64,000 nt of DNA. Origin: an uncultured Chitinophagales bacterium. Lineage in GTDB: Bacteria; Bacteroidota; Ignavibacteria; UBA10030; UBA6906. This document shows, in pieces, positions 1 to 64,000 of this stretch. The notes beneath the pieces are model-generated. The model saw nothing but the letters and a program-made list of their open reading frames with translations, was not told the DNA's origin and ran no database searches. Where the stretch lies: positions 38,722 through 102,721 of the forward strand of contig CAYUFU010000002.1 in the NCBI GenBank assembly GCA_964444145.1, read 5' to 3'. Position numbers and translations under genes: made by a program. Numbering within the stretch: position 1 is the stretch's first letter; every line of letters begins with the position of its first letter.

Positions 1-615
1 CGTTTGCGACATCATCACGCCTTTTGCGCGTCCCATCGAACCCGATGTGAAGACGATGACAGCGACGCCAGAGGGATTGGTTGTTGCGAACGATGCCTTG
101 CGCGCGTCGTGTTTCGCTCGCTCCATCAACTCGGTCATCGAATAGACGCCGTTTTCCTGCTTGCTCAAATCCATGTCAACCAGCGTCTTGAGCGCCTTCA
201 CGGAGTGCCTGAATTCGATGAACATGTCGCGGTACGGTTCCGAAAACACTGCCGCTTTCGAATCCGACACGTGAAGGATGTTGATGATGTCGTTCTCTTT
301 CAGGTTCTTGTCAATCGGCACGGCGACGAAGTTGAACGTCACGCATGCGAGATGCGTAATAGCCCACTGCACGCGATTCTCGGCGATGAATGCGATGTGG
401 TCGCGCTCTCTCAATCCTAATTTCCTCAGTGCGGTTCCGAATGTGAGAACGTGGTCGTAAAGTTCACGATAGGTGACGCGTGGGATGGGTGTCTGGTTCA
501 AATCCTGTAACGCGAGGCGATTGGCGTATTTGTTGACTGAGATGGTGAGCATCTCGGCGATCGTTGCGATCGGGTCAACGTCGTAGTAGGGGTATTGTTG
601 GTTGAGAGTTTTCAT
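1..615 (-). CDS. AMP-dependent synthetase/ligase (long-chain fatty-acid--CoA ligase-like); N-terminal ~205 aa only, gene continues past the window start
   Basis: Minus-strand translation from the ATG at 613-615 gives MKTLNQQYPYYDVDPIATIAEMLTISVNKYANRLALQ...IVFTSGSMGRAKGVMMSQT. This ends in the AMP-binding signature T(S/G)GxxGxPKG. The plus-strand ORF 4..420 over the same DNA is Arg/His/Cys-rich shadow. Confidence 0.8.
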   Translation of the reverse strand, partial: MKTLNQQYPYYDVDPIATIAEMLTISVNKYANRLALQDLNQTPIPRVTYRELYDHVLTFGTALRKLGLRERDHIAFIAENRVQWAITHLACVTFNFVAVPIDKNLKENDIINILHVSDSKAAVFSEPYRDMFIEFRHSVKALKTLVDMDLSKQENGVYSMTELMERAKHDARKASFATTNPSGVAVIVFTSGSMGRAKGVMMSQT

Positions 616-793
616 AGCTTGAGTGTGAAGGAGTGTGGACCGTGGCGCTCAACGCGGCTTGTGCGTTGGCATGCGACTACACTGATGACGATGTAGCCCG
701 TTGGGCTTCGCGGCGCAGACGACACCGACCACGACGCAGCCCGTCTGAAGCCCCAAAAGAAAAAGCACTGCACACCACGACACCGTGTGGTGC

Positions 794-2101
794 TCAGGGA
801 CGATTGTTCGCTTTCCAAAAATAATATATCGGCACACCCAAAGCAAGAAAGCCAAGCCCGGCTATTGCCTGGTCGGGTCGCTCGATCAAGGTGTTCAAAA
901 CAAACCACGCGGCGATCGCAATGAACACTATCGGCGTGAAGGGGTAGCCGAATGTTTTGTATGGACGCTCGGCGTTTGGTTTCTTCTTTCGGAAGACAAA
1001 AATACTTGCCGCAGTCAATCCGAAGAAAATCCAATCGGTGAAGACGACATATGAGATGAGTTTGTCGAACGTTTCCCAAAACATCAGAAGCACAATTGCC
1101 CAGACCGTTTGCGCGATGATGGCGACAGCCGGCGTGTTATAGGTCGGATGAATGTCGGCGACGTTCTTGAAGAAGACGCCGTCGTTTGCCATGGCGAAGT
1201 AAATTCTCGGTGCAGTGAGTGTGTAAATGCCCGCCGTGCCAAAGGTCGAAATGAAAATCGCGAGTGCGATGATGCTTGCGCCCATCGGTCCCATGACGAC
1301 GCTGATTGCATCCGCCGCAATGCGTTGCGACGCGCCGATTGTCGAGGGCGGAAGAAGGAACAGGTACGCGACATTTGTGAGAAGATACAGTGCCGTGACG
1401 ACGAGCGTGCCGAGAACCATGGCGAACGGTACGGTGCGCGTTGGGTCTTTTGCTTCCGCTGCGGCGAACGATGCGTGCTGCCACCCGCCGTATGACCACA
1501 GTACGCCGACCATTGCGACGGCAAGCGCGCTTCCGAGTCCGCTTGCGTACGTGCCGAGCGGCGCGGAGAAATGTGTCGTAGATGTCCCCCATCCCAAGCC
1601 AACGACAATCAACAACCCAATGCCGAGAAGTTTCAGCACGGTGAACACATCGGCGAAGAGTCCGCCGACTTTCACTCCTACGACATTGATGATGGTGAGA
1701 AACGTGAGTCCGCCGATTGCGAAGAGTTTCTCCTGCGTTTGGTCGAGAGTGACAATAGTGCCGAAATATTTTGTGAACGCAACGCTCAGCGCAGCCAGCC
1801 CACCGGTATTGATAACGAGGAGATATGCCCAGCCGTAGAGGAATCCGAACAAGCCGCCGTAGGCTTCGGAAAGATACACGTACACGCCGCCTGCGCCGGG
1901 CATCATGCCGCCGAGTTCGGCAAAGGTGAGCGCGCCGGCAATCGCCGTTACGCCGCCCAGAATCCAAACAGCGAGTATCAGCCAGGGCGTTTGCAGCTCA
2001 GATGCGATGGATGCAGGTGTCAGGAAAATGCCCGAGCCTATTGTTGAGCCGATGGCAATCATGGTGAGGTCGAATTTGGTGAGGGCTTGTTTAAGAGGCA
2101 T
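794..2101 (-). CDS. APC-family amino acid permease (about 12 TM helices)
   Basis: ORF 794..2170 contains MPLKQALTKFDLTMIAIGSTIGSGIFLTPASIA, a typical APC transporter N-terminus, followed by many hydrophobic helices. Probable start is the internal ATG at 2101; the upstream extension is low-complexity. Confidence 0.8.
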   Translation of the reverse strand: MPLKQALTKFDLTMIAIGSTIGSGIFLTPASIASELQTPWLILAVWILGGVTAIAGALTFAELGGMMPGAGGVYVYLSEAYGGLFGFLYGWAYLLVINTGGLAALSVAFTKYFGTIVTLDQTQEKLFAIGGLTFLTIINVVGVKVGGLFADVFTVLKLLGIGLLIVVGLGWGTSTTHFSAPLGTYASGLGSALAVAMVGVLWSYGGWQHASFAAAEAKDPTRTVPFAMVLGTLVVTALYLLTNVAYLFLLPPSTIGASQRIAADAISVVMGPMGASIIALAIFISTFGTAGIYTLTAPRIYFAMANDGVFFKNVADIHPTYNTPAVAIIAQTVWAIVLLMFWETFDKLISYVVFTDWIFFGLTAASIFVFRKKKPNAERPYKTFGYPFTPIVFIAIAAWFVLNTLIERPDQAIAGLGFLALGVPIYYFWKANNRP

Positions 2102-2185
2102 TCTATTGCTTGCGGGCTTCGGAGTTTGAGATTGCGGAGTGAAAAGGAAAATGAAAAAGGAAAAAAGCAAAAGGGAAAAATGAGA

Positions 2186-3022
2186 CTACGGATTGAGGGG
2201 GTCGAAGCTCGAAACTCTTCTCAAAAAGTTTCTCAACTCCTTATCCCAAAAGATCCATGTATGGCCGCCGGGAGTTTCGTGGTATTCGTACAGCGCGCCG
2301 CGCTGTTGAAGTTTTTCGACGAGCGTGCGGTTGTTCTCGACGATGCGGGCGAGCGCGTCGTCTTTTCCTGTCGCGATGTAAAGATAGGGAAGGGTTTTCA
2401 CCGACGCGATGCTGTCGAGAATCATGAAAGGGTCGTTCCGAGTCCATTGAGCGGTTCGTGTCTGGCCAAAAGTTGCTTTCAGGCTTTCAGAGATTTCTTT
2501 GTTGTCCGGTCGTGAGCCAAGGGGCACGTACAACGCTCCGCTGAACGATCCGGCGAGAATGAAGCGCGCCGGATATTTTAGCGCAAGCTTTATCGAGCCA
2601 TAGCCTCCCATCGAGAGGCCCGCGATGAATCGGCCATGCCGTGTAGCAAGCGTTCGGTATTTACGGTCAACGAACGGTATCAGTTCATCTATTATGTAGG
2701 TCTCGTAGTTTTGCTTACCGTCGAGCGAATTGGTGTACCAGCTATTGTCGGCATCGGGGGTTACGATGAGGAAGTTGTGCTCCTGTGCATAGCGCACCAA
2801 TCCTGTTCGCTTCACCCAATCTGTGTGGTCGCCGCCGAAGCCGTGCAAGAGATAGATTGTGGAGTAATGTTCACTGCTGTTGTGGTAGGTGGGTGGGAGG
2901 ACGACGAAAAAGTACATTTTCTTTCCCACGTTTGCGGAGCTGACGCTATCAAGGGCAACGAGACCCTGTGCGAATGCGATCTTCGCCCAAAGAAGGAAGG
3001 TAAGGCATCCAACGATTCTCAT
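2186..3022 (-). CDS. Secreted esterase (putative esterase / esterase D family, PF00756-like)
   Basis: Signal peptide MRIVGCLTFLLWAKIAFAQG; motifs YLLHGFGGDHTDW and GLSMGGYGS (GxSxG serine hydrolase). Start taken at ATG 3022 rather than ORF start 3103. Confidence 0.75.
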   Translation of the reverse strand: MRIVGCLTFLLWAKIAFAQGLVALDSVSSANVGKKMYFFVVLPPTYHNSSEHYSTIYLLHGFGGDHTDWVKRTGLVRYAQEHNFLIVTPDADNSWYTNSLDGKQNYETYIIDELIPFVDRKYRTLATRHGRFIAGLSMGGYGSIKLALKYPARFILAGSFSGALYVPLGSRPDNKEISESLKATFGQTRTAQWTRNDPFMILDSIASVKTLPYLYIATGKDDALARIVENNRTLVEKLQQRGALYEYHETPGGHTWIFWDKELRNFLRRVSSFDPLNP

Positions 3023-3328
3023 GGTACGGCTGATGCTATCAATCGTGCTCGTCGCGATGCTCGGCAGGCTGCATGTTCTCTGCGCCTGCAAGTTTGCCGA
3101 CAAGCATCTGTGGGTTGTGGATGAGTACGGGAAGATGTTGCGGGCAGATGGAAAAAGTGGCGTTCTGGTACGTCAATGTAATGAGGGGAATTTCTTCTTG
3201 CGTGCGTGCGCAGGCGATGCAGGATGAAGTCATTGGTGGATTGGACATGAAGAAATTCCTTTCGTGGTGAGAAGACGACGGTGAGGAGAGACACTATCAA
3301 CGAACACTCGTCATTGGCAATTCCTTAG

Positions 3329-3400
<72 letters not shown>

Positions 3401-3744
3401 AGCTATGTTGCGCACATCAGCAAATCACTCAGACGCCGAAAAAATATACGTACACCTTCTACGACATGCAAATACCGCCGCGAGGTACGAGGTTTGGCGT
3501 ACAACATGCCGCCTTCGGACGAACCACGTTGCCGAGTATTCCAACCCACGAAATGAACAAAGCGATTTGGGCGAACTGTGTCCTTGACAACGTATGTTAC
3601 TTTATTTACTATTAGGCGAGAGGATGGCTGGAGAAGAAAACGCTCTTATACTTCGTTCGTGAGCCATCTGTTCGGTGTCGTGCGTCCATGTGCGGAGCCG
3701 CTCGACTATGACAGGGCCATACATTCACAACAACGTTCATTGCA

Positions 3745-5334
3745 ATGATTCACTCCCTTCTCCCACCTCCCCGCAGTGCCGATTACCGCATCGCAGTGGT
3801 AATCGCTGTATTTACCATCTCATGTACCTTCTTTATTTTCTCTTGCGACGACATTGACCCGCTGCCCCCTGCAGTTTCGACGGCGACCGCTCGGCTGACG
3901 GTCGAAGAAGTGCAAGTTCTCATCGCGCACGCAGTCGAACAAGCGCAGCGCGTGAATCAAAAGGTGATTGTCGCAGTGTCCGATCGCGAGGGGAATATTC
4001 TCGGCGCCTTTCGTATGACCGGTGCGCGGTTGGATTCGAGTGATCTGAATTTCAACGGCGGCACCGTGAAAGTCACCACACTCGATACAACAATCCGCAA
4101 AGCGCGCACGGCAGCATTCCTGAGCAGTAACCAACATGCCTTCTCGACCGCAACGGCATGCTTCATTACGCGTTCACATTTTCCTCCGGGTATCTCGAAT
4201 ACGCCCGCAGGTCCGCTATTTGGAGTCGGACTGTCGAGCTTGCCGGGCAGTGACATTATGCCGAACGGCAACGCGCTGAGCGATTTGCCCGGCGGCGTCC
4301 CAATTTACAAAGGTGGCGTGCTCGCGGGGGGCATCGGCGTACATGGCGCAGCGTCGCAATTCAATTCCACCTTGTGTACGGGACAGAGTTTTGACGAAAC
4401 GATAGCGCTCGGCGCGTTGGGTGAGTTCGTTCTTCCGCCAAACGTGCGCGGCGATGGAATTTTTATAGACGGTATTCGCTTCTTATTCGCGAACGGAGCC
4501 GCGCCGGCGGGGAATTTCACGCTCACGTTCGCGAATCTCTCGTCGCTTGGAGCGGTCCTCATGCCGGTGCTTGGTGCGCCGATTCAGAAATTTCCTTCGG
4601 TGGCAGGTTACGTGAACCTCGATGCTACCCATGATTTCAATCCGCGTGCTGGGTCAATCCTCACGGTAGCAGATGTCGAGCGAATCATCAGTCAAGCCGC
4701 GGCGCAAGCGGCGAAAACGCGTGCAGCGATCCGCCGTCCCGTTGGTGTATCCGCCCAAGTGTTCATCTCCGTTGTTGACTTGAACGGTTCCGTGCTCGGC
4801 ATTTGGCGCACACCCGATGCAACGATTTTCAGCTACGACGTGAGTGCCCAGAAGGCGCGCACTGCACTCGCATTTAGCGATCCGAACAACACGAACTTTG
4901 GACGACGCATCCGTTCGATCCTTGGCATCGCGCCGACTGCTCCACTTTCAATGACCACGCGCGCAGTCGGTTTCCTTGCGCAAGATTTTTATCCGCCCGG
5001 TATTGACCGCGATTCGCTCGGTCAACCTATGGCACCGGGACCGTTGTTTGAAGGGGAGAATTTCAGATATCAATTCCGTTTGCTCGGCGAGGCGGGATTG
5101 CCCGCGTACGGCAACGGCATCACGATTTTTCCTGGGGGCATTGCACTGTACAAGAACGGCCAGCTTGCAGGTGCCATCGGCATCAGCGGCGATGGTGTTG
5201 ATCAGGATGATATTATCGCGGCGGCGGGAACGGCAGGCTTCGAGCCTCCTGCAAATGTTCGCTGCGATCAGTATTCATTTCGCGGCGTGCGCTTGCCGTA
5301 TGTCAAGTTTCCGCGGCAGCCGGAGATTCGATAA
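3745..5334 (+). CDS. Exported (lipo)protein with two tandem GlcG/HbpS-like (haem-degrading, PF03928/DUF336-like) domains
   Basis: N-terminal hydrophobic stretch with Cys (AVVIAVFTISCTFFIFSCDD). Domain 1: LTVEEVQVLIAHAVEQAQRVNQKVIVAVSDREGNILGAFRMTGA...IRKARTAAF...GGVLAGGIGVHG. Domain 2: LTVADVERIISQAAAQAAKTRAAIRRPVGVSAQVFISVVDLNGSVLGIWRT...AQKARTALAF...GQLAGAIGISGDGVDQDD. Both follow the GlcG pattern. Confidence 0.7.
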   Translation: MIHSLLPPPRSADYRIAVVIAVFTISCTFFIFSCDDIDPLPPAVSTATARLTVEEVQVLIAHAVEQAQRVNQKVIVAVSDREGNILGAFRMTGARLDSSDLNFNGGTVKVTTLDTTIRKARTAAFLSSNQHAFSTATACFITRSHFPPGISNTPAGPLFGVGLSSLPGSDIMPNGNALSDLPGGVPIYKGGVLAGGIGVHGAASQFNSTLCTGQSFDETIALGALGEFVLPPNVRGDGIFIDGIRFLFANGAAPAGNFTLTFANLSSLGAVLMPVLGAPIQKFPSVAGYVNLDATHDFNPRAGSILTVADVERIISQAAAQAAKTRAAIRRPVGVSAQVFISVVDLNGSVLGIWRTPDATIFSYDVSAQKARTALAFSDPNNTNFGRRIRSILGIAPTAPLSMTTRAVGFLAQDFYPPGIDRDSLGQPMAPGPLFEGENFRYQFRLLGEAGLPAYGNGITIFPGGIALYKNGQLAGAIGISGDGVDQDDIIAAAGTAGFEPPANVRCDQYSFRGVRLPYVKFPRQPEIR

Positions 5335-5539
5335 GGGTCGGATCACAAGGGCACCACCCTCGATATTAGAAACACATTCTTGGTTTGAACCCCGAAGGGG
5401 GGCAATGATCTTTTTTGTCGAGTCTTGGTTTGTTCGCTTTGCGTAACTTCATTCAAACACTACCTCTCCGTCTCTTACGTATTGTCGTTTGTTGAATATG
5501 ATGATCGGCTTTGAAAAATTCTCGGACAAAGGTTCAGCG

Positions 5540-7234
5540 ATGACACATTTGTCACGACGCCTCATTTTTTTTGCACTCGCACTCCCCTATGTGCTCTCAG
5601 CATTCCCGCTTTGGTCACAAACACAACGCGACACGCTTGCCGCGCCGAAGGACACGCTGAAAACCAAACAGCAAGAGCTGAAAGACTTTGAAGTGATGGA
5701 CCATCGCTGGGATATCAAGCAGCCGCCGTCGGAGCTGACGGTTGAAGGCAGCACGCTCGATCCGTACAACCAGAACATCCTCAAGGGCGATTACCCGATC
5801 ATCGGACAGAACACGTTTCTGATTTTGACTGCAATTGCGGAGAATACCTTCGAGCTTGTGAAAAACCCGACGCCAAGCGGTGTGAGTACGCGCGAGCCGC
5901 TGAGCGATCCGTTCTTCGGCAAAGGCGAGCGGCTGCTCAACAACGTGAACGCAAAACTTTCTGTTGAATTGTACGGCGGGCAGACGGCGTTCCGTCCCCG
6001 CGATTGGGAATTGAAAGCAACTGCGGTGTTCAATTTGAATTACACGAAGCTGAAAGAATTCAACGGGGTGAACATCAACGTGCGCAAAGGCGACACGCGG
6101 ACGGAGAACCATTTGGGTTTTCAGGAATTGTTTTTTGAAAAACATCTCTTCAACGTGAGCGACCGCTTCGATTTCATTTCGTTCAAAGCGGGTATTCAAA
6201 AATTCTCGAGCGACTTTCGCGGGTTCATCTTCAATGACTTCAATTTGGGCGCTCGGCTCTTCGGCAATCTCGATAACAACAAGATCCAATGGAATCTCAT
6301 CTACTTGCCGATGTTGGAAAAAGAAACCAACAGCGAGCTGAACACCGTCTTCGATGATCGTGAGCAGGACGTCGCTATTGCGAACGTGTACATTCAAGAT
6401 TGGTGGGCGCTTGGCTACACGACGCAATTCAGTTTCCATTTCAATCACGACAAGCCGACGACACATTTCGATGAGAACGGATTCCCGGTGCGTCCTGCCA
6501 TTGCGGGCAACACGAAACCGCACGACATCAAAGCATACTACGCCGGCTGGACGGGCGACGGGCACATCGGCTGGCTGAACATTACGCACGCGTTGTATCA
6601 AGTGTTCGGCAAGGACGACTTCAATTCGTTCGCGGGAAAAGCGATTGACATCAACGCGCAAATGGCGGCGCTCGAGCTTTCCGTTGACGACGATTGGCAG
6701 CGATTCAGAATTTCCGGCTTCTACGCGTCGGGCGACGACGACATTGCCGACGACAAGGGGAAAGGCTTTGACGCTATCCTCGACGCGCCTATGTTTGCCG
6801 GCGGCGGATTCAGTTGGTTCAACTCGCAGCGAGTCGGATTGCAGGGCGTGGGGCTTGTGCAGAAGCTGAGTCTCCTGCCGACGTTGCGGAGTAGCAAGTT
6901 AGAAGGACAAGCGAATTTCGTCAACCCCGGACTTCTGCTCGCAAACATTGGCTACGACGCGGACATCACGCCGAAGCTCAAAGCGATTTTCAACGTGAAC
7001 TATCTTCGCTTCGTCAACACTGCAGTCCTGCAAAACTTTACGAACCAAAACAGGATTCATAAACAGATCGGCATTGATTTCAGTCTCGGCATCATCTATC
7101 GTCCGTTCCTGAACAACAACGCGGTGTTCACGTTTTCGTTTGCGGGATTGTCGCCGTTGCAGGGTTTTAAGGATTTGTTTGAGACTTCGGCGATACAGTA
7201 CGCGGGCGTTGCATCGCTGGCGTTTACGTATTGA
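5540..7234 (+). CDS. Outer-membrane beta-barrel protein, candidate porin partner of the downstream multihaem cytochrome
   Basis: Signal peptide MTHLSRRLIFFALALPYVLSAFPLWSQ (start at ATG 5540 inside ORF 5489..7234). Alternating amphipathic strands throughout, no Cys, C-terminus ...ASLAFTY (aromatic terminal residue typical of OM barrels). Family not recognised. Confidence 0.6.
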   Translation: MTHLSRRLIFFALALPYVLSAFPLWSQTQRDTLAAPKDTLKTKQQELKDFEVMDHRWDIKQPPSELTVEGSTLDPYNQNILKGDYPIIGQNTFLILTAIAENTFELVKNPTPSGVSTREPLSDPFFGKGERLLNNVNAKLSVELYGGQTAFRPRDWELKATAVFNLNYTKLKEFNGVNINVRKGDTRTENHLGFQELFFEKHLFNVSDRFDFISFKAGIQKFSSDFRGFIFNDFNLGARLFGNLDNNKIQWNLIYLPMLEKETNSELNTVFDDREQDVAIANVYIQDWWALGYTTQFSFHFNHDKPTTHFDENGFPVRPAIAGNTKPHDIKAYYAGWTGDGHIGWLNITHALYQVFGKDDFNSFAGKAIDINAQMAALELSVDDDWQRFRISGFYASGDDDIADDKGKGFDAILDAPMFAGGGFSWFNSQRVGLQGVGLVQKLSLLPTLRSSKLEGQANFVNPGLLLANIGYDADITPKLKAIFNVNYLRFVNTAVLQNFTNQNRIHKQIGIDFSLGIIYRPFLNNNAVFTFSFAGLSPLQGFKDLFETSAIQYAGVASLAFTY

Positions 7235-7290
7235 ATTCTACATAACCGTAGGTACCCCGTCCCTACAAAGAAACAATCTCTGGTTCAAGT

Positions 7291-10200
7291 ATGAATAGTT
7301 TCTTGTTGCGCGCAATTATCACTTGTGTAATCATTGAATGTCTCAGGGACACAATGATCGGCCAAGACTCCTTCATCAACCAAACCCAAGCCGACGCCGA
7401 TCGCAAGAGCAAAGGCTGCATCACGTGCCACGGCGGTATCGAGCCGATGCACAAGAGCAGCGCAGTAAAGTTAGGTTGCATTGATTGTCATGGCGGCAAT
7501 CCGAACGCGACGATTGCCGACCTCGCGCATGTGCAGCCGCGATTTCCCGACCGGTGGAAAACATCGGCGAATCCCCCGCGGACCTACACGCTGCTGAACG
7601 AAGAGTATCCCGAATTCGTTCAGTTCGTGAACCCGGGGGATTTGCGTGTTGCCGATAAAGCGTGCGGACCCTGCCACAATACGACAAGCGATCCAATCGT
7701 GCGCAACGTGCAAAAAAGTTTGATGACGACCAGCGCGCTGCTCTGGGGAGGCGCGGCGTACAACAACGGCATCGTCTCAACGAAAAATTACATTCTCGGT
7801 GAAAGTTACAGTTGGGACGGCAAGCCGCAGAAGATCAACACGGTTCCGGTGCCGAGCGCAGAGGACATGAAGAACAAAGGCGTGCTTCCGTTCGTCGTGC
7901 CGCTGCCGCGCTGGGAGATTACGCAGCCGCCGGATAATTTCCGCAGCTTCGAGCGCGGCGGCAAAGTTCCGCGCATCAATCCGTCGGAGATTGGTATTCC
8001 GAACCCATTTGAAGAGCCGGGCAGACCCGACAATAAGTTGAGCGATCGCGGAACGGGAACGCAACTGCGCATCAGCTCGCCGGTGTTGAACATCCACAAG
8101 ACGCGTTTGAACGACCCTCATCTGTCGTTCATGGGAACGAACGACAATCCGGGTGACTATCGTTCGAGTGGATGCACAGGCTGCCATGTCGTGTACGCAA
8201 ACGATCGCTCGAATTTCAACGCGGGTCCGTACGCGGTGTTTGGCAATCGTGGACAAAGCAAAACCGCCGACACGACGATTTCGAAAAGAGAGTCAGGGCA
8301 TCCTATCAAACATCAATTCACACGGGCGATTCCCTCGTCGCAATGCATGAGCTGCCACATGCACCAGCCGAACGCGTTCGTCAACACGTATCTCGGCTAC
8401 CAAATGTGGGACTACGAAACGGATGCAGAGTTGATGTATCCGAAGCAGCAGAAGTATCCGTCGAATGCGGAAGCCTTTGCGATGCTTGCGAGGAATCCGG
8501 AGGAGGCAGTGCTGCGCGGCAACTGGAGTGACCAGGAGTTTCTTGCTAATGTTTCCTCGCTCAACCCGCAGCTTGCGCACTCGCAGTTCTCTGATTACCA
8601 TGGACACGGCTGGGTGTTTCGCGCCGTCTTCAAACGAGATCGGAAAGGAAATCTGCTCGACAAGGACGGCAAAGTCATTCCCGACAACGCGCCGTTCAAG
8701 TTCGACGGCGTCGTGCCTATCGAAGGCGTCACGCCGAAGACAATGAGCGCCGCAAGTCAGAGCGCGCAGAAAGCCGTGCATTTGAAAGACATTCATCTGG
8801 AAAAAGGAATGCACTGCGTTGATTGTCATTTCAAACAGGACGCGCACGGCGATGGAAAGTTGAAAGGCGAGTTCCACAACGCGGTCGAAATTCAATGCGT
8901 TGATTGTCACGGAACCATGAGTGCGAGGGCAACGCTGAAAACCTCTGGAGTTGCCGCGCCGGCGGGCGGCACGGACTTGACGCAAACATTCACACCATTT
9001 GGCGAACGGCGTTTTCGAAAAACCGCGACGAGTATCAGACAGCGGTCGACTCTCGTGGACACCTTGAGTTGGGAAATTCTCCAGACAGTGGACTCGCACA
9101 CATCGGGCGCAGCGGGATACAATAAGAAAGCTGAAGCCGCCCATCTGATGTTGAAGGACGGTACGATTGGCAAGCCGAATTCGCCTGAGGAGATGTTCGC
9201 CCATTCATACAAAAAAATGGAATGCCAAGCTTGCCACACCTCTTGGATTACGAATTGCTTCGGCTGTCATCTCCCGCAGCAAGCGAATTGGAAGAAACAG
9301 ATGAACCACTACGAAGGCGAGCTCTCGCGCAACTGGACGACATACAATCCACAAGTGCTGCGCGACGATGCGTATATGCTCTGCCTGACGGGCACAACGA
9401 AAGGAAGCAAGATCACGACGGCACGTTCATCGAGTGCGCTCGTCCTCAGTTCGGTGAACGCGAATCGCGAACAGATTTACATTCAGCAAGCGCCGATCTC
9501 ATCACCGGGGCACAGCAGTCAGGCGTTCAATCCGCATTTCTCGCATGCCGTCCGAGCAACCGAGACGAAGCAATGCACCGATTGCCACGTCTCGTCGAAG
9601 AACGACAATAACGCGTGGATGGCGCAGTTGCTTTTGCAAGGAACGAACTTCGTCAACTTCATCGGGAAGTATGCGTACGTTGCTGCGGGCGACGGCGGAC
9701 TCGAAGCGGTGCAAGTGACCGAGCAAGACGAGCCGCAAGCGGTGATCGGAAGTTATCTGCACAGCATTGCGTATCCGGATTATTACAAGGCGCATCTCGA
9801 CAATCGGAAGCAACTCCGAACTTCCTATCATCACAGCGGCAGCGCCTTGAGCGTGCAGTTGCGCGGCGAGTATCTGTACGCGGCGTGCGGCGAAGACGGG
9901 TTCCGCGTGTATGATGTCGCAAACGTGGATAACAAAGGGTTCTCCGAACGCATCGTCACGTCACCGGTATCGCCCTTCGGGCAGGACACGCACGTGAAGA
10001 CCCGTTTCGCAACCGCGGTCGCGCTCCCGACCAACATGCCGATTGACACGCGGCGAAGGTATCGTCCGGAAAACCAAGAGCAGGCGGTCGAGTATAACGG
10101 GAAACAACTCAATCTTCATCCGTCCTATAGCTACGCCTATATCACCGACAGATATGAGGGGTTGATTCTTGTTGATGTGATGAACCTCGTGGACGGAGAC

Positions 10201-11004
10201 CCCCGAAATAATTTCTTGGAGCGTGCGCTCACGTTCAATCCCAATGGGATCTTGAATGGTGCAGTGAATCTTGCGGTTGCGGGGAATTACGTTTATGTTT
10301 GCTGCGACCGCGGCGTCGTCATCGTCAGCATCGCAGATCCGATGAAGCCACGCGTTGCCGCCGAGATTCCGGCGCCTGCAATCACGAAGCCGAAAGCGAT
10401 TGCCATTCAATTCCGCTACGCGTTCGTCGTTGATGACCAAGGTGTGAAGGTGATTGACTTGACGTGGATGGATCAGCCGAAGCTCGTGAAGAGCGCCGTG
10501 GTTCCGCTGCAAGATGCGAATGATGTTTACGTTGCGCGAACGTACGCGTACGTTGCAGCCGGCGCTCAAGGGCTGGCGATTATTGACGTTGAAAATCCAG
10601 AAGCGCCGAGGCTTGAAAAGTTGTTCACAGCGGACGGCGCTATCACTGATGCGCAAGGAGTGAAAGTCGCCTCGACCAACGCGAGCCTGTTCGCGTACGT
10701 TGCCGATGGGAAAAATGGTTTGCGTGTCATTCAGCTCACGTCGCCGAAAACGCCCGGCTATTTAGGCTTCAGTCCGAAGCCCGTGCCGCAATTGATCGCG
10801 ACGATGCCGATGCGCGGCAGAGCGCTTGCTGTCTCGAAAGGGATGGATCGCGACCGCGCGGTGGACGAAAGCGGCAATCAGGTCAGCGTGTTCGGCAGGC
10901 TCGGCTCGCGCCCGTTCACGCACGATGAAATGCGGCAGATGTATTTGAAAGAGGGAAAGTTGTGGACTGTGACGGATGATGGGAGTGTTTCTCTCAAGAA
11001 ATGA
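7291..11004 (+). CDS. Decahaem c-type cytochrome fused to a C-terminal LVIVD-repeat beta-propeller (1237 aa)
   Basis: Ten CXXCH motifs in the first ~770 aa: CITCH, CIDCH, CGPCH, CTGCH, CMSCH, CVDCH x2, CQACH, CFGCH, CTDCH. The C-terminal ~450 aa consist of LVIVD-type repeats (YLYAACGEDGFRVYDVANVDN, YAYITDRYEGLILVDVMNL, YVYVCCDRGVVIVSIADPMKP, YAFVVDDQGVKVIDLTWMDQP, YAYVAAGAQGLAIIDVENPEAP, FAYVADGKNGLRVIQLTSPKTP). The N-terminus MNSFLLRAIITCVIIECL is hydrophobic (signal/anchor). Confidence 0.85.
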   Translation: MNSFLLRAIITCVIIECLRDTMIGQDSFINQTQADADRKSKGCITCHGGIEPMHKSSAVKLGCIDCHGGNPNATIADLAHVQPRFPDRWKTSANPPRTYTLLNEEYPEFVQFVNPGDLRVADKACGPCHNTTSDPIVRNVQKSLMTTSALLWGGAAYNNGIVSTKNYILGESYSWDGKPQKINTVPVPSAEDMKNKGVLPFVVPLPRWEITQPPDNFRSFERGGKVPRINPSEIGIPNPFEEPGRPDNKLSDRGTGTQLRISSPVLNIHKTRLNDPHLSFMGTNDNPGDYRSSGCTGCHVVYANDRSNFNAGPYAVFGNRGQSKTADTTISKRESGHPIKHQFTRAIPSSQCMSCHMHQPNAFVNTYLGYQMWDYETDAELMYPKQQKYPSNAEAFAMLARNPEEAVLRGNWSDQEFLANVSSLNPQLAHSQFSDYHGHGWVFRAVFKRDRKGNLLDKDGKVIPDNAPFKFDGVVPIEGVTPKTMSAASQSAQKAVHLKDIHLEKGMHCVDCHFKQDAHGDGKLKGEFHNAVEIQCVDCHGTMSARATLKTSGVAAPAGGTDLTQTFTPFGERRFRKTATSIRQRSTLVDTLSWEILQTVDSHTSGAAGYNKKAEAAHLMLKDGTIGKPNSPEEMFAHSYKKMECQACHTSWITNCFGCHLPQQANWKKQMNHYEGELSRNWTTYNPQVLRDDAYMLCLTGTTKGSKITTARSSSALVLSSVNANREQIYIQQAPISSPGHSSQAFNPHFSHAVRATETKQCTDCHVSSKNDNNAWMAQLLLQGTNFVNFIGKYAYVAAGDGGLEAVQVTEQDEPQAVIGSYLHSIAYPDYYKAHLDNRKQLRTSYHHSGSALSVQLRGEYLYAACGEDGFRVYDVANVDNKGFSERIVTSPVSPFGQDTHVKTRFATAVALPTNMPIDTRRRYRPENQEQAVEYNGKQLNLHPSYSYAYITDRYEGLILVDVMNLVDGDPRNNFLERALTFNPNGILNGAVNLAVAGNYVYVCCDRGVVIVSIADPMKPRVAAEIPAPAITKPKAIAIQFRYAFVVDDQGVKVIDLTWMDQPKLVKSAVVPLQDANDVYVARTYAYVAAGAQGLAIIDVENPEAPRLEKLFTADGAITDAQGVKVASTNASLFAYVADGKNGLRVIQLTSPKTPGYLGFSPKPVPQLIATMPMRGRALAVSKGMDRDRAVDESGNQVSVFGRLGSRPFTHDEMRQMYLKEGKLWTVTDDGSVSLKK

Positions 11005-11048
11005 AAAGCAATATCGAATATCGAACAAGGAATGTTGAATAACGAAGT
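11005..11048 (+). repeat. Cassette terminal repeat, copy A (AAAGCAATATCGAATATCGAACAAGGAATGTTGAATAACGAAGTG), directly after the cytochrome stop codon
   Basis: Shares GCAATATCGAA...CAAGGAATG...CGAAGTG blocks with copy B (11112-11146, same orientation) and with the inverted copy C (11577-11620). Confidence 0.6.
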
Positions 11049-11111
11049 GAGAGCGCAACGGCTGTGCTTGTTAGTTCATGACCTCCTTATCCAAAGCTCT
11101 GTAAGGAGATG

Positions 11112-11146
11112 AAAAACAATATCGAATATTGAACAAGGAATGTCGG
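11112..11146 (+). repeat. Cassette repeat, copy B (AAAAACAATATCGAATATTGAACAAGGAATGTCGGA)
   Basis: Direct repeat of copy A, 107 bp downstream. Overlaps the TTG-initiated 5' end of ORF 11129..11566. Confidence 0.55.
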
Positions 11147-11155
11147 ATTTTTCAA

Positions 11156-11566
11156 ATGAGGACGGTGATGGATTCGAGACAGAAGCGACAGTTTGATCTC
11201 GAAGAGCGGCTCATTGATTTTTCCTGCATGATCATTGACATCGTCGAGGCGCTCCCCGATACGAAAGTAGGCAATCATGTAGCGGGACAGATTCTGCGGT
11301 CTGGAACTTCACCTGCGCCGAATTATGCCGAAGCGACGAGCGCGGAATCGCGACAGGACTTCATTCACAAGATGAAAGTTTCGCTCAAGGAGTTTCGTGA
11401 GACGAACGTGTGGCTCAAAGTCATAAAGCGAAGAGCCCTTATCAAGCCTTTGGAAAAAATGGAGATTGCGCTGACCGAATGCCGCGAACTCATTTCGATT
11501 TTCGTAACGAGCATCGCGACAGCGAAACGAAATCTGAGGACAATCCCGAGGGCAAGTTCCAAATGA
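11156..11566 (+). CDS. Four-helix-bundle protein (TIGR02436-like, the family encoded inside 23S rRNA intervening sequences)
   Basis: MRTVMDSRQKRQFDLEERLIDFSCMIIDIVEALPDTKVGNHVAGQILRSGTSPAPNYAEATSAES...KMKVSLKEFRETNVWLKVIKR matches the conserved layout of this family. A paralogue lies at 17150-17590. ORF-track start 11129 is TTG; ATG at 11156 preferred. Confidence 0.7.
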   Translation: MRTVMDSRQKRQFDLEERLIDFSCMIIDIVEALPDTKVGNHVAGQILRSGTSPAPNYAEATSAESRQDFIHKMKVSLKEFRETNVWLKVIKRRALIKPLEKMEIALTECRELISIFVTSIATAKRNLRTIPRASSK

Positions 11567-12588
11567 AGTTCACCGGCACTTCGATATTCAATATTCGTCA
11601 TTCCTTGTTCGATATTGCTCTTATCCTTTTTGCGTTGTGGGGCGATGCTTTTGCACAAGGAAAATACCAAACGCTTGGTCCTTCCGGCTGCGGCATCGGT
11701 CAGGACAAGTGCCACGCGACCGAAAACGGACAGATGATCAAGCAGCACAAGAACTCCGCAACAAGTATTGCCGATGGAGAAAATTCACAAAAGTACGCGG
11801 ACGCGCTCGGCGTGAAAGAGTTTCTCCAAAGCCCCCAGTGCATGAATTGCCATGGAACGATTATTTCCGGCAAAGAAGGGAAGGAAGTCGAAGAAGGGGT
11901 GAGTTGCGAGAGTTGTCATGGCGCGGGAAGCGGCTACAAAGATCCGCACTCCGAAGGCCCGAAAGGTAGTGAAGGACAGCCTCGTCCTGGCTACACAAAA
12001 AGCCTCGCGCTGGGACTTGCCGATTTGAAGAAGCCGGAAGAGATAGCAAAAGCATGCGTGCGTTGTCACTACACGACGGATCAAAGACTTATCAGCGCAG
12101 GCCATCCCGATGGTGCCAAGTTTGCCTACAAGTCGAAAATGAAGGATGTAGCGGAGCACTGGAGGTACCGCGACAAAAAGAATGTTCCCGAAGGAGCGGT
12201 ATTCAAAGCAGCGATGGATCGTCGGGCGCCGGGCGCGAAATTCTCTCAGACGCCCAAGCCGGTTGCCCAGCAGGCTCCTGCGCAGCCACCGGTAAAAAGT
12301 CCAGCGCCGACTCCCCAAAAGCCGACTCCGCAAAGTGTTGACGTCACTGCGCCGCCGTTGCAGAAGCAGAACATCGGCGATCAGCCCGCGCCAACGCCGC
12401 GCGTGCGTAAGCCACCACCACCGCCTACACCTGTTGCCGCCGATCGCGACGCTGATCCCCCGCCGACTCCGGCCGAACTGAAAGATCTGCCGCCGTTTCC
12501 GGCGATCACCGAGAGCACGCGCGTTGATCGCATGCTGTTGTTGCTGAAAAAAAGGTTGGAGCTACTCTACACGAAGACAAAAAACTGA
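11563..12588 (+). CDS. Small exported c-type cytochrome (3 canonical CXXCH plus one CX6CH-like site) with a Pro-rich C-terminal tail
   Basis: Signal peptide MKFTGTSIFNIRHSLFDIALILFALWGDAFAQG. Haem motifs CMNCH, CESCH, CVRCH, plus CGIGQDKCH. Tail PKPVAQQAPAQPPVKSPAPTPQKPTPQ...KPPPPPTP. ORF-track start 11410 overlaps the four-helix-bundle gene in another frame and is rejected. ATG 11563 yields the signal peptide. Confidence 0.75.
   Translation: MKFTGTSIFNIRHSLFDIALILFALWGDAFAQGKYQTLGPSGCGIGQDKCHATENGQMIKQHKNSATSIADGENSQKYADALGVKEFLQSPQCMNCHGTIISGKEGKEVEEGVSCESCHGAGSGYKDPHSEGPKGSEGQPRPGYTKSLALGLADLKKPEEIAKACVRCHYTTDQRLISAGHPDGAKFAYKSKMKDVAEHWRYRDKKNVPEGAVFKAAMDRRAPGAKFSQTPKPVAQQAPAQPPVKSPAPTPQKPTPQSVDVTAPPLQKQNIGDQPAPTPRVRKPPPPPTPVAADRDADPPPTPAELKDLPPFPAITESTRVDRMLLLLKKRLELLYTKTKN
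11577..11620 (-). repeat. Cassette terminal repeat, copy C (inverted relative to A/B); lies inside the signal-peptide coding region of the 11563 cytochrome
   Basis: Reverse complement GAGCAATATCGAACAAGGAATGACGAATATTGAATATCGAAGTG matches copy A at both ends. Confidence 0.6.
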
Positions 12589-12590
12589 GA

Positions 12591-12619
12591 ACCACGGATT
12601 ACACGGATTTACACCGATT
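12591..12619 (+). repeat. Left inverted repeat (ACCACGGATTACACGGATTTACACCGATT) of a second small cassette
   Basis: Imperfect inverse partner CAATCCGTGCAATTCCGTGAAATCCGTGGTT at 12786-12816. Confidence 0.5.
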
Positions 12620-12625
12620 AGGTTT

Positions 12626-12712
12626 ATGGAAGAAGAAAAGCAAGAGTCGAAATTGCTTTATGAGGATCTGACCTATCAAATCATTGGCGCGGCGATGGAG
12701 GTCTCCGAGTAG
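12626..12712 (+). pseudogene. Truncated GxxExxY-family gene fragment (28 codons then TAG)
   Basis: MEEEKQESKLLYEDLTYQIIGAAMEVSE* matches the conserved N-terminus (LTxKIIGAAIEVH) of GxxExxY proteins, another family typical of 23S rRNA IVS. No continuation in any frame. Confidence 0.5.
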
Positions 12713-12785
12713 GATTGCTTCTGAATTTCGGGACGCTCAGTCTTGAATACAAAAGAAGAATTCTGTAAAGAGAAATTCCTAAAAA

Positions 12786-12816
12786 CAATCCGTGCAATTC
12801 CGTGAAATCCGTGGTT
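12786..12816 (-). repeat. Right inverted repeat of the GxxExxY-remnant cassette
   Basis: See 12591-12619. Confidence 0.5.
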
Positions 12817-12831
12817 AAATAATTCGTGATT

Positions 12832-14460
12832 ATGTCACTCGGTCAAACACAACTCAAACGTCTCGAACAGTATAAGGATCGTTGGACGTCATTCGGCGCA
12901 ACGACGGGCATCATCGAGCTGTCCGAAAAACCGACGCCTGAAGTCTTGAAACGCTTCGAGATCTTCAAAAGCTACGACGACAAATTCCTCGAGAAGATTT
13001 CGCCTGACGTTTCGGTTGCGCGATGGAAAGCAGGAACGGTGCTGTTCGAAGAGGGAAGTTATCTTGATCTTGCGTTCTTCGTTTTCTCGGGGACGGTGGA
13101 TGTGTATTTGGAAAAAACGCGAGGCACGCCATCACCTATTTTCGACCGTGGTAAAACACGAGTGATTACGGCTCCTCTTGAAGGCGGCACGCGCCCGACA
13201 TCGCCGCAGCGAACGATGTTCATGACGCAAGTCGGCAAGCAAGAACGCGCGACAGGGCAAATCACCTTTCTCGCTGCGATGGATTTCAATTTGCCGGCGG
13301 CAGCAACGATGCGGTTGGGCACAGGAGAGATGTTTGGTGAAATCGGCGCGCTGAGCGGCTGGCCCCAATCCGTCACCGCCAAAACTGCGAGCGAGTGCGT
13401 GCTCGTGCAAATCCGCACGGCGGCACTGCGACTCATGCGCAAACGCTCGAGTGCCCTCAAGCAGCGTCTCGACGCATTATACAAAGAACGCTCGCTGATC
13501 GCGCAGTTGCAGGCGACCCCGCTCTTTCGGGCTGCAAGCGAGTCGTTCATTCGCGCCGTTGCAGAAAAAGTTGACCTTGTCTCCTGCGAGCCGGACGATG
13601 TGCTGACGCGTGAGGGCGAACCGTGCGACGCGCTCTATTTGGTGCGCAGCGGTTTCATAAAACTCTCCCAGAAAGTGGGAGAGGGTGAGATTGTCGTCTC
13701 GTACCTTTCGAAAGGAAGTACACTCGGCGATGCGGAATTGTTGCTCGAGGGAAATCCTGGCTGGCTCTTCACGGCATCGTCGAAAGAGTATTCGGAGCTT
13801 GTCAAAATCCCGCGCACAGAATTCCAGAATCTCATGACGCAAAGCCCCGGTGCTGAGCGCATGTTGTGGGAATCCGTTGTTGCGCGTGTCAAGGAATCGG
13901 GCTTCAATCGGAAGAACATCGGGCAAGCGGAGTTTCTTTCCACCGCAATCAACAAAGGCTTGGTGGAAGGCAACAGCATGCTCGTCATTGATCTCAATGT
14001 TTGCACGCGTTGCGATGACTGTGTGCGCGGCTGTTCGGATACACACGGCGGCATACCGCGTTTCGTGCGCGAAGGGGACAAGGTTGGTAACTTTCTCGTT
14101 ACGCGTTCGTGCTACCATTGTCAAGACCCCGTCTGCTTGGTTGGCTGCCCGACGGGAGCAATACGGCGGACGGACGTCGGCGACGTTGTTGCCATCGAGG
14201 ATAACCTTTGCATCGGGTGCGCGTCATGCGCCAACAATTGTCCCTACGACGCGATCGTGATGCACAACGTCGGCGGCATGTGGCCCAGCGACATGATCCC
14301 CGAAGGGTTGCGCGGAAAAGAGAAAACACTCGCGACAAAATGCGATTTATGCTACAAGGACCCGGCGGGTCCCGCCTGCGTGCGCAGTTGTCCGCACGGC
14401 TGTGCAGTGCGTGTCGGCGACGTGCAGGAATTTCAATCGCTGCTCTGGAAGGAAGTGTGA
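12832..14460 (+). CDS. Two cyclic-nucleotide-binding (cNMP) domains fused to an NrfC/PsrB/HybA-like ferredoxin with four [4Fe-4S] clusters
   Basis: cNMP domain 1: GTVLFEEGSYLDLAFFVFSGTVDVY...GEMFGEIGALSGWPQSVTAKTASECVLVQI. cNMP domain 2: DDVLTREGEPCDALYLVRSGFIKL...LGDAELLLEGNPGWLFTASS. Four Cys clusters: CTRCDDCVRGC, CYHCQDPVCLVGCP, CIGCASCANNCP, CDLCYKDPAGPACVRSCP. No Tat or signal peptide, so predicted cytoplasmic. ORF-track start 12826 is GTG; ATG at 12832. Confidence 0.8.
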   Translation: MSLGQTQLKRLEQYKDRWTSFGATTGIIELSEKPTPEVLKRFEIFKSYDDKFLEKISPDVSVARWKAGTVLFEEGSYLDLAFFVFSGTVDVYLEKTRGTPSPIFDRGKTRVITAPLEGGTRPTSPQRTMFMTQVGKQERATGQITFLAAMDFNLPAAATMRLGTGEMFGEIGALSGWPQSVTAKTASECVLVQIRTAALRLMRKRSSALKQRLDALYKERSLIAQLQATPLFRAASESFIRAVAEKVDLVSCEPDDVLTREGEPCDALYLVRSGFIKLSQKVGEGEIVVSYLSKGSTLGDAELLLEGNPGWLFTASSKEYSELVKIPRTEFQNLMTQSPGAERMLWESVVARVKESGFNRKNIGQAEFLSTAINKGLVEGNSMLVIDLNVCTRCDDCVRGCSDTHGGIPRFVREGDKVGNFLVTRSCYHCQDPVCLVGCPTGAIRRTDVGDVVAIEDNLCIGCASCANNCPYDAIVMHNVGGMWPSDMIPEGLRGKEKTLATKCDLCYKDPAGPACVRSCPHGCAVRVGDVQEFQSLLWKEV

Positions 14461-15299
14461 TGCCAAAGTCACTACTCAGATCAATCCCTCTGGACAAGCT
14501 CGTCCGCTCTCCCGATTGGGCGGCGGGATTGCTTATCGCAAGCCTCGTGCTCGGCGCAATGTACGCACTGAACGCGTACCTTGACGAAATCAATCCGGGT
14601 AACTGGTGGGGCTTGACGTACGGCTGGCTTTCGGCGCTGCTCATGCTTGGCGCGGGTTTGTATGGCGTGCGACGAAGAATGTTAAACCGCAACATTGGCA
14701 ACTCAAAAGTCTGGGTACAGTTTCATATTTACGGGGGCTTGCTCGCGGGTTTGCTTTTCTTGTTTCATACCGGCTTTCGTTTTCCGAGCGGTCTGTTCAA
14801 TTGGCTGCTCTGGCTGCTCTCGGTTTGGGTGACGGTCAGCGGCGTCATCGGCGTCGTGTTGCAGCGATGGATTCCGCGCATTCTTGCGTCGGGACTTTCG
14901 ACCGAAGCGGTGTACGAGCGCATTCCTGAACTCATCGGGCACGTACGCGAGCGAGCCGAGAAACTTGCGAGTTCCTGTACGATGCCTGTGCAGGATTTTT
15001 ACCGCGCGACGCTCGCAGCGGAGTTCGCCATGCCGCGTCCGCGCCTCATTTATTATTTCGACGTGACCGGGGGGATTCAGTCGTGTATCAGACGCTTCGA
15101 GTTTCTTCGCCGCGTCCTCTCGGTCGAGGAGAAAGAAAAGCTCGATAGCTTACAAGACATGTATCGAACGAAATTGGAATTGGATGCACATTACTCGCTG
15201 CAGACTGCATTGCGGTGGTGGCTCTTCTCGCACGTGCCGCTCTCGCTTGTACTGCTGCTGATGATCGCACTGCATGTTTGGGCAGTGTGGTATTACTAA
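14460..15299 (+). CDS. Integral membrane protein (5 predicted TM helices, His-rich), candidate b-type cytochrome-like membrane anchor
   Basis: Start ATG overlaps the upstream TGA (gtgATGcc), i.e. translational coupling. Helices AAGLLIASLVLGAMYALNAYL, WWGLTYGWLSALLMLGAGLYGV, VWVQFHIYGGLLAGLLFLFHTGF, LFNWLLWLLSVWVTVSGVIGVVL, WWLFSHVPLSLVLLLMIALHVWAVWYY. His residues sit inside helices 3 and 5. Haem ligation is inference only. Confidence 0.65.
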   Translation: MPKSLLRSIPLDKLVRSPDWAAGLLIASLVLGAMYALNAYLDEINPGNWWGLTYGWLSALLMLGAGLYGVRRRMLNRNIGNSKVWVQFHIYGGLLAGLLFLFHTGFRFPSGLFNWLLWLLSVWVTVSGVIGVVLQRWIPRILASGLSTEAVYERIPELIGHVRERAEKLASSCTMPVQDFYRATLAAEFAMPRPRLIYYFDVTGGIQSCIRRFEFLRRVLSVEEKEKLDSLQDMYRTKLELDAHYSLQTALRWWLFSHVPLSLVLLLMIALHVWAVWYY

Positions 15300-15411
15300 C
15301 GTGGATTGATGGATTGATGGATTAATGGATTGATGGATTAATGGATTGATGACCAGGACCAAACCCTTCGATCCATTGATCCAACAATCCAACAATCCAA
15401 TAAGCCAGGAA
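15300..15411. repeat. Tandem GGATTGAT/GGATTAAT octamers (x6) followed by an inverse-type arm (ATCCATTGATCCAACAATCCAACAATCCAATAA); gene-less copy of the element at 17043-17635
   Basis: Directly visible: GTGGATTGATGGATTGATGGATTAATGGATTGATGGATTAATGGATTGATG ... CCAACAATCCAACAATCCAATAA. Confidence 0.7.
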
Positions 15412-15434
15412 TACTCCTAAGCTCTCAGAGGGTC

Positions 15435-17051
15435 ATGCCAAACTCAAAAGACGAAAACAGAACCAAAGGCACCTTCAGCGACGTGCGCATGCCCGTCGCG
15501 AGAACATACATTAGACCGCTCTCGCGCAAGCTGATGATGACTCTCGGCGGCATTGTTTGTGGAGTCGTTGTTGCCTACTATGCCGTTGACTCCCTGCTGT
15601 TGAAGAATACATTCATTGCGAGCGGTCCGGTGGCGGCGAGCCACGCCAACTTCGAGAGCGAATGCGCGAAGTGCCATACGCCGTTCCGCGGCGTGAACGA
15701 TAGCAGGTGCACGACCTGTCATGAGAAGACGAACGACAAGTTGGGGGTATATTCCTTCGCCGCGCATTACCTGTACCGATCGGCAATGCCTGCGCGTATT
15801 GCCGATGCAAAGCAGAAACACGGCGCAGATGAGAAAATGTGCGCTGCTTGTCACCCCGATCATAAGGGACGCAACGCAAGCATCACCGTCGTGACAGATG
15901 CGAAATGCGCCACGTGCCACTACTCCTCGTTCAATGACGATCATCCTGAGTTTGAGTTTGCACGCACGAATGCCGTGGACGATTCGACCTTGAAGATGAC
16001 CCATGTAAAGCACACAAAAGAAGTATTGAAGGAACTTAATACGGCGAACATCGAAACCGCCTGTCTCTATTGCCACAATCCGATGGCGGATGGGAAAGCC
16101 TTCAAGCCGCTCGACTTCGACATGCACTGCGGCGATTGCCACCTCACGGCGAATACGGCATCCGCGTCGCTGACGATTCGCGACCCAAGCAATCCCAGTG
16201 CTCTCGGCGTCGAGACGTTGGAGATGATTCAACAACGAAGAGGTCCCGGCACGCGTTGGGCATTCTATACGAACCCAAACGAATTTACTATTACCGGCTC
16301 GCGCGTACAGAAAGCTCCCGTCTATCATCGCGATCCGTGGATTCTTGAAAACCTCAAAAGGATTCGCTCGATGCTCTACACGGAGGTCGGCCTCTCGGAT
16401 TTGTTGAATGCCGCAGGTGCCGGAGCGGAGAAGGGCAATCAGCAGTCGTATAACGAGGCGATTCAAACGCTCCGCGAGTATGTCACCGGCTTGCGCCCTC
16501 GTCCAGAAAAAGAAATTCAACAGGAGCTTACGACGATTGATTCCTTGTTGGATGTTGCGTCGCGCGTTGTGAATACGCCGGCAGTGACGCTCTCTGATTC
16601 GCTCTTTCGCATAACGGTGCGCATGGAAAACCCAAGCCTCACGGCGCAACAGAAGCAGGATATTTCGGATTTCGGCGAGAAGCTCGCGAAGCCGTGCCTC
16701 GAGTGTCATTACGTTGAGCGTGCGGCGATTCTTGGCGTGAAGGCGATCCAGCGAACGTTTTCGCGTGCCGAGTTCGATCATCGCGCGCATATTACGCAGC
16801 GCCGCTGCCTCGAATGCCATGACGTAATACCGATTGACGATGCGCTGTCGGACGATTCACTCGCAGTTACACGAGCCGCCGCGAAGATTCCGACGCTTGA
16901 TATCGCAGCGACACACAATATTCCGAAAAAAGAAAACTGCATCGAGTGTCATACAGCAGGCGCAGGGTCGAATGAATGCATCACATGCCACTTCATGCAT
17001 CCGAACAAAACGCAGCGCGGGAGTTTACAACTATTCGTTTCTAAGCCCTGA
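15435..17051 (+). CDS. Membrane-anchored decahaem c-type cytochrome
   Basis: N-terminal TM helix MMTLGGIVCGVVVAYYAV. Ten CXXCH motifs: CAKCH, CTTCH, CAACH, CATCH, CLYCH, CGDCH, CLECH x2, CIECH, CITCH. Confidence 0.85.
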   Translation: MPNSKDENRTKGTFSDVRMPVARTYIRPLSRKLMMTLGGIVCGVVVAYYAVDSLLLKNTFIASGPVAASHANFESECAKCHTPFRGVNDSRCTTCHEKTNDKLGVYSFAAHYLYRSAMPARIADAKQKHGADEKMCAACHPDHKGRNASITVVTDAKCATCHYSSFNDDHPEFEFARTNAVDDSTLKMTHVKHTKEVLKELNTANIETACLYCHNPMADGKAFKPLDFDMHCGDCHLTANTASASLTIRDPSNPSALGVETLEMIQQRRGPGTRWAFYTNPNEFTITGSRVQKAPVYHRDPWILENLKRIRSMLYTEVGLSDLLNAAGAGAEKGNQQSYNEAIQTLREYVTGLRPRPEKEIQQELTTIDSLLDVASRVVNTPAVTLSDSLFRITVRMENPSLTAQQKQDISDFGEKLAKPCLECHYVERAAILGVKAIQRTFSRAEFDHRAHITQRRCLECHDVIPIDDALSDDSLAVTRAAAKIPTLDIAATHNIPKKENCIECHTAGAGSNECITCHFMHPNKTQRGSLQLFVSKP

Positions 17052-17130
17052 GCGGAGCGAAGGGCATTGGCTGCTTGGTGGATTGGTGGATTGATGGATT
17101 GATGGATTGATGGATTGCGGATGCGCGGGT
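17043..17130 (+). repeat. Left arm of the GGATTGAT element: AAGCCCTGAGCGGAGCGAAGGGCAT module plus (GGATTGGT/GGATTGAT)x5; starts inside the last codons of the cytochrome gene
   Basis: The same 5' module TAAGCCCTGATCGGAGCGAAGGGTAT recurs at 55409. Confidence 0.65.
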
Positions 17131-17149
17131 CAACTATTGAGGAGAAGTT

Positions 17150-17590
17150 ATGGAATACACAAAACTCAGAAACAAGAATCGCGGCTACATGAAGTTGGAT
17201 GTGTGGCAAAAGGGAATCGTGCTGTTCCAGCTCGTTTGGAATCTCATCACGAAAGCAAAAGTAGATTTTAAGCTGCGGTCACAAATCGCCAATGCTGCTC
17301 AAGGGATTTCATCCAACATCGCGGAAGGCTATAGCAGACGCTCGGTAAAGGAGTATCTTCAATTCTTGTATGTTTCTCTCGGCTGTCTTTCTGAAACGCT
17401 CACGAGGTCTGTGGGGCTAAAAGTGATAAACCAAATCTCTGAAGACGAGTTCAATCAGATTGACGTTTTGCATTATGAAATTGAAAACAAACTGTGGCGA
17501 TTGGTCGAAAGTTTAGGGCGGAAGAAAGACGATGGCACGTGGAGCGATCGCGTCTCAGAGGATTTATCGGAATACCCAACAATCCAATAA
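17150..17590 (+). CDS. Four-helix-bundle protein (TIGR02436-like), second copy
   Basis: MKLDVWQKGIVLFQLVWNLITKAKVDFKLRSQIANAAQGISSNIAEGYSRRSVKEYLQFLYVSLGCLSE carries the family signatures LDVWQK, NIAEGY and EYLxFLxxSxGSLxE. Alternative start at M14 (17189). The C-terminal codons overlap the right repeat arm. Confidence 0.75.
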   Translation: MEYTKLRNKNRGYMKLDVWQKGIVLFQLVWNLITKAKVDFKLRSQIANAAQGISSNIAEGYSRRSVKEYLQFLYVSLGCLSETLTRSVGLKVINQISEDEFNQIDVLHYEIENKLWRLVESLGRKKDDGTWSDRVSEDLSEYPTIQ

Positions 17591-17625
17591 TCCATTTATC
17601 CATGAATCCATTGATTCATTATTCC
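17575..17625. repeat. Right (inverse-type) arm of the GGATTGAT element (CCAACAATCCAATAATCCATTTATCCATGAATCCATTGATTCA)
   Basis: Complement-type CAATCC units mirror the GGATTG units of the left arm. Confidence 0.6.
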
Positions 17626-17635
17626 TCCTAGTGTT

Positions 17636-18538
17636 ATGAAAGCGCGTCTCTTTTGTAAAACAGGCCAGCTCGCCGGCGCGAGCTTCGAGATTGGGACGGA
17701 CGCGATGATCGGCAAGAGTGCCGAATGCGTGATTCAACTCTACCCGCAGTTGATCTCGTCGCGCCATGCGCGCATTTATTTTGACGAAAAAGCGCAGAGC
17801 TATTTTCTCGAAGACCTCAATAGCCGTAATGGAACGAAATTAGACGGCACTCGTGTCAAAACAAAGGAGCGGCTCGGCTCGCTGCACGTGATTACGCTCG
17901 CGAACACGTTCGATTTTCTTTTCCAAGTGATTGACGAGAGCCAACAGATCGCAGCGCCGAAGGGTGAGCCTGCAAAACCAGCGACGCTCAAAACAGAGTT
18001 GGGGAGCGGCTACGTGCCACAGCAAACGCCGCCCCCCGCAATGCAGCAGGTTGCACCGAAAACCGTAATGAGCGACGAGCCATTGGCGAACGCTCCGCTC
18101 GCGTCTCACTCGCGGGAGAAAACGATTTTCGAGAACGATGCAATTCCCGTCTTTCGACAACCGAAGGAACAGGAGAAACGAGCCGACGCGAAGATTCCAG
18201 AAGAGAGTATCCCCACCCCCATGCCTCGTCCGCAGACGCCCGCAGCAAAACCTATCACCTTTGCAGTGGTAGTGGACTCGACGGGAAAATCCTACGAACT
18301 CAACGAAGGCTCGACCATTGTCGGCAGAGACGCATCGTGCGGCATCTGCATCGAACATGGCTCGGTCTCGCGCAAGCACGCGGAGTTGCTGCTCAAAGGC
18401 GGCAAGTTGACCGTCAAAGATTTGGGGAGCAAGAATCATACATTCATCAACGATCAGAAAATCAAAGTTGAGACGGAAATCCACGAGGGCGTAACGCTGA
18501 CCTTTGGCGTGGTGAGGGCGCGGGTGGTTAAGGCCTGA
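17636..18538 (+). CDS. Protein with two FHA domains separated by a Pro/Ala-rich linker
   Basis: FHA 1: IGKSAECVIQL...SSRHARIYFDEKAQSYFLEDLNSRNGTKLDG. FHA 2: TIVGRDASCGICIEHGSVSRKHAELLLKGGKLTVKDLGSKNHTFINDQKI. Both carry the G-R...S-R/H...N-G-T/hydrophobic signature. Confidence 0.8.
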   Translation: MKARLFCKTGQLAGASFEIGTDAMIGKSAECVIQLYPQLISSRHARIYFDEKAQSYFLEDLNSRNGTKLDGTRVKTKERLGSLHVITLANTFDFLFQVIDESQQIAAPKGEPAKPATLKTELGSGYVPQQTPPPAMQQVAPKTVMSDEPLANAPLASHSREKTIFENDAIPVFRQPKEQEKRADAKIPEESIPTPMPRPQTPAAKPITFAVVVDSTGKSYELNEGSTIVGRDASCGICIEHGSVSRKHAELLLKGGKLTVKDLGSKNHTFINDQKIKVETEIHEGVTLTFGVVRARVVKA

Positions 18539-18641
18539 GTGTGCCGCAGGTCGAAGACTCGATGTGGCGAGCGAACGAAAGGGGACCTCGGTTGCTGGAG
18601 CGATGAAGGAACGAATTGATGGATGAGGCTGTCCAAAAGTT

Positions 18642-18706
18642 TGTAGAGCTACGCTGTAGTGTCGCTCCTTTCGGCACCATGAGCGGTTCGGAGAATCGCT
18701 CTACAG
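18642..18706. repeat. Conserved ~65-nt structured intergenic element, copy 1
   Basis: TGTAGAGCTACGCTGTAGTGTCGCTCCTTTCGGCACCATGAGCGGTTCGGAGAATCGCTCTACA aligns at ~75% with 36912-36976. The 5' TGTAGAGCG and 3' CGCTCTACA ends are complementary, and an internal GTGTCGCTC can pair with the 5' end instead. Confidence 0.5.
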
Positions 18707-18904
18707 CACGACTCGGAGGGTCGCTTTACAGCCACAGCATATTTTCGGGCAGCCCTCACGTCCCGAGGCTCCAAATAATGAGAAACAACCACAAGGCTCT
18801 TCTGACATTAACGGCGGTTGTATTGCTGCACACCCTTACTGCAGCACAGCAGCTTTGAGTTCTGAATACCGAATCTATAATGTCCAACAAAAGAGGAGAT
18901 AGCC

Positions 18905-19681
18905 ATGAGACAGACACACACGGCAATCGTTACGATGGTTGCTCTCTTGCATTGCCTGACAGCGGCGCAGCCGAGCGGCAAATCTTCGACACCCAACAAG
19001 GAAACACCGAAACCTGTCCCCGACGGCATGGCGCTGGTCGAGGGAGGCTGGTTCCACATGGGACGCAACGAGGTTCTTTCTGAACCGGGGTATCGAGTAT
19101 ACGTCAGGTCGTTCTTCATGGACAAGCACGAAGTGACTGTTGGACAGTACCGCAAGTTTTGCGATGCGACGGGGCGAGCGATGCCAGCCGATCCTTCATG
19201 GGAAACGAGCGATGATCATCCGATTGTCAATGTCTCATGGGATGACGCAAACGCGTATGCACGCTGGGCAGGCAAGCGGCTGCCGACAGAAGCCGAGTGG
19301 GAATATGCCGCAAGAGGTGGGAACAAGAGCCGCGGCTTCAGGTATAGCGGCGGCAAAACGCTGGATGAGATTGCATGGTATCACGCCAATGCAAACGATC
19401 AAGCGCATCCTGTCGGCGAAAAGCAACCGAATGAGTTGGGCTTGCACGATATGAGCGGCAACGTCCATGAATGGTGTGCGGACTGGTACGACCCGAACTA
19501 TTACACGAAAAGCCCAGCGGAAAATCCGAAAGGACCGACGAGCGGTACGACGCGCGTTGTACGTGGTGGGTCGTTTGGCGGCGGTGGGCTTGAATATGAT
19601 CCGTATGAAGTGTCCCAGCGGTTCGATGAAAAGCCAACGACCAAGGGAGAGAATTGGGGCTTTCGATGTGTCAAAGACTAA
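18905..19681 (+). CDS. Secreted formylglycine-generating-enzyme (FGE/SUMF1, PF03781) family protein
   Basis: Signal peptide MRQTHTAIVTMVALLHCLTAAQPSG. Motifs HEVTVGQYRKF, WDDANAYARWAGKRLPTEAEWEYAARGG, GNVHEWCADWY, RVVRGGSF. Confidence 0.8.
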   Translation: MRQTHTAIVTMVALLHCLTAAQPSGKSSTPNKETPKPVPDGMALVEGGWFHMGRNEVLSEPGYRVYVRSFFMDKHEVTVGQYRKFCDATGRAMPADPSWETSDDHPIVNVSWDDANAYARWAGKRLPTEAEWEYAARGGNKSRGFRYSGGKTLDEIAWYHANANDQAHPVGEKQPNELGLHDMSGNVHEWCADWYDPNYYTKSPAENPKGPTSGTTRVVRGGSFGGGGLEYDPYEVSQRFDEKPTTKGENWGFRCVKD

Positions 19682-19701
19682 TCTTCAAAACGTAAACGAC
19701 C

Positions 19702-22047
19702 ATGCCCGATGTGCAATACACCCCCGACGGCTCTCTCATTCTGAGTGAGTCTGTCCAGATTCCCGACATCCTCGACCTTCTCGTCGTTGGGGGCGGACCG
19801 GCGGGCACTGCCGCAGCGTTTCGCGCGAAGGAACTCGGCTTGAGCACGCTCGTGATTGACTACGACGATCTCATGAAGCGCATCCGCGATTACCCGAAAG
19901 ACAAACTCATTCTTCCCGACTTCGGCGGCGGCGATCAGATGCGCTTTCCAAAAGGCGGCGACTTGATCACGGCGCTCCATTTTTCTCCTCTCGACAAAGA
20001 TGAAATGGTGAATGAGTGGAAGCGCTTGTACGTTACCTACAACGTGCCCGCCCAAGTCGGCATCGAGTTGTTGGGTTTGACCCCACGGGGCGGTGGCGTT
20101 TGGGAAGTGAAGACGTGGAACCACAACATCAAGAAAGAGCAGCAAGTGCTCGCGAGGCATGTCGCCATCGGCATCGGGCGCGGTGTGCCGCGCCGGTTCG
20201 ATATTCCCGGCAATACCGATGGCATCGCCTATCGTCTCGATGATGCGCTTGCGTATGTCGGTTCGCCGTCGCTCGTCATCGGCGGCGGCACGTCTGCGGC
20301 GGAAGCGGTGATTACAATCTCCAATGCTAAAGCAAAGTTCAACGACACCTCGGCAGTGTATTGGTCGTATCGCAGCGAGAAACTGCCGAAAGTGTCGAAG
20401 GCACTCGCCGATGTGTTCTTCGAGGCATATATCGGCAACGGCAACATTCGCTATTATCCCAACAGCGAGCCTGTTGCAGTCGTGACTGCGGACGACAAGA
20501 AGGATTATTTATCGCTTCGCGTCGATCGGAAACTGATTGCCGGCAGGCCGAACGAGACGCTGCATCTCGAATTTCCGAAGGAGTCTTGTATCGCGTGCAT
20601 CGGCGAAGATATACCGGAGACGTTTCTGAATTCGTTGGGCATCAACATGGTGACCGGCGGGGCGGCGAACAAAAAGCGGATGTGCGTAACGCCGTTGCTC
20701 GAAACGCAACAGCCGAACGTCTATCTGATCGGCGACATTCTTTCGCAAGCGTATCTTGAAACGGAAAACTTCGCCGCCGATCCGGCGACGTTCAACGAGG
20801 TGAAGCATCGCGGCAACATCAAAGCCGCGCTTGTGGATGGCGTGCTTGTCGCGGAAGTTGTGGCGCAGCGTGTCGCGGGAAAGAAGGAGATTGATGTGAA
20901 GATAGACTTCATCGAGGAAGTGAGCGGTCCTCGGCAGCCGGTGACACCAAATCCGGTAACACGCATTCTCACGGTGCCACCCGGTATGAAGCAAGCCGAG
21001 GTCGTCCAGCCGGTCGAGCAGAATCGCGCTTATCTTGCGCGCATCATCGTCGGCAGTGTGGAAGGCGAAGAATTCCCGGTCGCGATGAATGGCATCACCA
21101 CCATCGGCAAGAAATTCTGCGATATCGTTTTCCCAGATGATCCGTTTCTCTCCGATCGGCACGCCTCGATTGTGCACGGACCCGATGGCTTCTTCATCCG
21201 TGACGACGGGAGCGAATCCGGCGTCTTCGTCCGTGCAACAGAGGGCAAGTCCATCGAAGTTTCCTCCAGCGATTTGGTGCGGGTGGGGAAGCAGTTTCTC
21301 CTGTTTCGCAATGATGAAAACGGCGCTGTCTTCAGTCAATTCGACGCGGTCGGGAAGTTCGTCAAATTATTTCCTCTCAAAGAGAACACCATCGTGGTCG
21401 GTCGCGACGCTCCCGACATCACGCTCGATACGAAGGACTTGACCTTGTCCCGCAGGCATCTCGCGATCTCTCTGAAGCAAGGAAGAATCTCCATCAAAGA
21501 TTTGAAGAGCGTCAACGGCACCTACCTCAAGGTGCGCAACATGCTGCGCATCGAGCCGGAGGATATTTTCCGTGTCGGTGGCCAGACGTTCAAGCTGCTC
21601 GTGCGTCAAGAGCGTTCGACGAAGTCCATCCGCATTACGACATCTCCCCTTGTACGTGGCGACGTGACACCGCGCGAGACGCATGTGCAGGCGGAGCCTC
21701 CCGGTGCGGCGAAGCCTGCTGCTCCAGCCACTCCCGTTGCTGCACCGGCAGCGACGGGAAATGTCATCGTCTTCAAGAATGTTGGGAAGACACTCGCATT
21801 TGCGCCGGGAGAGACGATTTGCAGCGTTGCAGAGAAAAACGGCATTAAGATCGTTGCCGAGTGCCATGCAGGGATTTGCGGCAGCGATCCGATCAGAATC
21901 ATTTCGGGCGGCGACAAACTCAACGCGATGAGTGCAGCAGAGAAAGAAGCGTTAGAGGATATTTGCGGTCTCAGCACAACCGACCATCGCCTTGCCTGTA
22001 TGGCGAAGCCGACGGGAAGCGTGGAAGTGGAAATTGTCAAGGGGTGA
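19702..22047 (+). CDS. Multidomain fusion: FAD/NAD(P)-binding oxidoreductase, two FHA domains and a C-terminal [2Fe-2S] ferredoxin-like domain
   Basis: N-terminus LDLLVVGGGPAGTAAAF (dinucleotide fold), second GGG site SLVIGGGTSAAEAV, GD motif VYLIGDILSQ. FHA 1: ARIIVGSVEGEEF...SDRHASIVHGPDGFFIRDDGSESGVFV. FHA 2: TIVVGRDAPDITLD...SRRHLAISLKQGRISIKDLKSVNGTYL. Ferredoxin part: ICSVAEKNGIKIVAECHAGICGSD...CGLSTTDHRLACM. Confidence 0.8.
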   Translation: MPDVQYTPDGSLILSESVQIPDILDLLVVGGGPAGTAAAFRAKELGLSTLVIDYDDLMKRIRDYPKDKLILPDFGGGDQMRFPKGGDLITALHFSPLDKDEMVNEWKRLYVTYNVPAQVGIELLGLTPRGGGVWEVKTWNHNIKKEQQVLARHVAIGIGRGVPRRFDIPGNTDGIAYRLDDALAYVGSPSLVIGGGTSAAEAVITISNAKAKFNDTSAVYWSYRSEKLPKVSKALADVFFEAYIGNGNIRYYPNSEPVAVVTADDKKDYLSLRVDRKLIAGRPNETLHLEFPKESCIACIGEDIPETFLNSLGINMVTGGAANKKRMCVTPLLETQQPNVYLIGDILSQAYLETENFAADPATFNEVKHRGNIKAALVDGVLVAEVVAQRVAGKKEIDVKIDFIEEVSGPRQPVTPNPVTRILTVPPGMKQAEVVQPVEQNRAYLARIIVGSVEGEEFPVAMNGITTIGKKFCDIVFPDDPFLSDRHASIVHGPDGFFIRDDGSESGVFVRATEGKSIEVSSSDLVRVGKQFLLFRNDENGAVFSQFDAVGKFVKLFPLKENTIVVGRDAPDITLDTKDLTLSRRHLAISLKQGRISIKDLKSVNGTYLKVRNMLRIEPEDIFRVGGQTFKLLVRQERSTKSIRITTSPLVRGDVTPRETHVQAEPPGAAKPAAPATPVAAPAATGNVIVFKNVGKTLAFAPGETICSVAEKNGIKIVAECHAGICGSDPIRIISGGDKLNAMSAAEKEALEDICGLSTTDHRLACMAKPTGSVEVEIVKG

Positions 22048-22072
22048 AGCTGCGCCTCACCGGCGCAGCTTC
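22046..22072. terminator. Perfect 11-bp stem / 5-nt loop hairpin (GAAGCTGCGCC-TCACC-GGCGCAGCTTC) between convergent genes; no U-tract
   Basis: Overlaps the TGA of 19702..22047 and lies 14 bp from the 3' end of the minus-strand gene 22086..22406. Either a bidirectional attenuator-type structure or an RNA-stability element. Confidence 0.35.
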
Positions 22073-22085
22073 CGTTGCCTCGAAA

Positions 22086-22406
22086 CTACAAAGGGTTCGT
22101 GTACGCCAGCGCGTCTTTGTTGAGCGCCATAACAGATTTCTTGTGAATGCTGACGCCGAAGATCAAGTTCTTGCTCTGTCCCGATGCCGAGCCTTTGAAT
22201 GTCACGCGGTACAAATCGTCCGACGTTTTTGAGACTGACCACTCCTCGGTGGAAAAACTCGACTTCAACATCTGTACGATCGGTGTGCTTGATTCTGCCG
22301 GCTTGAATTCCTGGACAATCCGTACAGCCTCCTCCGCTCCGTGGTCGTTGCCCACTTGGCAACCGAGTACCGATACGACGACCAGAATAGCAGCAAGATT
22401 CTTCAT
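22086..22406 (-). CDS. Small lipoprotein, hypothetical
   Basis: MKNLAAILVVVSVLGCQVGN has a lipobox (LGC). No recognisable domain. Confidence 0.5.
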   Translation of the reverse strand: MKNLAAILVVVSVLGCQVGNDHGAEEAVRIVQEFKPAESSTPIVQMLKSSFSTEEWSVSKTSDDLYRVTFKGSASGQSKNLIFGVSIHKKSVMALNKDALAYTNPL

Positions 22407-22658
22407 GACATGCATTGTTGCGATCTCCTTTTGATGTGTTGTGACGATTTCATAACCAACATGCGCGCCAATCGCGAATGGCGACTTTTCTCAGCAAATT
22501 CTCATTCGGAAGAAGTAACAACTTCACTTCAGCTCTTCACGATTTCACGATGCTGGGTGCCTTCTCCGCACATACAACCCTCCAACGCCTGCTTGACTTT
22601 AGGAAGAGTGTTAGGTAGCATGTGTAAGAACGAATGAAATCCCGAATGGATGTGTGAT

Positions 22659-23213
22659 ATGTTTCACGAACTTGCAAAAAAAGTAACGACCGAGATTAGC
22701 GGGGTTCTTAACGATGTAAGCGAGCAGGACGCAAGTGCGCTGCTTCAGAGCATTCTGCAGAAGCAACGAATCGTAGTTGCGGGTGCCGGAAGAGTGGGAT
22801 TGGCTTGTAAGGGATTCGCGATGCGTTTAGGGCATTTGGGACTTTCGGCATTTACCCCGAACGATTCAACCATTCCCCCGATTGGCGCAAATGATTTGCT
22901 GGTCGTCGGCTCAAGCTCCGGAGAAACGCAAATTGTGTACGATGTTGCCCTCAACGCCAAAAGAAGCGGCGCATTGGTCGTTGCAATTACTGCCGATGCC
23001 GACTCGCGCATCGCAACGCTGGCAGACATTGTTATCGCGCTTAACGCACCTACGAAGTTTGGAACAACAAAGGGAGGCTCTTCAATTCAACCGATGGCAA
23101 CCCTCTTTGAGCAAAGCTTGCAAGTACTCTTTGATGTTGTCATTCTGATGTTGATGAAGAACATGGGCCGCACTCACGACGACATGTGGAGGCGGCATTC
23201 GAATTTGGATTGA
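22659..23213 (+). CDS. SIS-domain protein, 6-phospho-3-hexuloisomerase-like
   Basis: QRIVVAGAGRVGLACKGFAMRLGHLG...DLLVVGSSSGETQIV...ALVVAITADADSRIATLADIVIAL. SIS fold, length ~185 aa as in PHI/HxlB. Confidence 0.65.
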   Translation: MFHELAKKVTTEISGVLNDVSEQDASALLQSILQKQRIVVAGAGRVGLACKGFAMRLGHLGLSAFTPNDSTIPPIGANDLLVVGSSSGETQIVYDVALNAKRSGALVVAITADADSRIATLADIVIALNAPTKFGTTKGGSSIQPMATLFEQSLQVLFDVVILMLMKNMGRTHDDMWRRHSNLD

Positions 23214-23311
23214 GACCTCCATGTGCTCTCTCGCCGGACTGGAATCCATCTGCGTGTGTGCGGTGTGAAACAGGAACGTGAAGACTGCAGCGGTGCCGCA
23301 CCTTGCCGTCT

Positions 23312-24793
23312 CTATTTCACGAGGACTGCTCTTCTCAGGCTTCGAGACGTTGGGCTCTGCAATTGAGCAAAATACACTCCGCTCTCACCTGTCGTTGCAT
23401 TCCATTGTACTTCGTGCACGCCGCGTTCCAACCTGCCGGAAACCAATGTTGCACGTTCACGTCCAAGGAGATCAACGATTTTCAGCGTGATCCACTCGGG
23501 TTGCGCAAGCTCGAACCTAAATGTTGTTGTTGGGTTGAAAGGGTTGGGATAGTTCGGATAGAGCGTGAGCCGGTTCGGTTGTATGTCCTCTCTCACTGGT
23601 GTTGTAAGGATCGTGAATTGATATGTTTGCGACGAGAAGGTTGCCGTAGAGTCGGAGGAGCGCGCCACAACACGCCAGTAGTAGTTTCGCCCGGCGACGA
23701 GGCTCTGTAGCACGACGTAGGATGTGTCTGCAATGTCGCGTACAAGCAGGATGGTATCGCTCAGCGCCTGACTCGACGCAAGGTGCAGCGTGTAGCGAAT
23801 CTGTTCGCCCGGGTTCAACGTCATTGTCCTTCGCCAGATACACCGCAGCGGCATGGACGAAACGATGCCCTGGGGCGCAACGAGAGTAAACGGCAGGGGG
23901 AAAAGACTGCGTAAGTGACGAGTGAAATGTAGTCGAAGGTCGTTCATCGCAGAGTCGCCAAATGCATATGTCCAATACGATGGATCCCTCCTGAGCACAA
24001 GATTGAACACGCTCGTCAAATACCGTCGTGTGATCAATAACTGCTGTGGTCGGGTCAGTGTGCCGTTTGGATCTATGAAGTCGAAGGTCGCAACATCCAT
24101 AAAGCGCGTATGATTTGCTTGTTGGATGATTGGTAACGCTTTCAAGGAGCGGGCATTGTTGTACATCGGAATCTGATGCGCTGCGGGGGGCGTAATGCCG
24201 TCACTTCCGCCGGCAATGAGATAGACAACGCCGGCGATGCGGTTCATTACTGCGATTGCCGATGGTGTTGTTTCAGCGGCGGCAAGAGGCGCAACAACAG
24301 CCACATGAGAGTCTTGTGCAGCGGCAAGTAGACTTGCCCCACCGCCCATCGAATGTCCACTGAGGCCGACAGAAGCCGTGTCTACGAGCTGAAAGAACCG
24401 AGACGATGGGGTCGAGGACTGCGCTCGGAGAAAGCTAACACAATACAGCAGATCTTCGGCGAGCTGGTCGTGTCGCGTGTCGGGGAATTGCGGCGCAATG
24501 ACGATATAGCCATGCGTTGCAAGGTGTCGAAACAAAGAGAGGTAATAGCCGGTCTGCATCGCGAACCCATGACCGAATGCGATGATTGGGTACAGCCCGT
24601 TGACGGTATCTATCTGCGCTTCGCTCCCTTCAACAAACGACGGATAGTAGATGCGACAGCTCAGCGAGCGACCGCTGCGCTGAAGTGTTTGTTGTGTCCA
24701 GCCGGCTTGGCGTGGACCGGGATTCTCCGGCTGTGCGACGCTGCTGCTGATAATGAGAAACAACAATATGGTAGAAAAAACGATCGGTCTCAT
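23312..24793 (-). CDS. Secreted alpha/beta hydrolase (chlorophyllase / PET-hydrolase / dienelactone-hydrolase-like) with a T9SS C-terminal sorting domain
   Basis: Signal peptide MRPIVFSTILLFLIISSSVAQ. Catalytic region YPIIAFGHGFAMQTGYYLSLFRHLATHGYIVIAPQF and GLSGHSMGGGASLLAA (GxSxG). C-terminus NRLTLYPNYPNPFNPTTTFRFELAQPEWITLKIVDLLGRERATLVSG...GVYFAQL is a type-A Por/T9SS CTD. Confidence 0.8.
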   Translation of the reverse strand: MRPIVFSTILLFLIISSSVAQPENPGPRQAGWTQQTLQRSGRSLSCRIYYPSFVEGSEAQIDTVNGLYPIIAFGHGFAMQTGYYLSLFRHLATHGYIVIAPQFPDTRHDQLAEDLLYCVSFLRAQSSTPSSRFFQLVDTASVGLSGHSMGGGASLLAAAQDSHVAVVAPLAAAETTPSAIAVMNRIAGVVYLIAGGSDGITPPAAHQIPMYNNARSLKALPIIQQANHTRFMDVATFDFIDPNGTLTRPQQLLITRRYLTSVFNLVLRRDPSYWTYAFGDSAMNDLRLHFTRHLRSLFPLPFTLVAPQGIVSSMPLRCIWRRTMTLNPGEQIRYTLHLASSQALSDTILLVRDIADTSYVVLQSLVAGRNYYWRVVARSSDSTATFSSQTYQFTILTTPVREDIQPNRLTLYPNYPNPFNPTTTFRFELAQPEWITLKIVDLLGRERATLVSGRLERGVHEVQWNATTGESGVYFAQLQSPTSRSLRRAVLVK

Positions 24794-24954
24794 GAGCGAG
24801 CCTCAGTCGTGATTTTGATCAGAACGCATTGTGCTTCGCCGTTTAATATAGAAACCCTTGTGTGTAACAAGCAACTGTCGTGCATTGCACGCCATCAGTT
24901 TTTTTCCCTTATTGATATCAACCGCTGAGGAATGAACGCGCTCCTACGACAACC

Positions 24955-25983
24955 ATGTCTGCCGCCAAACAAAAAACGCTTCTTCTTGTCTCGTCGCTGA
25001 TCTTTTCGCTCGTGTTTGCCGAGCTCATGCTACGTTTGTTCGTGGTGCAAGAAACAAAACGTCTTGCCATCTATGATAAAGATGTGGGTTGGCGTGGACG
25101 GCCGAACGGAAGCGAGGTCTATGTACGGAGGGAGGACAGCATTGGCGTTGCATTCCAGTACAACGAGCTTGGTTATCGCGACGATCCGGTTCAGCCGCGC
25201 AGCACAGTGGCGAAGCGGATCGTCCTGTTGGGGGACTCGTTTCTCGAAAACTTAGAAGCGCCCTTCGAGAGTACGTATGTTGCAAGGCTGAGAAACCATC
25301 TCCGTAAACAGTTCCACGGCAAACTCGATCTCGTTGCGCTCGGCTCGCAGGGTTACTCGACGGCGCAGGAGATGTTGACGCTGAAGAAGTTCGGCGACCA
25401 GCTTCGACCTGACTATGTTGTACTTATATTTTTCACAGGGAACGATTTCGAGGACAACGCGCGCCGTGAGTTTGCTTATCTCGACAGCACGGGCGCGCTT
25501 GTTATTCCGCCCCATAACGTCTCGTGGCTTAGCCAGCAGTACCTGTCGTTCAAGCGCTGGTTGTACGAAAGCTCGCACCTCGTTTTCTATCTCAAGAACT
25601 TCATCGAATCTCGAACATCCATACAACTCCGCGAGAAATCGAAGGAACTTGGGCACGAGTCCAAGCAGTACAAATTCGAAATCACCAGGAAACTGATTCT
25701 TGCAACAAAGACCTTGGCGGAACAGCACGGTTCTCGCTTTGCGCTCGTTCTATTTACCAACAAGTATGATATTAGCGAGGGGCTTTGGGAAAAGACGGAG
25801 TTTGTCGAAAACATTTGCCGCGAGGCGAGTATCCCATGTCTGACATTCAAGGACCTCGACCCAAAGTGGCATTTTTTTCGAGTGGATATTCACTTCAACC
25901 CCGAAGGGCATCGCGTTGTTGCCGAGCGCATGGCGGAATTCCTTGATGCGACGTTTGATTTGCGCAAGGCCGTGCATGAATGA
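24955..25983 (+). CDS. Membrane-anchored SGNH-hydrolase-like protein (AlgX/AlgJ-type O-acetyltransferase family)
   Basis: N-terminal TM LLLVSSLIFSLVFAELML. GDS block RIVLLGDSFLEN. Later blocks VVLIFFTGNDFEDN and DIHFNPEGHRVVAERM (D-x-H of SGNH). Confidence 0.6.
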   Translation: MSAAKQKTLLLVSSLIFSLVFAELMLRLFVVQETKRLAIYDKDVGWRGRPNGSEVYVRREDSIGVAFQYNELGYRDDPVQPRSTVAKRIVLLGDSFLENLEAPFESTYVARLRNHLRKQFHGKLDLVALGSQGYSTAQEMLTLKKFGDQLRPDYVVLIFFTGNDFEDNARREFAYLDSTGALVIPPHNVSWLSQQYLSFKRWLYESSHLVFYLKNFIESRTSIQLREKSKELGHESKQYKFEITRKLILATKTLAEQHGSRFALVLFTNKYDISEGLWEKTEFVENICREASIPCLTFKDLDPKWHFFRVDIHFNPEGHRVVAERMAEFLDATFDLRKAVHE

Positions 25984-26157
25984 TCGGTAAGACCCAATGG
26001 CACCTATGTGCTATCGTCGTTTCCCTTCGGCCCTCTTGTTCCTGATTATGTTTCGAGTCACTCTTTTGTCAGTAAATAGATTGTTACTTGTAGCGTTGAG
26101 CAACCGCCACAGTGTATTCGTCTGCGGAGGCGCTCAGAGTTTGGGCCTCGACGCGCA

Positions 26158-27198
26158 ATGTCTGACATGATCACATTTCTCGATCCGTGTTCGTCCGATG
26201 AATGGATGCAGTTCGTTGCTACGCATCCACGCGCAACTGTTTTTCATCATCCCGCCTGGATACGAGTGATTCGCGAAACATACGGGTTCCCGATGTTTGC
26301 AGCGTGCCTACAACGCGAGGGAAGAATCTGCTCAGGGATTCCGCTTGCTGAGGTGCGCAGCGCGCTCACGGGTCATCGTCTCGTTTCGCTTCCATTTTCC
26401 GATCATTGTATGCCGTTGGTTCGAGAGAATGACCCATCGCATGTTGAGGAGCTGATCTCGTTTACGCGCGTCCATCGCGTGGAAACAGGGGCGCGCATAG
26501 AGTTGCACGCCGAACTGCGCGGTATGTCGGCATCGCATCTGCAATGTAACCATGTTCTCCATACACTGGACATAAGAAATGAACCATGCGAGCTGTTCGC
26601 GTCGTTCGATCGTCGCACAACGCAGCGCTCGATTCGCATTGCGGAAAAGAAGAACGTCCTGGTGAAGAAATGTCGCACAAAAGGGGAGTTCGAGCATTTC
26701 TACGAACTTCACGTCAAGACTCGTAAGCGTCTCGGCGTTCCGGTCCAGCCGAAAGCTCTCTTCGACAATATTTGGGAGCTGATGCTCACGCGCGGCTTGG
26801 GCTTTGCACTCATCGCATCTCACGGCGGTACGCCGATCGGCGGCGGTGTGTTTTTCACGTTCAACAACACCGTCTTTTTCAAGTATAGCGCCTCCGATAT
26901 GAAGTACAAGTCGTTGCAGCCGTCGCATGCATTTATCTGGGCAGCAATTCAACTCGCGCACGCGCAAGGCTGCACAACGCTCGACTTTGGACGGACAGAC
27001 CGCTTGCATGAGCAATTGCGTCGCTTCAAGAACTCATGGAGCGCGACCGAACACGATCTGAACTACACGATTCTTGGGGATCTGCCGCGGCCTGAACGCT
27101 TGTCCAAACTCCAATCCACCCTCGGGCATATCATCCGCCGCTCGCCCAAATTCGTCTGCCGCCTCTCGGGTGAGGTCTTGTACAAACATTTCGCGTAG
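26158..27198 (+). CDS. FemAB-like / GNAT (Acetyltransf_6) family protein
   Basis: ATVFHHPAWIRVIRETYG...LHTLDIRNEPCELFASFDRRTTQRSIRIAEKKNV...GGGVFFTFNNTVFFKYSASD...WAAIQLAHAQGCTTLDFGRTD fits the layout of FemAB / lipid II-peptide transferase-like acyltransferases. Confidence 0.6.
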   Translation: MSDMITFLDPCSSDEWMQFVATHPRATVFHHPAWIRVIRETYGFPMFAACLQREGRICSGIPLAEVRSALTGHRLVSLPFSDHCMPLVRENDPSHVEELISFTRVHRVETGARIELHAELRGMSASHLQCNHVLHTLDIRNEPCELFASFDRRTTQRSIRIAEKKNVLVKKCRTKGEFEHFYELHVKTRKRLGVPVQPKALFDNIWELMLTRGLGFALIASHGGTPIGGGVFFTFNNTVFFKYSASDMKYKSLQPSHAFIWAAIQLAHAQGCTTLDFGRTDRLHEQLRRFKNSWSATEHDLNYTILGDLPRPERLSKLQSTLGHIIRRSPKFVCRLSGEVLYKHFA

Positions 27199-27332
27199 TC
27201 TCAACGGGTTCCCTTAGCGGTGGACGAAGAAGCACGAGTTGCTCTCGTGATTCCTTCGTGGACGAAGCGAGTTGCTTCTCGCTCTTTGCTTCTGTAGATT
27301 TTAGCTGCAGTTGTTCAACGTCAGATCACGTC

Positions 27333-27755
27333 ATGGAAATCCCCAAACCATCCTCACCTGCTCCCGAGACGATTCAACCTCCGAAGAAAAAACGGTCACG
27401 CTGGAAATACGGCATCGGAGGTATTCTCCTCTTTCCGATCATCGCCTTCATTGCGTACACATGGTTTGTGCTGACGTGGAGTTACTCGGCGGGTGAACGA
27501 GCCGGGTACGTGCAAAAGCTTTCGAAGAAGGGATTCATCGCGAAAACGTGGGAAGGAGAGCTTGCGATGGTCTCGATGCCGGGACAAGCGCCTGAAATTT
27601 TTTTCTTCACAGTGCCGTCGGATTCGGTTGCTGACAAAATCAATGCATCGCTCGGCAAGCGAGTGAAGCTCCGCTACGAGCAGCATATCGGCGTGCCTTC
27701 GCGGCTGTTTGGCGACACGGAATATTTTGTCACCGACGTTATAGTCGTTGAATGA
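27333..27755 (+). CDS. Hypothetical membrane protein (single N-terminal TM)
   Basis: MEIPKPSSPAPETIQPPKKKRSRWKYGIGGILLFPIIAFIAYTWFVLTW. Start chosen at ATG 27333; the upstream ORF extension is Cys/Ser-rich noise. Confidence 0.5.
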   Translation: MEIPKPSSPAPETIQPPKKKRSRWKYGIGGILLFPIIAFIAYTWFVLTWSYSAGERAGYVQKLSKKGFIAKTWEGELAMVSMPGQAPEIFFFTVPSDSVADKINASLGKRVKLRYEQHIGVPSRLFGDTEYFVTDVIVVE

Positions 27756-27765
27756 ATAGCCACGC

Positions 27766-28176
27766 ATGACTCTCGTGCGCGATAGGTTTTGGCACACGCT
27801 GTTCGGCGTTGGTATCGTAACGACTGTCGTCGGGTTTCTTGAGTTGAGCATGCCAGAGGTCGTTCTTCGCCAACTCGCAGTTGACCTGACGACCACCAGC
27901 ATGTATCTTCTCTCGGTGGTTGGTCTCATGACGGCGACGTTCGGTCTGATGTTTCTCTATGCTCTGGCAAGCACAACGCCGCAGTATGTTGCCATTCTTT
28001 GGTCCGGCTTGCAGAAATGTTCCACCGCCGCGCTGCTCGGCATCGCGATACAACGGGGGATTGTTTCCAATGCGGGACTTGTGCTCGCCTTGTTCGATTT
28101 AGTCGCCGGCGTGATGATTGTCGGCTATTGGTACTGGGTGAGGCAAGTGGCGAGAGAGAGCGAGGCGGTCGAGTAA
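27766..28176 (+). CDS. Hypothetical membrane protein (4 TM)
   Basis: Hydrophobic helices FGVGIVTTVVGFLEL, MYLLSVVGLMTATFGLMFLYALA, LVLALFDLVAGVMIVGYWYWV. Confidence 0.5.
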   Translation: MTLVRDRFWHTLFGVGIVTTVVGFLELSMPEVVLRQLAVDLTTTSMYLLSVVGLMTATFGLMFLYALASTTPQYVAILWSGLQKCSTAALLGIAIQRGIVSNAGLVLALFDLVAGVMIVGYWYWVRQVARESEAVE

Positions 28177-28232
28177 ATTGCGGAGCATGCAAAACGAACT
28201 ATTCACAATCAAGATTTCAACAAGGAGGGCTC

Positions 28233-28652
28233 ATGCCGCTTAACAAAATCACGATCAACACCAATGGCGGAACAGTCAGTGTCGCAATTGCGTTTGGCTT
28301 CGCGCAGGTGGGAGCGTACACATTGAAGCTCTGGTTCCAGAATGGACAAGGCAAATTGTTGGGAGAGGGAGTCAACACCGACTTCAAGCCCGACGTGTTC
28401 GATTTGCCGAAGCCTGCGAAAGTGAACATCGGACGGATTCTCGACTGCGTTGCAACCGTGATTGCGCCGAATCCGAAACCGGGCGAGCGCTATCGTGTTG
28501 AAATGATTGTGCGGCAAGATGGAAAGCTGTGCGGCAAGGAAGTTGACGAAGGTGCGCTGACGCGCCGATCGGTTTCGACCCGATTGGCTGCCGAGCTTGC
28601 CGCAGCCGCGGTGACGCGAGCAACGCCACGCACGCGGAGGAAAACGCGATGA
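28233..28652 (+). CDS. Hypothetical protein
   Basis: ATG 28233 is preceded by AAGGAGGG. ORF-track start 27999 gives an Arg-rich extension and is rejected. The stop overlaps the start of the next gene. Confidence 0.5.
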   Translation: MPLNKITINTNGGTVSVAIAFGFAQVGAYTLKLWFQNGQGKLLGEGVNTDFKPDVFDLPKPAKVNIGRILDCVATVIAPNPKPGERYRVEMIVRQDGKLCGKEVDEGALTRRSVSTRLAAELAAAAVTRATPRTRRKTR

Positions 28653-29695
28653 GACCCCTCCTTCTTGTTTGTTTTCTCGTAGGGGGAAGTTGCGCGTTTG
28701 CTCAAGATCTGACACCGGGTGGACTGCTTGCTCCTAATGCTCGGCTGAACTTCGCTGTGCCTGACGCGCCCGCGTTTACGATTCTAAACTATACGCCCTC
28801 CATCATTATTCGTCCTACGAGCGTGAAAGAAGTTGCGCTTGCGATTTCGGATTTCATCAACGGCGGGGGCGTACTGCCGCGTAATGTCGGTGCAGAGTTC
28901 TCTCCCGGCATGCTCGTCGGCGGCAGTACCCTTACCATTCGCCAGTACAACGCGAATCCGTTTTGGTATCGCATGCGCATTTCGGCTGCAACGCAAACGA
29001 CAGATGATAACACGGGACGAATCCGTGCGGCGCTCGGTGTTCGTTTCACTTTTACAGACGATGCAGATCCTCGAACGGACCGCCCGTTCATCGAAAATCT
29101 TTCTGGACTTGCGGCCGCCATCAATCGCGCGGTTGCGAGCAAGGTACAGGAGAAACCGCCCGATGGCTCCGGACCAATCGCTCCCGATCTGGTTGATGTC
29201 GAGGCTCTCGAACAGGAAGTAGAAGCGCTGCGTGCCCGCCAGCGCGAGGAGCGGTGGAACGCGAATATTTGGGAATTTGCCGCTGCAGCGCGCTTCGGCT
29301 CACGCGATTCGCTTGCCCGAAACTCTGCCGTGGAAAAATATCAAGGCTGGATTGCCGGGTCGTTTCGCGTCGAGCAATGGGGGCAATTCATCTTCAACGC
29401 ATCGGGAAGCGTCGAGCGCGGAACGAATTTCAAGATGGACTCGACAGCGTTCGCGATGAGTGCGCGATTCTACTTCGGCAGCAACGACATGAAGGTGTTT
29501 GGCGAAGGGCAAATCACGGCACTCGAAAAATCTCCCGCCATCTATCTCTTTAACATCGGTGGGGAGCTGAATGCGATCAGCAGCTTTTGGCTCGAGTTTG
29601 CGGCAGGATTCGAAAAACGCGGCAGCGAGCCTGCCATTCTTCGCACCGCGTTTCACGTTCGGTGGAGTCTGCCGGAGGTGTTCTCGTTTCGATGA
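28649..29695 (+). CDS. Secreted hypothetical protein (possible OM beta-barrel)
   Basis: Signal peptide MRPLLLVCFLVGGSCAFAQ. Alternating beta-pattern. C-terminal aromatic-rich ...FHVRWSLPEVFSFR. Confidence 0.5.
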   Translation: MRPLLLVCFLVGGSCAFAQDLTPGGLLAPNARLNFAVPDAPAFTILNYTPSIIIRPTSVKEVALAISDFINGGGVLPRNVGAEFSPGMLVGGSTLTIRQYNANPFWYRMRISAATQTTDDNTGRIRAALGVRFTFTDDADPRTDRPFIENLSGLAAAINRAVASKVQEKPPDGSGPIAPDLVDVEALEQEVEALRARQREERWNANIWEFAAAARFGSRDSLARNSAVEKYQGWIAGSFRVEQWGQFIFNASGSVERGTNFKMDSTAFAMSARFYFGSNDMKVFGEGQITALEKSPAIYLFNIGGELNAISSFWLEFAAGFEKRGSEPAILRTAFHVRWSLPEVFSFR

Positions 29696-29997
29696 GCTAG
29701 AGGGTTCGACGAGTGGCTCAGTGTGTTATTAATGACGTTCAAAGGCGCACATGCCAGGTCATCGTCAATGATACAATGATGTGCAATTCAAGCGGACTCG
29801 TTACGAAAAGGGAATGCCTTTCACTGATGGATGGCTGAATTGTCTATGACACATAAGATCGGTCGGACGATGTAGCGCGTCTGCTGCCAACCAAAATCTT
29901 TTCTTCACTCTCCCCGCGTGTTGCAACCTTTCTCATTTCCCTCCGTAATGACTGCAAGTCAATCGTTGTACTAACGAAAATTTAATATTCCAAAGTA

Positions 29998-30054
29998 TTG
30001 ACATCTCACCTATCTTTGACCTAAATTGTAGTCCATTAAATGACCTGTAGTCAG
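29998..30054 (+). promoter_or_regulatory. Candidate promoter (TTGACA-N17-CTAAAT) and direct-repeat operator (TGACCT...TGTAGTC x2) upstream of the TetR/efflux operon
   Basis: TTGACATCTCACCTATCTTTGACCTAAATTGTAGTCCATTAAATGACCTGTAGTCAG. GGAG lies 12 nt before ATG 30080. Confidence 0.3.
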
Positions 30055-30079
30055 TTATTGCATAGGAGATTTCGAAAAA

Positions 30080-30766
30080 ATGGGCATAATTGAGCGAAAA
30101 GAGCGAGAAAAGGAGATGCGTCGAGAGGAGATTATTGACGCTGCGCAGGAGATTTTCTTTACGAAGGGAATCGCGAACGCAACCATGGACGAGATCGCCG
30201 AAAAGGCGGAGTTGAGCAAAGGGACGCTCTACCTCTATTACAAGAGCAAGGAGGATTTGTATCTCGCCGTCGCGATGCGGGGCTCGGATATCATGTACAA
30301 GATGTTCGTCGACGCGACGCCGCTCACGAAGCCGACGTTGCAACGGATTTCCGATCTCGGCGAAGCCTACTTTGCGTTTTTCAACATGCACCGCGACTAT
30401 TTTCGCATGTATCAATACTTCGAGACTTCGCAGTTCCACAAGCAGGTCTCACCTGGAATGCTCAACCTCTGCGCGTCGCATGACGACAAAATTTGGCAAT
30501 TAGTCATCGGCTTGATTCAACAGGGCAAAGACGAAGGTCTCTTGCGAGACGACATTGATCCAGCCGAATCGGCGATCATCTTGTGGTCGAGCGGCAACGC
30601 GCTGATGCGGCAAATGGACCGCGACGACAAGTACTGGAAGGAGCACATGAAGATTGATTTGGAGAAGACGATGCGAAAGTCGTACGAGTTGTTACTCGAA
30701 GGGATGATGACAAAAAAAGGAAAGACAAAATTCCAATTACTTAAAGCCATGAAGGAGGCTGCATGA
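30080..30766 (+). CDS. TetR-family transcriptional regulator
   Basis: HTH region [44 protein letters not shown]. Confidence 0.85.
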
Positions 30767-32217
30767 TGGAGAAGCTATTTGCAATGGCACGGTATGAATC
30801 AAGCTCCAGAAGGAACACCACAACGAAGGCTGTCCACTGTGATTCAAGATTGTTCTTTACGCCATCTGCGGCTCAGGCATTGCGCATTCTTCTATGTGCT
30901 ACGGCGTTCTTGATAACAGGAACCAGCATGACCTTTGCTCAATCGCATCTCGCACTCACGGTCGAGAAAGCAATTCAACTTGCGCTCGAGAATAACAAAG
31001 CGCTCCACGCGTCGTTAATGCGATTGAACTACGCCGATGCGCGAGCATCGGAGGTGCATGCGTCACGTTTGCCATCAGTGAAGTTTACGGGCGCCTACAC
31101 GCGGCTGAGCGACGTCCCGCCGTTCACCGTGTCGTTACCGAACTCGTTGCCTGCGCCCTTCGGTGGTAGTTCGTTCACGCTCTCGCCAACCCTCGTCAAC
31201 AACTATACATTACGCGCGTCGGTAGAGCAGCCTCTGTTTACCGGCTTCAAGTTGGACGCCGCTGCTCGCGCCGCGGAGCTTAGTGCACGCGCCGCTGAAC
31301 AGGACCATGATAAAGAGAAAGCGGAGCTGATATACAATGTGCGCGTTGCGTATTGGTCGCTGTTCAAAGCTCTGGAGTTCCAGAAGCTGGTGGACGAGAA
31401 CGTCGAGCAAGTGAAAGCGCATCTGAACGATGTGGAGAAATTGATGGACCAAGGAATGGCGACCACGAACGATGTGCTGAAAGTGCAAGTGCAGTTGTCG
31501 GATGCACAACTTCGCCAGATAGAAACGCACAATAACGTGCAGCTTGCGATGATTGGTTTGAACAACCGGATGGGCATTGCGCTGCAAACGAGAATTAACA
31601 TCGAATCGGATATTCGTCACGATGTGCCGAAGCAGTACTCCGATTTGCGTACGCTCGTCGAGCGGGCACTCCAGAACCGCCCTGAGCTGAAGGCGATGGA
31701 CTTTCGCGTCAAGGCTGCAGAAGCGGGCGTGACTGCGGCGAAAGCGAATTGGTTTCCACAGGTTTATCTCGCGGCAAATTACAATTACAATCGGCCGAAT
31801 CAACGCATTCAACCTGTGCAGGATAATTTCAAGGATACCTGGGACGTCACACTGGGCGTCCAACTCGATGTGTGGAATTGGGGCAAGACGCTTCATCAAA
31901 CCGATCAAGCATCTGCGCAACTTGAAGAAGCGAAGGATGGCTTGGCACAACTGCGCGACGGTGTTACGCTTGAAATCACGCAGAGCTTTCTCACCCTCAG
32001 CCAAGCGAGAGAGCGCATACGAGTCGCAGAACAAGGCGCAACACAAGCCGAAGAGAGTTATCGCGTCACGAGCAAGCGTTTCAAAGAAGGGCTCGCGCAG
32101 AACACCGATGTGCTCGATGCGGAAATCGCGCTGCTGCAAGCTAAAACAAACTACACCCAAGCGCTCGTTGACTCTGAACTCGCTGAGGCACGATTGGAGA
32201 GGGCACTTGGAGAATAG
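30763..32217 (+). CDS. TolC-like outer-membrane efflux protein
   Basis: Two-repeat OEP architecture ([15 protein letters not shown] ... [17 protein letters not shown]). Signal peptide ...[22 protein letters not shown] suggests the real start is the in-frame TTG at 30880. Overlaps the TetR stop. Confidence 0.75.
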
Positions 32218-32337
32218 TGGCTTAAGCTTCAACGGCAAACTCTGAATAAGGCATAGGCGTTGGGCAATGCCTCTCCCCTCGGAGGGAGTTACGTCAAGGC
32301 GGGAAGTACAACGAATTTTGAAACCAACCAATCATCC

Positions 32338-33399
32338 ATGAGGAATAGTATGAGAAGGATAAAAGCAATAGCAATAAGCGTCATCGTTCTTGGCGCCATC
32401 GTCGGCGTGCTCTTGAACAATAAGGCGAGGATGCAGGCAAAGTCGAAAACCAACGTGCTCACGTCGTATCCCGTTTCCGTTGCGGCCGTGAGTGCGATGC
32501 AGTTGTCGGAAACGCTTTCGCTCACAGGGACGATTGCAGCAAACAGGGACGTTGCAATTGTCGCTGAGACACAGGGGCGTGTTGTTGGTGTGTACGCGAA
32601 TGTGGGTGATTTCAAGAACGCCGGAGCGACACTGGTGCGAGTTGACGACGAGCTGCGGAGAGCGGAGCTCATCAAGGCAGAAGTCAACTACGAGCGCGCG
32701 AAAAAGGACGCCGATCGCTTTTCGAAACTGCGTGATGAACATGCGGCGACCGAATGGCAAAAAGAAAACGCATGGCAAAGCTACAAGATCGCCGAAGCCG
32801 AGTACATTCGTGCGCGCAAAGCCTATCGCGATACGAAAATCAGCTCACCCATTGCAGGCGTGATTACGTCGCGCCCTGTTGACGTTGGAACGATGGTGCA
32901 GCCGGGGATGGTCGTTGCGAACGTCGTTGATATTTCAAAACTGAAAGTGAAGTTGAATGTTGCCGAGCAGGATGTGTTCAAACTAAAAGTCGGCGACCCT
33001 TTGGAAGTAACGACGGATGTGTACCCGGGAGTGAAGTTCAAGGGAAGGATCGCGAGCATCAGTTCGAAGGCGGATGAGTCACACACCTATCCAGTCGAAA
33101 TCACCTTGCCGAACAGCACAGAATATCCGCTGAAGGCCGGCATGTTTGGTCGCGTGAATTTTGTTTCGATGAAGTCATCGGAAGTGCTGACAATCCCGCG
33201 CGAGGCGCTCGTCGGCAGCATCAAGAGTCCGCAAGTGTTTGTCATTGAACACTCCGTTGCTAGGCTGCGTGACTTGGTTATCGGTTCACGCGTCGGGACG
33301 AATGTTGCCGTGCTGCAAGGTGTGAAGGAAGGTGAGACGATTGTGGTGAATGGACAGACGAATTTGAAGGACGGTGTTGTGGTCGAAGTCATGAAGTAG
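32338..33399 (+). CDS. Efflux RND periplasmic adaptor (membrane-fusion protein, HlyD family)
   Basis: MRNSMRRIKAIAISVIVLGAIVGVLL anchor. LTGTIAANRDVAIVAETQGRVVGV. Coiled-coil. SSPIAGVITSRPVDVGTMVQPGMVV. Confidence 0.85.
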   Translation: MRNSMRRIKAIAISVIVLGAIVGVLLNNKARMQAKSKTNVLTSYPVSVAAVSAMQLSETLSLTGTIAANRDVAIVAETQGRVVGVYANVGDFKNAGATLVRVDDELRRAELIKAEVNYERAKKDADRFSKLRDEHAATEWQKENAWQSYKIAEAEYIRARKAYRDTKISSPIAGVITSRPVDVGTMVQPGMVVANVVDISKLKVKLNVAEQDVFKLKVGDPLEVTTDVYPGVKFKGRIASISSKADESHTYPVEITLPNSTEYPLKAGMFGRVNFVSMKSSEVLTIPREALVGSIKSPQVFVIEHSVARLRDLVIGSRVGTNVAVLQGVKEGETIVVNGQTNLKDGVVVEVMK

Positions 33400-33490
33400 T
33401 CAAGAGTGATACCCGTGGAGTGTTCCTGTGTTCGAGACTTCAAAGTCCAGGCACTCTCAACTGAGACAATGCACGTGAAGGAAAAACGAA

Positions 33491-36400
33491 ATGACATTAA
33501 CTGAACTTGCCATAAAAAGACCAACCCTTATTGTCGTCATCTTTGCGGCGCTGACGGTTGTCGGACTTTTCAGTCTCGCGCAGCTCAAGTATGAGTTGCT
33601 TCCCAAAATCACCCCGCCGTTCATCACCGTCGTGACGGTGTATCCCGGCGCGTCGCCGCAGGAAGTGGAAACATCGGTGACGAAGCTTGTCGAGGATGCG
33701 GTATCGGGAATTGACAAAATCTCGACCGTGTTCAGCACGTCGGCAGAAGGCGTTTCGTTTGTCTCGATTGAATTCACCATGTCGGCGAACGTGAACGCCG
33801 CGCTGCAGGATGTACAGCGCAAGGTCAACGAAATCAGTGCGCGTCTCCCCGATGGCGCAAAGACGCCGACCGTTTCGAAATTCGCGCTCGACGAGATGCC
33901 GGTGCTTCGCATGGGGGTCACGTCAACGATGCCGTCGCGAGAATTTTACCAACTCGTGAAGGACAAAATCCAGCCGCGGCTCGCGAAAATCGCGGGGGTC
34001 GGACAAATCACGCTTGTCGGCGGCGACGAACGTGAAATCAGAGTGAACATTGATGCCCAGAAGCTGCGTTCGTACGGCCTTTCGCTGCTGCAAGTGATGC
34101 AAGCGATCAAAATGTCGAATCTCGATTTCCCGACGGGCAAAGTAAAGGAAGGCACACAACAATACATCGTGCGCATCGCAGGCAAGTTCACTTCGGTGGA
34201 TGGCTTGCGCGGGCTGGTGATCGCGCAATCACGACAGGGGGGCGACATCACGCTTTCGGACATTGCCGAAGTGGAAGACGGACAGAAAGAATATACACAA
34301 CTCAATCGCATTGACGGCAAGACTTCCATCGGCGTGCTCGTTTCGAAACAGTCCGACGCAAACACGGTAGACGTGAGCGCGTTGGTACGAAAAGAACTCC
34401 CGCGCATCGAAGAGACATTCCGCTCGGCGGGCGTGCGATTCGACGTTGCCCAGGACGGCTCGCGTTTCACGCTCGATGCGGCGAACGCCGTTAAGAAAGA
34501 TTTGGCAATTGCTATCGCGCTTGTTGCGCTTGTGATGCTGGCGTTTCTTCATAGCACGCGCAACTCCATCATCGTTATGCTTGCCATCCCCGCTTCGATG
34601 GTGTCAACGTTTATTGCAATGTATGCGTTCAACATGTCGCTCAACTTGATGACGCTGCTCGGTCTGTCGTTGGTCGTCGGCATCCTCGTTGATGATTCGA
34701 TCGTTGTGCTCGAAAACATTTATCGTCATTTGGAAAAGGGGCAGGATGGGAGAACCGCGTCCGTGACGGGGCGAAATGAGATCGGCTTTGCGGCTCTTTC
34801 GATTACGCTTGTGGACGTCGTCGTGTTCGTTCCGCTGGCGCTTGTTACAGGACTCGTCGGCAACATCATGCGCGAGTTCGCTCTCGTTGTTGTGTTCTCG
34901 ACGTTGATGAGCTTGTTCGTGTCGTTCACCGTGACGCCGATGCTTGCGTCGCGTTTTGCCAAGCTCGAGCATCTCACACGGAACAGTTTGCTGGGGCGAT
35001 TCGGCATCTGGTTTGAACGCATGTTCGAGAAGATCACTGCCGAGTATCTGCACATTCTCAAATGGTCGCTCGGCAATCGCGCAAAGATCGTCATGCTCAC
35101 CATTGCGCTCTTGCTTGCGTCGTTCGCGCTTGTGCCCCTTGGCTTCATCGGCTCCGAGTTCATCGAGGTTGCTGATCAGGGGGAGTTTGCGGTGACGATT
35201 GAACTGCCGTCAGGTTCGACGCTGGAGAATACAAACTTCGTCGCGCAGCAAGCAGAGCGGATGATTGCACAACTGCCCGAAGTGAAGAAGATGATTGTGA
35301 ACGTCGGGGTTTCGAGCGACGGATTTCTTGCGCAATCATCGAACAACATCGCAGAGTTGAATATCGCACTCGTCCCGAAAAAAGAACGTGTGCGATCAAC
35401 CGACGAGGTTTCCAATGAAATCAAGCGGCTCATCTCGCAAATCCCCGGAGCGAAGGTCCGCGCTAATCCGATCGGGATTTTTGGAACGGCAAACCAAACG
35501 CCGATTCAGCTCGTGGTGAGTGGACCGACCTACGATGATGCGCGGAAGGCAGCTTCACTGGTCGCGGGAGTAGTGGAGAAAATTCCGGGTACGGCAGACG
35601 TGCGACTGTCGTCCGAGGAAGGGAAGCCCGAAATACGTGTGGAGATTGACCGCCAGAAAATGGCGGCGCTTGGGCTGACGGTTGCGGAAGTCGGGCAAAC
35701 GCTGCGCGTCGCGTTCAACGGCGACGACGAGTCGAAATACCGCGAGGGTGCCAATGAATACACGATTCGCATTGTCTATGACCAGCTCGATCGTTCGCGT
35801 ACATCGGATATCGGCAGTGTGACGTTTATGAATCGGAAGGGCCAACTTGTGGAGCTGAAACAGTTTGCACACATATATCAGGCGACGGGACCGACGAAGT
35901 TGCAGCGGCAAGATCGGAACCCCTCGGTTACGGTGCTTGCTCAAGCGGTCGGTCGGCCGAGTGGAAGTATTGGCGAAGACATCAAGAGGGGCCTCGCAGG
36001 TTTGAATCTGTCGCCCGGTGTGCAGATTGCGTACAAAGGGGATTTGCAGAATCAGTCGGAAGGTTTCGAGAGTCTCGGTCTTGCGTTTGTGGCTGCGATC
36101 ATCTTCATGTATATGATTATGGTTGCGTTGTACGATTCGTACATCTATCCGTTCGTTGTGATGTTTTCGGTTCCCGTGGCGATGATTGGCGCGTTGCTTG
36201 CGCTTGCGCTCACGATGAAGTCGTTGAGCATTTTCTCGATTCTCGGCATCATCATGCTGGTTGGGCTTGTGGGGAAGAACGCGATACTTCTGGTGGATCG
36301 TGCGAATCAAACAAAGTCGGAACAGAAGCTCAGTACGTTCGATGCGCTGGTGGAAGCGGGCAATACTCGGTTGCGTCCGATTATGATGACGACGGTTGCA

Positions 36401-36646
36401 ATGGTGTTCGGCATGTTGCCGATTGCGATCAGCGCAGCGGCGGGTTCGGAGTGGAAAAGCGGACTCGCGTGGGCGCTTATTGGTGGTCTTATTAGTTCGT
36501 TGCTGCTCACGCTTGTGCTTGTGCCCGTCGTGTATTCGTATGTTGACGGGTTGCGTGAACGGATACCGGCATTGTTCAAACAGCTTTCGTGGACGAGGCG
36601 GATGAAGTTCAAGAAGGTGGTGGCGGAGTTGCAGCCGCAACCATAA
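33491..36646 (+). CDS. RND efflux permease (AcrB/HAE1 family, 1051 aa, 12 TM)
   Basis: MTLTELAIKRPTLIVVIFAALTVVGLFSLAQL. Duplicated TM bundles and large periplasmic loops. LGLSLVVGILVDDSIVVLENIYRH. Confidence 0.9.
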   Translation: MTLTELAIKRPTLIVVIFAALTVVGLFSLAQLKYELLPKITPPFITVVTVYPGASPQEVETSVTKLVEDAVSGIDKISTVFSTSAEGVSFVSIEFTMSANVNAALQDVQRKVNEISARLPDGAKTPTVSKFALDEMPVLRMGVTSTMPSREFYQLVKDKIQPRLAKIAGVGQITLVGGDEREIRVNIDAQKLRSYGLSLLQVMQAIKMSNLDFPTGKVKEGTQQYIVRIAGKFTSVDGLRGLVIAQSRQGGDITLSDIAEVEDGQKEYTQLNRIDGKTSIGVLVSKQSDANTVDVSALVRKELPRIEETFRSAGVRFDVAQDGSRFTLDAANAVKKDLAIAIALVALVMLAFLHSTRNSIIVMLAIPASMVSTFIAMYAFNMSLNLMTLLGLSLVVGILVDDSIVVLENIYRHLEKGQDGRTASVTGRNEIGFAALSITLVDVVVFVPLALVTGLVGNIMREFALVVVFSTLMSLFVSFTVTPMLASRFAKLEHLTRNSLLGRFGIWFERMFEKITAEYLHILKWSLGNRAKIVMLTIALLLASFALVPLGFIGSEFIEVADQGEFAVTIELPSGSTLENTNFVAQQAERMIAQLPEVKKMIVNVGVSSDGFLAQSSNNIAELNIALVPKKERVRSTDEVSNEIKRLISQIPGAKVRANPIGIFGTANQTPIQLVVSGPTYDDARKAASLVAGVVEKIPGTADVRLSSEEGKPEIRVEIDRQKMAALGLTVAEVGQTLRVAFNGDDESKYREGANEYTIRIVYDQLDRSRTSDIGSVTFMNRKGQLVELKQFAHIYQATGPTKLQRQDRNPSVTVLAQAVGRPSGSIGEDIKRGLAGLNLSPGVQIAYKGDLQNQSEGFESLGLAFVAAIIFMYMIMVALYDSYIYPFVVMFSVPVAMIGALLALALTMKSLSIFSILGIIMLVGLVGKNAILLVDRANQTKSEQKLSTFDALVEAGNTRLRPIMMTTVAMVFGMLPIAISAAAGSEWKSGLAWALIGGLISSLLLTLVLVPVVYSYVDGLRERIPALFKQLSWTRRMKFKKVVAELQPQP

Positions 36647-36666
36647 GCCCATCTGCGGTGCGCGGG

Positions 36667-36700
36667 AAGGCGAGTCGGATATCTGGCTCGCCTTTGTTTT
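36667..36700 (+). terminator. Rho-independent terminator after the RND gene
   Basis: GGCGAG...CTCGCC stem followed by TTTGTTTT. Confidence 0.5.
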
Positions 36701-36911
36701 GGGTCGAGAAGGCAATGTGGTTCGATGCGCGGAAGCGGCATGCGGGGGGATGCGACGACTGTTGACACGAAGCAGCTCGCGTGCTGCGGCGCAGAAGACG
36801 ATGTGGACGCAGTAGGCTGTCTGCAGCCCCAAAATAAAATCGCGGGGTCGCCGCAGGGTCCTTGTTTGTGGTTGCTGTGTGGTGCGGGAGACGGAAAGAG
36901 CCTGAGAATCA

Positions 36912-36976
36912 TGTAGAGCGACACCCCAGTGTCGCTCTGGCTCGCAACATGAGTGATTCTGGAGAATCGCTCTACA
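36912..36976. repeat. Conserved ~65-nt structured intergenic element, copy 2
   Basis: TGTAGAGCGACACCCCAGTGTCGCTCTGGCTCGCAACATGAGTGATTCTGGAGAATCGCTCTACA; see 18642-18706. Confidence 0.5.
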
Positions 36977-37077
36977 TGGCGAAGTCGTTTTCACACAGGC
37001 TCGAACGGGCGCGGTTGAGTTGTTGACTTTCAGGTGAGCGTTCATTATTGTGAGACGTCATCGAAATCCCACCTGCC

Positions 37078-37626
37078 ATGGCACATCAAACCATTGACGC
37101 GATACGCAGAGTCTTTTCGCTTTCGACGGATTTCAACGAGATCTTCGATGCGTTTGAGCTTGCTGTGCGGCAACGGATTTCGGAGATGGAGTTGTACCGC
37201 GTTCTGTTTTGGAATCCGTCGCTAACGGCGGAGGAGGTGCGCTTGTTCGGCGAGAAGCTGGCGGCGGAGTTTCCCGATCTGTCGTATGATGTGTTTCTCT
37301 GGCTTGCGCGGATGTTCGAGGCGCTGCACGCGTCGCGCGATAATTACGAGCTTGCGTTTCATTATTTCGAGAAGGCTGCCGCTGCGCGACCGTCCGAACC
37401 CGACCCCTATCTCGATGCGTGTGATTGCTACGAGCCTGATTTGAATATTCCGCCGGTGCAGAGTCTGATCGAGTTTTTGAAACGAGGAATGAAACATCTG
37501 AAGCAGCCGTCGCTCTTGTACGAGCGGCTTGCGCAGTGCTGCGAGCTTGCAGGCGATGCGGCAGAAGCGGAACGCTGGCGACGCAAACTCGATGAGCTGC
37601 CGGGCGGAGGCGCGGCGACGGTATGA
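37078..37626 (+). CDS. Hypothetical protein (helical, TPR-like)
   Basis: No recognised motif. Stop overlaps the next start (GTATGA). Confidence 0.5.
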   Translation: MAHQTIDAIRRVFSLSTDFNEIFDAFELAVRQRISEMELYRVLFWNPSLTAEEVRLFGEKLAAEFPDLSYDVFLWLARMFEALHASRDNYELAFHYFEKAAAARPSEPDPYLDACDCYEPDLNIPPVQSLIEFLKRGMKHLKQPSLLYERLAQCCELAGDAAEAERWRRKLDELPGGGAATV

Positions 37627-38549
37627 AGAAGCTGAGAGGCTATCTGCTGATCGTTGGCGCTGCAGTGTTCTGGGGGGCTTCTGCGACACTGGCAAAACTG
37701 TTGCTGAATCAAGAACTCGATACGTTGTTGCTTGTGCAAGCGCGCGTGTCGTTTTCGTTTCTTGTGCTCGCTCTTGCCTTCGGTGTGGGTGCGCGCCGGC
37801 TGTTGCGCATTCGCGTTGCCGACATGTGGAGGTTTGCGCTCTTGGGTGTGCTTGGGCTGGCTGGCGCAAATTTTACCTACTATTTTACCATTAAGGAGAG
37901 CAGTGTCGCGACGGCAATCACGATTCAGTATACCGCGCCGTTGTTTGTGATGGCGTACGAAGTGGTGCGCGGCGAAGAGCGGTTCACCGCCGTCAAACTG
38001 CTTGCCGCGTTGCTTGCGCTTGCAGGCTGTGTCGGCGTCGTGACGGGCTTTACGATCGGTGTACTGCACGTTTCGTCGTTGGGTTTGCTGACGGGCATCG
38101 GCTCGATTGTGGCGTTCGCGTTTCTCACCATCGCCACGCGCCACCTTGTTGCGCGGTATTCGGCGTGGACGGTGACGTTTTATAGTATTGCGTCTGCGAG
38201 CGTGTTTTGGCTTGTGATCAATGCGCCCCGCCAGGTTCTTCCGCCGACGATGCCCCCTGCTTTGTGGTTGTCATTGTTTGGGCTTGCAATGGCGTCCGTT
38301 CTTATTCCGAATTTGCTGTTCACTGCTGGACTGCGTTACGTTGTTCCCTCGCGCGCCATCATCACTAGCACGCTCGAGCCTGTGGTTGCCATTGTAACCG
38401 CTGCGGTGGTTGTCGGCGAAACGGTCGGCGCAGTGCAAATGCTCGGCTCGCTGCTCGTGATTCTCGCGATTATCTTGCTGCAGTGGAAGCGCGAGGAGAA
38501 CGACGAGGTTCCCGTTCCCGACACGGTCGAGGGTTCGAATGGCGCGTAG
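37623..38549 (+). CDS. DMT-superfamily (EamA-like) transporter, 10 TM
   Basis: Two EamA-type halves (IVGAAVFWGASATLAKLLL... and ...FGLAMASVLIPNLLFTAGLRYV). Confidence 0.75.
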   Translation: MKKLRGYLLIVGAAVFWGASATLAKLLLNQELDTLLLVQARVSFSFLVLALAFGVGARRLLRIRVADMWRFALLGVLGLAGANFTYYFTIKESSVATAITIQYTAPLFVMAYEVVRGEERFTAVKLLAALLALAGCVGVVTGFTIGVLHVSSLGLLTGIGSIVAFAFLTIATRHLVARYSAWTVTFYSIASASVFWLVINAPRQVLPPTMPPALWLSLFGLAMASVLIPNLLFTAGLRYVVPSRAIITSTLEPVVAIVTAAVVVGETVGAVQMLGSLLVILAIILLQWKREENDEVPVPDTVEGSNGA

Positions 38550-39123
38550 CGAACGACGAACCGCAAAAGTGCGCGACGTGCTGCGCAAGCGTCAACCTGA
38601 CTTGACTGTCGTGCTGGAAAACATTCACGATCCGCACAATGTCAGCGCGGTGCTTCGCTCATGCGATGCGGTTGGCGTGATGAAAGTGCAGTTGCTGTAC
38701 AATGTGGAGAAGTTTCCGAAGATTGGGAAGAAAAGTTCGTCGAGCGCAAACAAGTGGCTGACGTGGAACAAATTCAAGACGGTGGATGAATGCTACGCCG
38801 CGCTGCGCGCAGAGGGCTTTTCTATTTACGCGACGCACCTCAGCAGCGAGGCGGTCTCAGTGTACGAGCTCGACATGACGAGACGCGTCGCGCTTGTGTT
38901 CGGCAATGAGCATCGCGGCGTCAGCGATGAAGCTGCCGCGCAGGCAGACGGCAATTTCATGATTCCGATGGTGGGAATGATCCAGAGCCTTAATGTTTCG
39001 GTGGCGTGCGCGGTGAGCCTTTACGAAGCGATGCGGCAGCGGCTCGCCTGCGGCGCGTACGATGCACCAAAGTTGACGTCGCGCGAGTTGCAGCGATTGT
39101 TTGATGAGTGGATAGAAATGTGA
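38539..39123 (+). CDS. trmH: SpoU/TrmH-family RNA 2'-O-methyltransferase
   Basis: VVLENIHDPHNVSAVLRSCDAVGV, LVFGNEHRGVS, MIPMVGMIQSLNVSVACAVSLYEA. Confidence 0.8.
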   Translation: MARSERRTAKVRDVLRKRQPDLTVVLENIHDPHNVSAVLRSCDAVGVMKVQLLYNVEKFPKIGKKSSSSANKWLTWNKFKTVDECYAALRAEGFSIYATHLSSEAVSVYELDMTRRVALVFGNEHRGVSDEAAAQADGNFMIPMVGMIQSLNVSVACAVSLYEAMRQRLACGAYDAPKLTSRELQRLFDEWIEM

Positions 39124-39127
39124 AGGG

Positions 39128-39376
39128 TTGCTTCGCGCGGGATTCGTTACTATATTGAGCGTGGTGACTTTCCAATCGTCCGTTCGTAGCAGACGATACG
39201 ACCTAGAGATAATTAAGGAAGAAGTGGATAACGGTTTCAGCTACATTGAATTTTTTCGCGACAACGTGTTGGTCATTGCTGTTGTCGCATTTGCTATCTT
39301 CGGGTATTTTCTCCTCCTCATTCGCAAGCGTCGTAAGCAGGATTTTCTCCACCAACATAAGACGCCAAAGCTTTGA
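39128..39376 (+). CDS. Possible small membrane protein (one TM: NVLVIAVVAFAIFGYFLLLIRKRRK)
   Basis: Only the ORF and a convincing TM/stop-transfer segment support this. It overlaps the non-functional 5' extension of ORF 39246. Confidence 0.3.
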   Translation: MLRAGFVTILSVVTFQSSVRSRRYDLEIIKEEVDNGFSYIEFFRDNVLVIAVVAFAIFGYFLLLIRKRRKQDFLHQHKTPKL

Positions 39377-39425
39377 ATCTCTCCGATTCAACGCTCGATT
39401 GTTTGTTCCTTCTGTTTTGTCTAAC

Positions 39426-41693
39426 ATGAAGACAACAACAGCACTCCTCTTTTACACCATGCGTAAGAATTTCGCGATAGTTGCCTTTTCGTTTGCTGCG
39501 CTCACCCCGTTGTCTCACGCGCAGTTTCAGACGCCGCACAACGGCGGTAAAGCGGAACCCCATCACACACAGGTTCACCTTCTTGCAGCAGTCAAGTCCA
39601 TTCAACCGGGCGTCACCTTTGAAGTTGGCGTGTTGATGACTATGGATCAAGGTTGGCATACCTACTGGCAATACGCGGGTGAAGCCGGACTCCCGACTAA
39701 CATCGAATGGAAATTGCCCGAGGGGTTTTCTGCTGGTGAGATTCAATGGCCTCTGCCGAGCAAGTACAACGAAAGCGGCGACGTGCTGACCTACGGCTAT
39801 GCGGATGAAAACATGCTGCTCGTCCACATCACTCCTCCGTCAAACCTGTTGCCAAATTCACTCGTGAGTGTGAAAGCCAAAGTCAGTTGGCTCGAATGTG
39901 AAAAGCTGTGCGTTCCGGGAGATGCGGATGTTGAATTGAAACTGAAGGTTTCGACAGCCGAGCCTGAGACAGACAACGAAGCGCTGTTTGCAAAATATCG
40001 CGCTCGAATTCCAAAGCCGTTTGTTGCAAGCGAAGGGGTTTCGCTTTCAACATCCGCCAAGAACGGCAAGGTTGAGATACGGCTTGCGAGCGACGGCTCG
40101 CGGCAATTCGTCATCAAGCAAGGCGCCGTTCCTGATTTCTATCCGGCGGCATTCGGAGACCTGACCGTTGGAAGAACGCAAGTTGCTGCTCAGGCAAACA
40201 GTGCAACGATGACACTATCCCTCGCCGCTCTCGAAAAAGTTACCGAGCCGTTGACGTTACGCGGCGTTGTCATGTATCAGGTCGAGGGGGGTGAGGAAAC
40301 AGGCGCAACAGTAGAGGTTCCGCTCTCGAGCGAATTTCTTGCGACGATTCCCCTCGACGGTGCGCCTGCACCGCAACCAGGCGGCAGTTTGCTCGACCAA
40401 CCATTCACAACACTTGCGTCGGAGCAAGGCGAGCAGCCACTCTATGTCTATGTGTTCTTTGCCGTCATTGGTGGGTTGATCCTGAACATCATGCCGTGCG
40501 TTCTGCCGGTCATCTCGCTCAAGGTCTTTGGATTGATGAAGATGGCAGGCGATGAACCGAAGGAAGTGAAAAAGTCGGGATGGTTTTTTTCGCTCGGCAT
40601 TCTCGCCTCGTTTCTCGCGCTGGCGGTAATTGTTGTTGCGCTGAAATCTGCCGGCTCGCTCGTCGGGTGGGGATTTCAGTTTCAGGAGCCGCTGTTCGTT
40701 ATCGCGATGACGGTGGTGGTCTTCGCGTTCGGGTTGAGCTTGTTCGGCGTGTATGAAATTGCAGTTCCTCAGTTTTTGATGCGGAGCGCAAAGAGGTCGG
40801 ATGAACAGAAAGGCTTTCTTGCGCCGTTCTCCGAGGGAATTTTCGCAACCATTCTGGCGACTCCCTGCACCGCCCCGATTCTCGGAACGGCGCTCGGCTT
40901 CGCGTTCTCTCAACCCGCGGCAATCATCCTCTTGATTTTTGCGGCGACGGCGTTCGGCATGGCATTGCCGTATCTCATCCTCACGGCAAAACCGGAGTGG
41001 ATGAGATTTCTTCCCAAGCCGGGCAATTGGATGGTTGCCGCAAAGCAATTCATGGGCTTCCTCATGATGGCGACTGCAGTCTGGCTGTTGTACATTCTCG
41101 GAAAACAATTGGGGATGGAAGCCGTCGTCTGGACGATGGCATTTCTTCTTGTCGTCGGAGTCTCTTGCTGGCTGATCGGTACCTTCGCAACGCTGACGGC
41201 GACGCGCCGAACGTATTTTGCAACGTGGGCAGCGGCACTGCTGCTGGTAATCGTTGGCTACAACCTCTTCATTGGCGATGTGATGAAAGCGAAAGAGTTG
41301 CTGTCGAGTTCGGAGACTGCTCGCACTGCAACGAGCGAAGGTGGAATCATCTGGGAGCCTTTCACACTCGACCGACTCGAAACACATCTCAAAGAAAACA
41401 GGTCTGTCTTCATTGACTTCACCGCCGAGTGGTGTCTCACATGTAAAGTGAATGAGAAAACAGTTCTGGCGGACAAAGAGGTGTTGAACGCGCTCAAGCA
41501 ACGCAACATCATGACGATGAAAGCCGACTGGACGAACCGCAACGAAACGATTACGCGCCTGCTGCAAAAATTCGGACGCTCGGGCGTGCCGTTGTATGTG
41601 TTGTTTCCCGCAGGCAAACCCACCGAGCCGATTGTACTGCCGGAAGTGATTACGCCGAGCATCGTGCTGGAAGCGGTGAAGCGGGCGGGATGA
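39426..41693 (+). CDS. dsbD: Thiol:disulfide interchange protein DsbD (DsbD-alpha, CcdA-like TM core and C-terminal thioredoxin)
   Basis: Signal peptide MKTTTALLFYTMRKNFAIVAFSFAALTPLSHA. TM core motif LNIMPCVLPVISLKV and second Cys region ATPCTAPILGT. C-terminal FTAEWCLTCKVNE (CxxC thioredoxin). ORF-track start 39246 rejected. Confidence 0.85.
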   Translation: MKTTTALLFYTMRKNFAIVAFSFAALTPLSHAQFQTPHNGGKAEPHHTQVHLLAAVKSIQPGVTFEVGVLMTMDQGWHTYWQYAGEAGLPTNIEWKLPEGFSAGEIQWPLPSKYNESGDVLTYGYADENMLLVHITPPSNLLPNSLVSVKAKVSWLECEKLCVPGDADVELKLKVSTAEPETDNEALFAKYRARIPKPFVASEGVSLSTSAKNGKVEIRLASDGSRQFVIKQGAVPDFYPAAFGDLTVGRTQVAAQANSATMTLSLAALEKVTEPLTLRGVVMYQVEGGEETGATVEVPLSSEFLATIPLDGAPAPQPGGSLLDQPFTTLASEQGEQPLYVYVFFAVIGGLILNIMPCVLPVISLKVFGLMKMAGDEPKEVKKSGWFFSLGILASFLALAVIVVALKSAGSLVGWGFQFQEPLFVIAMTVVVFAFGLSLFGVYEIAVPQFLMRSAKRSDEQKGFLAPFSEGIFATILATPCTAPILGTALGFAFSQPAAIILLIFAATAFGMALPYLILTAKPEWMRFLPKPGNWMVAAKQFMGFLMMATAVWLLYILGKQLGMEAVVWTMAFLLVVGVSCWLIGTFATLTATRRTYFATWAAALLLVIVGYNLFIGDVMKAKELLSSSETARTATSEGGIIWEPFTLDRLETHLKENRSVFIDFTAEWCLTCKVNEKTVLADKEVLNALKQRNIMTMKADWTNRNETITRLLQKFGRSGVPLYVLFPAGKPTEPIVLPEVITPSIVLEAVKRAG

Positions 41694-41815
41694 AGTGCGG
41701 ACCGCTACGGGGAGGTGATGAAATCGTTCCGTGACGTTTTCGTGAAAATCTCTTCGTACATTCTTCTCGTATTTTAGGGAGAATCCAACCCACTCATTCC
41801 CAAAGGGACAACCAC

Positions 41816-44278
41816 ATGAACATTTTCTCTCGCTATTTCAATTGGCTGCAAAAAGGAAACCCAACGGGTCTCGTTGACCGCTTTCCCGAGATTGACGAGA
41901 AGGGGGAAACGTCCGTTAAGGGTATTTACGTCATCGGCGACTTGACGGGAATTCCACTCCTGAAACTTGCGGCAGAGAGCGGCAAGAAAATCATTGATAC
42001 CTTTGACGCGGATGCGCAATTTCAATCGCAGCGAAAATCAATGGCCGCTGATTATGATATTGTGATTGTCGGCGGGGGAATTTCTGGAATTTCTGCCGCC
42101 ATCGAGGCGCTGAAGCGAGGGTACAAATTCATTGTGCTCGAATCGGCGCAGAGGTTTTCCACCGTCATCAACTTTCCCAAGGGCAAGCCGATCTACTCCG
42201 AGCCGGCATCGGTGCAGCAGCACGCCGCGCTGAAAATCAATGACGGCACAAAAGAAAGCCTGCTCTGTGATTTAGAGAAGCAAATCGCAAACCTCCAGCT
42301 TCCGGTGAGCGAAGGGGAGATGGTTGACGTCATCAAGAAAACAGGAGACGTTTTTGAAGTTGTATCGAAGAAGGGAACGTACAGGGCGTATCGCGTCATA
42401 CTTGCGATCGGCAAATCGGGGAACGCGAGAATGTTGGGCGTGAAAGGAGAACACCTTCCGAAGGTGTTCAATCGTCTGTTCGATCCCAACGATCACCACA
42501 ACGAGGAAGTGCTTGTTGTCGGCGGCGGCGATTCGGCAATCGAAACGGCGAACGCAATCGCAGACGTCGGCAATCACGTAACGATTTCCTATCGCAAGGC
42601 GGAGTTTGCACGACCGAAAGAAGGCAACGTCGAAAAGCTGAACGCACTCGTTGCCGCCGGCAAGATTTCGTTGCTGATGGAATCGCAAGTGCAGGAGATT
42701 CGCGAGAAGGAGGTCGTGCTCAAGACGACAAACGGCGCTAGGACAATCAAGAATGACGCCGTCTATGCAATGATTGGACGCGAGCTGCCTCTCGACTTCT
42801 TCCGCCGCAGCGGGATCAAACTCAGCGGCGAGCTAACGACAGAAAGCAAACTCTGGATTGCGCTTGCGCTCCTCTTTTCCGGCGTCATCTATTTCGGCAA
42901 GAGCGCCGACCTACAACTGCTGACGGGGGGAGTAAAATTCCAATCGTATGGAGAAATAGTTTCCTTTCTCTTCAGCGGCGAGTTCTGGTCGAACTTCTTC
43001 GCGCTTCCCGCGACGATTGTTCAGACATCGAAGGATTGGTCAGCGCTGCTAAAAACTGCCATCGCCTATCTCTCGTTCATCGGAACAATTGTGTTGAGCA
43101 TTTGGGCGCTGACTATTGTTGTGAAGCGGGCATCATCGCTGTTCGCAACCTCCTGGAATGTGTTCAAGTATTCCTACTTCGCTGCTGCGATGATGCTCTT
43201 CTGCGTGGCGTTCTTCGGCAGCAAGTATTTCGATTACAACATGCTCGGCAAGCAGCCCAGCTTTTGGTATTCGTTCCTCTACACCACGACGATCGTTGCG
43301 TTCGGGTTGCGCCGCATGTACGTGAAACCGACGCGCTACATCAAACTGCAAACCTGGTCGCTGATGTTGATTCAGGCGATTCCGCTCTTTCTGCTGCCTG
43401 AAATTATTTTCCCCGCGCTGCACAAAGCGAACCTAATGCACCCATGGTTGATTGAGAATGTGTTCCCGCCATACTCCGCCGGTGGCGAGCCGACGTTCTG
43501 GCGCGCGTACGGATTGATTCTCGCGTGGCCCCTGTTCATCTCCAATCTCGTCTATGGTCAGCCGACAACGGCGTGGCTCGTGCTCTCGCTCGTGCAAACG
43601 TTCGTCATCATTCCGTGGATCGTAGTCAAGTGGGGGAAAGGCGCATACTGCGGATGGATTTGTTCCTGCGGCGCAATGGCGGAAACGCTTGGCGACGAGT
43701 ACAGAAAAACCGCGCTGCACGGACCGAAGCCGAAGAAGTGGGAGAACATGGGACAGATTGTGTTGTTCTCAGTTTTCATCGTCACTGCTGCCGCGTTGCT
43801 TACGTCGTACTTCGACAAAGAACTCTCGTGGCTCAACTTCTCCACGTTCAACGCGCAGGCGGTGAAAGTCTACTCGATTATCGTTGATATTATTTTTGCA
43901 GGCGTGCTCGGCGTTGGGGTCTATTTCTTTTTCAGCGGCCGCGTCTGGTGCCGCTTCCTGTGCCCGCTCGCGGCGCTGATGCAGATCTATGCGCGCTTCA
44001 CCCGCTACAGAATTTTTGCCGACAAGAAGAAGTGCATCTCGTGCAACATCTGCACGAGCGTGTGCCACATGGGGATTGACGTGATGAGCTTTGCGAACAA
44101 AGGCATCCCGATGAACGACGTGGAATGCGTTCGCTGTTCAGCCTGCGTCGTGAATTGCCCGATGGAAGTGTTGAGCTTTGGCGAGCTGCCGAAGAGCGAT
44201 CCCAACAACAAATCGTATCAGAATCTCAACCTGAAAGAGCACATGCTGACGAAAGAAGATTGGCGGAGCGGGCTGTAG
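41816..44278 (+). CDS. Fusion of an FAD/NAD(P)-dependent pyridine-nucleotide-disulfide-type oxidoreductase with a NapH/MauN-like polytopic membrane domain and two C-terminal [4Fe-4S] motifs
   Basis: DYDIVIVGGGISGISAAIEA and EVLVVGGGDSAIETANAI (two Rossmann sites). Then ~8 TM helices containing CGWICSCGAMAE (NapH-family CxxxCxxG signature). Then CISCNICTSVCHMG and CVRCSACVVNCP. The flavoprotein part is paralogous to 19702-22047 (shared R/N-F-P-K-G-G/K block). Confidence 0.75.
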   Translation: MNIFSRYFNWLQKGNPTGLVDRFPEIDEKGETSVKGIYVIGDLTGIPLLKLAAESGKKIIDTFDADAQFQSQRKSMAADYDIVIVGGGISGISAAIEALKRGYKFIVLESAQRFSTVINFPKGKPIYSEPASVQQHAALKINDGTKESLLCDLEKQIANLQLPVSEGEMVDVIKKTGDVFEVVSKKGTYRAYRVILAIGKSGNARMLGVKGEHLPKVFNRLFDPNDHHNEEVLVVGGGDSAIETANAIADVGNHVTISYRKAEFARPKEGNVEKLNALVAAGKISLLMESQVQEIREKEVVLKTTNGARTIKNDAVYAMIGRELPLDFFRRSGIKLSGELTTESKLWIALALLFSGVIYFGKSADLQLLTGGVKFQSYGEIVSFLFSGEFWSNFFALPATIVQTSKDWSALLKTAIAYLSFIGTIVLSIWALTIVVKRASSLFATSWNVFKYSYFAAAMMLFCVAFFGSKYFDYNMLGKQPSFWYSFLYTTTIVAFGLRRMYVKPTRYIKLQTWSLMLIQAIPLFLLPEIIFPALHKANLMHPWLIENVFPPYSAGGEPTFWRAYGLILAWPLFISNLVYGQPTTAWLVLSLVQTFVIIPWIVVKWGKGAYCGWICSCGAMAETLGDEYRKTALHGPKPKKWENMGQIVLFSVFIVTAAALLTSYFDKELSWLNFSTFNAQAVKVYSIIVDIIFAGVLGVGVYFFFSGRVWCRFLCPLAALMQIYARFTRYRIFADKKKCISCNICTSVCHMGIDVMSFANKGIPMNDVECVRCSACVVNCPMEVLSFGELPKSDPNNKSYQNLNLKEHMLTKEDWRSGL

Positions 44279-44285
44279 CTGTAGC

Positions 44286-44312
44286 GCGACTCTCTGAGTC
44301 GCCTTTGTTTTT
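44286..44312 (+). terminator. Rho-independent terminator (GCGACTC-TCT-GAGTCGC + CTTTGTTTTT)
   Basis: Perfect 7-bp GC-rich stem followed by a T-run, 8 bp after the stop at 44278. Confidence 0.6.
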
Positions 44313-44490
44313 CGGAGTGATGGATGAATGGAGTGATGATTTGCGTTCAGTCTACGCGTCGGGTTTGTCGTCGTCTAAGACTATATATGACGACTCTGTT
44401 GTCAAGATGAAATTGGCAAAACAAAGAAGGGATTTGCAGCGCGTAGGGAGAGGGCGGGCAAACGACGTCTCTAACGATTGTCAAGTCGCC

Positions 44491-45582
44491 TCAAAATGCC
44501 TCCTCAATCGTGAAATACACACCCGAAGAACTCTTCGACGCGAACGCGACATCGAGGCGAATGTTGACTTTGTCTTGCGGAGAAATCGAATAGCGCAGCC
44601 CAGCGCCCACGGAATATTTCATCTCGGACACTCGGAATGCGCTTGCGGCTGAAGCAACGTCGCCCGTTCCGACGAAACCTGCCAACCCGAAACGCGCCAC
44701 GAGAGGGAAACGATATTCACCCTGAAGTTCAATCATGTGCTGATCGCGAAAGCGACCCTCGTACAGCCCACGCATTCTGTACGAGCCGCCGAGCGCCGCG
44801 AGCCTCTGAAAGGGCGGAGCGCCTGACGAAAACCTTCCGTATGCTTGGACTGCAATCACCTGCGCATCGGCTACGGCAAGAAAGCCTCTGGCATCAATCG
44901 TGTACGCGCCGAACTCAAAGTCGCTGCCGAGCGTTCGCGGATAGAGCGTTGCCGTCCCTTCGATGAACGCGCCCGAAGACGACGAGAAGACATTATCGCG
45001 AGAATCGAACGTCGCAACGACGCCGTAGCCGACGATCGAACCGCCAAATGTTCCATTGATGTTCTGCGTTGCAAGTATCCCGCCCGCCTTGGTCTCTCTC
45101 AAGCGCTGATGTTCATAATCGAGAAGGATGCCCGCTCGCGCCCGCTCGACGAGGGTTCGTTGCATCTTGAGTATCGCTCGGATGCGGTCTGCGCTGTACT
45201 CTTCTTCTGCGATGTTCGGGGTCGCGTTCCCAATGCCGTAAAACTTGTCGGCGAACTGAGCGAACGAAAGCTCGGCAGAAACTTTCCAGCGTGCGTTGTC
45301 GAAATACAAATCAGGGGAGAGTTGAACGAGGAATTGCTTGCGCGTGGTGTAGGCGAGCGTTGCGCGTGCAGCGGAAGGCGGAATCGAATCGGGCGCATGC
45401 TCGCTGCGAAAATAGTACGCGCCGAAGACGCCGAGCGCGAGTTTTGTTTCAGGTGAATACGAAACGATAGGGAGAAGGACGAGGTTGTCTCGGGACTTCG
45501 TCGTCGAATCAATCTCTGCTGCTTGGGCAAACGAGACTAATGCTGTCAGCAGAAAAAGTGAGACGCGGCAGGGGCAAAACAC
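44491..45582 (-). CDS. Omp85/bacterial-surface-antigen (D15) family outer-membrane beta-barrel (barrel only, no POTRA)
   Basis: Signal peptide ...VSLFLLTALVSFAQA. Barrel strands throughout. C-terminus GVYFTIEEAF (terminal Phe). Start is uncertain (non-ATG); the ORF-track N-terminal 55 aa are Arg-rich and rejected. Confidence 0.6.
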   Translation of the reverse strand: MFCPCRVSLFLLTALVSFAQAAEIDSTTKSRDNLVLLPIVSYSPETKLALGVFGAYYFRSEHAPDSIPPSAARATLAYTTRKQFLVQLSPDLYFDNARWKVSAELSFAQFADKFYGIGNATPNIAEEEYSADRIRAILKMQRTLVERARAGILLDYEHQRLRETKAGGILATQNINGTFGGSIVGYGVVATFDSRDNVFSSSSGAFIEGTATLYPRTLGSDFEFGAYTIDARGFLAVADAQVIAVQAYGRFSSGAPPFQRLAALGGSYRMRGLYEGRFRDQHMIELQGEYRFPLVARFGLAGFVGTGDVASAASAFRVSEMKYSVGAGLRYSISPQDKVNIRLDVAFASKSSSGVYFTIEEAF

Positions 45583-45662
45583 CGCCTTTGTCAAACGAGT
45601 CTCCCGACTCGTCGCTCGACAACGAGAGCGCCGGGACGGGAGTCCCGCGCAACGATGTACCC

Positions 45663-47048
45663 TCATTTGTTTGCCGCGAATTCTGCCAACACGACTTGCC
45701 CTTGATGAGCGCCGTTGCCGTTCGAGCGCTCCGCTTGCAGTTGCTCCCACTTCTCCTTCGCCTGCCTTCTAACAGGGTCGAACTCTCTTTCTTCTCCGTT
45801 CACAACAACTTTGAATTTGCGCGTGATGTACTTGTCGCGGTCGGCGTTGTGCAAGCACATGGACATCGGACCTTCGGACGTCATCGTCATGAACGAGCAG
45901 TTGTCAATTCGTTCCTGCACGAGACACTCGGCGTGCATGAAGTTGTGAATGACGAAACTCAGCTTATTCACTCTGAATCCGCTTCTCAGTAAATCCCCTT
46001 TCATTCGCCATGCGTGAACGCCAATGAAGCGTAGCCCCTTTACCAGCGCCTTGGGTCGTGTCAGCACACGCCACGCTGCCTGCTGCACCGCACGCCTTGG
46101 ATTCCCTCTATCGAGCACGAGTCCGTCAAATTGTTTTGCCATGTAGTTGATGATCGAAGGATCCCACCACAGATCGTATACATGCCCGTTGCAAACAAAT
46201 GAATAACCGATGCGGTTGCAGTCCGGATGGCCGACGTCGAATGCATCGAAGTTGATCTGTGCGCCGAGGGCTTCGTTGATGATGCGGATGATGTTGCGCG
46301 GCTCGATTTCATCGGGACGACCTTTCAGAACTCCACGTCCCGTGTCGGCATGAAGTTGGAAGCTGCACATGCCGACGACGTCGCAATGGTCGCGGAAGAA
46401 TCTCACGAGCATCGGCACTTCGTGAAAGTTCTCTTTGCACAGTGTGGTGTTGAAAACGACCGCAATCCCTAATCCGCGTGCACGTTCAATGTATTCCTTT
46501 CGAACGGCGTTAAGCTCTTCTTCACTTGCGTAGTATGTTTTGTCCGGCTTACGGAGCCGCTGCGTCATATCAACGTGGAAGGCGACATCGGTAAGCCCGA
46601 CGCGAGCAAGTTTCGTGAGCAGCGCGCGCGTCGCCTTGATGCCGTTCGTCAGCAGCGCGGGCTGTAAACCAATGGAGCGGCAATAGCGCACAATCTCGAT
46701 CAACTCCTCCTCGTTGCGCAGCGTCGGATCGCCGCCGCTGATTTGCACATCGGTGCGGGGTCCATAGTTGAGAAGAATCTCGTTCGCACGGCGTTTCACC
46801 TCTTCCATCGGAATATCAAGGGTCTCCTCGCTCATCTCACTCAAGTAGCAGAGCGTGCAGTCGAGATTACAGCGTTGCGTAATCTCGAGGGAGACACAGC
46901 CGATGCCCGTCCGTTGTCCCAACGCCTGATTCTCGGTCCTGAATTGTGGGGAGAGTCGCGCCCACGTTCGGGCTTGTGCTTCCTTTGTCGTGGGGACGCG
47001 TTTACCGTCAATGTGGTCCGGTGAGATCAGTGGCAGGGGTTTGTCCAT
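45663..47048 (-). CDS. Radical SAM domain protein (~460 aa)
   Basis: CNLDCTLCY (CxxxCxxC) 60 aa from the start at ATG 47048, then SGGDPTL. Subfamily not assignable. Confidence 0.75.
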   Translation of the reverse strand: MDKPLPLISPDHIDGKRVPTTKEAQARTWARLSPQFRTENQALGQRTGIGCVSLEITQRCNLDCTLCYLSEMSEETLDIPMEEVKRRANEILLNYGPRTDVQISGGDPTLRNEEELIEIVRYCRSIGLQPALLTNGIKATRALLTKLARVGLTDVAFHVDMTQRLRKPDKTYYASEEELNAVRKEYIERARGLGIAVVFNTTLCKENFHEVPMLVRFFRDHCDVVGMCSFQLHADTGRGVLKGRPDEIEPRNIIRIINEALGAQINFDAFDVGHPDCNRIGYSFVCNGHVYDLWWDPSIINYMAKQFDGLVLDRGNPRRAVQQAAWRVLTRPKALVKGLRFIGVHAWRMKGDLLRSGFRVNKLSFVIHNFMHAECLVQERIDNCSFMTMTSEGPMSMCLHNADRDKYITRKFKVVVNGEEREFDPVRRQAKEKWEQLQAERSNGNGAHQGQVVLAEFAANK

Positions 47049-47227
47049 GAATGTGCCTCGTTGAAAAAAGAACAGTTGTGGAACGCATTGTACAGACTCT
47101 GTCACGGTACGTTGAGAACGTTACGGATCCCTCGCCCTTCCGCTCATGCCCACCCACCAAGAGGCGTCACTGCCCGACTCCGGTGAGAGAAGAAGAACTC
47201 CACTCTCAGAAGGGGCAACGGTGTGCG

Positions 47228-47986
47228 TTACCGATAGTACAGTCGCGCCAGCTCCTTCGGATGCGCGCCCATTTTGTACTTCAGTTGCAAATATAGATTC
47301 CCGCACGTTCGTTTCAAATAGCCATCCGCTTCGAAGCGCCTTGCAGATGTGAACACCGGGATGTCCAACACCTCGAATCCGTCAAGCTTATTCAAGCGTT
47401 GTACAAGTTCCATATCTTCCATGAGCGGATAATCGTCGCGGTAGCCGCCAAGTCGCTCGAACAAATTCCGTTTCAGAAAAATCGCTTGGTCGCCAAAGGG
47501 GAGTTTCCCGTACTTTGCGCGCAGCCGCACATAGCACTCAAGGTAGCGATAGACGAGCCTTCTGTGGTCGACGCGGAATTCGAACGCTCCCGATTGCAGA
47601 GAAGGATCTGCGCGCACCAGTCGCACAAATTGTTGAAGAGACTGTTCCGGCAGAATCGTATCGGCGTGAAGGAAGATGAGCCACTCGCCTTTCGCTTCCG
47701 CCGCGCCTGCGTTCATTTGCTTGGATCGGCTTTTTGCCGAACGCACGAGTCGGACGTTGGCATGATGCAACCGCAGTTCTTCGATGCGTTCGGTCGTTCC
47801 GTCGGTACTTCCACCGTCGGCAAAAATAAGTTCGGCGTTCTGCAAGCCGATGAGCGAGGTGGAGACTCGCTGGACATTTGCTGCCTCATTCAACGTCGGT
47901 ACAACGATAGAGACAAAGGGTTGACGAGACTCCTTCTCCACACCCGTGGGGACGGCAACTTGTTCCGACGAGGGCGCGCCGTGCAT
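47228..47986 (-). CDS. Family-2 glycosyltransferase
   Basis: FVSIVVPTLNEAANV and LIFADGGSTDGT (DxD-type GT-A). The start ATG shares its A with the TAA of the upstream DUF547 gene. Confidence 0.8.
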   Translation of the reverse strand: MHGAPSSEQVAVPTGVEKESRQPFVSIVVPTLNEAANVQRVSTSLIGLQNAELIFADGGSTDGTTERIEELRLHHANVRLVRSAKSRSKQMNAGAAEAKGEWLIFLHADTILPEQSLQQFVRLVRADPSLQSGAFEFRVDHRRLVYRYLECYVRLRAKYGKLPFGDQAIFLKRNLFERLGGYRDDYPLMEDMELVQRLNKLDGFEVLDIPVFTSARRFEADGYLKRTCGNLYLQLKYKMGAHPKELARLYYR

Positions 47987-48786
47987 TATTCGTTCAAACT
48001 CCAGTCGTAGTCGAGATGGTCAATGTCGAGGTCTTTTTCCAGGGCGAGAAGTTTCTCTGCAATATCTTTCGGCACGTAGCGAGCGATAAACTTCACGACC
48101 GTTCCTTTCTGCTTGCCGAATCCGATATCCTTCTTGAAATCTCCTTCGAACCAATTGAAAATGTTCGAGAGACGTAGCTGTTTCTTCTCGAAATCGAATT
48201 GGTTCTTCTTCGTATCCGCAAGGAACTTTCTGAACTGTTCTTCCATCTGTTCGGCGAGCTTGTCTCCGGTGTACGCCTCCGAGCGGAGCGGCGGGCAGCT
48301 CTTCGCCGCGCAGACGATGGATGAGTGAATGCGTGCATCGCGATACTCGCGGATGATGTCGTTCTCGATCTCGTTGAGCGTCATCTTCGTCTTGCCGTTC
48401 ATCGTCACGAGGTCTTTGTCCCAAATCGTTGATTTGAAAATCGTCCCGATGACGAGGTCGGCGCCCAAATCCTTGATGCTTTTCAGCGGATAGTTGTCAA
48501 CCACGACCTTGAGCGTCCATGCGTTGTACGCGTTGATCCAGAACGCGAGCCGCTCGCTCGGTGCGATGGAGGCAGTGTCAATATTCTTGATGTACTCGAT
48601 GTATTGCTTGAGGCGGTCGTCGGCTTTCATCGCTTTGTAATTGACGACGCCGTTTTTGACATAGTCTTTCAGAATTGCATCGAGAAGAGAATGGTCGGGT
48701 TTGAATGTGCCCGCAGCGAAGCAAGTGGAGAGAGCAACGGCAATGGCTGCGTACGAAAGCGCAATGGCATGAAGTGGGGATTTCAT
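47986..48786 (-). CDS. Secreted DUF547-family protein
   Basis: Signal peptide MKSPLHAIALSYAAIAVALSTCFA. LAFWINAYNAWTL and ...DYDWSLNE* are the DUF547 hallmarks. Confidence 0.75.
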   Translation of the reverse strand: MKSPLHAIALSYAAIAVALSTCFAAGTFKPDHSLLDAILKDYVKNGVVNYKAMKADDRLKQYIEYIKNIDTASIAPSERLAFWINAYNAWTLKVVVDNYPLKSIKDLGADLVIGTIFKSTIWDKDLVTMNGKTKMTLNEIENDIIREYRDARIHSSIVCAAKSCPPLRSEAYTGDKLAEQMEEQFRKFLADTKKNQFDFEKKQLRLSNIFNWFEGDFKKDIGFGKQKGTVVKFIARYVPKDIAEKLLALEKDLDIDHLDYDWSLNE

Positions 48787-48870
48787 AGAACGGATCCTTT
48801 CGGGGTATGATACAGATTTTGACGGTAAAAGAAAACAACGAGTTGGTATGAATACGAAACGATGCAGCCT

Positions 48871-49629
48871 TCAGATTGGCTTCTGGAGTTCTTTGAGAAT
48901 TTTGCGCAGTGCTATTTTCGTTCCTTCAGGAAAATCGCTTTCCAGCATCCATCGTATGTACTCAGGGTCGTCTTTCACGGGTTTGCCTTTGTTCTTTCCG
49001 AAGTTGAAGACGACTTCATTGTTTTCATTGAGCGCAAGTTTGCGGGTGTAGTCAACGACCTCGCCTCGGCTGCAAAAGTCGTGCAGCTCTGCCGTTGTCG
49101 TGCCGATGTCTTTGTAGCGAGCGAGCTGTGCCTTGAACACCTCGAGCGTAGCGCGTACGTCGGCTTCCGCGTCGTGCGCATCTTCATGCGGCTTGTTGCA
49201 ATAGAATTTCATCGCAGCGGAAAGCGTACGCTCTTCTTTTTTCTTGAAGATCGTGCAGACGTCAATCAGTTTGGTGTCGGGTGATGGAAACTCGATAGCG
49301 CAGCGCGCAAACTCTTCAACAAGAAAGGGGATATCGAAGCTGTTCGAATTGTACCCTGCGATGTCGCAGTCGGCAAAGAACTCGTTCAACGATTTTGCAA
49401 TGTCACTGAAGCGCGGTTTATCCCTCACGTCGTCATCGTAGATGCCATGGACTTGCGACGCCTCTTTCGGAATCGGAATGCCGGGGTTGATGAGCCGTGT
49501 TCGCACGTCTTCGGTCAGATCCGTAAAGAGTTTGAGAACGGAAATCTGCACGACGCGGTCTTGAACAAAATCCGTTCCCGTCGTTTCGAGGTCGAAGAAA
49601 ACAATCGGGCGGGTGAAGAGGAGGTTCAT
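48871..49629 (-). CDS. DnaQ-like 3'-5' exonuclease (DEDDh, Pol III epsilon-like)
   Basis: Start at ATG 49629: MNLLFTRPIVFFDLETTGTD (Exo I), then AGYNSNSFDIPFL (Exo II), then HDAHDAEADV (Exo III). ORF-track upstream extension rejected. Confidence 0.8.
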   Translation of the reverse strand: MNLLFTRPIVFFDLETTGTDFVQDRVVQISVLKLFTDLTEDVRTRLINPGIPIPKEASQVHGIYDDDVRDKPRFSDIAKSLNEFFADCDIAGYNSNSFDIPFLVEEFARCAIEFPSPDTKLIDVCTIFKKKEERTLSAAMKFYCNKPHEDAHDAEADVRATLEVFKAQLARYKDIGTTTAELHDFCSRGEVVDYTRKLALNENNEVVFNFGKNKGKPVKDDPEYIRWMLESDFPEGTKIALRKILKELQKPI

Positions 49630-49911
49630 GTACGAGATACGATATGTTCCTGAATCCCTTCGGTGAGGTCTGCGCGCTCCATTTCGGTTGTTGCACGTAT
49701 CAAGATGATGCGCTGTTCTTCGTTCAGGTTTGTAATCAAGTTGAAAAGAACGCAACCCATAACGGCGTGACGTACACACGTGTTTCCGCAGGACAATGTG
49801 TTCACTTGACGTGCCTCGTTGTTTGCTCGAGTAAAAGGTAGAGATTTGATGAGCGAAGAGCAAGATGAACACGTCACGCGTTGAGAAATGCAATCCACCG
49901 TCGTCCACTAA

Positions 49912-51711
<1,800 letters not shown>

Positions 51712-51755
51712 CCGGCGCGGGGTGAACGTACACGAGGCTGTATTCATCTAATCGT

Positions 51756-51788
51756 CCACTGAGTGGATGATTATCATCCACTCAGGTG
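51756..51788. repeat. ~33-bp palindrome CCACTGAGTGGATGATTATCATCCACTCAGGTG, 10 bp beyond the 3' end of the AAA ATPase gene
   Basis: Core GGATGA-TTA-TCATCC is a perfect palindrome, extended by CCACTGAGT/(A)CTCAGGTG. A related copy lies at 53076-53107. Confidence 0.6.
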
Positions 51789-51798
51789 TGACACTTGT

Positions 51799-53040
51799 CT
51801 ACGGCTGCAACGTCCACAATGCGTGCAGCGGCATCGCGTGCATGTTCGATGCAAAGGGGATAACCCGGTTCCCTCCATGCAACACAATCCCGCGTACGAA
51901 TCGCTTGCCAACACTCTCCGCAAACATGTTCAGAGATGCGAAGGTCGAGCCGTTTACCGTCGAGCTCAGTTTGACTTCAACGGCAACGAGCGAGCCGTTT
52001 GAATGCTCGAGCACAAAATCAATCTCGCTTCCTGTCTGTGAACGGAAGAAAAAGAGTTGGGCAGTTCCTTTGCTGACCGTAAGTTGTTTGAGTAACTCTG
52101 TCGCGACAAACACCTCGACGAGATGACCAAGCAAGGTGCTGTCGTCTGCGAGCTGCTGATTGTTCACATTGAGCAGATGTGCCGCCAATCCCGAGTCCAT
52201 CAAATACACCTTTGGCGTTTTGATGAGCCGCTTCCCGATGTTGCCATACCACGGTGGGAGAAGATGCACAAGATATGTTGTTTGCAACAAGGTCATATAC
52301 CGTTTGAGCGACGTCTGCGGAATGCCGACACTCGCAGAAAGGTCTGCAAAGTTAAGAAGCCCGCCTGCGCGTGATGCGAGCAATGCGAGGAGTCGCGGCA
52401 TTGCCGTGAGCCCCTCGATGTTTGCCAACTCGCGTACATCGCGTTGGAGCATGGTGGTGACGTACGATCTGAACCATGCTGGTCGCCTGTCACGTGCAAT
52501 GTCCGTTACAACCTCGGGAAATCCGCCTGTGAGAATTTTCTCGATGAGCTGTTTTCGTGTAAGCGCGCTGTGGTCGGCTAGCCTGAGGTTGCGGGAGAAG
52601 ACCGCGTCAATAAAGGTCGAGTCGCTCTTCTCAATCTCGCGCTGTGAAAGTGGCAAGAGCGAAAGAACTTCCATGCGTCCGACAAGTGCATCGGCAAGAC
52701 GGGGCACGAGCAAGATATTCGCAGAGCCTGTCAACAAAAATCTTCCCGCAGTCCGCTTTCGATCCACAGCGGATTTGATTGCAAGAAAAACCTCCGGCGC
52801 GCGTTGCACCTCGTCAATGGCGACGTTGCCCTCCAACCCATCAATGAATCCATCGGGGTTGGCTTTAGCAAGGGATTGAACTGCCGCGTCATCAAACGTG
52901 ATGTAGCGTCTGGGATGACGTTGCGATGCCAGCCATTGAACGAGCGTGCTCTTGCCGCTTTGCCGCGGTCCGTTCAACAGAACGACGGGTCGGTCCTTGA
53001 GCGCACGAAGCACGAACGATGCAAGATGTCGGGGGATCAT
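51799..53040 (-). CDS. AAA+ ATPase with C-terminal DUF4143-type domain
   Basis: Start at ATG 53040: MIPRHLASFVLRALKDRPVVLLNGPRQSGKSTLVQ (Walker A). The rest shows the conserved layout of the ATPase-DUF4143 family. Confidence 0.75.
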   Translation of the reverse strand: MIPRHLASFVLRALKDRPVVLLNGPRQSGKSTLVQWLASQRHPRRYITFDDAAVQSLAKANPDGFIDGLEGNVAIDEVQRAPEVFLAIKSAVDRKRTAGRFLLTGSANILLVPRLADALVGRMEVLSLLPLSQREIEKSDSTFIDAVFSRNLRLADHSALTRKQLIEKILTGGFPEVVTDIARDRRPAWFRSYVTTMLQRDVRELANIEGLTAMPRLLALLASRAGGLLNFADLSASVGIPQTSLKRYMTLLQTTYLVHLLPPWYGNIGKRLIKTPKVYLMDSGLAAHLLNVNNQQLADDSTLLGHLVEVFVATELLKQLTVSKGTAQLFFFRSQTGSEIDFVLEHSNGSLVAVEVKLSSTVNGSTFASLNMFAESVGKRFVRGIVLHGGNRVIPFASNMHAMPLHALWTLQP

Positions 53041-53075
53041 GGGAATAGGATACGAAATGAGTGGCTGATAATCAA

Positions 53076-53107
53076 CCACTCAATGGACGATTATCATCCA
53101 CTCAGAA
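53076..53107. repeat. Degenerate second copy of the palindrome (CCACTCAATGGACGATTATCATCCACTCAG) just upstream of the AAA ATPase start
   Basis: Shares GATTATCATCCACTCAG with 51756-51788. A further GAGTGG...CCACTC palindrome lies at 53059-53082. Confidence 0.55.
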
Positions 53108-53242
53108 AGGCGATGCCAAAGAGATAATCTTCTCTCTCCACGAGGTTGAAGGCGCAGGCTGCGTATGCCCATAACTGATTGATTTCTGTACGAGTTATCC
53201 GTACCTTGAGTACACACAATTCCCATGCACGGCACGCGATAC

Positions 53243-54352
53243 ATGAAACTCGGCGAAAAAGTCATCAGAACGCTTCCCAAAGTTGTGTTGCACGATCATC
53301 TCGATGGCGGTCTTCGGCCTGAAACAATCATCGAGTTGGCACGGGATCAAGGGTACAAGAAGTTGCCGACGGAAGATGCGGGCGAGCTTGCGGCATGGTT
53401 TCATCGCGGCGCGCAGCGCGGAAGTTTGCCGCTCTATCTCGAAGGCTTCGCTCATACCTGCGGTGTGATGCAGACGGAGGAGGCGCTCGAACGCGTTGCG
53501 TACGAAATGATGGAAGATATGTACAACGACGGCGTTGTGTATGTTGAGACGCGCTTCGCACCGATTTTCCACACTGAGAGAAACTTGCACACGGACGAGG
53601 TGGTGAGTGCTGTTTTGAAGGGATTGGAGCGGGGCAAGAACGACTTTGGCGTCGAGTATGGACTCATCATCTGTGCGATGAGGAACATGCAACTCTCGCA
53701 GGAGATGGCAGAGTTGGCGGTTGACTTTCGCGAGCGCGGGGTGGTGGGCTTCGATCTGGCGGGGGAAGAAGGTGGTTTTCCTCCCAAGAAACATGTTGAT
53801 GCATTTCACTATATTCAGCGCGAGAATTTCAATATCACCATTCATGCGGGCGAAGCCTTCGGCAAGGAAAGCATTTGGCAGGCGATTCAATGGTGCGGCG
53901 CGCACCGCATCGGGCACGCGACGCGCTTGATTGAAGACATTGGCTTGGACAAGCGCGACCCGACAAAGATCATCAAGATGGGATATCTCGCACAGTATGT
54001 TTTGGACAAGCGCATTCCGCTGGAGATTTGTTTGAAGAGCAATCTCGATACCGGCGCCGTGGATGCGATTGAGAATCATCCCTTCGGTATTTATTATCGG
54101 TACAAATTTCGTGTTACGCTCAACACCGATGACCGCCTGATGAGCGATACAACGATGACCAACGAATTCATGCTCGCGCAGAAACACTTCAGGCTTGGCA
54201 TAGACGATTTCGAGAAGATCACGATCAACTCGATGAAAAGTGCATTCATCCCCTACAACCGTCGTATCAAGATTATCTACGATACCATCAAGCCCGGCTA
54301 CGCAAAAGCAAAACTGAAAACTGCGCGCAAACGAGCTTCAGGAACTCGTTAG
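53243..54352 (+). CDS. add: Adenosine deaminase
   Basis: LPKVVLHDHLDGGLRPETIIELA (HxHLDG metal-binding motif), later ...ICAMRNM...TIHAGEAFG...HRIGHATRL. Confidence 0.85.
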   Translation: MKLGEKVIRTLPKVVLHDHLDGGLRPETIIELARDQGYKKLPTEDAGELAAWFHRGAQRGSLPLYLEGFAHTCGVMQTEEALERVAYEMMEDMYNDGVVYVETRFAPIFHTERNLHTDEVVSAVLKGLERGKNDFGVEYGLIICAMRNMQLSQEMAELAVDFRERGVVGFDLAGEEGGFPPKKHVDAFHYIQRENFNITIHAGEAFGKESIWQAIQWCGAHRIGHATRLIEDIGLDKRDPTKIIKMGYLAQYVLDKRIPLEICLKSNLDTGAVDAIENHPFGIYYRYKFRVTLNTDDRLMSDTTMTNEFMLAQKHFRLGIDDFEKITINSMKSAFIPYNRRIKIIYDTIKPGYAKAKLKTARKRASGTR

Positions 54353-54415
54353 CATCGAATAAACTCTCTCACGTGTTGATAGTGTTCTTTTCTTCCTACT
54401 GATCATGGGGGAACA

Positions 54416-54907
54416 GTGAATCTCTACGTAGTGCGTCATGCGGACGCGGTGTCGCTTGGCGACGGCGTGCGCAGCGACTTCGACCGACCGTTGACCGAAC
54501 GGGGCAGGGCGGACGCGACCATGATGGCGCGTGCGCTCGCTCAGATTGATCTCGATATCAAAGCGATTCTTTCCAGTCCGTTGGTGCGCGCAGTGGAAAC
54601 GAGCGAGATATTCGGCCGTGAATTGATGCGCGATCCACAAACCTCGCGGCGACTCGAGCCGGGCTTCAATCCGCGGTTGTTGGTCGAAGAGATTCTTTCC
54701 ATCTCGACGGGGGCAGGTGTTGTTGCTATCGGTCATCAGCCGGATATGGGCGCGTTCATTTCGTATCTGATTTCGCCCGCGCACATTGCCTCGGTGGCAA
54801 TGGAAACATCGGCGGTCGCCTGTTTGCATTTGCAGACGACAGGCTCAGCGCATCTCCGCTGGCTTCTCACGCCCGAAACCGTGCGCCGTATGAATTTCGC
54901 TGTTTAA
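54416..54907 (+). CDS. sixA: Phosphohistidine phosphatase SixA-like (histidine phosphatase superfamily)
   Basis: MNLYVVRHADAV (RHG/RHA motif) ...LTERGRADA...AIGHQPDMG. Confidence 0.7.
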   Translation: MNLYVVRHADAVSLGDGVRSDFDRPLTERGRADATMMARALAQIDLDIKAILSSPLVRAVETSEIFGRELMRDPQTSRRLEPGFNPRLLVEEILSISTGAGVVAIGHQPDMGAFISYLISPAHIASVAMETSAVACLHLQTTGSAHLRWLLTPETVRRMNFAV

Positions 54908-54925
54908 CTTTACTCTGAGCGTTCT

Positions 54926-55411
54926 ATGGAACTCAGACTTGTGAGCATCGAAAAACCCGACGATATGAACTTCATTCTCGGCCATTCCCATTTCATCAAA
55001 ACGGTCGAAGATCTGTATGAGGCGATCGTTCAGACGAATCCCTCAATGAAGTTCGGGATTGCTTTTTGCGAAGCCTCGGGTCCTGCGCTCGTGCGTTTTA
55101 TCGGGAACGATGAGAAGTTGATTGCGCTCGCAAAGACCAACGCAATGAACATCGCAGCGGGCCACACGTTTATCATCTTCCTGGAACGTGGTTTCCCGAT
55201 CAACATTCTCAACACAATCAAGAATGTTGCAGAAGTATGTCGTATCTTTTGCGCGACCGCCAACCCAACGCAAGTCATCGTCGCGGAAACCGACCAAGGC
55301 AGGGGGATCCTCGGCGTGATTGACGGCGTCGCGACGAAAGGAATCGAAACGGATGCAGACATTGTGAAACGAAAAGAGTTTTTGAGGAAAATCGGCTACA
55401 AACTCTCTTAA
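54926..55411 (+). CDS. Conserved ~160-aa protein, resembles the Pfam 'adenosine-specific kinase' (PF04008) family
   Basis: Recognition from memory of the overall layout (MELRLVSIEKPDDMNFILGHSHFIKTVEDLYEAI...). Not verified. Confidence 0.45.
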   Translation: MELRLVSIEKPDDMNFILGHSHFIKTVEDLYEAIVQTNPSMKFGIAFCEASGPALVRFIGNDEKLIALAKTNAMNIAAGHTFIIFLERGFPINILNTIKNVAEVCRIFCATANPTQVIVAETDQGRGILGVIDGVATKGIETDADIVKRKEFLRKIGYKLS

Positions 55412-55566
55412 GCCCTGATCGGAGCGAAGGGTATGAGCCGATCGACTAGTGAAGTGATGAAGTCGTGGATAAATGGATTGATGGAGAAGTGGAGAAACGA
55501 CATTTCAGTTCGCTCGTCAACTATCCAGCAATCCAATTACCCAATTCTCAGAGTAATGTGGACCTT
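55409..55566. repeat. Gene-less copy of the GGATTGAT element: TAAGCCCTGATCGGAGCGAAGGGTAT module, GGATAAATGGATTGATGG, then inverse arm ATCCAGCAATCCAATTACCCAATTC
   Basis: The 5' module is near-identical to 17043-17068. Begins at the TAA of the upstream gene. Confidence 0.6.
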
Positions 55567-56859
55567 ATGAATTCTGCTTTCACACGCCGAAGCTTTATCC
55601 GCACATTCTCCGGCGGTGCGCTTGGTGCCGCGATGCTGTACGCATTTCCGCCACACGCACGTGCAAAGTATATCTTGGCATTCGATCAGGATGTTGAACC
55701 CACGGACGAACATTTTTGGAGTGTCGTGCGCAATCAATTTCCCCTGAAGCGCGATCCACTCTTTCTCAACAACGGCACGATGGGTCCTTCGCCCTTTGTC
55801 GTCATCGACGCGGTGAAGACGGAGATAGAAGATGTTGATCGCACCGCGCGCTACGGCGGCTGGGAGCCTGTCCGTGCAAAAATCGCGCGCTTCATCGGTG
55901 CGAACGAGGATGAGATCTCGCTCACGCACAATGTTACCGAGGGCATCAATATCATTGCGTCCGGGGTGCCGCTGCAGCGCGGCGACGAGGTGATTCTGAC
56001 AAACCATGAGCACGCCGGGAACGCGTTGCCGTGGCTTGCGCGAGCACGGCGCGATGGCATCGTCATCAAGCAATTGATCCTTGATCGAGATTCCGACGAG
56101 ATTCTGGATCGTCTCGATTCGCTCATCACGAAGCGCACACGTGTCATCGCCGTTCCACATATTACCTGCACGGTGGGACAAGTCCTTCCTGCACAACGCA
56201 TTGCGAAACTTGCCCATGAGAGAAATCTCTTGTTCTTTCTCGACGGTGCACACACGCCGGGCATGCTGCCGCTCAATGTCAAAAAACTCGGCTGTGATTT
56301 TTTCGCAACGTGCGGTCACAAGTGGATGATGGGTCCGAAGGGGACGGGATTTCTCTACGTGCGAAAGGATGTACGGGAAATCGTTGAGCCGATCTGGACG
56401 GGAGCCGGCGTTGATCTCAGTTGGGATTTGCAAAAGGGGACACTCGAGTACAAGAAAGACGCACACCGCTTTGACTTTGCGACGCAGAACTCCGCGATTT
56501 ACGTCGGGCTGGGCGCGGCGATTGACTTTCTCTCGCATCTCGGCATGGAAAACGTAGCCCAGCGCGGTCAAGCGCTTGCGCGACGTTTGCGCGGTGAACT
56601 CAAGAAGTTCGGTGATGCGATCGAGATCTTGACGCCGGAAGAAAAAGGTGCTTTTGGTTCTGTGCTCGGCTTTCGGTTGAAGCATGTCGCGTATGATAAA
56701 CTCTACCAAACGCTCGTCGAAAAGTACAACATCGTGACGCGGATGGTTCCTGAAAATGGATTGAACTGCAATCGAATTTCGACGCATATCTACAACAACT
56801 TCAGTGAGGTAGAGAGACTGGTTCAGGCAATCACGCTTGTGGCTGAGGGAAAATCGTGA
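55567..56859 (+). CDS. Tat-exported class-V aminotransferase-fold PLP enzyme (cysteine desulfurase / isopenicillin-N epimerase-like)
   Basis: Twin-arginine signal MNSAFTRRSFIRTFSGGALGAAMLYAFPPHARA. LTHNVTEGINIIASG, VILTNHEHAGN, FFATCGHKWMMGPKGTG (PLP-lysine region). Confidence 0.75.
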   Translation: MNSAFTRRSFIRTFSGGALGAAMLYAFPPHARAKYILAFDQDVEPTDEHFWSVVRNQFPLKRDPLFLNNGTMGPSPFVVIDAVKTEIEDVDRTARYGGWEPVRAKIARFIGANEDEISLTHNVTEGINIIASGVPLQRGDEVILTNHEHAGNALPWLARARRDGIVIKQLILDRDSDEILDRLDSLITKRTRVIAVPHITCTVGQVLPAQRIAKLAHERNLLFFLDGAHTPGMLPLNVKKLGCDFFATCGHKWMMGPKGTGFLYVRKDVREIVEPIWTGAGVDLSWDLQKGTLEYKKDAHRFDFATQNSAIYVGLGAAIDFLSHLGMENVAQRGQALARRLRGELKKFGDAIEILTPEEKGAFGSVLGFRLKHVAYDKLYQTLVEKYNIVTRMVPENGLNCNRISTHIYNNFSEVERLVQAITLVAEGKS

Positions 56860-57338
56860 AACCGCTGTCTACGTTGGTTGTCGGTGTTCTCATCATCGGG
56901 TGTAGTCCGAGCGAAGATCATATCCGCAGCGCGGTGCGTGCAGAAATCGGCAAGGCGATGAACCGCACCATCATCGCGCCCACAACAACGATTGGACCGT
57001 ACAGCCCGGCAGTGCAGGTCGGCGACTTTCTCTTCGTGTCGGGACAAATCGGCCTTGACCAGGAGACGGGACAATTGAAAAGTGAAACGATCGAAGCTGA
57101 AACCCAGCAGGCTCTCGACAACATCAAGACGATACTCGAGGCTGCGGGCTATGCTCCGATGCATGTGGTGAGTGCGACGGTCTATTTGAGAGCCATGGAC
57201 GATTTTCAGAGAATGAACGACGTGTACGCAAAATTTTTTCCTGATGGGAAGTATCCCGCGAGAACGACGGTTGCCGTGACTGAACTTCCGAAACACGCGA
57301 ACGTCGAAATCGCCGTTGTTGCATGTAAGACGAAGTGA
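56856..57338 (+). CDS. RidA/YjgF-family protein with lipoprotein-type signal peptide
   Basis: MKPLSTLVVGVLIIGCSPSE (lipobox). Then IGPYSPAVQVGDFLFVSGQIGLD...PARTTVAVTELPKHANVEIAVVA (RidA fold). Confidence 0.75.
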   Translation: MKPLSTLVVGVLIIGCSPSEDHIRSAVRAEIGKAMNRTIIAPTTTIGPYSPAVQVGDFLFVSGQIGLDQETGQLKSETIEAETQQALDNIKTILEAAGYAPMHVVSATVYLRAMDDFQRMNDVYAKFFPDGKYPARTTVAVTELPKHANVEIAVVACKTK

Positions 57339-57366
57339 TAGTGTTGGAACCAATGTTCGTTGAGAT

Positions 57367-59046
57367 ATGGAAACTGTAATTGAACAAACGCAGGTGACGA
57401 GACGCGCGATACGAGCGCCGCGAGGAACTCAACTTCATTGCAAAGGCTGGCTCCAAGAGGCCGCCTTGCGCATGCTGATGAACAATCTTGATCCCGACGT
57501 TGCGGAGAAGCCCGATGAACTAATCGTGTACGGCGGCGTCGGGAAGGCGGCTCGCAATTGGGAATGTTTCGATGCAATCGTGCGAAGTTTGAAAAGTCTG
57601 GAAAACGATGAGACGCTTCTCGTCCAATCGGGAAAGCCTGTCGGCATTTTCAAAACGCATGAGAACGCTCCGCGTGTGTTGATTTCCAATTCGATGCTCG
57701 TGCCGAAGTGGGCAACATGGGATGAGTTTCGCAGACTCGAAGGTCTCGGCTTGACGATGTACGGGCAGATGACCGCAGGAAGTTGGATCTATATCGGCAC
57801 GCAAGGAATCCTGCAAGGGACATATGAGACATTTGCCGCCTGTGCAGAAAAGTATTTCGGAGGCTCGCTTGCAGGAAAGCTGCTTGTGACCGCAGGGCTC
57901 GGCGGCATGGGCGGCGCGCAGCCGCTTGCCGCAACGATGAACGGCGCCGCGTGTCTTGCCATCGAAGTGGATCGCTCCCGTATCGAGAAGCGCTTGAAGA
58001 CCGGCTACGTTGATACGATGACCGATTCGCTCGACGATGCTCTCCTCACATTGCAAACAGCAAAGGCACTCAAAGAGCCGAAGTCCGTCGCGCTGCTTGG
58101 CAACGCGGCAGAGGTAGTGCGCGAGTTGTACGAGCGAAGAATTGAGGTTGATGTCCTTACGGACCAGACCTCCGCCCATGATACGCTGAACGGCTATGTT
58201 CCTGCCCACATGAGCTACGAGGAGGCACTCGACTTGCGGAAGACCAATCCAAAGCGTTACGTGGAACGTGCTCAGCAATCCATCGTTGAACATGTCGAGG
58301 CGATGCTCGGACTGCAAAGGCGCGGCGCGGTAACGTTCGATTACGGCAACAACATTCGTGGCGAAGCGCTCGCGAACGGTGTGAAAAACGCGTTCGCTAT
58401 TCCCGGCTTTGTGCCCGAGTATATTCGCCCCCTGTTCTGCGATGGCAAAGGTCCGTTCCGTTGGGCGGCGCTCTCCGGTGATCCCGAAGATATCTATCGC
58501 ACCGACCGTGCCGTGATCGAGACTTTTCCCTATAACAAGCCGCTCTGTCGCTGGATTGAAAAAGCGCAGAAGCAAGTACACTTTCAAGGATTGCCCGCGC
58601 GCATTTGCTGGCTTGGCTACGGTGAGCGCGCGAAGATGGGAAAAATCTTCAACGACCTCGTTGCCGCCGGCGAGGTGAAGGCTCCCATCGTCATCGGTCG
58701 CGACCATCTCGATTGCGGCTCGGTCGCGTCGCCGAATCGCGAAACGGAGAAAATGCGAGACGGCAGCGACGCCATTGCCGATTGGCCCATACTCAATGCG
58801 CTGCTCAACGCAGTCGGCGGCGCAAGTTGGGTAAGCGTACACCACGGCGGCGGCGTTGGGATGGGACTTTCGATTCACGCGGGCATGGTTGTCGTCGCCG
58901 ATGGAACGAAGGAAGCCGAGGCGCGCTTGCAGCGCGTGCTGACCTACGACCCAGGGATGGGCATCGTGCGCCATGCGGATGCAGGTTATGAACGTGCTAT
59001 CGAGAACGCGACAACATTTGGCGTGAAGGTGCCAATGATGAAATGA
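57367..59046 (+). CDS. hutU: Urocanate hydratase
   Basis: [49 protein letters not shown]. Full-length urocanase layout. Confidence 0.9.
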
Positions 59047-59263
59047 TCATGAACATAAACTCCAAATTCGAATCTCGAAGCCCAAAGAAATTCCAATTGA
59101 CAACTCTCTGAATCGCTACCGCTTGTCGAAGCATTTATTTCTTGAATCTTGAGGTTTGAAATTTCTTTGTAATTTGGAAATTGAGGCTTGGAGATTGTTT
59201 CTGATGCGTAGCGCAATTCCTGATGAAAAGAAAGCAGAACAGAACATACAAAGGAGAACCCCC

Positions 59264-59620
59264 ATGTCTCGTATCGGTCACATACAAATCCCAACAACGA
59301 ACGTCAAGAAAGCAAAAAAATTCTTCGGGACGGTATTCGGCTGGACGTTCACCGATCATCCCGAGCTTGATTACACGCTCTTTCACACGGGCGCACATCC
59401 GAACGGGGGACTTGAACGGGTGAAGAAAATGCCGAAACGTCCCCAGGCACTTCCTTACATCGAAGTGGAAGATATCGACGCAACTCTACAAGCAATCAAA
59501 AAAGCGAAAGGGAAAGTCGTCAAGAAGAAAGCGGAGGTGAAGGGAATGGGCTGGGACGCGGAGTTCGAAACGCCTGATGGGTGCAGACTCGCGCTCTGGC
59601 AAGCCGCGCCGAAGGCGTGA
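59264..59620 (+). CDS. VOC-family (glyoxalase/bleomycin-resistance fold) protein
   Basis: ATG 59264 preceded by AAAGGAGAA. IGHIQIPTTNVKKAKKFFGTVFGWTF...AEFETPDGCRLALWQ. Confidence 0.65.
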   Translation: MSRIGHIQIPTTNVKKAKKFFGTVFGWTFTDHPELDYTLFHTGAHPNGGLERVKKMPKRPQALPYIEVEDIDATLQAIKKAKGKVVKKKAEVKGMGWDAEFETPDGCRLALWQAAPKA

Positions 59621-59729
59621 CATCGAGCCATCGGGTCTACACAGCTGCGCAGCGCAATGCCGCCATCCGCCGGTAGAGCGAGGGCTCACGTTTTCTTTTT
59701 GCGACTGAGCGTCTCATGGTGAACGTGGT

Positions 59730-59945
59730 ATGATTGCACCTAACACAGTCGGTCTCTGTGCAACATGTGTACACGCCGAACGAATCCACTCTGCAAAGGG
59801 GAGTACGTTTTTTCTCTGCGCGCTCTCCAAGACCAATCCGGCGTATCCGAAATATCCACGACTTCCCATTGTAACGTGCGAGGGATTTTTGCGTAAGACC
59901 GAGCAGCCCTCTCAACACGATCTCAGTAATGGCCAACGAGCTTAA
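59730..59945 (+). CDS. Small Cys-rich protein (4 Cys, possible zinc-ribbon-like)
   Basis: MIAPNTVGLCATCVHAERIHSAKGSTFFLCALSKTNPAYPKYPRLPIVTCEGF. Ends 17 nt inside the start of the PP2C gene (operon-like overlap). Confidence 0.4.
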   Translation: MIAPNTVGLCATCVHAERIHSAKGSTFFLCALSKTNPAYPKYPRLPIVTCEGFLRKTEQPSQHDLSNGQRA

Positions 59946-61299
59946 CTACATCTCTATTCGCATTCGTAAGGAAGCGGATGAAATCGCTTCGACGTTGAAG
60001 GAGACCGCCGCATCGGTGAAGACGACGTTCTCGAACGGGAGCTACAAATCCATTCCGCGGCGCATCAACGAGCCGTCCGGTATCAATCCAATCAAGATGC
60101 GCCGGTTCTTCATCGCCATTCTCAAGCTGCTGATTGTGTTCGAATTTGTCGCTGCCCTTGGCGAGGGATTGAGCGGGAGCTGGGAACGGCTCGGACGTGA
60201 TTGCATTCTCGCGGGCATTCTCTCTATCGCATGGGATCGCATCACCAGCTACGTGTTAGCAAAAAAGGATGCGTATCGGCTGCGCGTAGAGCAGGCGCAC
60301 GGCGAGATCACGTTGATGGATGCAACGATTTTCTCGCTGTTGTGGAGCGACGAAATCTACACGGACATTCCCGAAGATCAGCGGCGGCTTGCCGTGATTG
60401 CATACACCCTTATCGCTATCGGTATCGGGGCGTTGTATTTTGGAAGTGATCTGTCGCTCCTGCGTTTGATTCTTTCGGCTTCGATTGTTCTCGCTGCTGT
60501 GAACCTCCTCGCCTGGGTTGTCTCGCGCGAGCGCGGCGAACGAGAGTCCCTGCAAACCGAATTGAAACTCGCACACGATGTGCAGGTTGCACTTATGCCG
60601 AAAGAGCATCCGAAGCTTGCAGGCTTCGACATTGCCGGTCTCTCGATCCCTGCCAAAGAAGTCGGCGGCGATCATTTTGACTACGCGTTGATGGCGCATG
60701 ACACGAAATTCGCCATCAGCGTGTTCGATGTCTCGGGTAAAGGAATGCAGGCAGCGATGAGTGCAGTGTTCACGACGGGGTTGTTTGCAGGTGAGATCAG
60801 GTCTGCCGTTGGTGGAAGCTCCGCGGCTGAGATACTCACCCGCTTGAATAAACCGATCTGGGCGCACCGGCAACGGGGCCATTTCGTCGCGTTCCTGCTC
60901 GCTATCATTGACCTGCAGGAACGAACGCTGACATTCGCGAACGCAGGACAAATGAAGCCTCTCCTGAAATCGAACGGCGCGATTCAATGGCTCGATTCCA
61001 TCGGCGCCAGTTTCCCCTTGGGGATGAAGGAGGATAGTGAATACTGCGAGCGAACTGTGCAATTGCACACGGGGGATACCTTGCTCTTACTCACCGATGG
61101 CTTCACAGAAGCGATGAACGCGGAGCGTGAACAATTCGGCACTGAGCGCATTGAGCACTCGGTACGAGATCTCGACTCATCATTTTCGTCGCAGCACATG
61201 CTCGAGCGTATCAAAGCGGATGTGGCATCGCACGTCGGCAACGCGATCCAGCATGATGACATGACGATGGTGGTTATTCGAGTGCTTGCTAAACCTTAA
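59929..61299 (+). CDS. Membrane-associated PP2C-type Ser/Thr phosphatase (SpoIIE/RsbU-like)
   Basis: Four TM helices, then LKLAHDVQVALMP...GGDHFDY...FAISVFDVSGKGMQAAM...LLTDGFTEA...DDMTMVVIRV (PP2C metal-binding Asp blocks). Confidence 0.8.
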   Translation: MANELNYISIRIRKEADEIASTLKETAASVKTTFSNGSYKSIPRRINEPSGINPIKMRRFFIAILKLLIVFEFVAALGEGLSGSWERLGRDCILAGILSIAWDRITSYVLAKKDAYRLRVEQAHGEITLMDATIFSLLWSDEIYTDIPEDQRRLAVIAYTLIAIGIGALYFGSDLSLLRLILSASIVLAAVNLLAWVVSRERGERESLQTELKLAHDVQVALMPKEHPKLAGFDIAGLSIPAKEVGGDHFDYALMAHDTKFAISVFDVSGKGMQAAMSAVFTTGLFAGEIRSAVGGSSAAEILTRLNKPIWAHRQRGHFVAFLLAIIDLQERTLTFANAGQMKPLLKSNGAIQWLDSIGASFPLGMKEDSEYCERTVQLHTGDTLLLLTDGFTEAMNAEREQFGTERIEHSVRDLDSSFSSQHMLERIKADVASHVGNAIQHDDMTMVVIRVLAKP

Positions 61300-61368
61300 G
61301 GGGAACGTAGGGCATCTCATCTGCAAGAGTTCATAGCATTGATAATCAACAGGAATGCAAAAGGAAAA

Positions 61369-62493
61369 ATGAAAAAGGCAAAACAATTCGGACTCCTTTT
61401 CATTTTTCATTTTTCATTTTTCCTTTCCTTCTCCCAAACCAACCCCAACTTCAACGTCCGCCTCACTCTCAACCACGAATCCGCCGAACGCGCAATCGAA
61501 TTGTACGAAGGCAAATGGGGGCGTGGTCGCGACATCGTGCCGTTGAAGGGAAGCCAAATCGCACTTGCAACCACTGCCGACCTTGCGCGCAGAAGGCTCT
61601 CGCCATCGTATCTCGAGGAAAGCTTAGACGGAATCAAATTCGGACAAGTGAGTAACGACGACATTTTTTTGTTGAAGGATGCGAGACAGAACGTCGCCGC
61701 GCTGAAGGAACTGCTCGACTACATCAAGCGACGCAACTTTGCACAGCGAGTGGCAAGCACCGTTGAACAGCTGTTCCCAGGCGATGCAAGAATCTCGACG
61801 ACGATTCCGCTCTTCTTCGTCGCGTTCGGTCATCAGAATATTGATGCGTATGTTCGCCGTGTTGTCTGGTACGATAACATTCCGCATTTCGTTGGCGAAG
61901 GAGAAGGCGAATTGACCATTGTCGTGAATCTCGCGAAAGCCATTCGCTACGGTCGTACTGTTGACGAACGATTCATCGGTGTGCTGAGCGTTGTTGCGCA
62001 CGAAGTCTTTCATGCGGCATTCGGCGTATACAAAGATGAATCACCGGCATGGCGCGAGTATTACTCAACGCGTACTTCCTATCTGGACGACCTGCTCGAC
62101 TTGACTCAGAACGAAGGCATCGCCCATTACCTGACGTTTGAGCAGCGCACAGGGGGCTATCTTCCGCAGGATTGGAATGAGAGGGTTGCCGCGTCGTTCG
62201 CAGAGTTCAATCGGAGCGCGGAAGAGCTTCTCTCATCGCGCATATCACCTCAACGCGCTCATCTCCTCATCAGCACATCGAACACCTCCGAGTATTGGAA
62301 GAGCTACGGCGCAATCACGGGCATGTTCATCGCACGCACGCTTGACGCGCAGTTGGGGCGTAAGGCGCTCACGGAAACTGTTGCCACTGGCGTGGATGAA
62401 TTTTATTTACAGTACATTTCTCTTGCAGAACGAGACGCTACCCTGCCGAAACTCTCCGAGCAAATCGCGCGACGTATTTCGAGCCGACGATAG
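61369..62493 (+). CDS. Secreted hypothetical protein with an HEXXH zinc-metallopeptidase motif
   Basis: Signal peptide MKKAKQFGLLFIFHFSFFLSFSQ. LSVVAHEVFHAAFG (HEXXH). No further family assignment. Confidence 0.55.
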   Translation: MKKAKQFGLLFIFHFSFFLSFSQTNPNFNVRLTLNHESAERAIELYEGKWGRGRDIVPLKGSQIALATTADLARRRLSPSYLEESLDGIKFGQVSNDDIFLLKDARQNVAALKELLDYIKRRNFAQRVASTVEQLFPGDARISTTIPLFFVAFGHQNIDAYVRRVVWYDNIPHFVGEGEGELTIVVNLAKAIRYGRTVDERFIGVLSVVAHEVFHAAFGVYKDESPAWREYYSTRTSYLDDLLDLTQNEGIAHYLTFEQRTGGYLPQDWNERVAASFAEFNRSAEELLSSRISPQRAHLLISTSNTSEYWKSYGAITGMFIARTLDAQLGRKALTETVATGVDEFYLQYISLAERDATLPKLSEQIARRISSRR

Positions 62494-62809
62494 GTGCCCC
62501 AGTCTAAACGCATAAGCCTACTGAATCCTACTCAGCCATGAAGCGCCATCCGGTCACAATTATCCTCCTTCTCGTTTGTAACAAGCGAGGCACAGAATCG
62601 AATTCCCGTTGAAGGGTTTGTGTCGGATAGGGAGTCCCTGGAAAAACTTGTTGGCGCGACAATATCGCTTGACAGCCAGATGACTCTACGCAAATTCGAG
62701 CGAGAGTGAGATTGCGGTGTTCGAGGCGCTGCAAGTGAAGCGGTGAGCTTCAATGTCCACAAAAAGCGCAGGCGAGTGCGACACTAAGTTTGGCGAGCAG
62801 GTGCGCTAT

Positions 62810-62881
62810 CCCCGCCCGCCTTGTTGTGCAATGCGGCAGGTCGCCTCTGGCGAACCTCGCCTGTGGCGGGCGGGGGGGGGG
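62810..62881. other. GC-rich extended stem-loop ending in a G10 homopolymer
   Basis: CCCCGCCCGCC (62810-62820) pairs with GGCGGGCGGGG (62866-62876). The 45-nt interior has its own imperfect hairpin (GGCAGGTCGCC/GGCGAACCTCGCC). The G-run is 62872-62881. Confidence 0.4.
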
Positions 62882-63165
62882 AAATCAAGTGTCAACTTTT
62901 CCCTGAAATCCGATTTAGCCTCACGCAAAGTCGCAAAGCCGCAAAGTTGTTTTGAGAAATTTCTGCAAAGGAGAATTCACCGAATTGGTGAAATGTTTTG
63001 AGAACTGCTTCACCAACATGTTCTTTTTCTCTTTCATTCTTCGCGCCTTAGTGTCTTTGCGTGAGATTTCAATATCGGAATTCAGGTTTTCCTTGCTCTT
63101 CTTTTGAAATCTCTATAACTTCTATCCAAAGAAAATTACGACTGTTCGTTTCGAAAGGAGTCTTC

Positions 63166-64000
63166 ATGCGGCTGACGATGTTGTTGTGGGGGAGTGTTCT
63201 CCTTTCTTCCAATCTTCATGCTCAAGTCACGCTTCTCGGCTCCATCGCTCCGCCGCACGGAACGACCGGCGGCGTATCGTATGCGGGGTGTTGGGGCTAC
63301 GTCGCTCCCGACGGTCGCGAGTACGCAATCCTCGGCACCGCGACTGGTTGCTCGATCATTGACATCACCAACGCCGCTGCGCCTGTCGAAATCGGACACA
63401 TTGGAGGCGTTACTTCTCTGTGGAAAGAAGTGAGCGCCTATGACCACTACGCGTATTGCGTGTCGGACGTGAACGGTGCGCAAGGACTTCAAATCATCAA
63501 CCTCGCAAACCTGCCGACCAGCGTCGCACTCGATACAACCATCTTCAGTCTCGGCGGCTTCAGCATCGCGCAAGTTCATACGATTTCCATTCACAACGGC
63601 TTTTTGTATTTGAACGGAACGGGAAGCGGGATGATTATCGCGAGCCTCGCAGACCCTCGCCGTCCGCAGTATCTCGGTCGTTGGAATACGCGCTACACGC
63701 ACGATTCGTACACGCGCAACGACACGATCTTTGCCGCTTGTCTCTCGAATGGAGTCAACAGCGGACTCTATATTATCAACGCGACAAACAAAGCGGCGCC
63801 GACTATCATCGCGAGTATTCTCTACACTGGCGCGGGCACGCACAATGTTTGGCTCACGAAGGATCGTCGCTACGCCGTGACGACGGATGAAATCGGCTCG
63901 ACGGCAAAGAATCTGAAAGTGTGGAATCTGCAAAACCTCCCGACGGTTTCGACGACCCCCGTGGCAACCTTCAGCGTTACGCCGGCTGATATTGTGCATA
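63166..64000 (+). CDS. Secreted LVIVD-repeat beta-propeller protein (N-terminal 278 aa; continues past the window end)
   Basis: ATG 63166 after AAAGGAG. MRLTMLLWGSVLLSSNLHAQ signal. Repeats YAYCVSDVNGAQGLQIINLANLP, GFLYLNGTGSGMIIASLADPRRP, TIFAACLSNGVNSGLYIINATNKAAP, YAVTTDEIGSTAKNLKVWNLQNLP. The minus-strand ORF 63136..63999 in the track is its antisense shadow. Confidence 0.7.
   Translation, partial: MRLTMLLWGSVLLSSNLHAQVTLLGSIAPPHGTTGGVSYAGCWGYVAPDGREYAILGTATGCSIIDITNAAAPVEIGHIGGVTSLWKEVSAYDHYAYCVSDVNGAQGLQIINLANLPTSVALDTTIFSLGGFSIAQVHTISIHNGFLYLNGTGSGMIIASLADPRRPQYLGRWNTRYTHDSYTRNDTIFAACLSNGVNSGLYIINATNKAAPTIIASILYTGAGTHNVWLTKDRRYAVTTDEIGSTAKNLKVWNLQNLPTVSTTPVATFSVTPADIVH

Follow-up and report, generated by a model that had tools for sequence, protein, structure and literature searches.

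A widespread CNB-ferredoxin and putative di-haem cytochrome b module as a candidate regulated electron conduit

Gene content of the locus

The window (the whole stretch of 64,000 nucleotides from an uncultured Chitinophagales bacterium that was analysed) contains genes for multihaem cytochromes, an iron-sulfur protein (gene A), a membrane protein (gene B) and several associated proteins. The Ptd names used below refer to the ptdABCDEFG cluster, which was named in a 2024 preprint (bioRxiv 10.1101/2023.11.21.568154), where its function is stated to be completely unknown.

3745-5334, + strand: double HbpS-like (haem-binding/degrading-like) protein (Pfam HbpS-like, 1.4e-29, two stretches; synteny)
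5540-7234, + strand: outer-membrane beta-barrel, AlgE/OprD-like, no Pfam family; candidate conduit porin
7291-11004, + strand: secreted fusion of a decahaem cytochrome and an LVIVD beta-propeller (1237 aa; 10 CXXCH; Pfam LVIVD, 6e-22)
11563-12588, + strand: gene D, PtdD-like secreted c554-like cytochrome (3 CXXCH; Pfam Cytochrome_C554, 1.8e-9)
12832-14460, + strand: gene A, PtdE-like CNB-CNB-4x[4Fe-4S] protein (542 aa; ORF, Pfam, homologues)
14460-15299, + strand: gene B, PtdF-like 5-TM putative di-haem cytochrome b (279 aa)
15435-17051, + strand: gene C, PtdG-like periplasmic decahaem cytochrome c with an N-terminal TM anchor (TM 33-57; 10 CXXCH)
17636-18538, + strand: protein with two FHA domains, phospho-Thr readers (Pfam FHA, 3.6e-35, two stretches)
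19702-22047, + strand: PtdC-like FAD/NAD(P) flavoprotein with two FHA domains and a C-terminal Fer2 domain (Pfam Pyr_redox_2/3, FHA twice, Fer2)

The decahaem cytochromes that were originally predicted to flank A and B are those at 7291-11004 and 15435-17051, each with 10 CXXCH motifs.

The iron-sulfur module of gene A

The ORF of gene A spans 12826/12832-14460, with the ATG at 12832 being also the start of the database twin P0001, and a database search yields at least 1284 homologues. The protein consists of three domains:

12949-13446, + strand: CNB-fold domain 1 (residues ~40-205; phmmer alignment to PKA-R, 3of1/5j3u)
13507-13881, + strand: CNB-fold domain 2 (residues ~226-350; best Pfam stretch 250-337; PDB alignments)
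13969-14457, + strand: four-cluster [4Fe-4S] ferredoxin module of the HycB/HydN/NrfC superfamily (residues ~380-542; 16 Cys)

Inspection of the sequence reveals no hydrophobic segment, TM or signal peptide, and the N-terminus is a CNB domain, in agreement with the original prediction of a cytoplasmic protein that lacks a Tat signal. The ferredoxin module matches the Pfam profiles Fer4_11 (34 bits vs 26.2), Fer4_9 and Fer4_7, all above the cut-offs. The four Cys clusters noticed earlier correspond to the motifs C391-x2-C-x2-C-x3-C401, C427-x2-C-x4-C-x3-C439, C460-x2-C-x2-C-x3-C470 and C504-x2-C-x8-C-x3-C520, and all 16 cluster Cys, along with C524, are invariant in 121 of the 121 homologues of A (56-100% identity). 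These features support the view that A is cytoplasmic and cluster-competent.

The best PDB sequences for the module are HycB (7z0s_B, 1e-17) and the HDCR subunits HycB3/4 (to 1e-13), followed by PsrB (2vpw_B, 1e-12), and the NCBIfam equivalogs all score far below their cut-offs (NrfC 40 vs 377.6 bits, HybA 35 vs 263, DsrO 51 vs 200, TtrB 43 vs 416). Given these low scores, the lack of a Tat signal and the lack of an NrfD-family match in the partner protein B, an assignment to NrfC/PsrB/HybA sensu stricto was rejected; the type proposed from the sequence holds at the level of the superfamily, but the module is nearer to the cytoplasmic HycB/HydN wires. HycB, HydN and HDCR HycB3-4, which belong to the same superfamily as NrfC, PsrB, DmsB and FdnH, share with A the four Fer4_11-type Cys motifs, the cytoplasmic location and the absence of a Tat signal, but do not possess the two N-terminal CNB domains. 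We know of no HycB/HydN-type ferredoxin that docks on a b561-like membrane protein.

The CNB domains of gene A

Gene A matches the Pfam profile cNMP_binding (PF00027) over two stretches (E 1.3e-28, 99.3 bits vs the gathering score of 27.5), and the two domains follow one another in the same arrangement as the tandem CNB-A/CNB-B in the regulatory subunits of PKA and PKG. The two cNMP-binding domains recognized at the outset are thus complete as folds, but the phosphate-binding Arg (the equivalent of CAP R82 and PKA RI-alpha R209) is absent from both domains in the window. The phosphate-binding cassette of domain 1 (residues 168-185, nt 13333-13386, FGEIGALSGWPQSVTA) contains Gln179 in place of this Arg, and G169, E170, G176, W177, P178 and Q179 are invariant in 121 of 121 homologues. 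The equivalent segment of domain 2, LGDAELLLEGNPGWLFTA, has no conserved Arg: G299 is invariant and position 300 is E or D, and position 310, which is Gly in the window, varies within the family (G69/T11/R9/N7/K6/E6). Sequence alignments with PDB entries relate domain 2 to PKA-R, the hERG/EAG CNBHD and SthK, and its best matches include the CNB-homology domains of KCNH channels, which do not bind cNMP.

These results bear on the model of the original prediction, in which the conduit described below would be gated by cAMP or cGMP at both CNB domains of A. Both domains clearly have the CNB fold, in the arrangement known from PKA and PKG, the Gly-Glu of the cassette is kept, and the distant fusion protein P0386 retains a canonical cassette with Arg (FGE...PRTATI), so that the ancestor may have responded to cNMP. 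However, loss of the cassette Arg lowers cNMP affinity by orders of magnitude in CAP, PKA, HCN and Epac, and in this family the Arg is replaced by Gln in every homologue in domain 1 and by variable residues in domain 2; another distant fusion, P0281, has Ala at this position, domain 2 resembles the non-binding KCNH domains, and no cyclase gene was seen within the cluster. Canonical binding of cAMP or cGMP by the CNB domains of this clade therefore appears unlikely, and gating of the conduit by cAMP or cGMP at both domains is considered very unlikely. The invariant GWPQS motif suggests a different ligand, or else an allosteric or structural role, and the invariant Gln-for-Arg cassette provides a clean test case for the repurposing of CNB domains.

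The fusion of cNMP sensor domains to an iron-sulfur subunit, singled out earlier as unusual, is so in comparison with characterised systems, but more than 1,200 homologues are present in the databases, and PtdE and PtdF already appear in the 2024 preprint. The possibility that A is a transcription factor of the CRP/FNR type was rejected given that it contains no HTH, ends in a ferredoxin module and, in a number of species, forms a fusion with a membrane protein. Domain 1 also contains a Ser/Thr/Pro-rich insertion of ~55 aa (residues ~97-150); a phospho-target of the FHA domains within it was considered, and stays speculation given that the insertion is poorly conserved except for the 'PIFD' motif.

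Gene B and its coupling to gene A

Genes A and B meet at the sequence GTGATG, where the stop codon of A (TGA, 14458-14460) and the start codon of B (ATG, 14460-14462) overlap by 1 nt, and not by ATGA as had been reported; the overlap amounts to 4 nt only if B starts at the GTG at 14457. In other loci, A and B are separated by 1-4 nt or are fused; of 80 species loci, 8 have them as a single ORF. Fusion proteins include P0100, P0102, P0242, P0281, P0386 and P0248. In the distant member L084, the preceding gene is again one for an iron-sulfur protein, ending in KCDLC...GPAC...C, and the next gene encodes a multihaem protein with a TM anchor. The fusions, the near-universal A-B-decahaem synteny, the invariant Cys and His residues and the topology support the view that A and B are physically coupled. 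An apparent fusion of B to a c-type cytochrome, P0320, is Arg/Ala-rich, looks like a frameshifted read-through of high-GC sequence and was not counted.

The AlphaFold model of gene B (pLDDT 94) contains five TM helices, as predicted, with TM4 and TM5 separated by a cytoplasmic helical domain of ~105 aa. The intramembrane His residues that had been noticed in helices 3 and 5 are H89 (14724-14726) and H103 (14766-14768) in TM3, and H258 (15231-15233) and H272 (15273-15275) in TM5, both pairs with the spacing H-x13-H. None of the four varies among 120 close homologues, and they are kept in 119-123 of 124 distant representatives; the family comprises 3405 clusters at 50% identity. The iron-sulfur module, where fused, precedes TM1, and the RRR loop that links TM2 to TM3 lies in the cytoplasm, which places the N-terminus of B in the cytoplasm and the C-terminus in the periplasm; the positive-inside loops agree. 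The C-terminus is thus next to the decahaem protein C, which is anchored with its N-terminus in.

Gene B scores below the threshold of the Pfam profile PF01292, "prokaryotic cytochrome b561 / Ni_hydr_CYTB" (20.0 bits vs 30.1, E 6e-4), and a search with the 280-aa version that starts at GTG 14457 gives no Pfam or NCBIfam match at E<=0.01. In a permissive scan of 66 family members, weak matches were obtained to Ni_hydr_CYTB (49 members, best 3.3e-5) and DUF4405 (43 members). No NrfD-family match was detected in Pfam, NCBIfam or the permissive scan; Ferric_reduct (PF01794) gives no match at E<=0.01 and is absent from the 25 families most often matched by the 66 members at E<=5; a Foldseek comparison of the model with PDB returns nothing significant. 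By these scores, B is related to prokaryotic cytochrome b561 only below the threshold and does not count as a member of that family. Together with the four His residues and the 5-TM model, the weak matches make B look like a di-haem cytochrome b with putative bis-His ligation.

Conservation of the gene neighbourhood

The gene order c554-like D, A, B, decahaem C, FHA protein, flavoprotein is kept across ~10 phyla and is found in Ignavibacteriota, Bacteroidota, Rhodothermales, KSB1, Calditrichota, Acidobacteriota, Nitrospirota, Zixibacteria and others. Gene D, with its Pro-rich C-terminal half, lies immediately upstream of A, and this position is conserved, as is that of the FHA protein after C. 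Gene C (Pfam Cytochrome_C7/c3_2) comes after B in almost every locus, and 70 of 77 homologues have exactly 10 CXXCH motifs. The flavoprotein is syntenic in most loci, and both its GxGxxG motifs and the pattern C721-x4-C726-x2-D729...C766 are conserved in 51 homologues. The AlgE-like barrel (a family of at least 6866 proteins) often accompanies the module, together with the LVIVD decahaem protein, which is present in many loci and has a weak ExtM-like NCBIfam match; the HbpS-like protein, with an N-terminal hydrophobic, lipoprotein-like segment, travels with these two. A Ser/Thr kinase is encoded in 23 of 39 long loci and a PP2C phosphatase in 14 of the 39. About 11-13 of 80 loci contain B-C-FHA(-flavoprotein) with neither A nor any ferredoxin-type ORF nearby, so A is not obligatory; most of these keep the flavoprotein, and two (L017 and L045) are also without a detectable flavoprotein gene. 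Pfam and NCBIfam searches identified no quinone-site subunit (NrfD, NarI or other) in the cluster. The A-B module, uncharacterised so far, is widespread, and cAMP or cGMP probably do not control it.

A candidate NAD(P)H-to-periplasm conduit

The favoured explanation is that A, B and C are the inner-membrane core of a quinone-independent, regulated conduit from NAD(P)H to the periplasm or the cell exterior, to which we assign roughly even odds (probability of about 0.5). In this scheme, the co-encoded FAD/NAD(P)H flavoprotein with its [2Fe-2S] domain, a candidate cytoplasmic electron donor or acceptor, would be the partner of A, and A would provide a cytoplasmic chain of four [4Fe-4S] clusters docked on (in some species, fused to) the cytoplasmic face of B. 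Two b-type haems would be held between TM3 and TM5 of B, one by H89 and H258 near the cytoplasm and the other by H103 and H272 near the periplasm. From these haems, electrons would pass to the membrane-anchored periplasmic decahaem C, then to the c554-like cytochrome and, via the AlgE-like outer-membrane barrel, to the surface decahaem/beta-propeller protein. The net reaction would most likely be NAD(P)H oxidation with delta-psi-assisted export of electrons to periplasmic or extracellular acceptors, the outward direction being argued from thermodynamics. The CNB domains of A, the FHA domains and the often linked Ser/Thr kinase and PP2C would be regulatory. The membrane entry or exit point for electrons that was originally envisaged is thus well supported as an A-B unit joined to multihaem cytochromes, without the gating by cAMP or cGMP. 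Several observations count against the conduit: B stays below the Pfam threshold, some loci have no A and two of these no detectable flavoprotein gene either, and the third ligand position of the Fer2 domain in the flavoprotein is Asp, not Cys.

The b561/HydC/FdnI-type relatives of B normally react with quinones, which also counts against a quinone-independent route. Under this alternative, B would be a cytochrome b of the HydC/FdnI/CybB type that reacts with quinones, B and C together would amount to a CbcL-like quinol:cytochrome c oxidoreductase in two parts, and A and the flavoprotein would supply electrons to the quinone pool, or withdraw them from it, via B. CbcL of Geobacter resembles the pair B and C in that a di-haem membrane module of the b561/HydC type works with a periplasmic multihaem c in extracellular electron transfer. 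Its HydC/FdnI-like di-haem b is fused to a 9-haem c, whereas b and c are separate genes in the window, and it draws electrons from menaquinol with no cytoplasmic iron-sulfur protein or flavoprotein, whereas the b protein here is fused or coupled to an iron-sulfur wire. The repeated covalent fusion of the four-cluster wire to B argues for direct transfer from iron-sulfur clusters to haem. Furthermore, the His residues of B are distributed 2+2 over two helices, in contrast to the 1+1+2 pattern of FdnI and HydC, the flavoprotein retained in most A-less loci is of the NAD(P)H type with an iron-sulfur domain of its own, and every similarity score is weak. A quinone-reactive B is therefore considered unlikely.

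The direction of flow is left unfixed by the composition of the cluster, and electrons might instead run inward, from extracellular or periplasmic low-potential donors through the cytochromes, B and A to the flavoprotein and NAD(P)+ or another cytoplasmic acceptor. The complexes of sulfate reducers that have the same layout, with periplasmic multihaem c, membrane cytochrome b and cytoplasmic iron-sulfur subunits, run inward; such flow would build membrane potential, and the heavy regulation would suit an uptake route. Transfer to NAD(P)+ from common donors, e.g., Fe(II), would however be uphill and against delta-psi, requiring donors near or below -0.3 V, and the carriers are mostly members of the FCB group, Acidobacteriota and KSB1, in whose examined loci lithotrophic partner genes are not evident. 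Inward flow thus appears decidedly unlikely.

Returning to the outward conduit, a broader proposal can be made tentatively, as less likely than not: the module may be the inner-membrane core of a widespread new class of trans-envelope conduit in which electrons would pass from NAD(P)H through flavin, [2Fe-2S], 4x[4Fe-4S] and a new family of di-haem cytochromes b to periplasmic and surface decahaem proteins without quinones, with the flux set by a non-cNMP ligand at the degenerate CNB domains and by FHA-read Ser/Thr phosphorylation, as a regulated bacterial counterpart of the eukaryotic NOX and ferric reductases. To our knowledge, the known routes of extracellular electron transfer (CymA, ImcH, CbcL, NetBCD, Ndh2/DMK) all exit the inner membrane via the quinone pool. 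If the proposal is correct, NAD(P)H would be wired straight to periplasmic multihaem cytochromes, a different bioenergetic solution, and the conduit would dissipate energy instead of conserving it, which would account for the many regulatory domains. The families involved are large and entirely unannotated, and occur in lineages that are abundant in soil, sediment and the sea (Ignavibacteriota, Bacteroidota, Rhodothermales, KSB1, Acidobacteriota and Nitrospirota). Assignment of their function would alter how metagenomes are read for iron, humic-substance and electrode respiration potential, and would extend to the 'ptd' genes, which are highly transcribed in oxygen-deficient zones.

Comparison with known systems

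The module may be regarded as an architectural analogue of the Tmc, Hmc and DsrMKJOP complexes, with which it shares the logic of transmembrane transfer between periplasmic multihaem c, a membrane di-haem b and cytoplasmic iron-sulfur proteins. The families of the subunits are unrelated, however: those complexes contain a NarI-type cytochrome b and a cytoplasmic HdrD/CCG subunit, in contrast to the b561-like 5-TM protein and the HycB-like four-cluster wire of the window, and neither A nor B has a NarI-type or HdrD/CCG match in Pfam or NCBIfam. The CNB and FHA domains and the flavoprotein of the window module are likewise lacking in Tmc, Hmc and Dsr. The iron-sulfur and haem modules show weak DsrO/DsrJ/HmcA-like similarity, far below the cut-off.

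By analogy, the module could also function as a modular bacterial equivalent of NOX and ferric reductases. As in NOX, FRE, STEAP and MsrQ, the His pairs of B lie ~13 apart on TM3 and TM5 and the N-terminus is cytoplasmic. In contrast to the 6-TM core of NOX, FRE and STEAP, B has 5 TMs and the ~105-aa cytoplasmic insertion; the sites for flavin and NAD(P)H reside on another protein, a [2Fe-2S] and four [4Fe-4S] clusters would lie in between, and the output would go to multihaem cytochromes.

Among publications on combinations of CNB, 4Fe-4S and multihaem proteins, of FHA or LVIVD with multihaem proteins, and on ptdABCDEFG, the 2024 preprint alone proved relevant; a paper on LVIVD in Tenderiales deals with an unrelated protein. 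The gene content of PtdC-G (flavoprotein, small multihaem protein, CNB-FeS protein, membrane 'ferric reductase-like' protein and decahaem protein) is found among the window genes, as judged from the preprint's description. The preprint counts two 4Fe-4S clusters, whereas gene A has four Cys motifs, and the window differs further in the two FHA domains and Fer2 domain of its flavoprotein and in its separate FHA protein. The outer module of Ptd consists of the pentahaem PtdA and the porin PtdB, in contrast to the double HbpS-like protein, AlgE-like barrel and LVIVD decahaem protein of the window. Ptd hosts include Gammaproteobacteria and Nitrospirales (bioRxiv 10.1101/2023.11.21.568154), and the homologous loci analysed here come also from Chromatiales and Nitrospirota.

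Gene A: cyclic-nucleotide-binding fold and ferredoxin module

The following genes are relevant to the analysis:
3745-5334, +, double HbpS-like protein
5540-7234, +, barrel
7291-11004, +, LVIVD decahaem cytochrome
11563-12588, +, gene D, c554-like cytochrome
12826/12832-14460, +, gene A, ORF for a 542-aa protein with two CNB-fold domains and a four-[4Fe-4S] module
14460-15299, +, gene B, 279-aa protein, putative di-haem cytochrome b
15435-17051, +, gene C, TM-anchored periplasmic decahaem cytochrome
17636-18538, +, two-FHA protein
19702-22047, +, flavoprotein

A Pfam search with the A protein identifies the cNMP_binding domain twice (E 1.3e-28, 99.3 bits) and, at the C-terminus, an above-threshold Fer4_11/Fer4_9/Fer4_7 module. 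Within the last 160 residues lie four ferredoxin motifs, C391-x2-C-x2-C-x3-C, C427-x2-C-x4-C-x3-CP, C460-x2-C-x2-C-x3-CP and C504-x2-C-x8-C-x3-CP; these 16 cysteines and C524 show no variation across 121 aligned homologues (56-100% identity). Comparison with the sequences of solved structures places the module closest to cytoplasmic four-cluster "wires", namely HycB of E. coli formate hydrogenlyase (1e-17) and HycB3/HycB4 of HDCR, followed by PsrB (deposited as "NrfC protein", 1e-12), NarH, FdnH, EbdB and others, and the protein scores far under the cut-off of every NCBIfam equivalog for NrfC, HybA, DsrO, TtrB and HydN. Thus, the domain fusion of the original prediction stands, whereas the proposed NrfC/PsrB likeness holds at the superfamily level only. 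The latter is consistent with a cytoplasmic location; neither a signal peptide nor a hydrophobic segment was found in the A sequence, in agreement with the predicted lack of an export signal.

In CNB domain 1, the cassette FGEIGALSGWPQSVTA aligns with FGELALMYNSPRAATV of PKA regulatory subunits, so that the phosphate-binding Arg is replaced by Gln179. Residues G169, E170, G176, W177, P178 and Q179 are all invariant among the 121 family members. In domain 2, for which the best PDB matches include the CNB-homology domains of hERG/EAG, the Arg-equivalent position is occupied by Gly in the window and is variable across the family. Because the key cassette Arg is missing, a loss that the original prediction itself named as evidence against it, canonical cAMP/cGMP binding is unlikely in the window clade, and the proposed gating by cyclic nucleotides is not supported. 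The distant A-B fusion P0386 retains a canonical phosphate-binding cassette, "FGE...PRTATI" (FGEISALARTPRTATI, aligned to window residues 168-185), where the window clade has GWPQSVTA; another distant fusion, P0281, has Ala at the Arg position. A truly cNMP-gated conduit is, given Gln179 in 121/121 sequences, the least likely of the readings considered here. The strict conservation of the GWPQS motif argues for a maintained function, ligand-binding or allosteric. Sensing of cyclic nucleotides could be an ancestral trait that the window clade has lost.

Gene B: a putative di-haem membrane protein

The stop codon of A (TGA, 14458-14460) and the start codon of B (ATG, 14460-14462, the same start as in the database twin) have one base in common, so the overlap noticed originally is real and the junction is TGATG rather than ATGA. 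The B protein matches no above-threshold family in Pfam or NCBIfam. Its very confident AlphaFold model (pLDDT 94) contains four TM helices, a helical cytoplasmic domain of ~105 residues and a long fifth helix that ends within the membrane. The pattern H-x13-H occurs twice, as H89/H103 on TM3 and H258/H272 on TM5; all four residues are unchanged in each of 120 close homologues, and 119-123 of 124 distant representatives have them too, which bears out the predicted intramembrane histidines. The conservation of H244 is lost among the distant representatives. The two His pairs and the topology recall the ferric-reductase domains of NOX/STEAP and are nearer to these than to FdnI. B appears to be a diverged branch of the di-haem cytochromes b that lacks annotation. 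Its family is large, with 3405 clusters at 50% identity (E<=1e-3).

The two proteins probably form a physical unit. Two homologues of A are end-to-end A-B fusions (P0100, 822 aa; P0102, 838 aa), and P0242, P0281, P0386 and P0248 are further fusions among distant B relatives; when each species was represented by one genome, B relatives were found in 179 species, and in 8 of the 80 retrieved loci A and B share a single reading frame. A cultured species, Sulfidibacter corallicola M133, is among the carriers (locus L056, NZ_CP071793, ~1.03 Mb). In L084, a locus with a very distant B, the upstream gene, which overlaps the start of B, closes with a fourth-cluster motif (KCDLC...GPAC...C); the downstream gene encodes a TM-anchored multihaem cytochrome.

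The fusions also fix the topology of B: the FeS module precedes TM1, and the loop between TM2 and TM3, which is rich in Arg, faces the cytoplasm. TM3 and TM5 therefore run in-to-out, which would pair H89 with H258 towards the cytoplasm and H103 with H272 towards the periplasm. B has its C-terminus in the periplasm, adjoining the N-in anchored decahaem cytochrome C.

Genomic context

The flanking ORFs 7291-11004 and 15435-17051 contain ten CXXCH motifs each, as originally described; homologues of C have exactly ten in 70 of 77 cases. Two syntenic loci and a phmmer survey of 80 loci reveal a near-universal order, D, A, B, C, the two-FHA protein and a flavoprotein of ~780 aa. Besides dinucleotide motifs for FAD and NAD(P), the flavoprotein carries two FHA domains and, at its C-terminus, a Fer2 domain in which C721-x4-C726-x2-D729...C766 is conserved. 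The conserved D729 occupies the third-Cys position of plant-type [2Fe-2S] ferredoxins; Asp is the third ligand in E. coli SdhB, and C707, 94% conserved, could substitute for the third Cys. Of 39 long loci, 23 encode a Ser/Thr kinase and 14 a PP2C; the window encodes neither.

About 11-13 of the 80 loci lack A: they consist of B-C-FHA(-flavoprotein), and the upstream sequence, covered for up to 10 kb, has no ferredoxin-type ORF. A is therefore not a subunit that the system requires but an optional addition to the wire. In this variant (L017, L020, L025, L027, L032, L034, L041 and others), B-C-FHA-flavoprotein is followed by the HbpS-like, barrel and LVIVD decahaem genes, and such a locus can share one MAG with an A-containing paralogous locus (L031/L032). 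The double HbpS-like protein (GlcG/DUF336, haem-binding/degrading-like), which has a hydrophobic/lipoprotein-like N-terminal segment, is always found together with the barrel and the LVIVD decahaem cytochrome.

Proposed electron route

An electron-carrier chain from NAD(P)H to the outer cytochromes is the simplest model that gives each conserved part a role. Electrons would pass from NAD(P)H to FAD and [2Fe-2S] of the flavoprotein, then to the four [4Fe-4S] clusters of A, the putative haems b(in) and b(out) of B, the decahaem cytochrome C and, finally, periplasmic and outer-membrane cytochromes. Pfam and NCBIfam profile searches of the cluster reveal no quinone-site subunit (NrfD-, NarI- or other). 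Alternatively, B could also, or instead, be a quinone-reactive module like CbcL/FdnI, a role that is unlikely but the most probable of the three alternatives. In layout, the nearest characterised functional analogue is Tmc/Hmc/Dsr, and in chemistry NOX/FRE/STEAP, the subunit families being different in both cases. A chain running inward, like Tmc/Hmc/Dsr, is somewhat less probable still; outward flow would be downhill from NAD(P)H and helped by the membrane potential. The outward route would dissipate rather than conserve energy, which would rationalise the dense regulation (two CNB domains, four FHA domains, kinase/phosphatase).

Full-text literature searches yielded a single relevant source, a 2024 preprint on Alphaproteobacteria from oxygen-deficient zones (bioRxiv 10.1101/2023.11.21.568154). 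It describes an operon, ptdABCDEFG, that includes a pentahaem, a porin, an FAD/NAD(P) oxidoreductase, a tetrahaem, a CNB-FeS protein (PtdE), a "ferric reductase-like" membrane protein (PtdF) and a decahaem, which the authors call previously undescribed and of completely unknown function. By description, A and B match PtdE and PtdF; there are differences in the outer module and in the FHA domains. The system is more ordinary than the original prediction suggested, being widespread, already noticed and unlikely to be cNMP-gated; it is more interesting as a proposed trans-envelope system, NAD(P)H-linked and under heavy regulation, that is complete and conserved and rests on two large protein families without annotation.

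Other observations

Small genes missing from the syntenic loci lie between the operon genes (11129-11566, 17150-17590, 12625-12712 and 18905-19681): two 23S_rRNA_IVP (four-helix-bundle) genes, a GxxExxY-like remnant of ~29 aa and an FGE-sulfatase gene. Imperfect inverted repeats flank two of the insertions, measuring 46 nt (11004-11049/11577-11622) and 37 nt (12590-12626/12780-12816); one of the arms overlaps cytochrome gene D at its 5' end. These genes resemble small mobile cassettes that have spread into the spacers between genes.

Elsewhere in the window, the following features were identified:
30745-36646, downstream, ordinary RND efflux operon (outer-membrane factor, HlyD-family adaptor, AcrB-family pump)
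39213-41693, DsbD-like protein (DsbD_N, DsbD_TM, thioredoxin-like)
41735-44278, next gene, 847-aa fusion of a pyridine-nucleotide-disulfide oxidoreductase, Fer4_5 (NapH-like) and a 4Fe-4S dicluster

The last two may be another membrane redox pair. The product of 23312-24802 (-) matches Por_Secre_tail, the C-terminal sorting domain of the T9SS, weakly and below threshold (E 6.7e-4; 20.3 bits, cut-off 27 bits); this hint would be in keeping with an origin in the FCB group (Ignavibacteriota/Bacteroidota).

What the first reader, a model, noticed from the sequence alone, without database searches (positions are those of the whole stretch)
17043..17635. Third cassette: four-helix-bundle gene flanked by GGATTGAT octamer arrays
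A second TIGR02436-like gene sits between a left arm of (GGATTGGT/GGATTGAT)x5 and a right arm of complement-type CAATCC units. The left arm is preceded by an AAGCCCTGAGCGGAGCGAAGGGCAT hairpin module. The element starts within the last codons of the decahaem gene, and its right arm supplies the C-terminal codons (…EYPTIQ) of the inserted gene. The terminal repeats are unrelated to those of the 11005 cassette. This suggests several repeat 'flavours' carrying the same cargo.
Basis: seen in the sequence. Interest (0 to 1): 0.6.

Follow-up and report, generated by a model that had tools for sequence, protein, structure and literature searches.

The report
IVS-like gene cassette inside an operon
A 596-base insert carrying one small four-helix-bundle gene between inverted arrays of an 8-base repeat is wedged between two operon genes; it looks like the "intervening sequences" of 23S rRNA but sits among protein genes, and the same design recurs across many bacterial phyla.

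Summary
Window 17040-17635 is a 596-nt insertion between a multihaem cytochrome gene and an FHA gene. Three related genomes have these genes 1-2 nt apart.

Anatomy:
- a small hairpin module that supplies a new stop codon for the cytochrome gene
- a left array, (GGATTGRT)x5
- a Shine-Dalgarno sequence
- a 146-aa four-helix-bundle gene (TIGR02436/PF05635; fold like XCC0516 and the DGR protein Avd)
- a degenerate right array of AATCC type that supplies the last codons and the stop

The design is general. In 55 of 73 homologous loci the gene has complementary period-8 arms. The arm core co-varies (TGGAT/ATCCA versus TGGAG/CTCCA, 61 of 68). The gene is under purifying selection (dN/dS about 0.1). 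It is co-oriented with the next gene (48 of 51) and abuts its start codon.

A second, unrelated-looking four-helix-bundle subfamily (window 11150) keeps its own arm sequence from this genome to Planctomycetota. Forms without cargo and with decayed cargo exist. Cassette alleles are swapped between lineages at the same site.

None of about 210 loci lies in rRNA.

Best reading: an IVS-type palindromic cassette that is co-transcribed with its host operon. RNase III processing and the insertion mechanism are inferred, not shown. It is a new variant of a known kind.

The parts
17040..17067 (+). Left end of the insertion. It holds the hairpin module (stem GCCCT/AGGGC, loop GAGCGGAGCGA) and replaces the last three codons and stop of the cytochrome gene (E-K-K-* becomes S-K-P-*, TGA at 17049-17051).
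   Evidence: Empty-site comparison with L210, L208/L209 and L207. Module search. Fold. The module family shows stem covariation in 107 distinct instances from more than 120 viral contigs.
17075..17117 (+). Left arm: tandem octamers, GGATTGGT then GGATTGAT x3 then GGATTG. Copy number differs between strains (4 versus 5 units).
   Evidence: TRF, repeats, strain contigs L001-L006.
17118..17149 (+). Spacer with a Shine-Dalgarno-like GAGGAG (17139-17144), 5 nt before the ATG. No promoter-like site on the + strand.
   Evidence: Sequence; promoter and terminator scan.
17150..17590 (+). Cargo gene: a 146-aa four-helix-bundle protein of the TIGR02436/PF05635 (S23p / Avd-like) family, pI 8.6.
   Evidence: Family scans. 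PDB profile hit 2GSC at 5e-14. AF2 model pLDDT 89.7; Foldseek finds 2GSC, 2RLD, then Avd 4DWL/8UB7. dN/dS about 0.10 in the subfamily.
17576..17631 (+). Right arm: degenerate octamers of the complementary type (CAATCC AATAATCC ATTTATCC ATGAATCC ATTGATTC ATTATTCC). It overlaps the last four codons and the stop of the cargo gene and ends 4 nt before the ATG of the FHA gene (17636).
   Evidence: In the RNA fold the two arms form the closing stem.
15302..15400 (.). Hairpin of the same flavour with no cargo: (TGGATTRA)x6, a 28-nt loop, then (ATCCAACA)x3. It lies in the spacer upstream of the cytochrome gene.
   Evidence: RNA fold -49.3 kcal/mol, z = -8.1. The orthologous spacer in relatives holds other flavours.
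55410..55545 (.). Degenerate copy without cargo that has the same left module (2 mismatches) and weak GGAT/ATCC arms. It lies between a gene that ends at 55411 and the next start codon (about 55567).
11004..11622 (+). Sister cassette of another flavour (arms AATATCGAATATCGAACAAGGAATG...). It carries a 138-aa four-helix-bundle gene of a different subfamily (11150-11566).
   Evidence: The same arms flank subfamily-B genes in Planctomycetota loci L212 and L213.
12590..12816 (+). Third flavour (CACGGATT / AATCCGTG arms) around a decayed cargo. N- and C-terminal remnants of a GxxExxY-type gene lie in two different frames.
   Evidence: The C-terminal peptide hits TIGR04256 at E = 0.0037, below the cut-off.

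Best explanation
Window 17040-17635 is an IVS-type palindromic mini-cassette. It is a compact, promoterless unit made of one small four-helix-bundle (S23p / Avd-like) gene with its own ribosome-binding site, enclosed by inverted arrays of an 8-nt repeat. It has been inserted into the 1-2 nt junction between two translationally coupled operon genes (multihaem cytochrome, then FHA protein).

Shown here:
- It is an insertion relative to three related genomes.
- It brings a new stop codon for the upstream gene and ends 4 nt before the downstream start.
- The arms are complementary and co-vary in sequence across homologous cassettes.
- The arrays change copy number between strains.
- The protein is conserved under purifying selection.
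- The unit is co-oriented with, and abuts, the downstream gene in nearly all loci.
- Each protein subfamily keeps its own arm sequence across phyla.
- Derivatives without cargo and with decayed cargo exist.
- Cassette alleles are exchanged between lineages at the same operon site by recombination through the conserved flanks.

Inferred:
- The cassette is transcribed as part of the host operon.
- In the transcript the two arms pair into a long imperfect stem (about 45 bp) that encloses the ORF.
- As in 23S rRNA intervening sequences with the same anatomy, this stem is a substrate for RNase III. Cleavage would separate the flanking cistrons and release the ORF segment.
- Array length drifts by replication slippage, and the two arms are kept alike by selection for pairing and/or intramolecular template switching.

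How new sites are first colonised is not known.
For: Insertion and boundaries:
- Orthologous cytochrome-FHA junctions are 1-2 nt in L210, L208 and L209. In L207 the junction holds a different 156-nt hairpin.

Anatomy:
-. The closing stem appears in both the MFE and the centroid structure.

Generality:
- 35 of 143 GGATTRRT arrays in genomes have an inverted partner, against 2 in controls. All long-spaced pairs carry the same protein subfamily, with the GGATT arm always 5' of the gene.
- 55 of 73 homologous loci have complementary period-8 arms, against 0 of 73 in the control.
- The dominant arm core is complementary in 61 of 68 loci, against a shuffle mean of 33.

Host context:
- The downstream neighbour is co-oriented in 48 of 51 loci and the upstream neighbour in 36 of 45. 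The median distance from the upstream stop to the cargo start is 53 nt.
- The right array ends a median 18 nt before the next start codon.
- There is no + strand promoter-like site inside the cassette.

Cargo:
- dN/dS has a median of 0.10 over 200 pairs.
- The fold is a four-helix bundle like XCC0516, BT_0352 and Avd.

Flavour goes with subfamily:
-.

Derivatives:
- Window 15302-15400 and 55410-55545; L121 is internally deleted; the 12590 cassette is decayed.

Allele exchange:
- L171/L172 cargo pS is 0.010 against 0.46 and 0.48 in the flanks. L172/L186 is 0.385 against 0.154 and 0.156. The mosaic boundaries are visible in alignments A4 and A5.

Precedent:
- The Coxiella 23S IVS has a terminal inverted-repeat stem and an S23p ORF in the loop. 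It also has tandem heptamers upstream of the ORF whose copy number varies between strains, and RNase III cuts in the stem (PMC4990558).
Against: - There is no transcript or cleavage data of any kind.
- The mismatch spectrum between arms gives no RNA-specific signal. G.U-type mismatches (47) are fewer than A.C-type (74). The sense duplex is more stable than the antisense duplex in only 21 of 54 loci. Pairing could equally matter, or be maintained, at the DNA level.
- Whole-cassette folding energy is not exceptional (z = -1.2). Only the arm stem stands out.
- Many cassettes sit at the same operon site across large clades under purifying selection. That fits a host-beneficial or domesticated gene as well as a selfish element.
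- No target-site duplication and no mobility enzyme were found.
- About 75% of arrays found by pattern are unpaired.
Confidence: 0.6

Rival explanations
1. A DNA transposon of the MITE/IS kind. The octamer arrays are terminal inverted repeats bound by a transposase encoded elsewhere, or by the four-helix-bundle pentamer acting with a host enzyme. The hairpins without cargo are its non-autonomous derivatives. RNA pairing plays no part.
For: - The cassette has terminal inverted repeats, and derivatives exist without cargo or with internal deletions.
- The same intergenic spacer holds a different flavour in each of four related genomes, which indicates repeated colonisation.
- The flavours are discrete and shared between phyla.
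- The mismatch spectrum is not RNA-specific.
Against: - No target-site duplication is seen at the one junction that could be compared.
- No transposase lies in or near the cassette (gene tables).
- No near-identical copies occur at different sites. The next-best homologue of the cargo is 74% identical, and closely similar cassettes always have homologous flanks.
- The three copies in the window have diverged from each other.
- The cassette is essentially absent from viral contigs.
Confidence: 0.15
2. A domesticated regulatory module of the host operon. The arms form an RNA or DNA structure that tunes coupling, stability or termination between the flanking genes, and the four-helix-bundle protein serves the host, for example as an RNA-binding factor. 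The element is no longer mobile, or never was.
For: - Cassettes are kept at the same site in ABC-transporter and HtrA operons across many lineages.
- Purifying selection is strong.
- 94% are co-oriented with the downstream gene, and the cassette abuts its start codon.
- The cassette is fixed in all contigs of the window's strain.
- Some loci have three arms, which allows alternative pairings.
Against: - The host contexts are unrelated to each other: a cytochrome/FHA operon, kdsB/pyrG, an ABC transporter, NAD synthase/NUDIX.
- Close relatives do without the cassette at this junction.
- The cassette phylogeny disagrees with that of its flanks.
- Decayed and empty copies are common.
Confidence: 0.2
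3. An ordinary small gene that happens to lie between simple-sequence repeats. No element exists.
For: Solitary GGATTRRT arrays are common in many genomes.
Against: - The empty sites in relatives show an insertion.
- 55 of 73 loci have arms against 0 of 73 in the control, and the arm cores co-vary.
- The architecture is the same across phyla.
Confidence: 0.02
4. A remnant of a diversity-generating retroelement, with the cargo being its Avd gene.
For: The fold and the Pfam family are shared with Avd (PMC10053308).
Against: - No reverse-transcriptase gene lies within 6-10 kb in the gene tables of the same locus.
- The repeats are inverted octamer arrays, not a template/variable repeat pair.
- Sequence and fold are closer to XCC0516 and BT_0352 than to Avd.
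Confidence: 0.02

Closest known systems
23S rRNA intervening sequences that carry an S23p ORF (Coxiella burnetii, Leptospira; PMC4990558)
   Same: - Size is about 430-600 nt.
- Terminal inverted repeats form a stem that encloses the element.
- The single ORF belongs to the same PF05635 family.
- Short tandem repeats (heptamers in Coxiella, octamers here) lie in the 5' part, and their copy number varies between strains.
- The element depends on host transcription.
- Distribution is sporadic and horizontally influenced, and ORF-less forms exist.
   Different: - The location is an intercistronic junction of a protein-coding operon, not helix 9, 25 or 45 of 23S rRNA. None of about 210 loci is in rRNA.
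- Both arms are built from tandem octamers.
- The ORF is under strong purifying selection and has a good ribosome-binding site. The Coxiella ORF is decaying and probably untranslated.
- RNase III cleavage is unproven here.
Avd, the accessory variability determinant of diversity-generating retroelements (PDB 4DWL, 8UB7)
   Same: The Pfam superfamily and the four-helix-bundle fold are shared (TM about 0.8 normalised to the target). The protein is mildly basic. Avd binds structured RNA next to its gene (bioRxiv 10.1101/2023.10.23.563531).
   Different: There is no reverse transcriptase and no template/variable repeats. Sequence identity is about 12-14%. Function here is unknown.
Intergenic palindromic repeats that are co-transcribed with operons (REP/BIME, Correia/NEMIS elements, ERIC). 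This comparison rests on my own knowledge of these families.
   Same: These are short inverted-repeat hairpins that fill intergenic spacers of operons. They are co-transcribed, and some (Correia elements) are cut by RNase III. The forms without cargo at 15302-15400 and 55410-55545 look like this.
   Different: Those families are high-copy with near-identical sequence, carry no gene, and have a known or suspected transposase (RAYT) or a TA duplication. Here the copy number is low, the arms are tandem octamers, and the full form carries a conserved gene.
XCC0516 (PDB 2GSC) and BT_0352 (PDB 2RLD), structural-genomics members of the 'S23 ribosomal protein' family
   Same: These are the best sequence and fold matches (5e-14; TM 0.88-0.93 to the target). 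Each entry holds five chains. XCC0516 is reported as a homopentamer (PMC4990558).
   Different: No function or genomic-context analysis is attached to these entries.

Membership tests
23S rRNA intervening sequence (IVS) | Inserted in a helix of the 23S (or 16S) rRNA gene | tested here: not met
   The window holds only one tRNA and no rRNA. rRNA signature motifs are absent from 211 sources apart from one chance hit, which Rfam checked and rejected. The flanks are a cytochrome gene and an FHA gene.
23S rRNA intervening sequence (IVS) | Complementary termini that form a stem enclosing the element | tested here: met
   Inverted arms are 31-43 nt at 74-84% complementarity. They form the closing stem in the MFE and centroid of the sense RNA.
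23S rRNA intervening sequence (IVS) | Excised from the transcript by RNase III without religation | not testable with these tools
   This needs transcript end-mapping or an in vitro cleavage assay.
23S rRNA intervening sequence (IVS) | Optional ORF of the S23p / PF05635 family in the loop | tested here: met
   PF05635 at 1.2e-19, TIGR02436 at 6.5e-19.
TIGR02436 / PF05635 four-helix-bundle protein | Score above the curated cut-off and a four-helix-bundle fold | tested here: met
   68.2 bits against a cut-off of 24; 70.9 bits against 33.8. The AF2 model has four long helices, pLDDT 89.7, and is closest to 2GSC and 2RLD.
TIGR02436 / PF05635 four-helix-bundle protein | Homopentameric ring | not tested
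   Only a monomer was modelled.
MITE / IS-type DNA transposon | Terminal inverted repeats | tested here: met
MITE / IS-type DNA transposon | Target-site duplication at the insertion | tested here: not met
   The junction comparison shows 13-14 nt of host sequence replaced. At most a 3-nt GTT is shared at the two ends. Only one filled/empty pair was available.
MITE / IS-type DNA transposon | Transposase in the full-length element, and many near-identical copies at different sites | tested here: not met
   The only ORF is the four-helix-bundle gene. The next-best homologue in 5.8 billion proteins is 74% identical. Closely similar cassettes always have homologous flanks. A transposase acting in trans was not searched for.
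Diversity-generating retroelement | Reverse transcriptase gene and a template/variable repeat pair next to the Avd gene | tested here: not met
   No RVT family appears among the called genes of the same locus within 6-10 kb. The repeats are inverted octamer arrays.
REP/BIME-like extragenic palindromes | High-copy conserved palindromes with an associated RAYT transposase | not tested
   The whole genome was not available. Within 64 kb there are about 8 paired-array hairpins of at least 5 flavours.

The most novel reading that the evidence does not exclude
These cassettes are a so far undescribed class of minimal genetic element. An Avd-like four-helix-bundle pentamer specifically recognises the octamer (or other flavour-specific) arrays that flank its own gene, as RNA or DNA. 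Through that recognition it promotes the cassette's own retention, copying or homing into intercistronic junctions, with no transposase, recombinase or nuclease of any known family. The 23S rRNA IVS would then be only the special case that happened to land in rRNA. The strict link between flavour and subfamily across phyla, the arm covariation, the purifying selection on the protein and the cassette-limited allele replacement at conserved sites are all compatible with this. None of them proves it.
Probability: 0.2. Interest if true: 0.85.

Novelty: new variant of a known kind. Interest (0 to 1): 0.62.

Why it matters
The PF05635 / S23p / Avd-like family is large. More than 4800 proteins matched one subfamily query here. 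Outside DGRs it has had no function for 30 years. The only genomic context discussed in the papers I could search is the 23S rRNA intervening sequence.

This finding shows that the same stem-plus-ORF design is widespread between protein-coding genes of operons, in Ignavibacteria-like, Bacteroidota, Planctomycetota and other lineages. The arms are specific to the protein subfamily and co-vary, the protein is constrained, and the unit is exchanged as a block. That reframes the IVS as one habitat of a broader cassette family.

It also yields concrete experiments:
- RNase III mapping of operon transcripts
- binding of the protein to its own arms

Practically, the arrays break metagenome assemblies and can shift gene ends. 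Here they supply a stop codon and C-terminal codons. In the sister cassette they encode a neighbour's signal peptide. This matters for annotation.

Tried and rejected
1. Wobble test for RNA-level pairing. G.U-type mismatches number 47 against 74 A.C-type, and the sense duplex is not more stable than the antisense. There is no support for sense-RNA-specific selection, so the RNA-versus-DNA question stays open.

2. 'Start-stop conveyor' idea. Units such as ATG-GAT-TGA overlap as TGATG and might pass ribosomes along the left arm. The TRA-TG motif is no commoner in left arms (26%) than in the reverse complement of right arms (35%). Rejected.

3. rRNA location. No rRNA was found in the window or in any locus.

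4. Known RNA family. No Rfam match at E <= 1 over 16900-17750.

5. Defence or phage origin. The cargo has no PADLOC or PHROGs match. Only one weak relative turned up in 2.9 million viral contigs.

6. Recent transposition. No near-identical cassette lies in a different context. No presence/absence polymorphism is seen among contigs of the same strain.

7. Solitary arrays. About 75% of GGATTRRT arrays in genomes lack a detectable partner, and their context is mixed. Not pursued.

8. Literature. Searches for GxxExxY, TIGR02436, PF05635, S23p and related terms found the Coxiella IVS paper, DGR papers and passing mentions only. None described cassettes in operons. The library lacks most subscription-journal papers, so an earlier description cannot be excluded.

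9. Source organism. It could not be named. The closest labelled homologues are Ignavibacteriae, Ignavibacteria or Bacteroidota MAGs.

10. CsrA idea. The GGA-rich left arm could be a CsrA-type binding array. This was considered but not tested.
Full report
**1. What is in the sequence**

The cassette has these parts, in order:
- The 538-aa multihaem cytochrome ORF ends at 17051.
- From 17043 lies AAGCCCTGAGCGGAGCGAAGGGCAT, a 5-bp hairpin.
- At 17075-17117 lies a period-8 array: 5.4 copies, 97% matches, reading GGATTGGT, GGATTGAT x3, GGATTG.
- A 32-nt spacer follows, with GAGGAG 5 nt before an ATG.
- ORF 17150-17590 encodes 146 aa.
- At 17576-17631 lies a degenerate array of the complementary type. 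It contains the last four codons and the stop of that ORF and ends 4 nt before the ATG of a 300-aa FHA-domain gene.

The arms are 74-84% complementary over 31-43 nt. The two-unit pattern occurs 13 times in the window against 0.46 expected.

The ORF is a four-helix-bundle protein:
- TIGR02436 at 6.5e-19 and PF05635 at 1.2e-19.
- Its subfamily profile finds PDB 2GSC at 5e-14.
- An AlphaFold2 model (pLDDT 89.7) has four long helices. It superposes on 2GSC and 2RLD and, more weakly, on the DGR protein Avd.

**2. It is an insertion**

I looked up the genomic context of cytochrome orthologues that are 79%, 76% and 66% identical.
- In L210, L208 and L209 the cytochrome gene ends ...GSLQLFVE(K/R)K* and the FHA gene starts 1-2 nt later.
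- In the window the sequence is collinear up to ...CTATTCGTT (17039). It then reads TCTAAGCCCTGA, giving ...LQLFV-SKP*.
- So 596 nt (17040-17635) replace 13-14 nt of host sequence. The hairpin module is part of the inserted DNA and provides the new stop codon.
- No target-site duplication is visible.
- In L207 (76%) the same junction holds a different 156-nt hairpin without cargo, in the opposite arm orientation.

The spacer upstream of the cytochrome gene carries a different paired-array element in each of the four genomes:
- GGATTGAT type in the window
- module plus GGATTGAT/GGAGTGAT arrays in L207
- TTCCAAA type in L210
- AATATCGAACAAGGA type in L208 and L209

These junctions are therefore colonised repeatedly.

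**3. The design is general, not local**

Pattern scan in genomes:
They came from Chlamydiota, Verrucomicrobiota, Bacteroidota, Chloroflexota, Acidobacteriota, Planctomycetota, Ignavibacteriae and others.
- Of 143 arrays, 35 have an inverted partner within 1.5 kb, against 2 in a reversed-sequence control. Most of these are short-loop hairpins.
- All long-spaced pairs (L011, L047, L102) and two with truncated cargo (L121, L060) enclose a close homologue of the window's protein. The GGATT arm is always 5' of the gene.
- About three quarters of the arrays are solitary, so the array alone is not diagnostic.

Starting instead from the protein:
- A metagenome scan gave 80 loci with homologues of 48-70% identity.
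- 55 of 73 evaluable loci have complementary arms, against 0 of 73 in the control. Almost all show period 8 in both arms.
- The unit is TGGA-K-T-R-R. It forms a continuum of GGATT, GGAGT, GGATG, GGATA and GGAAT variants.
- In 61 of 68 loci the dominant fifth base of the left units is the complement of the dominant base in the right units. T pairs with A in 41 loci, G with C in 19 and A with T in 1. The shuffle mean is 33 and the maximum is 46 in 2000 shuffles.

**4. Relation to the host genes**

These figures rest on a longest-ORF heuristic.
- The downstream neighbour is on the same strand in 48 of 51 loci and the upstream neighbour in 36 of 45.
- The upstream stop lies a median 53 nt before the cargo start.
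- The right array ends a median 18 nt before the next start codon, with quartiles 6-49.
- No sigma-70-like promoter or intrinsic terminator lies on the + strand inside the window's cassette.

The cassette thus fills the whole spacer of a co-directional gene pair. It brings its own ribosome-binding site but apparently no promoter.

**5. The protein is functional**

- Across 200 unsaturated pairs the median dN/dS is 0.10.
- 49 of 52 genes were intact over my coordinates.
- The protein is mildly basic, pI 8.6; the sister protein has pI 9.7.
- This contrasts with the Coxiella IVS ORF. That ORF is reported as decaying and probably untranslated (PMC4990558).

**6. Flavours go with subfamilies**

- The window's other four-helix-bundle gene (11150-11566) gives no BLASTP alignment with the 17150 protein. 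Both pass the family models.
- Its arms (GGAATATCGAATATCGAACAAGGAATGTTGAAG and the complement) recur unchanged around 63%-identical homologues in two Planctomycetota-type loci. A variant occurs in a Phycisphaerae MAG.
- The cargo is therefore not 'the same' gene in different wrappers. Arms and protein subfamily are inherited together across phyla.
- A third flavour (CACGGATT, window 12590-12816) encloses the frameshifted N- and C-terminal remnants of a GxxExxY-type gene. The evidence is weak: TIGR04256 at E = 0.0037, below the cut-off.

**7. Dynamics**

Array length:
- The left array has 4 or 5 units in otherwise identical contigs of the same strain.
- Several such contigs end exactly at the arrays.

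Derivatives:
- Forms without cargo occur at 15302-15400 (RNA hairpin -49.3 kcal/mol, z = -8.1) and at 55410-55545.
- An internally deleted form occurs in L121.
- Some loci in an ABC-transporter operon carry three arms: GGAT array, AATCC array, ORF, AATCC array. This allows alternative pairings and puts direct repeats on both sides of the ORF, a plausible route to losing it.

Conserved sites:
- Many of the metagenome loci are the same operon site in related organisms. 349 locus pairs have homologous flanking ORFs.
- One such site reads HlyD, ABC ATPase, [cassette], MacB/FtsX permease.

Discordance with the flanks:
- At these sites the synonymous divergence of the cargo disagrees with that of the flanks in both directions.

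| Pair | Cargo pS | Flank pS |
|---|---|---|
| L171/L172 | 0.010 | 0.46, 0.48 |
| L139/L141 | 0.10 | 0.61, 0.37 |
| L172/L186 | 0.385 | 0.154, 0.156 |
| L134/L143 | 0.78 | 0.38 |

- Alignments show that L172 has L186-like flanks but an L171-like cassette. The switch points lie a few tens of nt outside the arms, inside the conserved coding ends.
- Cassette alleles are thus replaced horizontally, most simply by homologous recombination through the flanks.
- I found no near-identical cassette in a different context and no presence/absence polymorphism within the window's strain.
- I found essentially no copies on viral contigs.

**8. How it probably works**

- The closest described object is the 23S rRNA intervening sequence. 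In Coxiella it has a 28-bp terminal stem and an S23p ORF in the loop. Two or three tandem heptamers lie upstream of the ORF and vary between strains. RNase III cleaves inside the stem.
- The window's cassette has every one of these anatomical traits except the rRNA location.
- I therefore infer three things. It is co-transcribed with the cytochrome-FHA operon. The arms form a long imperfect stem in the sense RNA. RNase III is the likely processing enzyme.
- That stem is about 45 bp with single-nucleotide bulges and is present in both the MFE and centroid structures.
- These steps are inference.

A direct sequence test for RNA-level selection failed to support it:
- G.U-type mismatches number 47 against 74 of A.C-type.
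- Sense-strand duplexes are more stable than antisense ones in only 21 of 54 loci.

The complementarity may therefore be needed, or maintained, at the DNA level. Possible routes are hairpin or cruciform formation, or template switching between the arms. How a new junction is first invaded is unknown.

**9. The hairpin module**

- CCTGAGCGRAGCGAAGG is not specific to this cassette.
- It is a small hairpin with a conserved loop that contains GCGAAGC.
- The pair next to the fixed CCT/AGG stem is Watson-Crick in 86% of 107 distinct instances, with all four pair types.
- In this lineage it precedes the left array in three cases: window 17043, window 55410 and L207.
- It is absent from the cassettes of other phyla.
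- I treat it as an independent small hairpin element that is associated with the cassette's left end in this lineage.

**10. Known or new**

- PF05635 genes outside rRNA are known to exist, and the protein name is generic.
- The relation to Avd is published, and so is the IVS.
- The searchable literature contains no description of PF05635 genes as palindromic cassettes in operon junctions with these properties:
  - subfamily-specific, co-varying tandem-array arms
  - empty and decayed derivatives
  - cassette-limited allele exchange
- The library omits most subscription-journal papers, so this is absence in what I could search, not proof of novelty.
- I rate it a new variant of a known kind.

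Noticed in passing
window 51749-53105: Inverted repeats of 36 nt (92% complementary) flank a 426-aa ATPase gene on the minus strand (51799-53079). The protein matches the PADLOC candidate defence family PDC-S01 at 2.3e-162. This is another single-gene unit bounded by inverted repeats, of a different kind.
   Followed up: partly
window 11563-11660, and L211 601-700: The cytochrome c554-like gene downstream of the 11005 cassette overlaps the cargo stop by 4 nt. Its signal-peptide-like N-terminus (MKFTGTSIFNIRHSLFDIALILFALWGDAFA) is encoded by the cassette's right arm. The arrangement is the same in a 70%-identical orthologous locus.
   Followed up: partly
window 17046-17062 and 55413-55429; loci L222-L341: The module CCTGAGCGRAGCGAAGG is a widespread small hairpin with no Rfam family. 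Its conserved loop contains GCGAAGC and its closing pairs co-vary. It occurs in more than 120 viral contigs. Short tandem arrays lie within 80 nt in 12% of instances, against 1.1% at control positions.
   Followed up: partly
L031 1597-1915: In a Candidatus Sulfotelmatobacter MAG a GGATT array is followed by two Acido-Lenti-1 RNA motifs in inverted orientation (1675-1720 minus strand, 1870-1915 plus strand). Both reach Rfam's gathering score.
   Followed up: no
L157, L158, L160, L168 (100 nt upstream of the cargo gene): These are three-armed cassettes. A GGAT array and an AATCC array form a complete hairpin upstream of the ORF, and a second AATCC array lies downstream. This gives alternative pairings and puts direct repeats around the ORF.
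   Followed up: no
L207 3398-3553: A related genome has, at exactly the cytochrome-FHA junction, a 156-nt hairpin without cargo, of another flavour and opposite arm orientation. The cytochrome stop codon is intact there.
   Followed up: partly
L003, L006, L342 (contig ends): Metagenome contigs of the window's own strain end inside or next to the octamer arrays. These elements fragment assemblies.
   Followed up: no
window 61354-61426, 62920-63065, 2142-2180: Further intergenic repeats were seen. One is an A-rich heptamer hairpin (AATGAAAAAGG / TTTTCATTTTT). One is a pair of CGCAAAGT / CTTTGCG arms 92 nt apart. One is a solitary AAAAGGA array.
   Followed up: no
arms of 57 cassettes: The commonest arm mismatch is A in the left arm opposite C in the right arm (66 cases). 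The left arm is A-richer at the variable positions than pairing would require. No explanation was found, and a stop/start-motif hypothesis was rejected.
   Followed up: yes

Follow-up and report, generated by a model that had tools for sequence, protein, structure and literature searches.

The question raised by this locus is whether an open reading frame in which a flavoprotein, two FHA domains and a ferredoxin-like domain follow one another encodes one genuine protein and, if so, what such a protein may do for the cell. The window, that is the whole stretch of DNA analysed, spans 64,000 nucleotides of a contig from an uncultured Chitinophagales bacterium. The gene, here called J, and its domains are found in it as follows.

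19702..22047, + strand: J, flavoprotein-FHA-FHA-ferredoxin fusion (ORF, ATG start, 781 aa)
19702..20901, + strand: TrxR-fold (two-dinucleotide-binding) flavoprotein domain, YpdA-like, without redox-active cysteines (J residues 1-400)
21025..21342, + strand: FHA1, partly degenerate (J residues 442-547; Pfam FHA, AF2 beta-sandwich)
21358..21642, + strand: FHA2, with the canonical phosphothreonine-binding set (J residues 553-647; Pfam FHA at 564-626)
21757..22044, + strand: plant-type ferredoxin fold (J residues 686-781; C707...C721-x4-C726-x2-D729...C766)

Each of these domains is recognised by profile above its cutoff. Pfam reports Pyr_redox_2 at residues 25-347 (4.6e-17, 62.8 bits against a cutoff of 26.1), Pyr_redox_3 at residues 27-213 (3e-15), two FHA stretches (2e-20, 73.4 bits against 20.7) and Fer2 at residues 695-771, the latter passing narrowly (22.6 bits against 21). 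The AF2 model has a mean pLDDT of 83.7, with low confidence confined to the linkers 410-438 and 652-682 and to the cluster loop 722-725. An earlier note on this DNA had read the four modules as a single 781-aa polypeptide, and on this point Pfam, the orthologue alignment and a ferredoxin profile agree. That an assembly error or a frameshift has united separate genes might be suggested by the representative library, which holds proteins made of FHA-FHA-Fer2 only (e.g., P0178, 374 aa) as well as a flavoprotein-only protein (P0220, 371 aa, 32% identity). This explanation is nevertheless refuted, and its probability is negligible, because databases contain an identical 781-aa protein and the best 120 matches are all full-length orthologues (752-814 aa, identity from 55%, coverage about 99%); they derive from independent NCBI, JGI, ENA and Logan assemblies and from several phyla, and the splitting named in the earlier note as its refutation is not seen in them. 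More than 100 full-length orthologues (55-100% identity) are present in MAGs, and a relative of J is encoded in 112 genomes of a one-per-species collection. The hosts belong to Ignavibacteriota, Bacteroidota/Rhodothermales, KSB1, Zixibacteria, Acidobacteriota and Gemmatimonadota; the J family is real and uncharacterised, the same full-length fusion being kept across at least six bacterial phyla. Other fusions of FHA, Fe-S and flavoprotein modules are known in the library, such as P0259 (FHA x5 + Fer4 + Pyr_redox_3), and the automatic annotation of IMG lists the three COGs of J. The column counts given below come from an alignment of 98 of the best 120 matches (55-98% identity).

The N-terminal module had been described as a 'disulfide-reductase-like' FAD/NAD(P) module: the fold implied by this name is present, whereas the redox-active disulfide is absent. 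Among PDB structures searched with Foldseek, the top match is YpdA/Bdr (7a76, 2.4e-19), and further matches include the TrxR-like ferredoxin-NADP reductases 6gar, 6gas, 3ab1 and 3lzw as well as TrxR, all at identities of 15-21%. Both dinucleotide motifs, GGGPAG (30-35) and GGGTSAAE (194-201), are intact in 98/98 sequences, and R224 is equally invariant (98/98). No CxxC is found in the NADPH domain, the segment of about residues 150-190 being free of Cys, and the sole CxxC of J (C296/C299, conserved in 91/98 and 97/98) lies in the FAD domain, on a predicted strand. At position 34, corresponding to the Cys of the YpdA motif GGPCG, the 98 aligned sequences have Ala (86), Gly (11) or Thr (1), and the score against TIGR04018 (YpdA/Bdr) is 61.1 bits, far below the cutoff of 339.9. 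Two assignments were discarded: TrxB thioredoxin reductase, ruled out by the missing redox-active CxxC, and YpdA/Bdr itself, on account of this score and of the Cys replaced by Ala/Gly. The two-Rossmann fold and the pair of dinucleotide motifs are those of the TrxB/TrxR-like FNR group, and with no CxxC the module fits the TrxR-like ferredoxin-NADP+ reductases, enzymes that lack a CxxC and hand single electrons to ferredoxins. With the members of this class from B. subtilis (YumC, 3lzw), Chlorobaculum tepidum (FNR, 3ab1) and B. cereus (FNR1/2, 6gar/6gas) J shares the two-Rossmann TrxR fold, the FAD and NAD(P)H motifs, the lack of a redox-active CxxC and an iron-sulfur electron partner, putative in J. 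It differs from them in sequence (15-19% identity), in a conserved extra segment at residues 56-130, and in being fused to a putative ferredoxin and two FHA domains inside a cytochrome operon. In the TrxR-like reductases a C-terminal aromatic residue is stacked on the FAD.

At the other end of the protein, a profile built from the 98 orthologues (residues 678-768) matches solved plant-type [2Fe-2S] ferredoxins, with Ferredoxin-4 (9i2a) at E 4.5e-9, and also the FeSII/Shethna protein. In the alignment 'CHAGICGSD' of J faces 'CREGECGTC'. At the level of sequence profiles this match settles that the C-terminus is a ferredoxin fold, and the proviso that its Cys pattern might prove not to be a ferredoxin on profile search has thus been answered. 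What the earlier note called a 4-Cys ferredoxin-like domain stands as far as the fold is concerned, and four Cys are indeed invariant (C707, C721, C726 and C766, each 98/98), but they are not the canonical set: an equally invariant Asp729 (98/98) replaces the third Cys, giving C721-x4-C726-x2-D729-x36-C766 instead of C-x4-C-x2-C-x29-C, and C707 is an additional residue upstream. An Asp occupies the same ligand position in the [2Fe-2S] centre of E. coli SdhB. Given the marginal Fer2 score, Asp729 and the low-confidence loop, the [2Fe-2S] cluster of J is regarded as putative only. The closest solved relatives of the domain, FeSII and Ferredoxin-4, have a full Cys4 set, in contrast to the Asp at ligand 3 and the extra invariant Cys in helix 1 of J. 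A combination of NAD(P)H flavoprotein and plant-type Fer2 is also found in the flavin reductase-[2Fe-2S] fusions of oxygenases (phthalate dioxygenase reductase class; benzoate dioxygenase reductase, 1krh; GbcB; NdmD), and the Fer2 domain of J has weak matches to GbcB and NdmD; those proteins, however, have the FNR fold (FAD_binding_6/NAD_binding_1), four Cys ligands and no FHA domain, whereas J has the TrxR fold.

The two FHA domains, both of which had been taken as phosphothreonine-binding, proved to be different from each other. FHA2 justifies this reading, since the residues of its Gly-Arg, Ser-x-x-His and Ser/Thr-x-Asn-Gly contacts (G567, R568, S583, R584, H586, S603, N605 and G606) are each conserved in 98/98 sequences, and it matches the FHA domains of OdhI, GarA and FhaB. 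FHA1 is instead partly degenerate: G469 (98/98), S484 (89/98) and H487 (96/98) are kept, but the position of the phosphothreonine-binding Arg (470) is occupied by R in 74/98 and K in 12/98, and that of the Asn (506) by N in 25/98 and T in 59/98. In the J of this window these positions are Lys470 and Ser506, and its FHA1 lacks the full set of contact residues.

The genomic context gives the first indication of what J may be connected to. The genes X1, X2, A, C, D, E, F, H and J are collinear in this order, J being the last, and three lineage-specific genes are inserted among them.

3745..5334, + strand: X1, 529-aa lipoprotein-like protein with two HbpS/GlcG-like domains (Pfam HbpS-like, two stretches, 1.4e-29)
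5489..7234, + strand: X2, 581 aa, signal peptide, ends ...AFTY, no known family (no Pfam/NCBIfam match)
7291..11004, + strand: A, 1237-aa decahaem cytochrome with a LVIVD/choice-of-anchor-B beta-propeller region and a signal peptide (Pfam LVIVD, cytochrome c3/c7)
11129-11566: second copy of a 23S rRNA-intervening-sequence protein
11410..12588, + strand: C, c554-like tri/tetrahaem cytochrome (Pfam Cytochrome_C554; 3-4 CXXCH)
12826..14460, + strand: D, cytoplasmic, two CNB/CAP-fold domains and a HycB/NrfC-type four-cluster [4Fe-4S] module (Pfam cNMP_binding x2, Fer4_9/11)
14460..15299, + strand: E, 279-aa 5-TM protein of no known family, putative dihaem cytochrome b (H89-x13-H103, H258-x13-H272)
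15435..17051, + strand: F, membrane-anchored decahaem c-type cytochrome with one N-terminal TM (Pfam Cytochrome_C7/c3)
17150..17590, + strand: 23S rRNA-intervening-sequence protein, inserted between F and H (Pfam 23S_rRNA_IVP)
17636..18538, + strand: H, 300 aa, two FHA domains and a disordered linker (Pfam FHA x2, 3.6e-35)
18905..19681, + strand: FGE-sulfatase-domain protein with a signal peptide, inserted between H and J (Pfam FGE-sulfatase 1.1e-57)

Synteny was counted over 59 distinct loci in which 5.5 kb or more precedes J: 56 of them contain E, 55 F, 50 D, 49 H and 47 C, and the gene order is unchanged from Ignavibacteriota to Acidobacteriota and Gemmatimonadota. A is syntenic in every locus whose flank extends to it, X2 always lies immediately before A (complete in KSB1-type loci, while Ignavibacteria-type loci have C-terminal fragments of it at their edges), and X1 is kept beside X2-A in 10 KSB1-type loci. 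On this conserved gene order, J is the terminal gene of a multihaem-cytochrome operon and not a stand-alone enzyme. The 23S rRNA-intervening-sequence genes (Pfam 23S_rRNA_IVP matches of 1.2e-19 and 7.7e-13 for the two copies) are missing from related loci, and the FGE-sulfatase gene is present in L001, from the same organism, and missing from the other related loci. The start codon of C is uncertain, as its ORF start overlaps one of the inserted 23S_rRNA_IVP genes. J, H and E have no match among the PADLOC defence-system models, and D has generic CNB-domain matches only.

The products of this operon could together span the cell envelope. D matches HycB in the PDB (7z0s_B, 1e-15), as well as HDCR HycB3 and NrfC; with four conserved Cys motifs it is a cluster wire of the HycB/NrfC type, without a catalytic domain, so that J is inferred to be the sole product of the operon able to exchange electrons with a soluble cytoplasmic carrier. 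In E, two TM helices bear two invariant H-x13-H pairs, spaced like the haem ligands in cytochrome b of the bc1 complex. F has 10 CXXCH in 56/59 orthologues and, ahead of its TM, a cytoplasmic tail with the conserved motif KKG-F...L...Y..P..R; its best 120 homologues are all unfused orthologues. A has 10 CXXCH in 18/21 sequences and resembles ExtM weakly (96 bits, cutoff 800), and X2 is, judging by its sequence, a putative outer-membrane beta-barrel. H, directly upstream of J in 49/59 loci, carries in its linker conserved [KR]-T-x-x-[D/E] motifs (T163 in 54/56, with D/E as the +3 residue in 35/54), and its FHA domains pair by best match with those of J, H-FHA1 with J-FHA1 and H-FHA2 with J-FHA2.

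Beyond J, of the 61 related loci that extend far enough downstream, 34 encode a PP2C phosphatase, a Hanks Ser/Thr kinase or both within 6 kb, a count backed by Pfam matches (PP2C_2; Pkinase+PEGA) in only three loci (L006, L019 and L040). The PP2C gene usually starts 0-115 nt past the stop codon of J, which it overlaps in L006, and the J-PP2C pair is kept in L019 and L037, where the conduit genes are not adjacent. In the remaining 27/61 loci no adjacent kinase or phosphatase was found, and a search of the present window revealed neither enzyme, after J or elsewhere. The tie between phospho-signalling and a redox protein, put forward in the earlier note, is thus supported by the downstream genes and by the canonical FHA2 (98/98).

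Taken as a whole, we give about an even chance to the reading in which J forms the cytoplasmic module through which electrons from NAD(P)H enter a trans-envelope conduit, with phosphothreonine/FHA contacts as the gate. Electrons would pass from NAD(P)H to FAD, to the [2Fe-2S] centre (with Cys/Cys/Asp/Cys ligands, or with C707) and to the four [4Fe-4S] clusters of D, and then through the two b haems of E and the c haems of F, C and A to an extracellular acceptor. From thermodynamic arguments, outward flow would be the easy direction, in which NAD(P)+ would be regenerated and the membrane potential dissipated, a loss that would explain the heavy regulation. Phosphorylation by the kinase would fall on the [KR]-T-x-x-[D/E] sites of the H linker and perhaps on Thr residues in the linkers of J; the canonical FHA2 domains of J and H would bind these phosphothreonines, and binding would either dock J on the D-E-F membrane complex or free it, switching electron entry on or off. 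In the organism of this window the kinase and phosphatase, not being adjacent, would act from elsewhere, if at all. The missing kinase and phosphatase, as well as an FHA1 without Arg and Asn, have been counted here against gating.

These same observations bear on a different role for the FHA domains, namely that of phosphate-independent assembly modules holding J and H on the membrane complex, with the kinase and phosphatase devoted to other targets. It would agree with the lack of an adjacent kinase or phosphatase both in this window and in its closest relative L005, with the Asn of FHA1 missing in most family members, and with a cytoplasmic tail of F that is conserved yet has no conserved Thr. 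FHA domains can moreover bind their partners free of phosphate, as GarA and OdhI do with their enzyme targets. We nevertheless hold it to be improbable, since every phosphate-contacting residue of FHA2 is kept in 98/98 sequences, translational coupling links PP2C to J in many loci and the two remain together where the conduit genes lie elsewhere, and the TxxD/E motifs are conserved within an otherwise unconserved linker of H. OdhI and GarA, regulators of 2-oxoglutarate dehydrogenase in Actinobacteria, are the closest named families to the FHA domains of the operon, and they resemble the proposed gating in setting an FHA domain with a kinase/phosphatase pair over a redox enzyme complex and in using a Thr-containing disordered segment as phospho-switch. 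They are, however, small single-FHA proteins that act in trans on soluble dehydrogenases, whereas in J the FHA domains are fused in, and they are duplicated in H.

A second question is whether J carries an electron flux at all. It could be a redox sensor and signal transducer, whose flavin and Fe-S centre would sense either the NAD(P)H/NAD(P)+ ratio or the conduit's own redox state, with a conformational change then read via the FHA domains and the kinase/phosphatase pair. We consider such a role unlikely, although several features speak for it: the redox-switched [2Fe-2S] protein FeSII/Shethna is among the closest solved C-terminal relatives, signalling modules abound (four FHA and two CNB-fold domains, PP2C and a receptor kinase), J-PP2C pairs occur without adjacent conduit genes (L019 and L037), and there is a precedent in ThnY, a ferredoxin-reductase-like protein acting as a regulator (PMC3771892). 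On the other hand, the conduit must exchange electrons with a donor or acceptor in the cytoplasm, a part for which the operon offers no product other than J; the dinucleotide motifs are both kept in 98/98, as for a working enzyme, and gene order groups J with the structural redox subunits in nearly all loci.

The membrane part of the proposed conduit can be compared with two kinds of described systems. The first comprises the Hmc, Tmc and DsrMKJOP complexes, in which electrons likewise cross the inner membrane by way of a multihaem cytochrome in the periplasm, a cytochrome b in the membrane and an Fe-S protein in the cytoplasm; the operon has weak matches to HmcA, DsrJ and DsrO, with no subunit at the family cutoff. 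There the cytoplasmic partner is HdrD-like, whereas here it is a flavoprotein-ferredoxin, to which outer-membrane parts and phospho-regulation, both putative, are added. The second is the 'novel nonahaem cytochrome c' cluster of Ferrigenium straubiae, with an FHA-nonahaem cytochrome, a 5-TM protein and a [4Fe-4S] protein, which is expressed in all tested conditions and for which electron uptake is proposed (bioRxiv 10.64898/2026.01.22.701106, section 6.3.2); in Gallionellaceae, cluster 403 is a 'Forkhead-associated protein' with 10 CXXCH (PMC9900912). Compared by description alone, the layout is that of D-E-F-H: a one-TM cytochrome with 9-10 haems, a motif-less 5-TM partner and, in the cytosol, a [4Fe-4S] protein and an FHA domain. 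In those bacteria the cytochrome itself carries the FHA domain, whereas here the FHA domains are in separate genes, H and J, and no flavoprotein-ferredoxin partner is reported there. The earlier note did not recognise the architecture of J as a described one and, in agreement, a literature search found no paper on the flavoprotein-FHA-FHA-ferredoxin arrangement; the FHA-cytochrome cluster of the 2026 Ferrigenium preprint is architecturally similar.

The electron uptake proposed by the Ferrigenium authors for their own cluster raises the matter of direction. With inward flow, an extracellular or periplasmic donor would feed the conduit, and J, as a cytoplasmic terminal reductase, would pass electrons from its [2Fe-2S] centre to the flavin and on to a small molecule, for example the disulfide of a low-molecular-weight thiol; YpdA/Bdr and the Hmc/Tmc/Dsr complexes known from sulfate reducers provide the analogies. 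YpdA/Bdr (7a76, 7a7b; TIGR04018), which lacks the FHA and Fer2 domains of J, is in fact the best match of J in sequence and fold, with a motif after the first beta-alpha-beta unit in common ('I..YP', after the first Rossmann strand); residues 56-130 are strongly conserved and are a candidate substrate site, and ferredoxin-dependent TrxR-fold enzymes are known (6xtf, Foldseek). Inward flow through a dihaem b would also build membrane potential, as it does in the Fdn/Nar redox loops. This direction seems quite unlikely to us, however. In J, Ala or Gly replaces a Cys of GGPCG that is reportedly essential in genetic studies, and the TIGR04018 score is far under the cutoff; the NADPH domain is devoid of CxxC and the C296/C299 pair, in a predicted strand, is not invariant, while the fully conserved NADPH-type motif would be needless in a purely ferredoxin-driven enzyme.

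Returning to J as a gated entry module with outward flow, phospho-signalling probably controls, through J, the flow of electrons across the cell envelope. More tentatively, and with somewhat less than even chances, the J operon may represent an unrecognised and widespread type of conduit with its own NAD(P)H-oxidising entry that bypasses the quinone pool and is switched by kinase and PP2C via FHA docking; the same reading includes a [2Fe-2S] centre of unusual type, Cys3-Asp or ligand-swapped, and a new family of dihaem cytochrome b. If true, Hanks-type signalling would here, for the first time, be seen to gate respiratory or extracellular electron transfer directly.

The open reading frame of J, the flavoprotein-FHA-FHA-ferredoxin fusion, spans 19702..22047 on the + strand, starts with ATG and encodes 781 residues. 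Pfam assigned residues 25-347 to Pyr_redox_2 (4.6e-17; Pyr_redox_3 was also matched, 3e-15), two stretches to FHA (2e-20) and residues 695-771 to Fer2 (22.6 bits, gathering score 21), so that the presence of four fused domains, as proposed in the earlier note, is borne out. No NCBIfam family was matched above its cutoff, the nearest being FhaB/OdhI for the FHA part and YpdA TIGR04018 for the flavoprotein (61 bits vs 340). In a word-indexed search of 5.8 billion proteins, a protein identical to J was found on record, and the best 120 matches, drawn from NCBI, JGI, ENA and Logan assemblies, were full-length (752-814 residues), with 55-98% identity and ~99% coverage. Among 1.84 billion cluster representatives, searched exhaustively without a profile, 124 clusters fell below 1e-30, about thirty of them full-length. 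In a one-genome-per-species collection, 112 genomes encode a relative of J; the 80 of these that were examined, with no cultured organism among them, are all MAGs and belong to Ignavibacteriota, Bacteroidota (mostly Rhodothermales), KSB1, Zixibacteria, Acidobacteriota (Thermoanaerobaculia, Holophagales) and Gemmatimonadota. The same fusion is thus present in several phyla, and the more than 100 full-length orthologues rule out an assembly artefact or a gene-fusion error; that the reading frame is artefactual is, in our estimate, vanishingly improbable. In the databases, J is named just "FHA domain-containing protein" or "FAD-dependent oxidoreductase", while IMG shows three COGs together. Two copies on separate contigs of the same MAG were seen twice (L024 and L030 in JAKEEU01; L063 and L065 in JBGCEN01), so that a single genome can harbour duplicates of the family.

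J closes a long co-directional gene cluster in the window, made up of the following genes:

3745-5334, + strand: X1, double HbpS-like (HbpS/GlcG-like) domains, lipoprotein-like
5489-7234, + strand: X2, 581 aa, signal peptide, C-terminal AFTY, without known family
7291-11004: A, ten CXXCH motifs and LVIVD repeats
11410-12588: C, c554-like, 3-4 haems
12826-14460, + strand: D, two CNB-fold domains and a HycB/NrfC-type four-cluster module
14460-15299, + strand: E, five TM helices
15435-17051: F, ten CXXCH motifs, one TM helix
17636-18538, + strand: H, two FHA domains
19702-22047, + strand: J, flavoprotein-FHA-FHA-ferredoxin fusion

Judged from its sequence, X2 looks like an outer-membrane barrel. 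By tblastn of the operon proteins against 80 genome loci and the contigs from an exact look-up, the operon genes were found in identical order across all the phyla. Of the 59 distinct loci whose flank upstream of J measures 5.5 kb or more, 56 carry E, 55 carry F, 50 carry D, 49 carry H and 47 carry C. A was counted in 26, the 10-kb flank capping this number. In KSB1 the order is permuted, with the halves swapped (E-F-H-J-X1-X2-A-C-D), which establishes X1 and X2 as part of the operon set; both are retained together with the operon in different phyla, and X2 always lies 5' of the decahaem/LVIVD protein A. A promoter and terminator scan of the operon performed no better than on shuffled sequence. 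PADLOC defence-system models gave no match for J, H or E, and a role as a defence-system component was rejected on this ground.

Some genes of this region stand apart from the conserved set. Two genes for 23S rRNA-intervening-sequence proteins (PF05635; 11129-11566 and 17150-17590, both +) lie between operon genes, the first overlapping the predicted start of C. Neither has a counterpart in any related locus, so that they resemble mobile insertions particular to this lineage. Between H and J, in the window's organism only, lies a gene (18905-19681, +) for a signal-peptide protein with an FGE-sulfatase domain, and the lineage bearing it is devoid of the PP2C/kinase pair that follows J in many other loci. 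On the - strand, 23312-24793 encodes a PETase/chlorophyllase-like alpha/beta hydrolase; its C-terminus weakly matches Por_Secre_tail (type IX secretion), which fits a window that comes from the FCB group (Ignavibacteriota).

The anatomy of J was defined from an alignment of 98 sequences and an AlphaFold2 model (mean pLDDT 83.7), in which the linkers 410-438 and 652-682 are disordered. Residues 1-400 adopt a low-Mr thioredoxin-reductase fold, whose best Foldseek matches, at 15-21% identity, are YpdA/Bdr, TrxR-like ferredoxin-NADP reductases and TrxR. GGGPAG, GGGTSAAE and R224, which occupies the position of the NADPH 2'-phosphate motif, are invariant in the alignment, and residues 56-130 are strongly conserved and partly common to YpdA (invariant K59, R62, D63, K68, P72, G75, G76, D78, F82 and P83). 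The NADPH domain has no CxxC, and 86 of the 98 sequences have Ala where YpdA has the Cys of its GGPCG motif. TrxR-like ferredoxin reductases share this combination of features and give single electrons to Fe-S proteins. From the initial description of the module as disulfide-reductase-like, the fold is therefore retained and the defining cysteines are not; with these absent and scores far under the cutoffs, J was not accepted as a genuine thioredoxin reductase or bacillithiol disulfide reductase.

At the other end of the protein, residues 686-781 align with plant-type ferredoxins (family profile against 9i2a Ferredoxin-4, E 4.5e-9), and the FeSII/Shethna protein was also matched. When "CHAGICGSD" of J is placed over "CREGECGTC" of the ferredoxins, ligand 3 corresponds to the invariant Asp729; an extra invariant Cys707 lies in helix 1, and the cluster loop 722-725 is the sole low-confidence part of this domain in the AlphaFold2 model. 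The C-terminus is thus, as read from the alignment, a ferredoxin fold with a putative ligand set that is either Cys3-Asp or ligand-swapped. The 4-Cys ferredoxin previously proposed holds for the fold, recovered by profile search, and is just approximate for the four cysteines.

Of the two domains between these redox modules, FHA2 (553-647) has Gly-Arg, Ser-x-x-His and Ser-x-Asn-Gly intact throughout (98/98 sequences), and FHA1 (442-547) is weaker, with Arg470 in 74/98 (Lys in the window's J) and Asn506 in 25/98 (Ser in the window's J). A phosphate-independent scaffolding role of the FHA domains, which would be compatible with the conduit model set out below, is considered rather improbable beside the complete conservation of FHA2.

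Protein E, encoded between D and F, gave no Pfam, NCBIfam or PDB sequence match, and PDB sequence searches with E and F returned nothing useful; E is widespread, with 228 matches at E <= 0.001, and its AF2 model is confident (pLDDT 94). In an alignment of 57 sequences H89, H103, H244, H258 and H272 are invariant, forming an H-x13-H pair on TM3 and another on TM5. Two H-x13-H pairs are the spacing of the four haem ligands in the cytochrome b of bc1 complexes. By the positive-inside rule, one His of each pair can be read as lying near each membrane face, and from this His pattern E may represent a new family of dihaem transmembrane cytochrome b. Together, D as a cytoplasmic cluster wire, E and F as a periplasmic decahaem cytochrome are arranged like the transmembrane redox complexes of the Hmc/Tmc/Dsr class. 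Since D lacks a catalytic domain, J is the only operon product that could join the chain to a soluble cytoplasmic redox carrier. In both CNB-fold domains of D (residues ~160-200 and 290-320) the canonical phosphate-binding Arg is missing and an invariant "GWPQS.TA" is found instead, so the label "cAMP-gated" was not adopted and the effector may be other than a cyclic nucleotide.

Beyond the presence of the domains and genes themselves, we infer every step of the mechanism that follows, a phospho-switched outward conduit fed by NAD(P)H, and as a whole we regard its being right or wrong as evenly balanced. NAD(P)H would be oxidised at the flavin of J, and single electrons would pass from its Fe-S centre to the clusters of D, cross the membrane via E and exit via F, C and A, passing the outer membrane through X2. 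With the flow reversed, J would be a terminal YpdA-like reductase; YpdA is among the closest structural matches, but the potential of NAD(P)H is too low for an acceptor of inward flow against the membrane potential, and inward flow is accordingly viewed as a poor prospect. The preferred outward flow would regenerate NAD(P)+ and dissipate the membrane potential, a cost that would be a reason for tight switching.

The components of such a switch were sought by tblastn with PknB kinase and PstP PP2C domain queries. Neither a PknB-type kinase nor a PP2C was detected in the 64-kb window, and both were found directly downstream of J in many related loci. Considering the 61 loci having at least 2.5 kb downstream of J, a PP2C lies 0-115 nt after J on the same strand in 20 (395 nt in one, L027) and a kinase within 6 kb in 28; 14 loci carry both and 34 at least one. 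By Pfam, the phosphatases of L006 and L019 are PP2C_2, and the kinases of L006 and L040 are Pkinase with PEGA (receptor-type). In L006 (12540-17589) and L040 (12651-16830), J is followed by PP2C, by a Pkinase with extracytoplasmic PEGA and then by two CsgG-like lipoproteins with TPR. This extension is conserved among loci of the Ignavibacteria type and of Zixibacteria, and points to an input that would sense the envelope. The PP2C start overlaps the stop codon of J in L006, and in L019 and L037 J and PP2C form a pair of their own, apart from the cytochrome genes, which indicates that the link of J to the phosphatase is at least as tight as that to the conduit. J might instead be a redox sensor, a reading that we consider unlikely; these solitary pairs speak for it and the conserved cytochrome operon speaks against it.

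For the phospho-switched conduit, candidate sites can be recognised. The linker of H (residues ~100-215), disordered and otherwise unconserved, contains up to three [KR]-T-hydrophobic-x-[D/E/G]-[D/E] motifs, at T120, T163 and the column of residue 185; T163 is present in 54/56 sequences, with Asp/Glu at +3 in 35 of these 54. The classical FHA ligand motif is pT-x-x-D/E, and these threonines are candidate phospho-acceptor and FHA-ligand sites. In the J linkers, semi-conserved Thr residues occur at alignment position 421 (68/98) and at T647 (64/98). Between H and J, each FHA domain has its best match at the same place in the other protein (FHA1 with FHA1, FHA2 with FHA2), and the two proteins appear to carry paralogous FHA tandems. 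The receptor kinase would phosphorylate the H linker and perhaps J, the PP2C would reverse this, and the canonical FHA2 domains would read the mark. The overall interpretation of J as coupling Ser/Thr-phospho signalling to redox chemistry is supported, with refinements to the ferredoxin ligands, to FHA1 and to the flavoprotein cysteines.

No description of the fusion or of the operon was found in full-text literature searches, in which just two related sources came up. For Ferrigenium straubiae, a 2026 preprint reports a "novel membrane-associated nonahaem cytochrome c" that carries a cytosolic FHA domain and whose gene adjoins those of a 5-TM protein without recognisable motifs and a cytosolic [4Fe-4S] protein; according to its authors, the function is unknown and FHA and multihaem cytochromes had never been reported together before (bioRxiv 10.64898/2026.01.22.701106). 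A Gallionellaceae pangenome lists, as a table entry, a 10-CXXCH "Forkhead-associated protein" in 27/87 iron oxidisers (PMC9900912). The layout of the Ferrigenium cluster, compared by description only, is that of D-E-F-H in the window, and E resembles in kind the 5-TM protein considered a motif-less scaffold in the preprint. The flavoprotein-ferredoxin partner, present here as J, is in neither source. Among the best 120 matches of F listed, all unfused orthologues, no FHA-fused homologue was found. Other combinations of FHA, Fe-S and TrxR-fold domains occur among the cluster-representative proteins: P0259 (1384 residues) contains five FHA domains, a 4Fe-4S dicluster and Pyr_redox_3, P0187 is a Pkinase fused to a homologue of J residues 307-724, and FHA-FHA-Fer2 proteins such as P0178 have no flavoprotein part. 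The theme therefore recurs. As the parts belong to known domain families, the system joins kinds already on record, namely TrxR-like ferredoxin reductases, phospho-switches built on FHA domains and transmembrane cytochrome complexes, and is no categorically new entity.

Extracellular electron transfer is well understood in few Proteobacteria and Firmicutes only, and to our knowledge the envelope electron routes of Ignavibacteriota, KSB1, Zixibacteria, Acidobacteriota and Gemmatimonadota, abundant uncultured phyla of sediment and soil, are largely unknown. None of the nine operon proteins reaches a curated family cutoff, which is why the operon would be missed by tools such as FeGenie. Its domain combination, cross-phylum breadth and uncharacterised state make J a good experimental target, a soluble single chain in which flavin, Fe-S and phosphopeptide binding are approachable without culturing the hosts. 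If true, the proposed mechanism would provide a new set of marker genes by which metal or electrode respiration could be recognised in those phyla, a conduit that taps NAD(P)H directly and a testable function for the unexplained FHA-cytochrome cluster of iron-oxidising Gallionellaceae, and it would be the first case in which Ser/Thr phospho-signalling in bacteria is built into an electron-transfer chain through an FHA-redox protein fusion.
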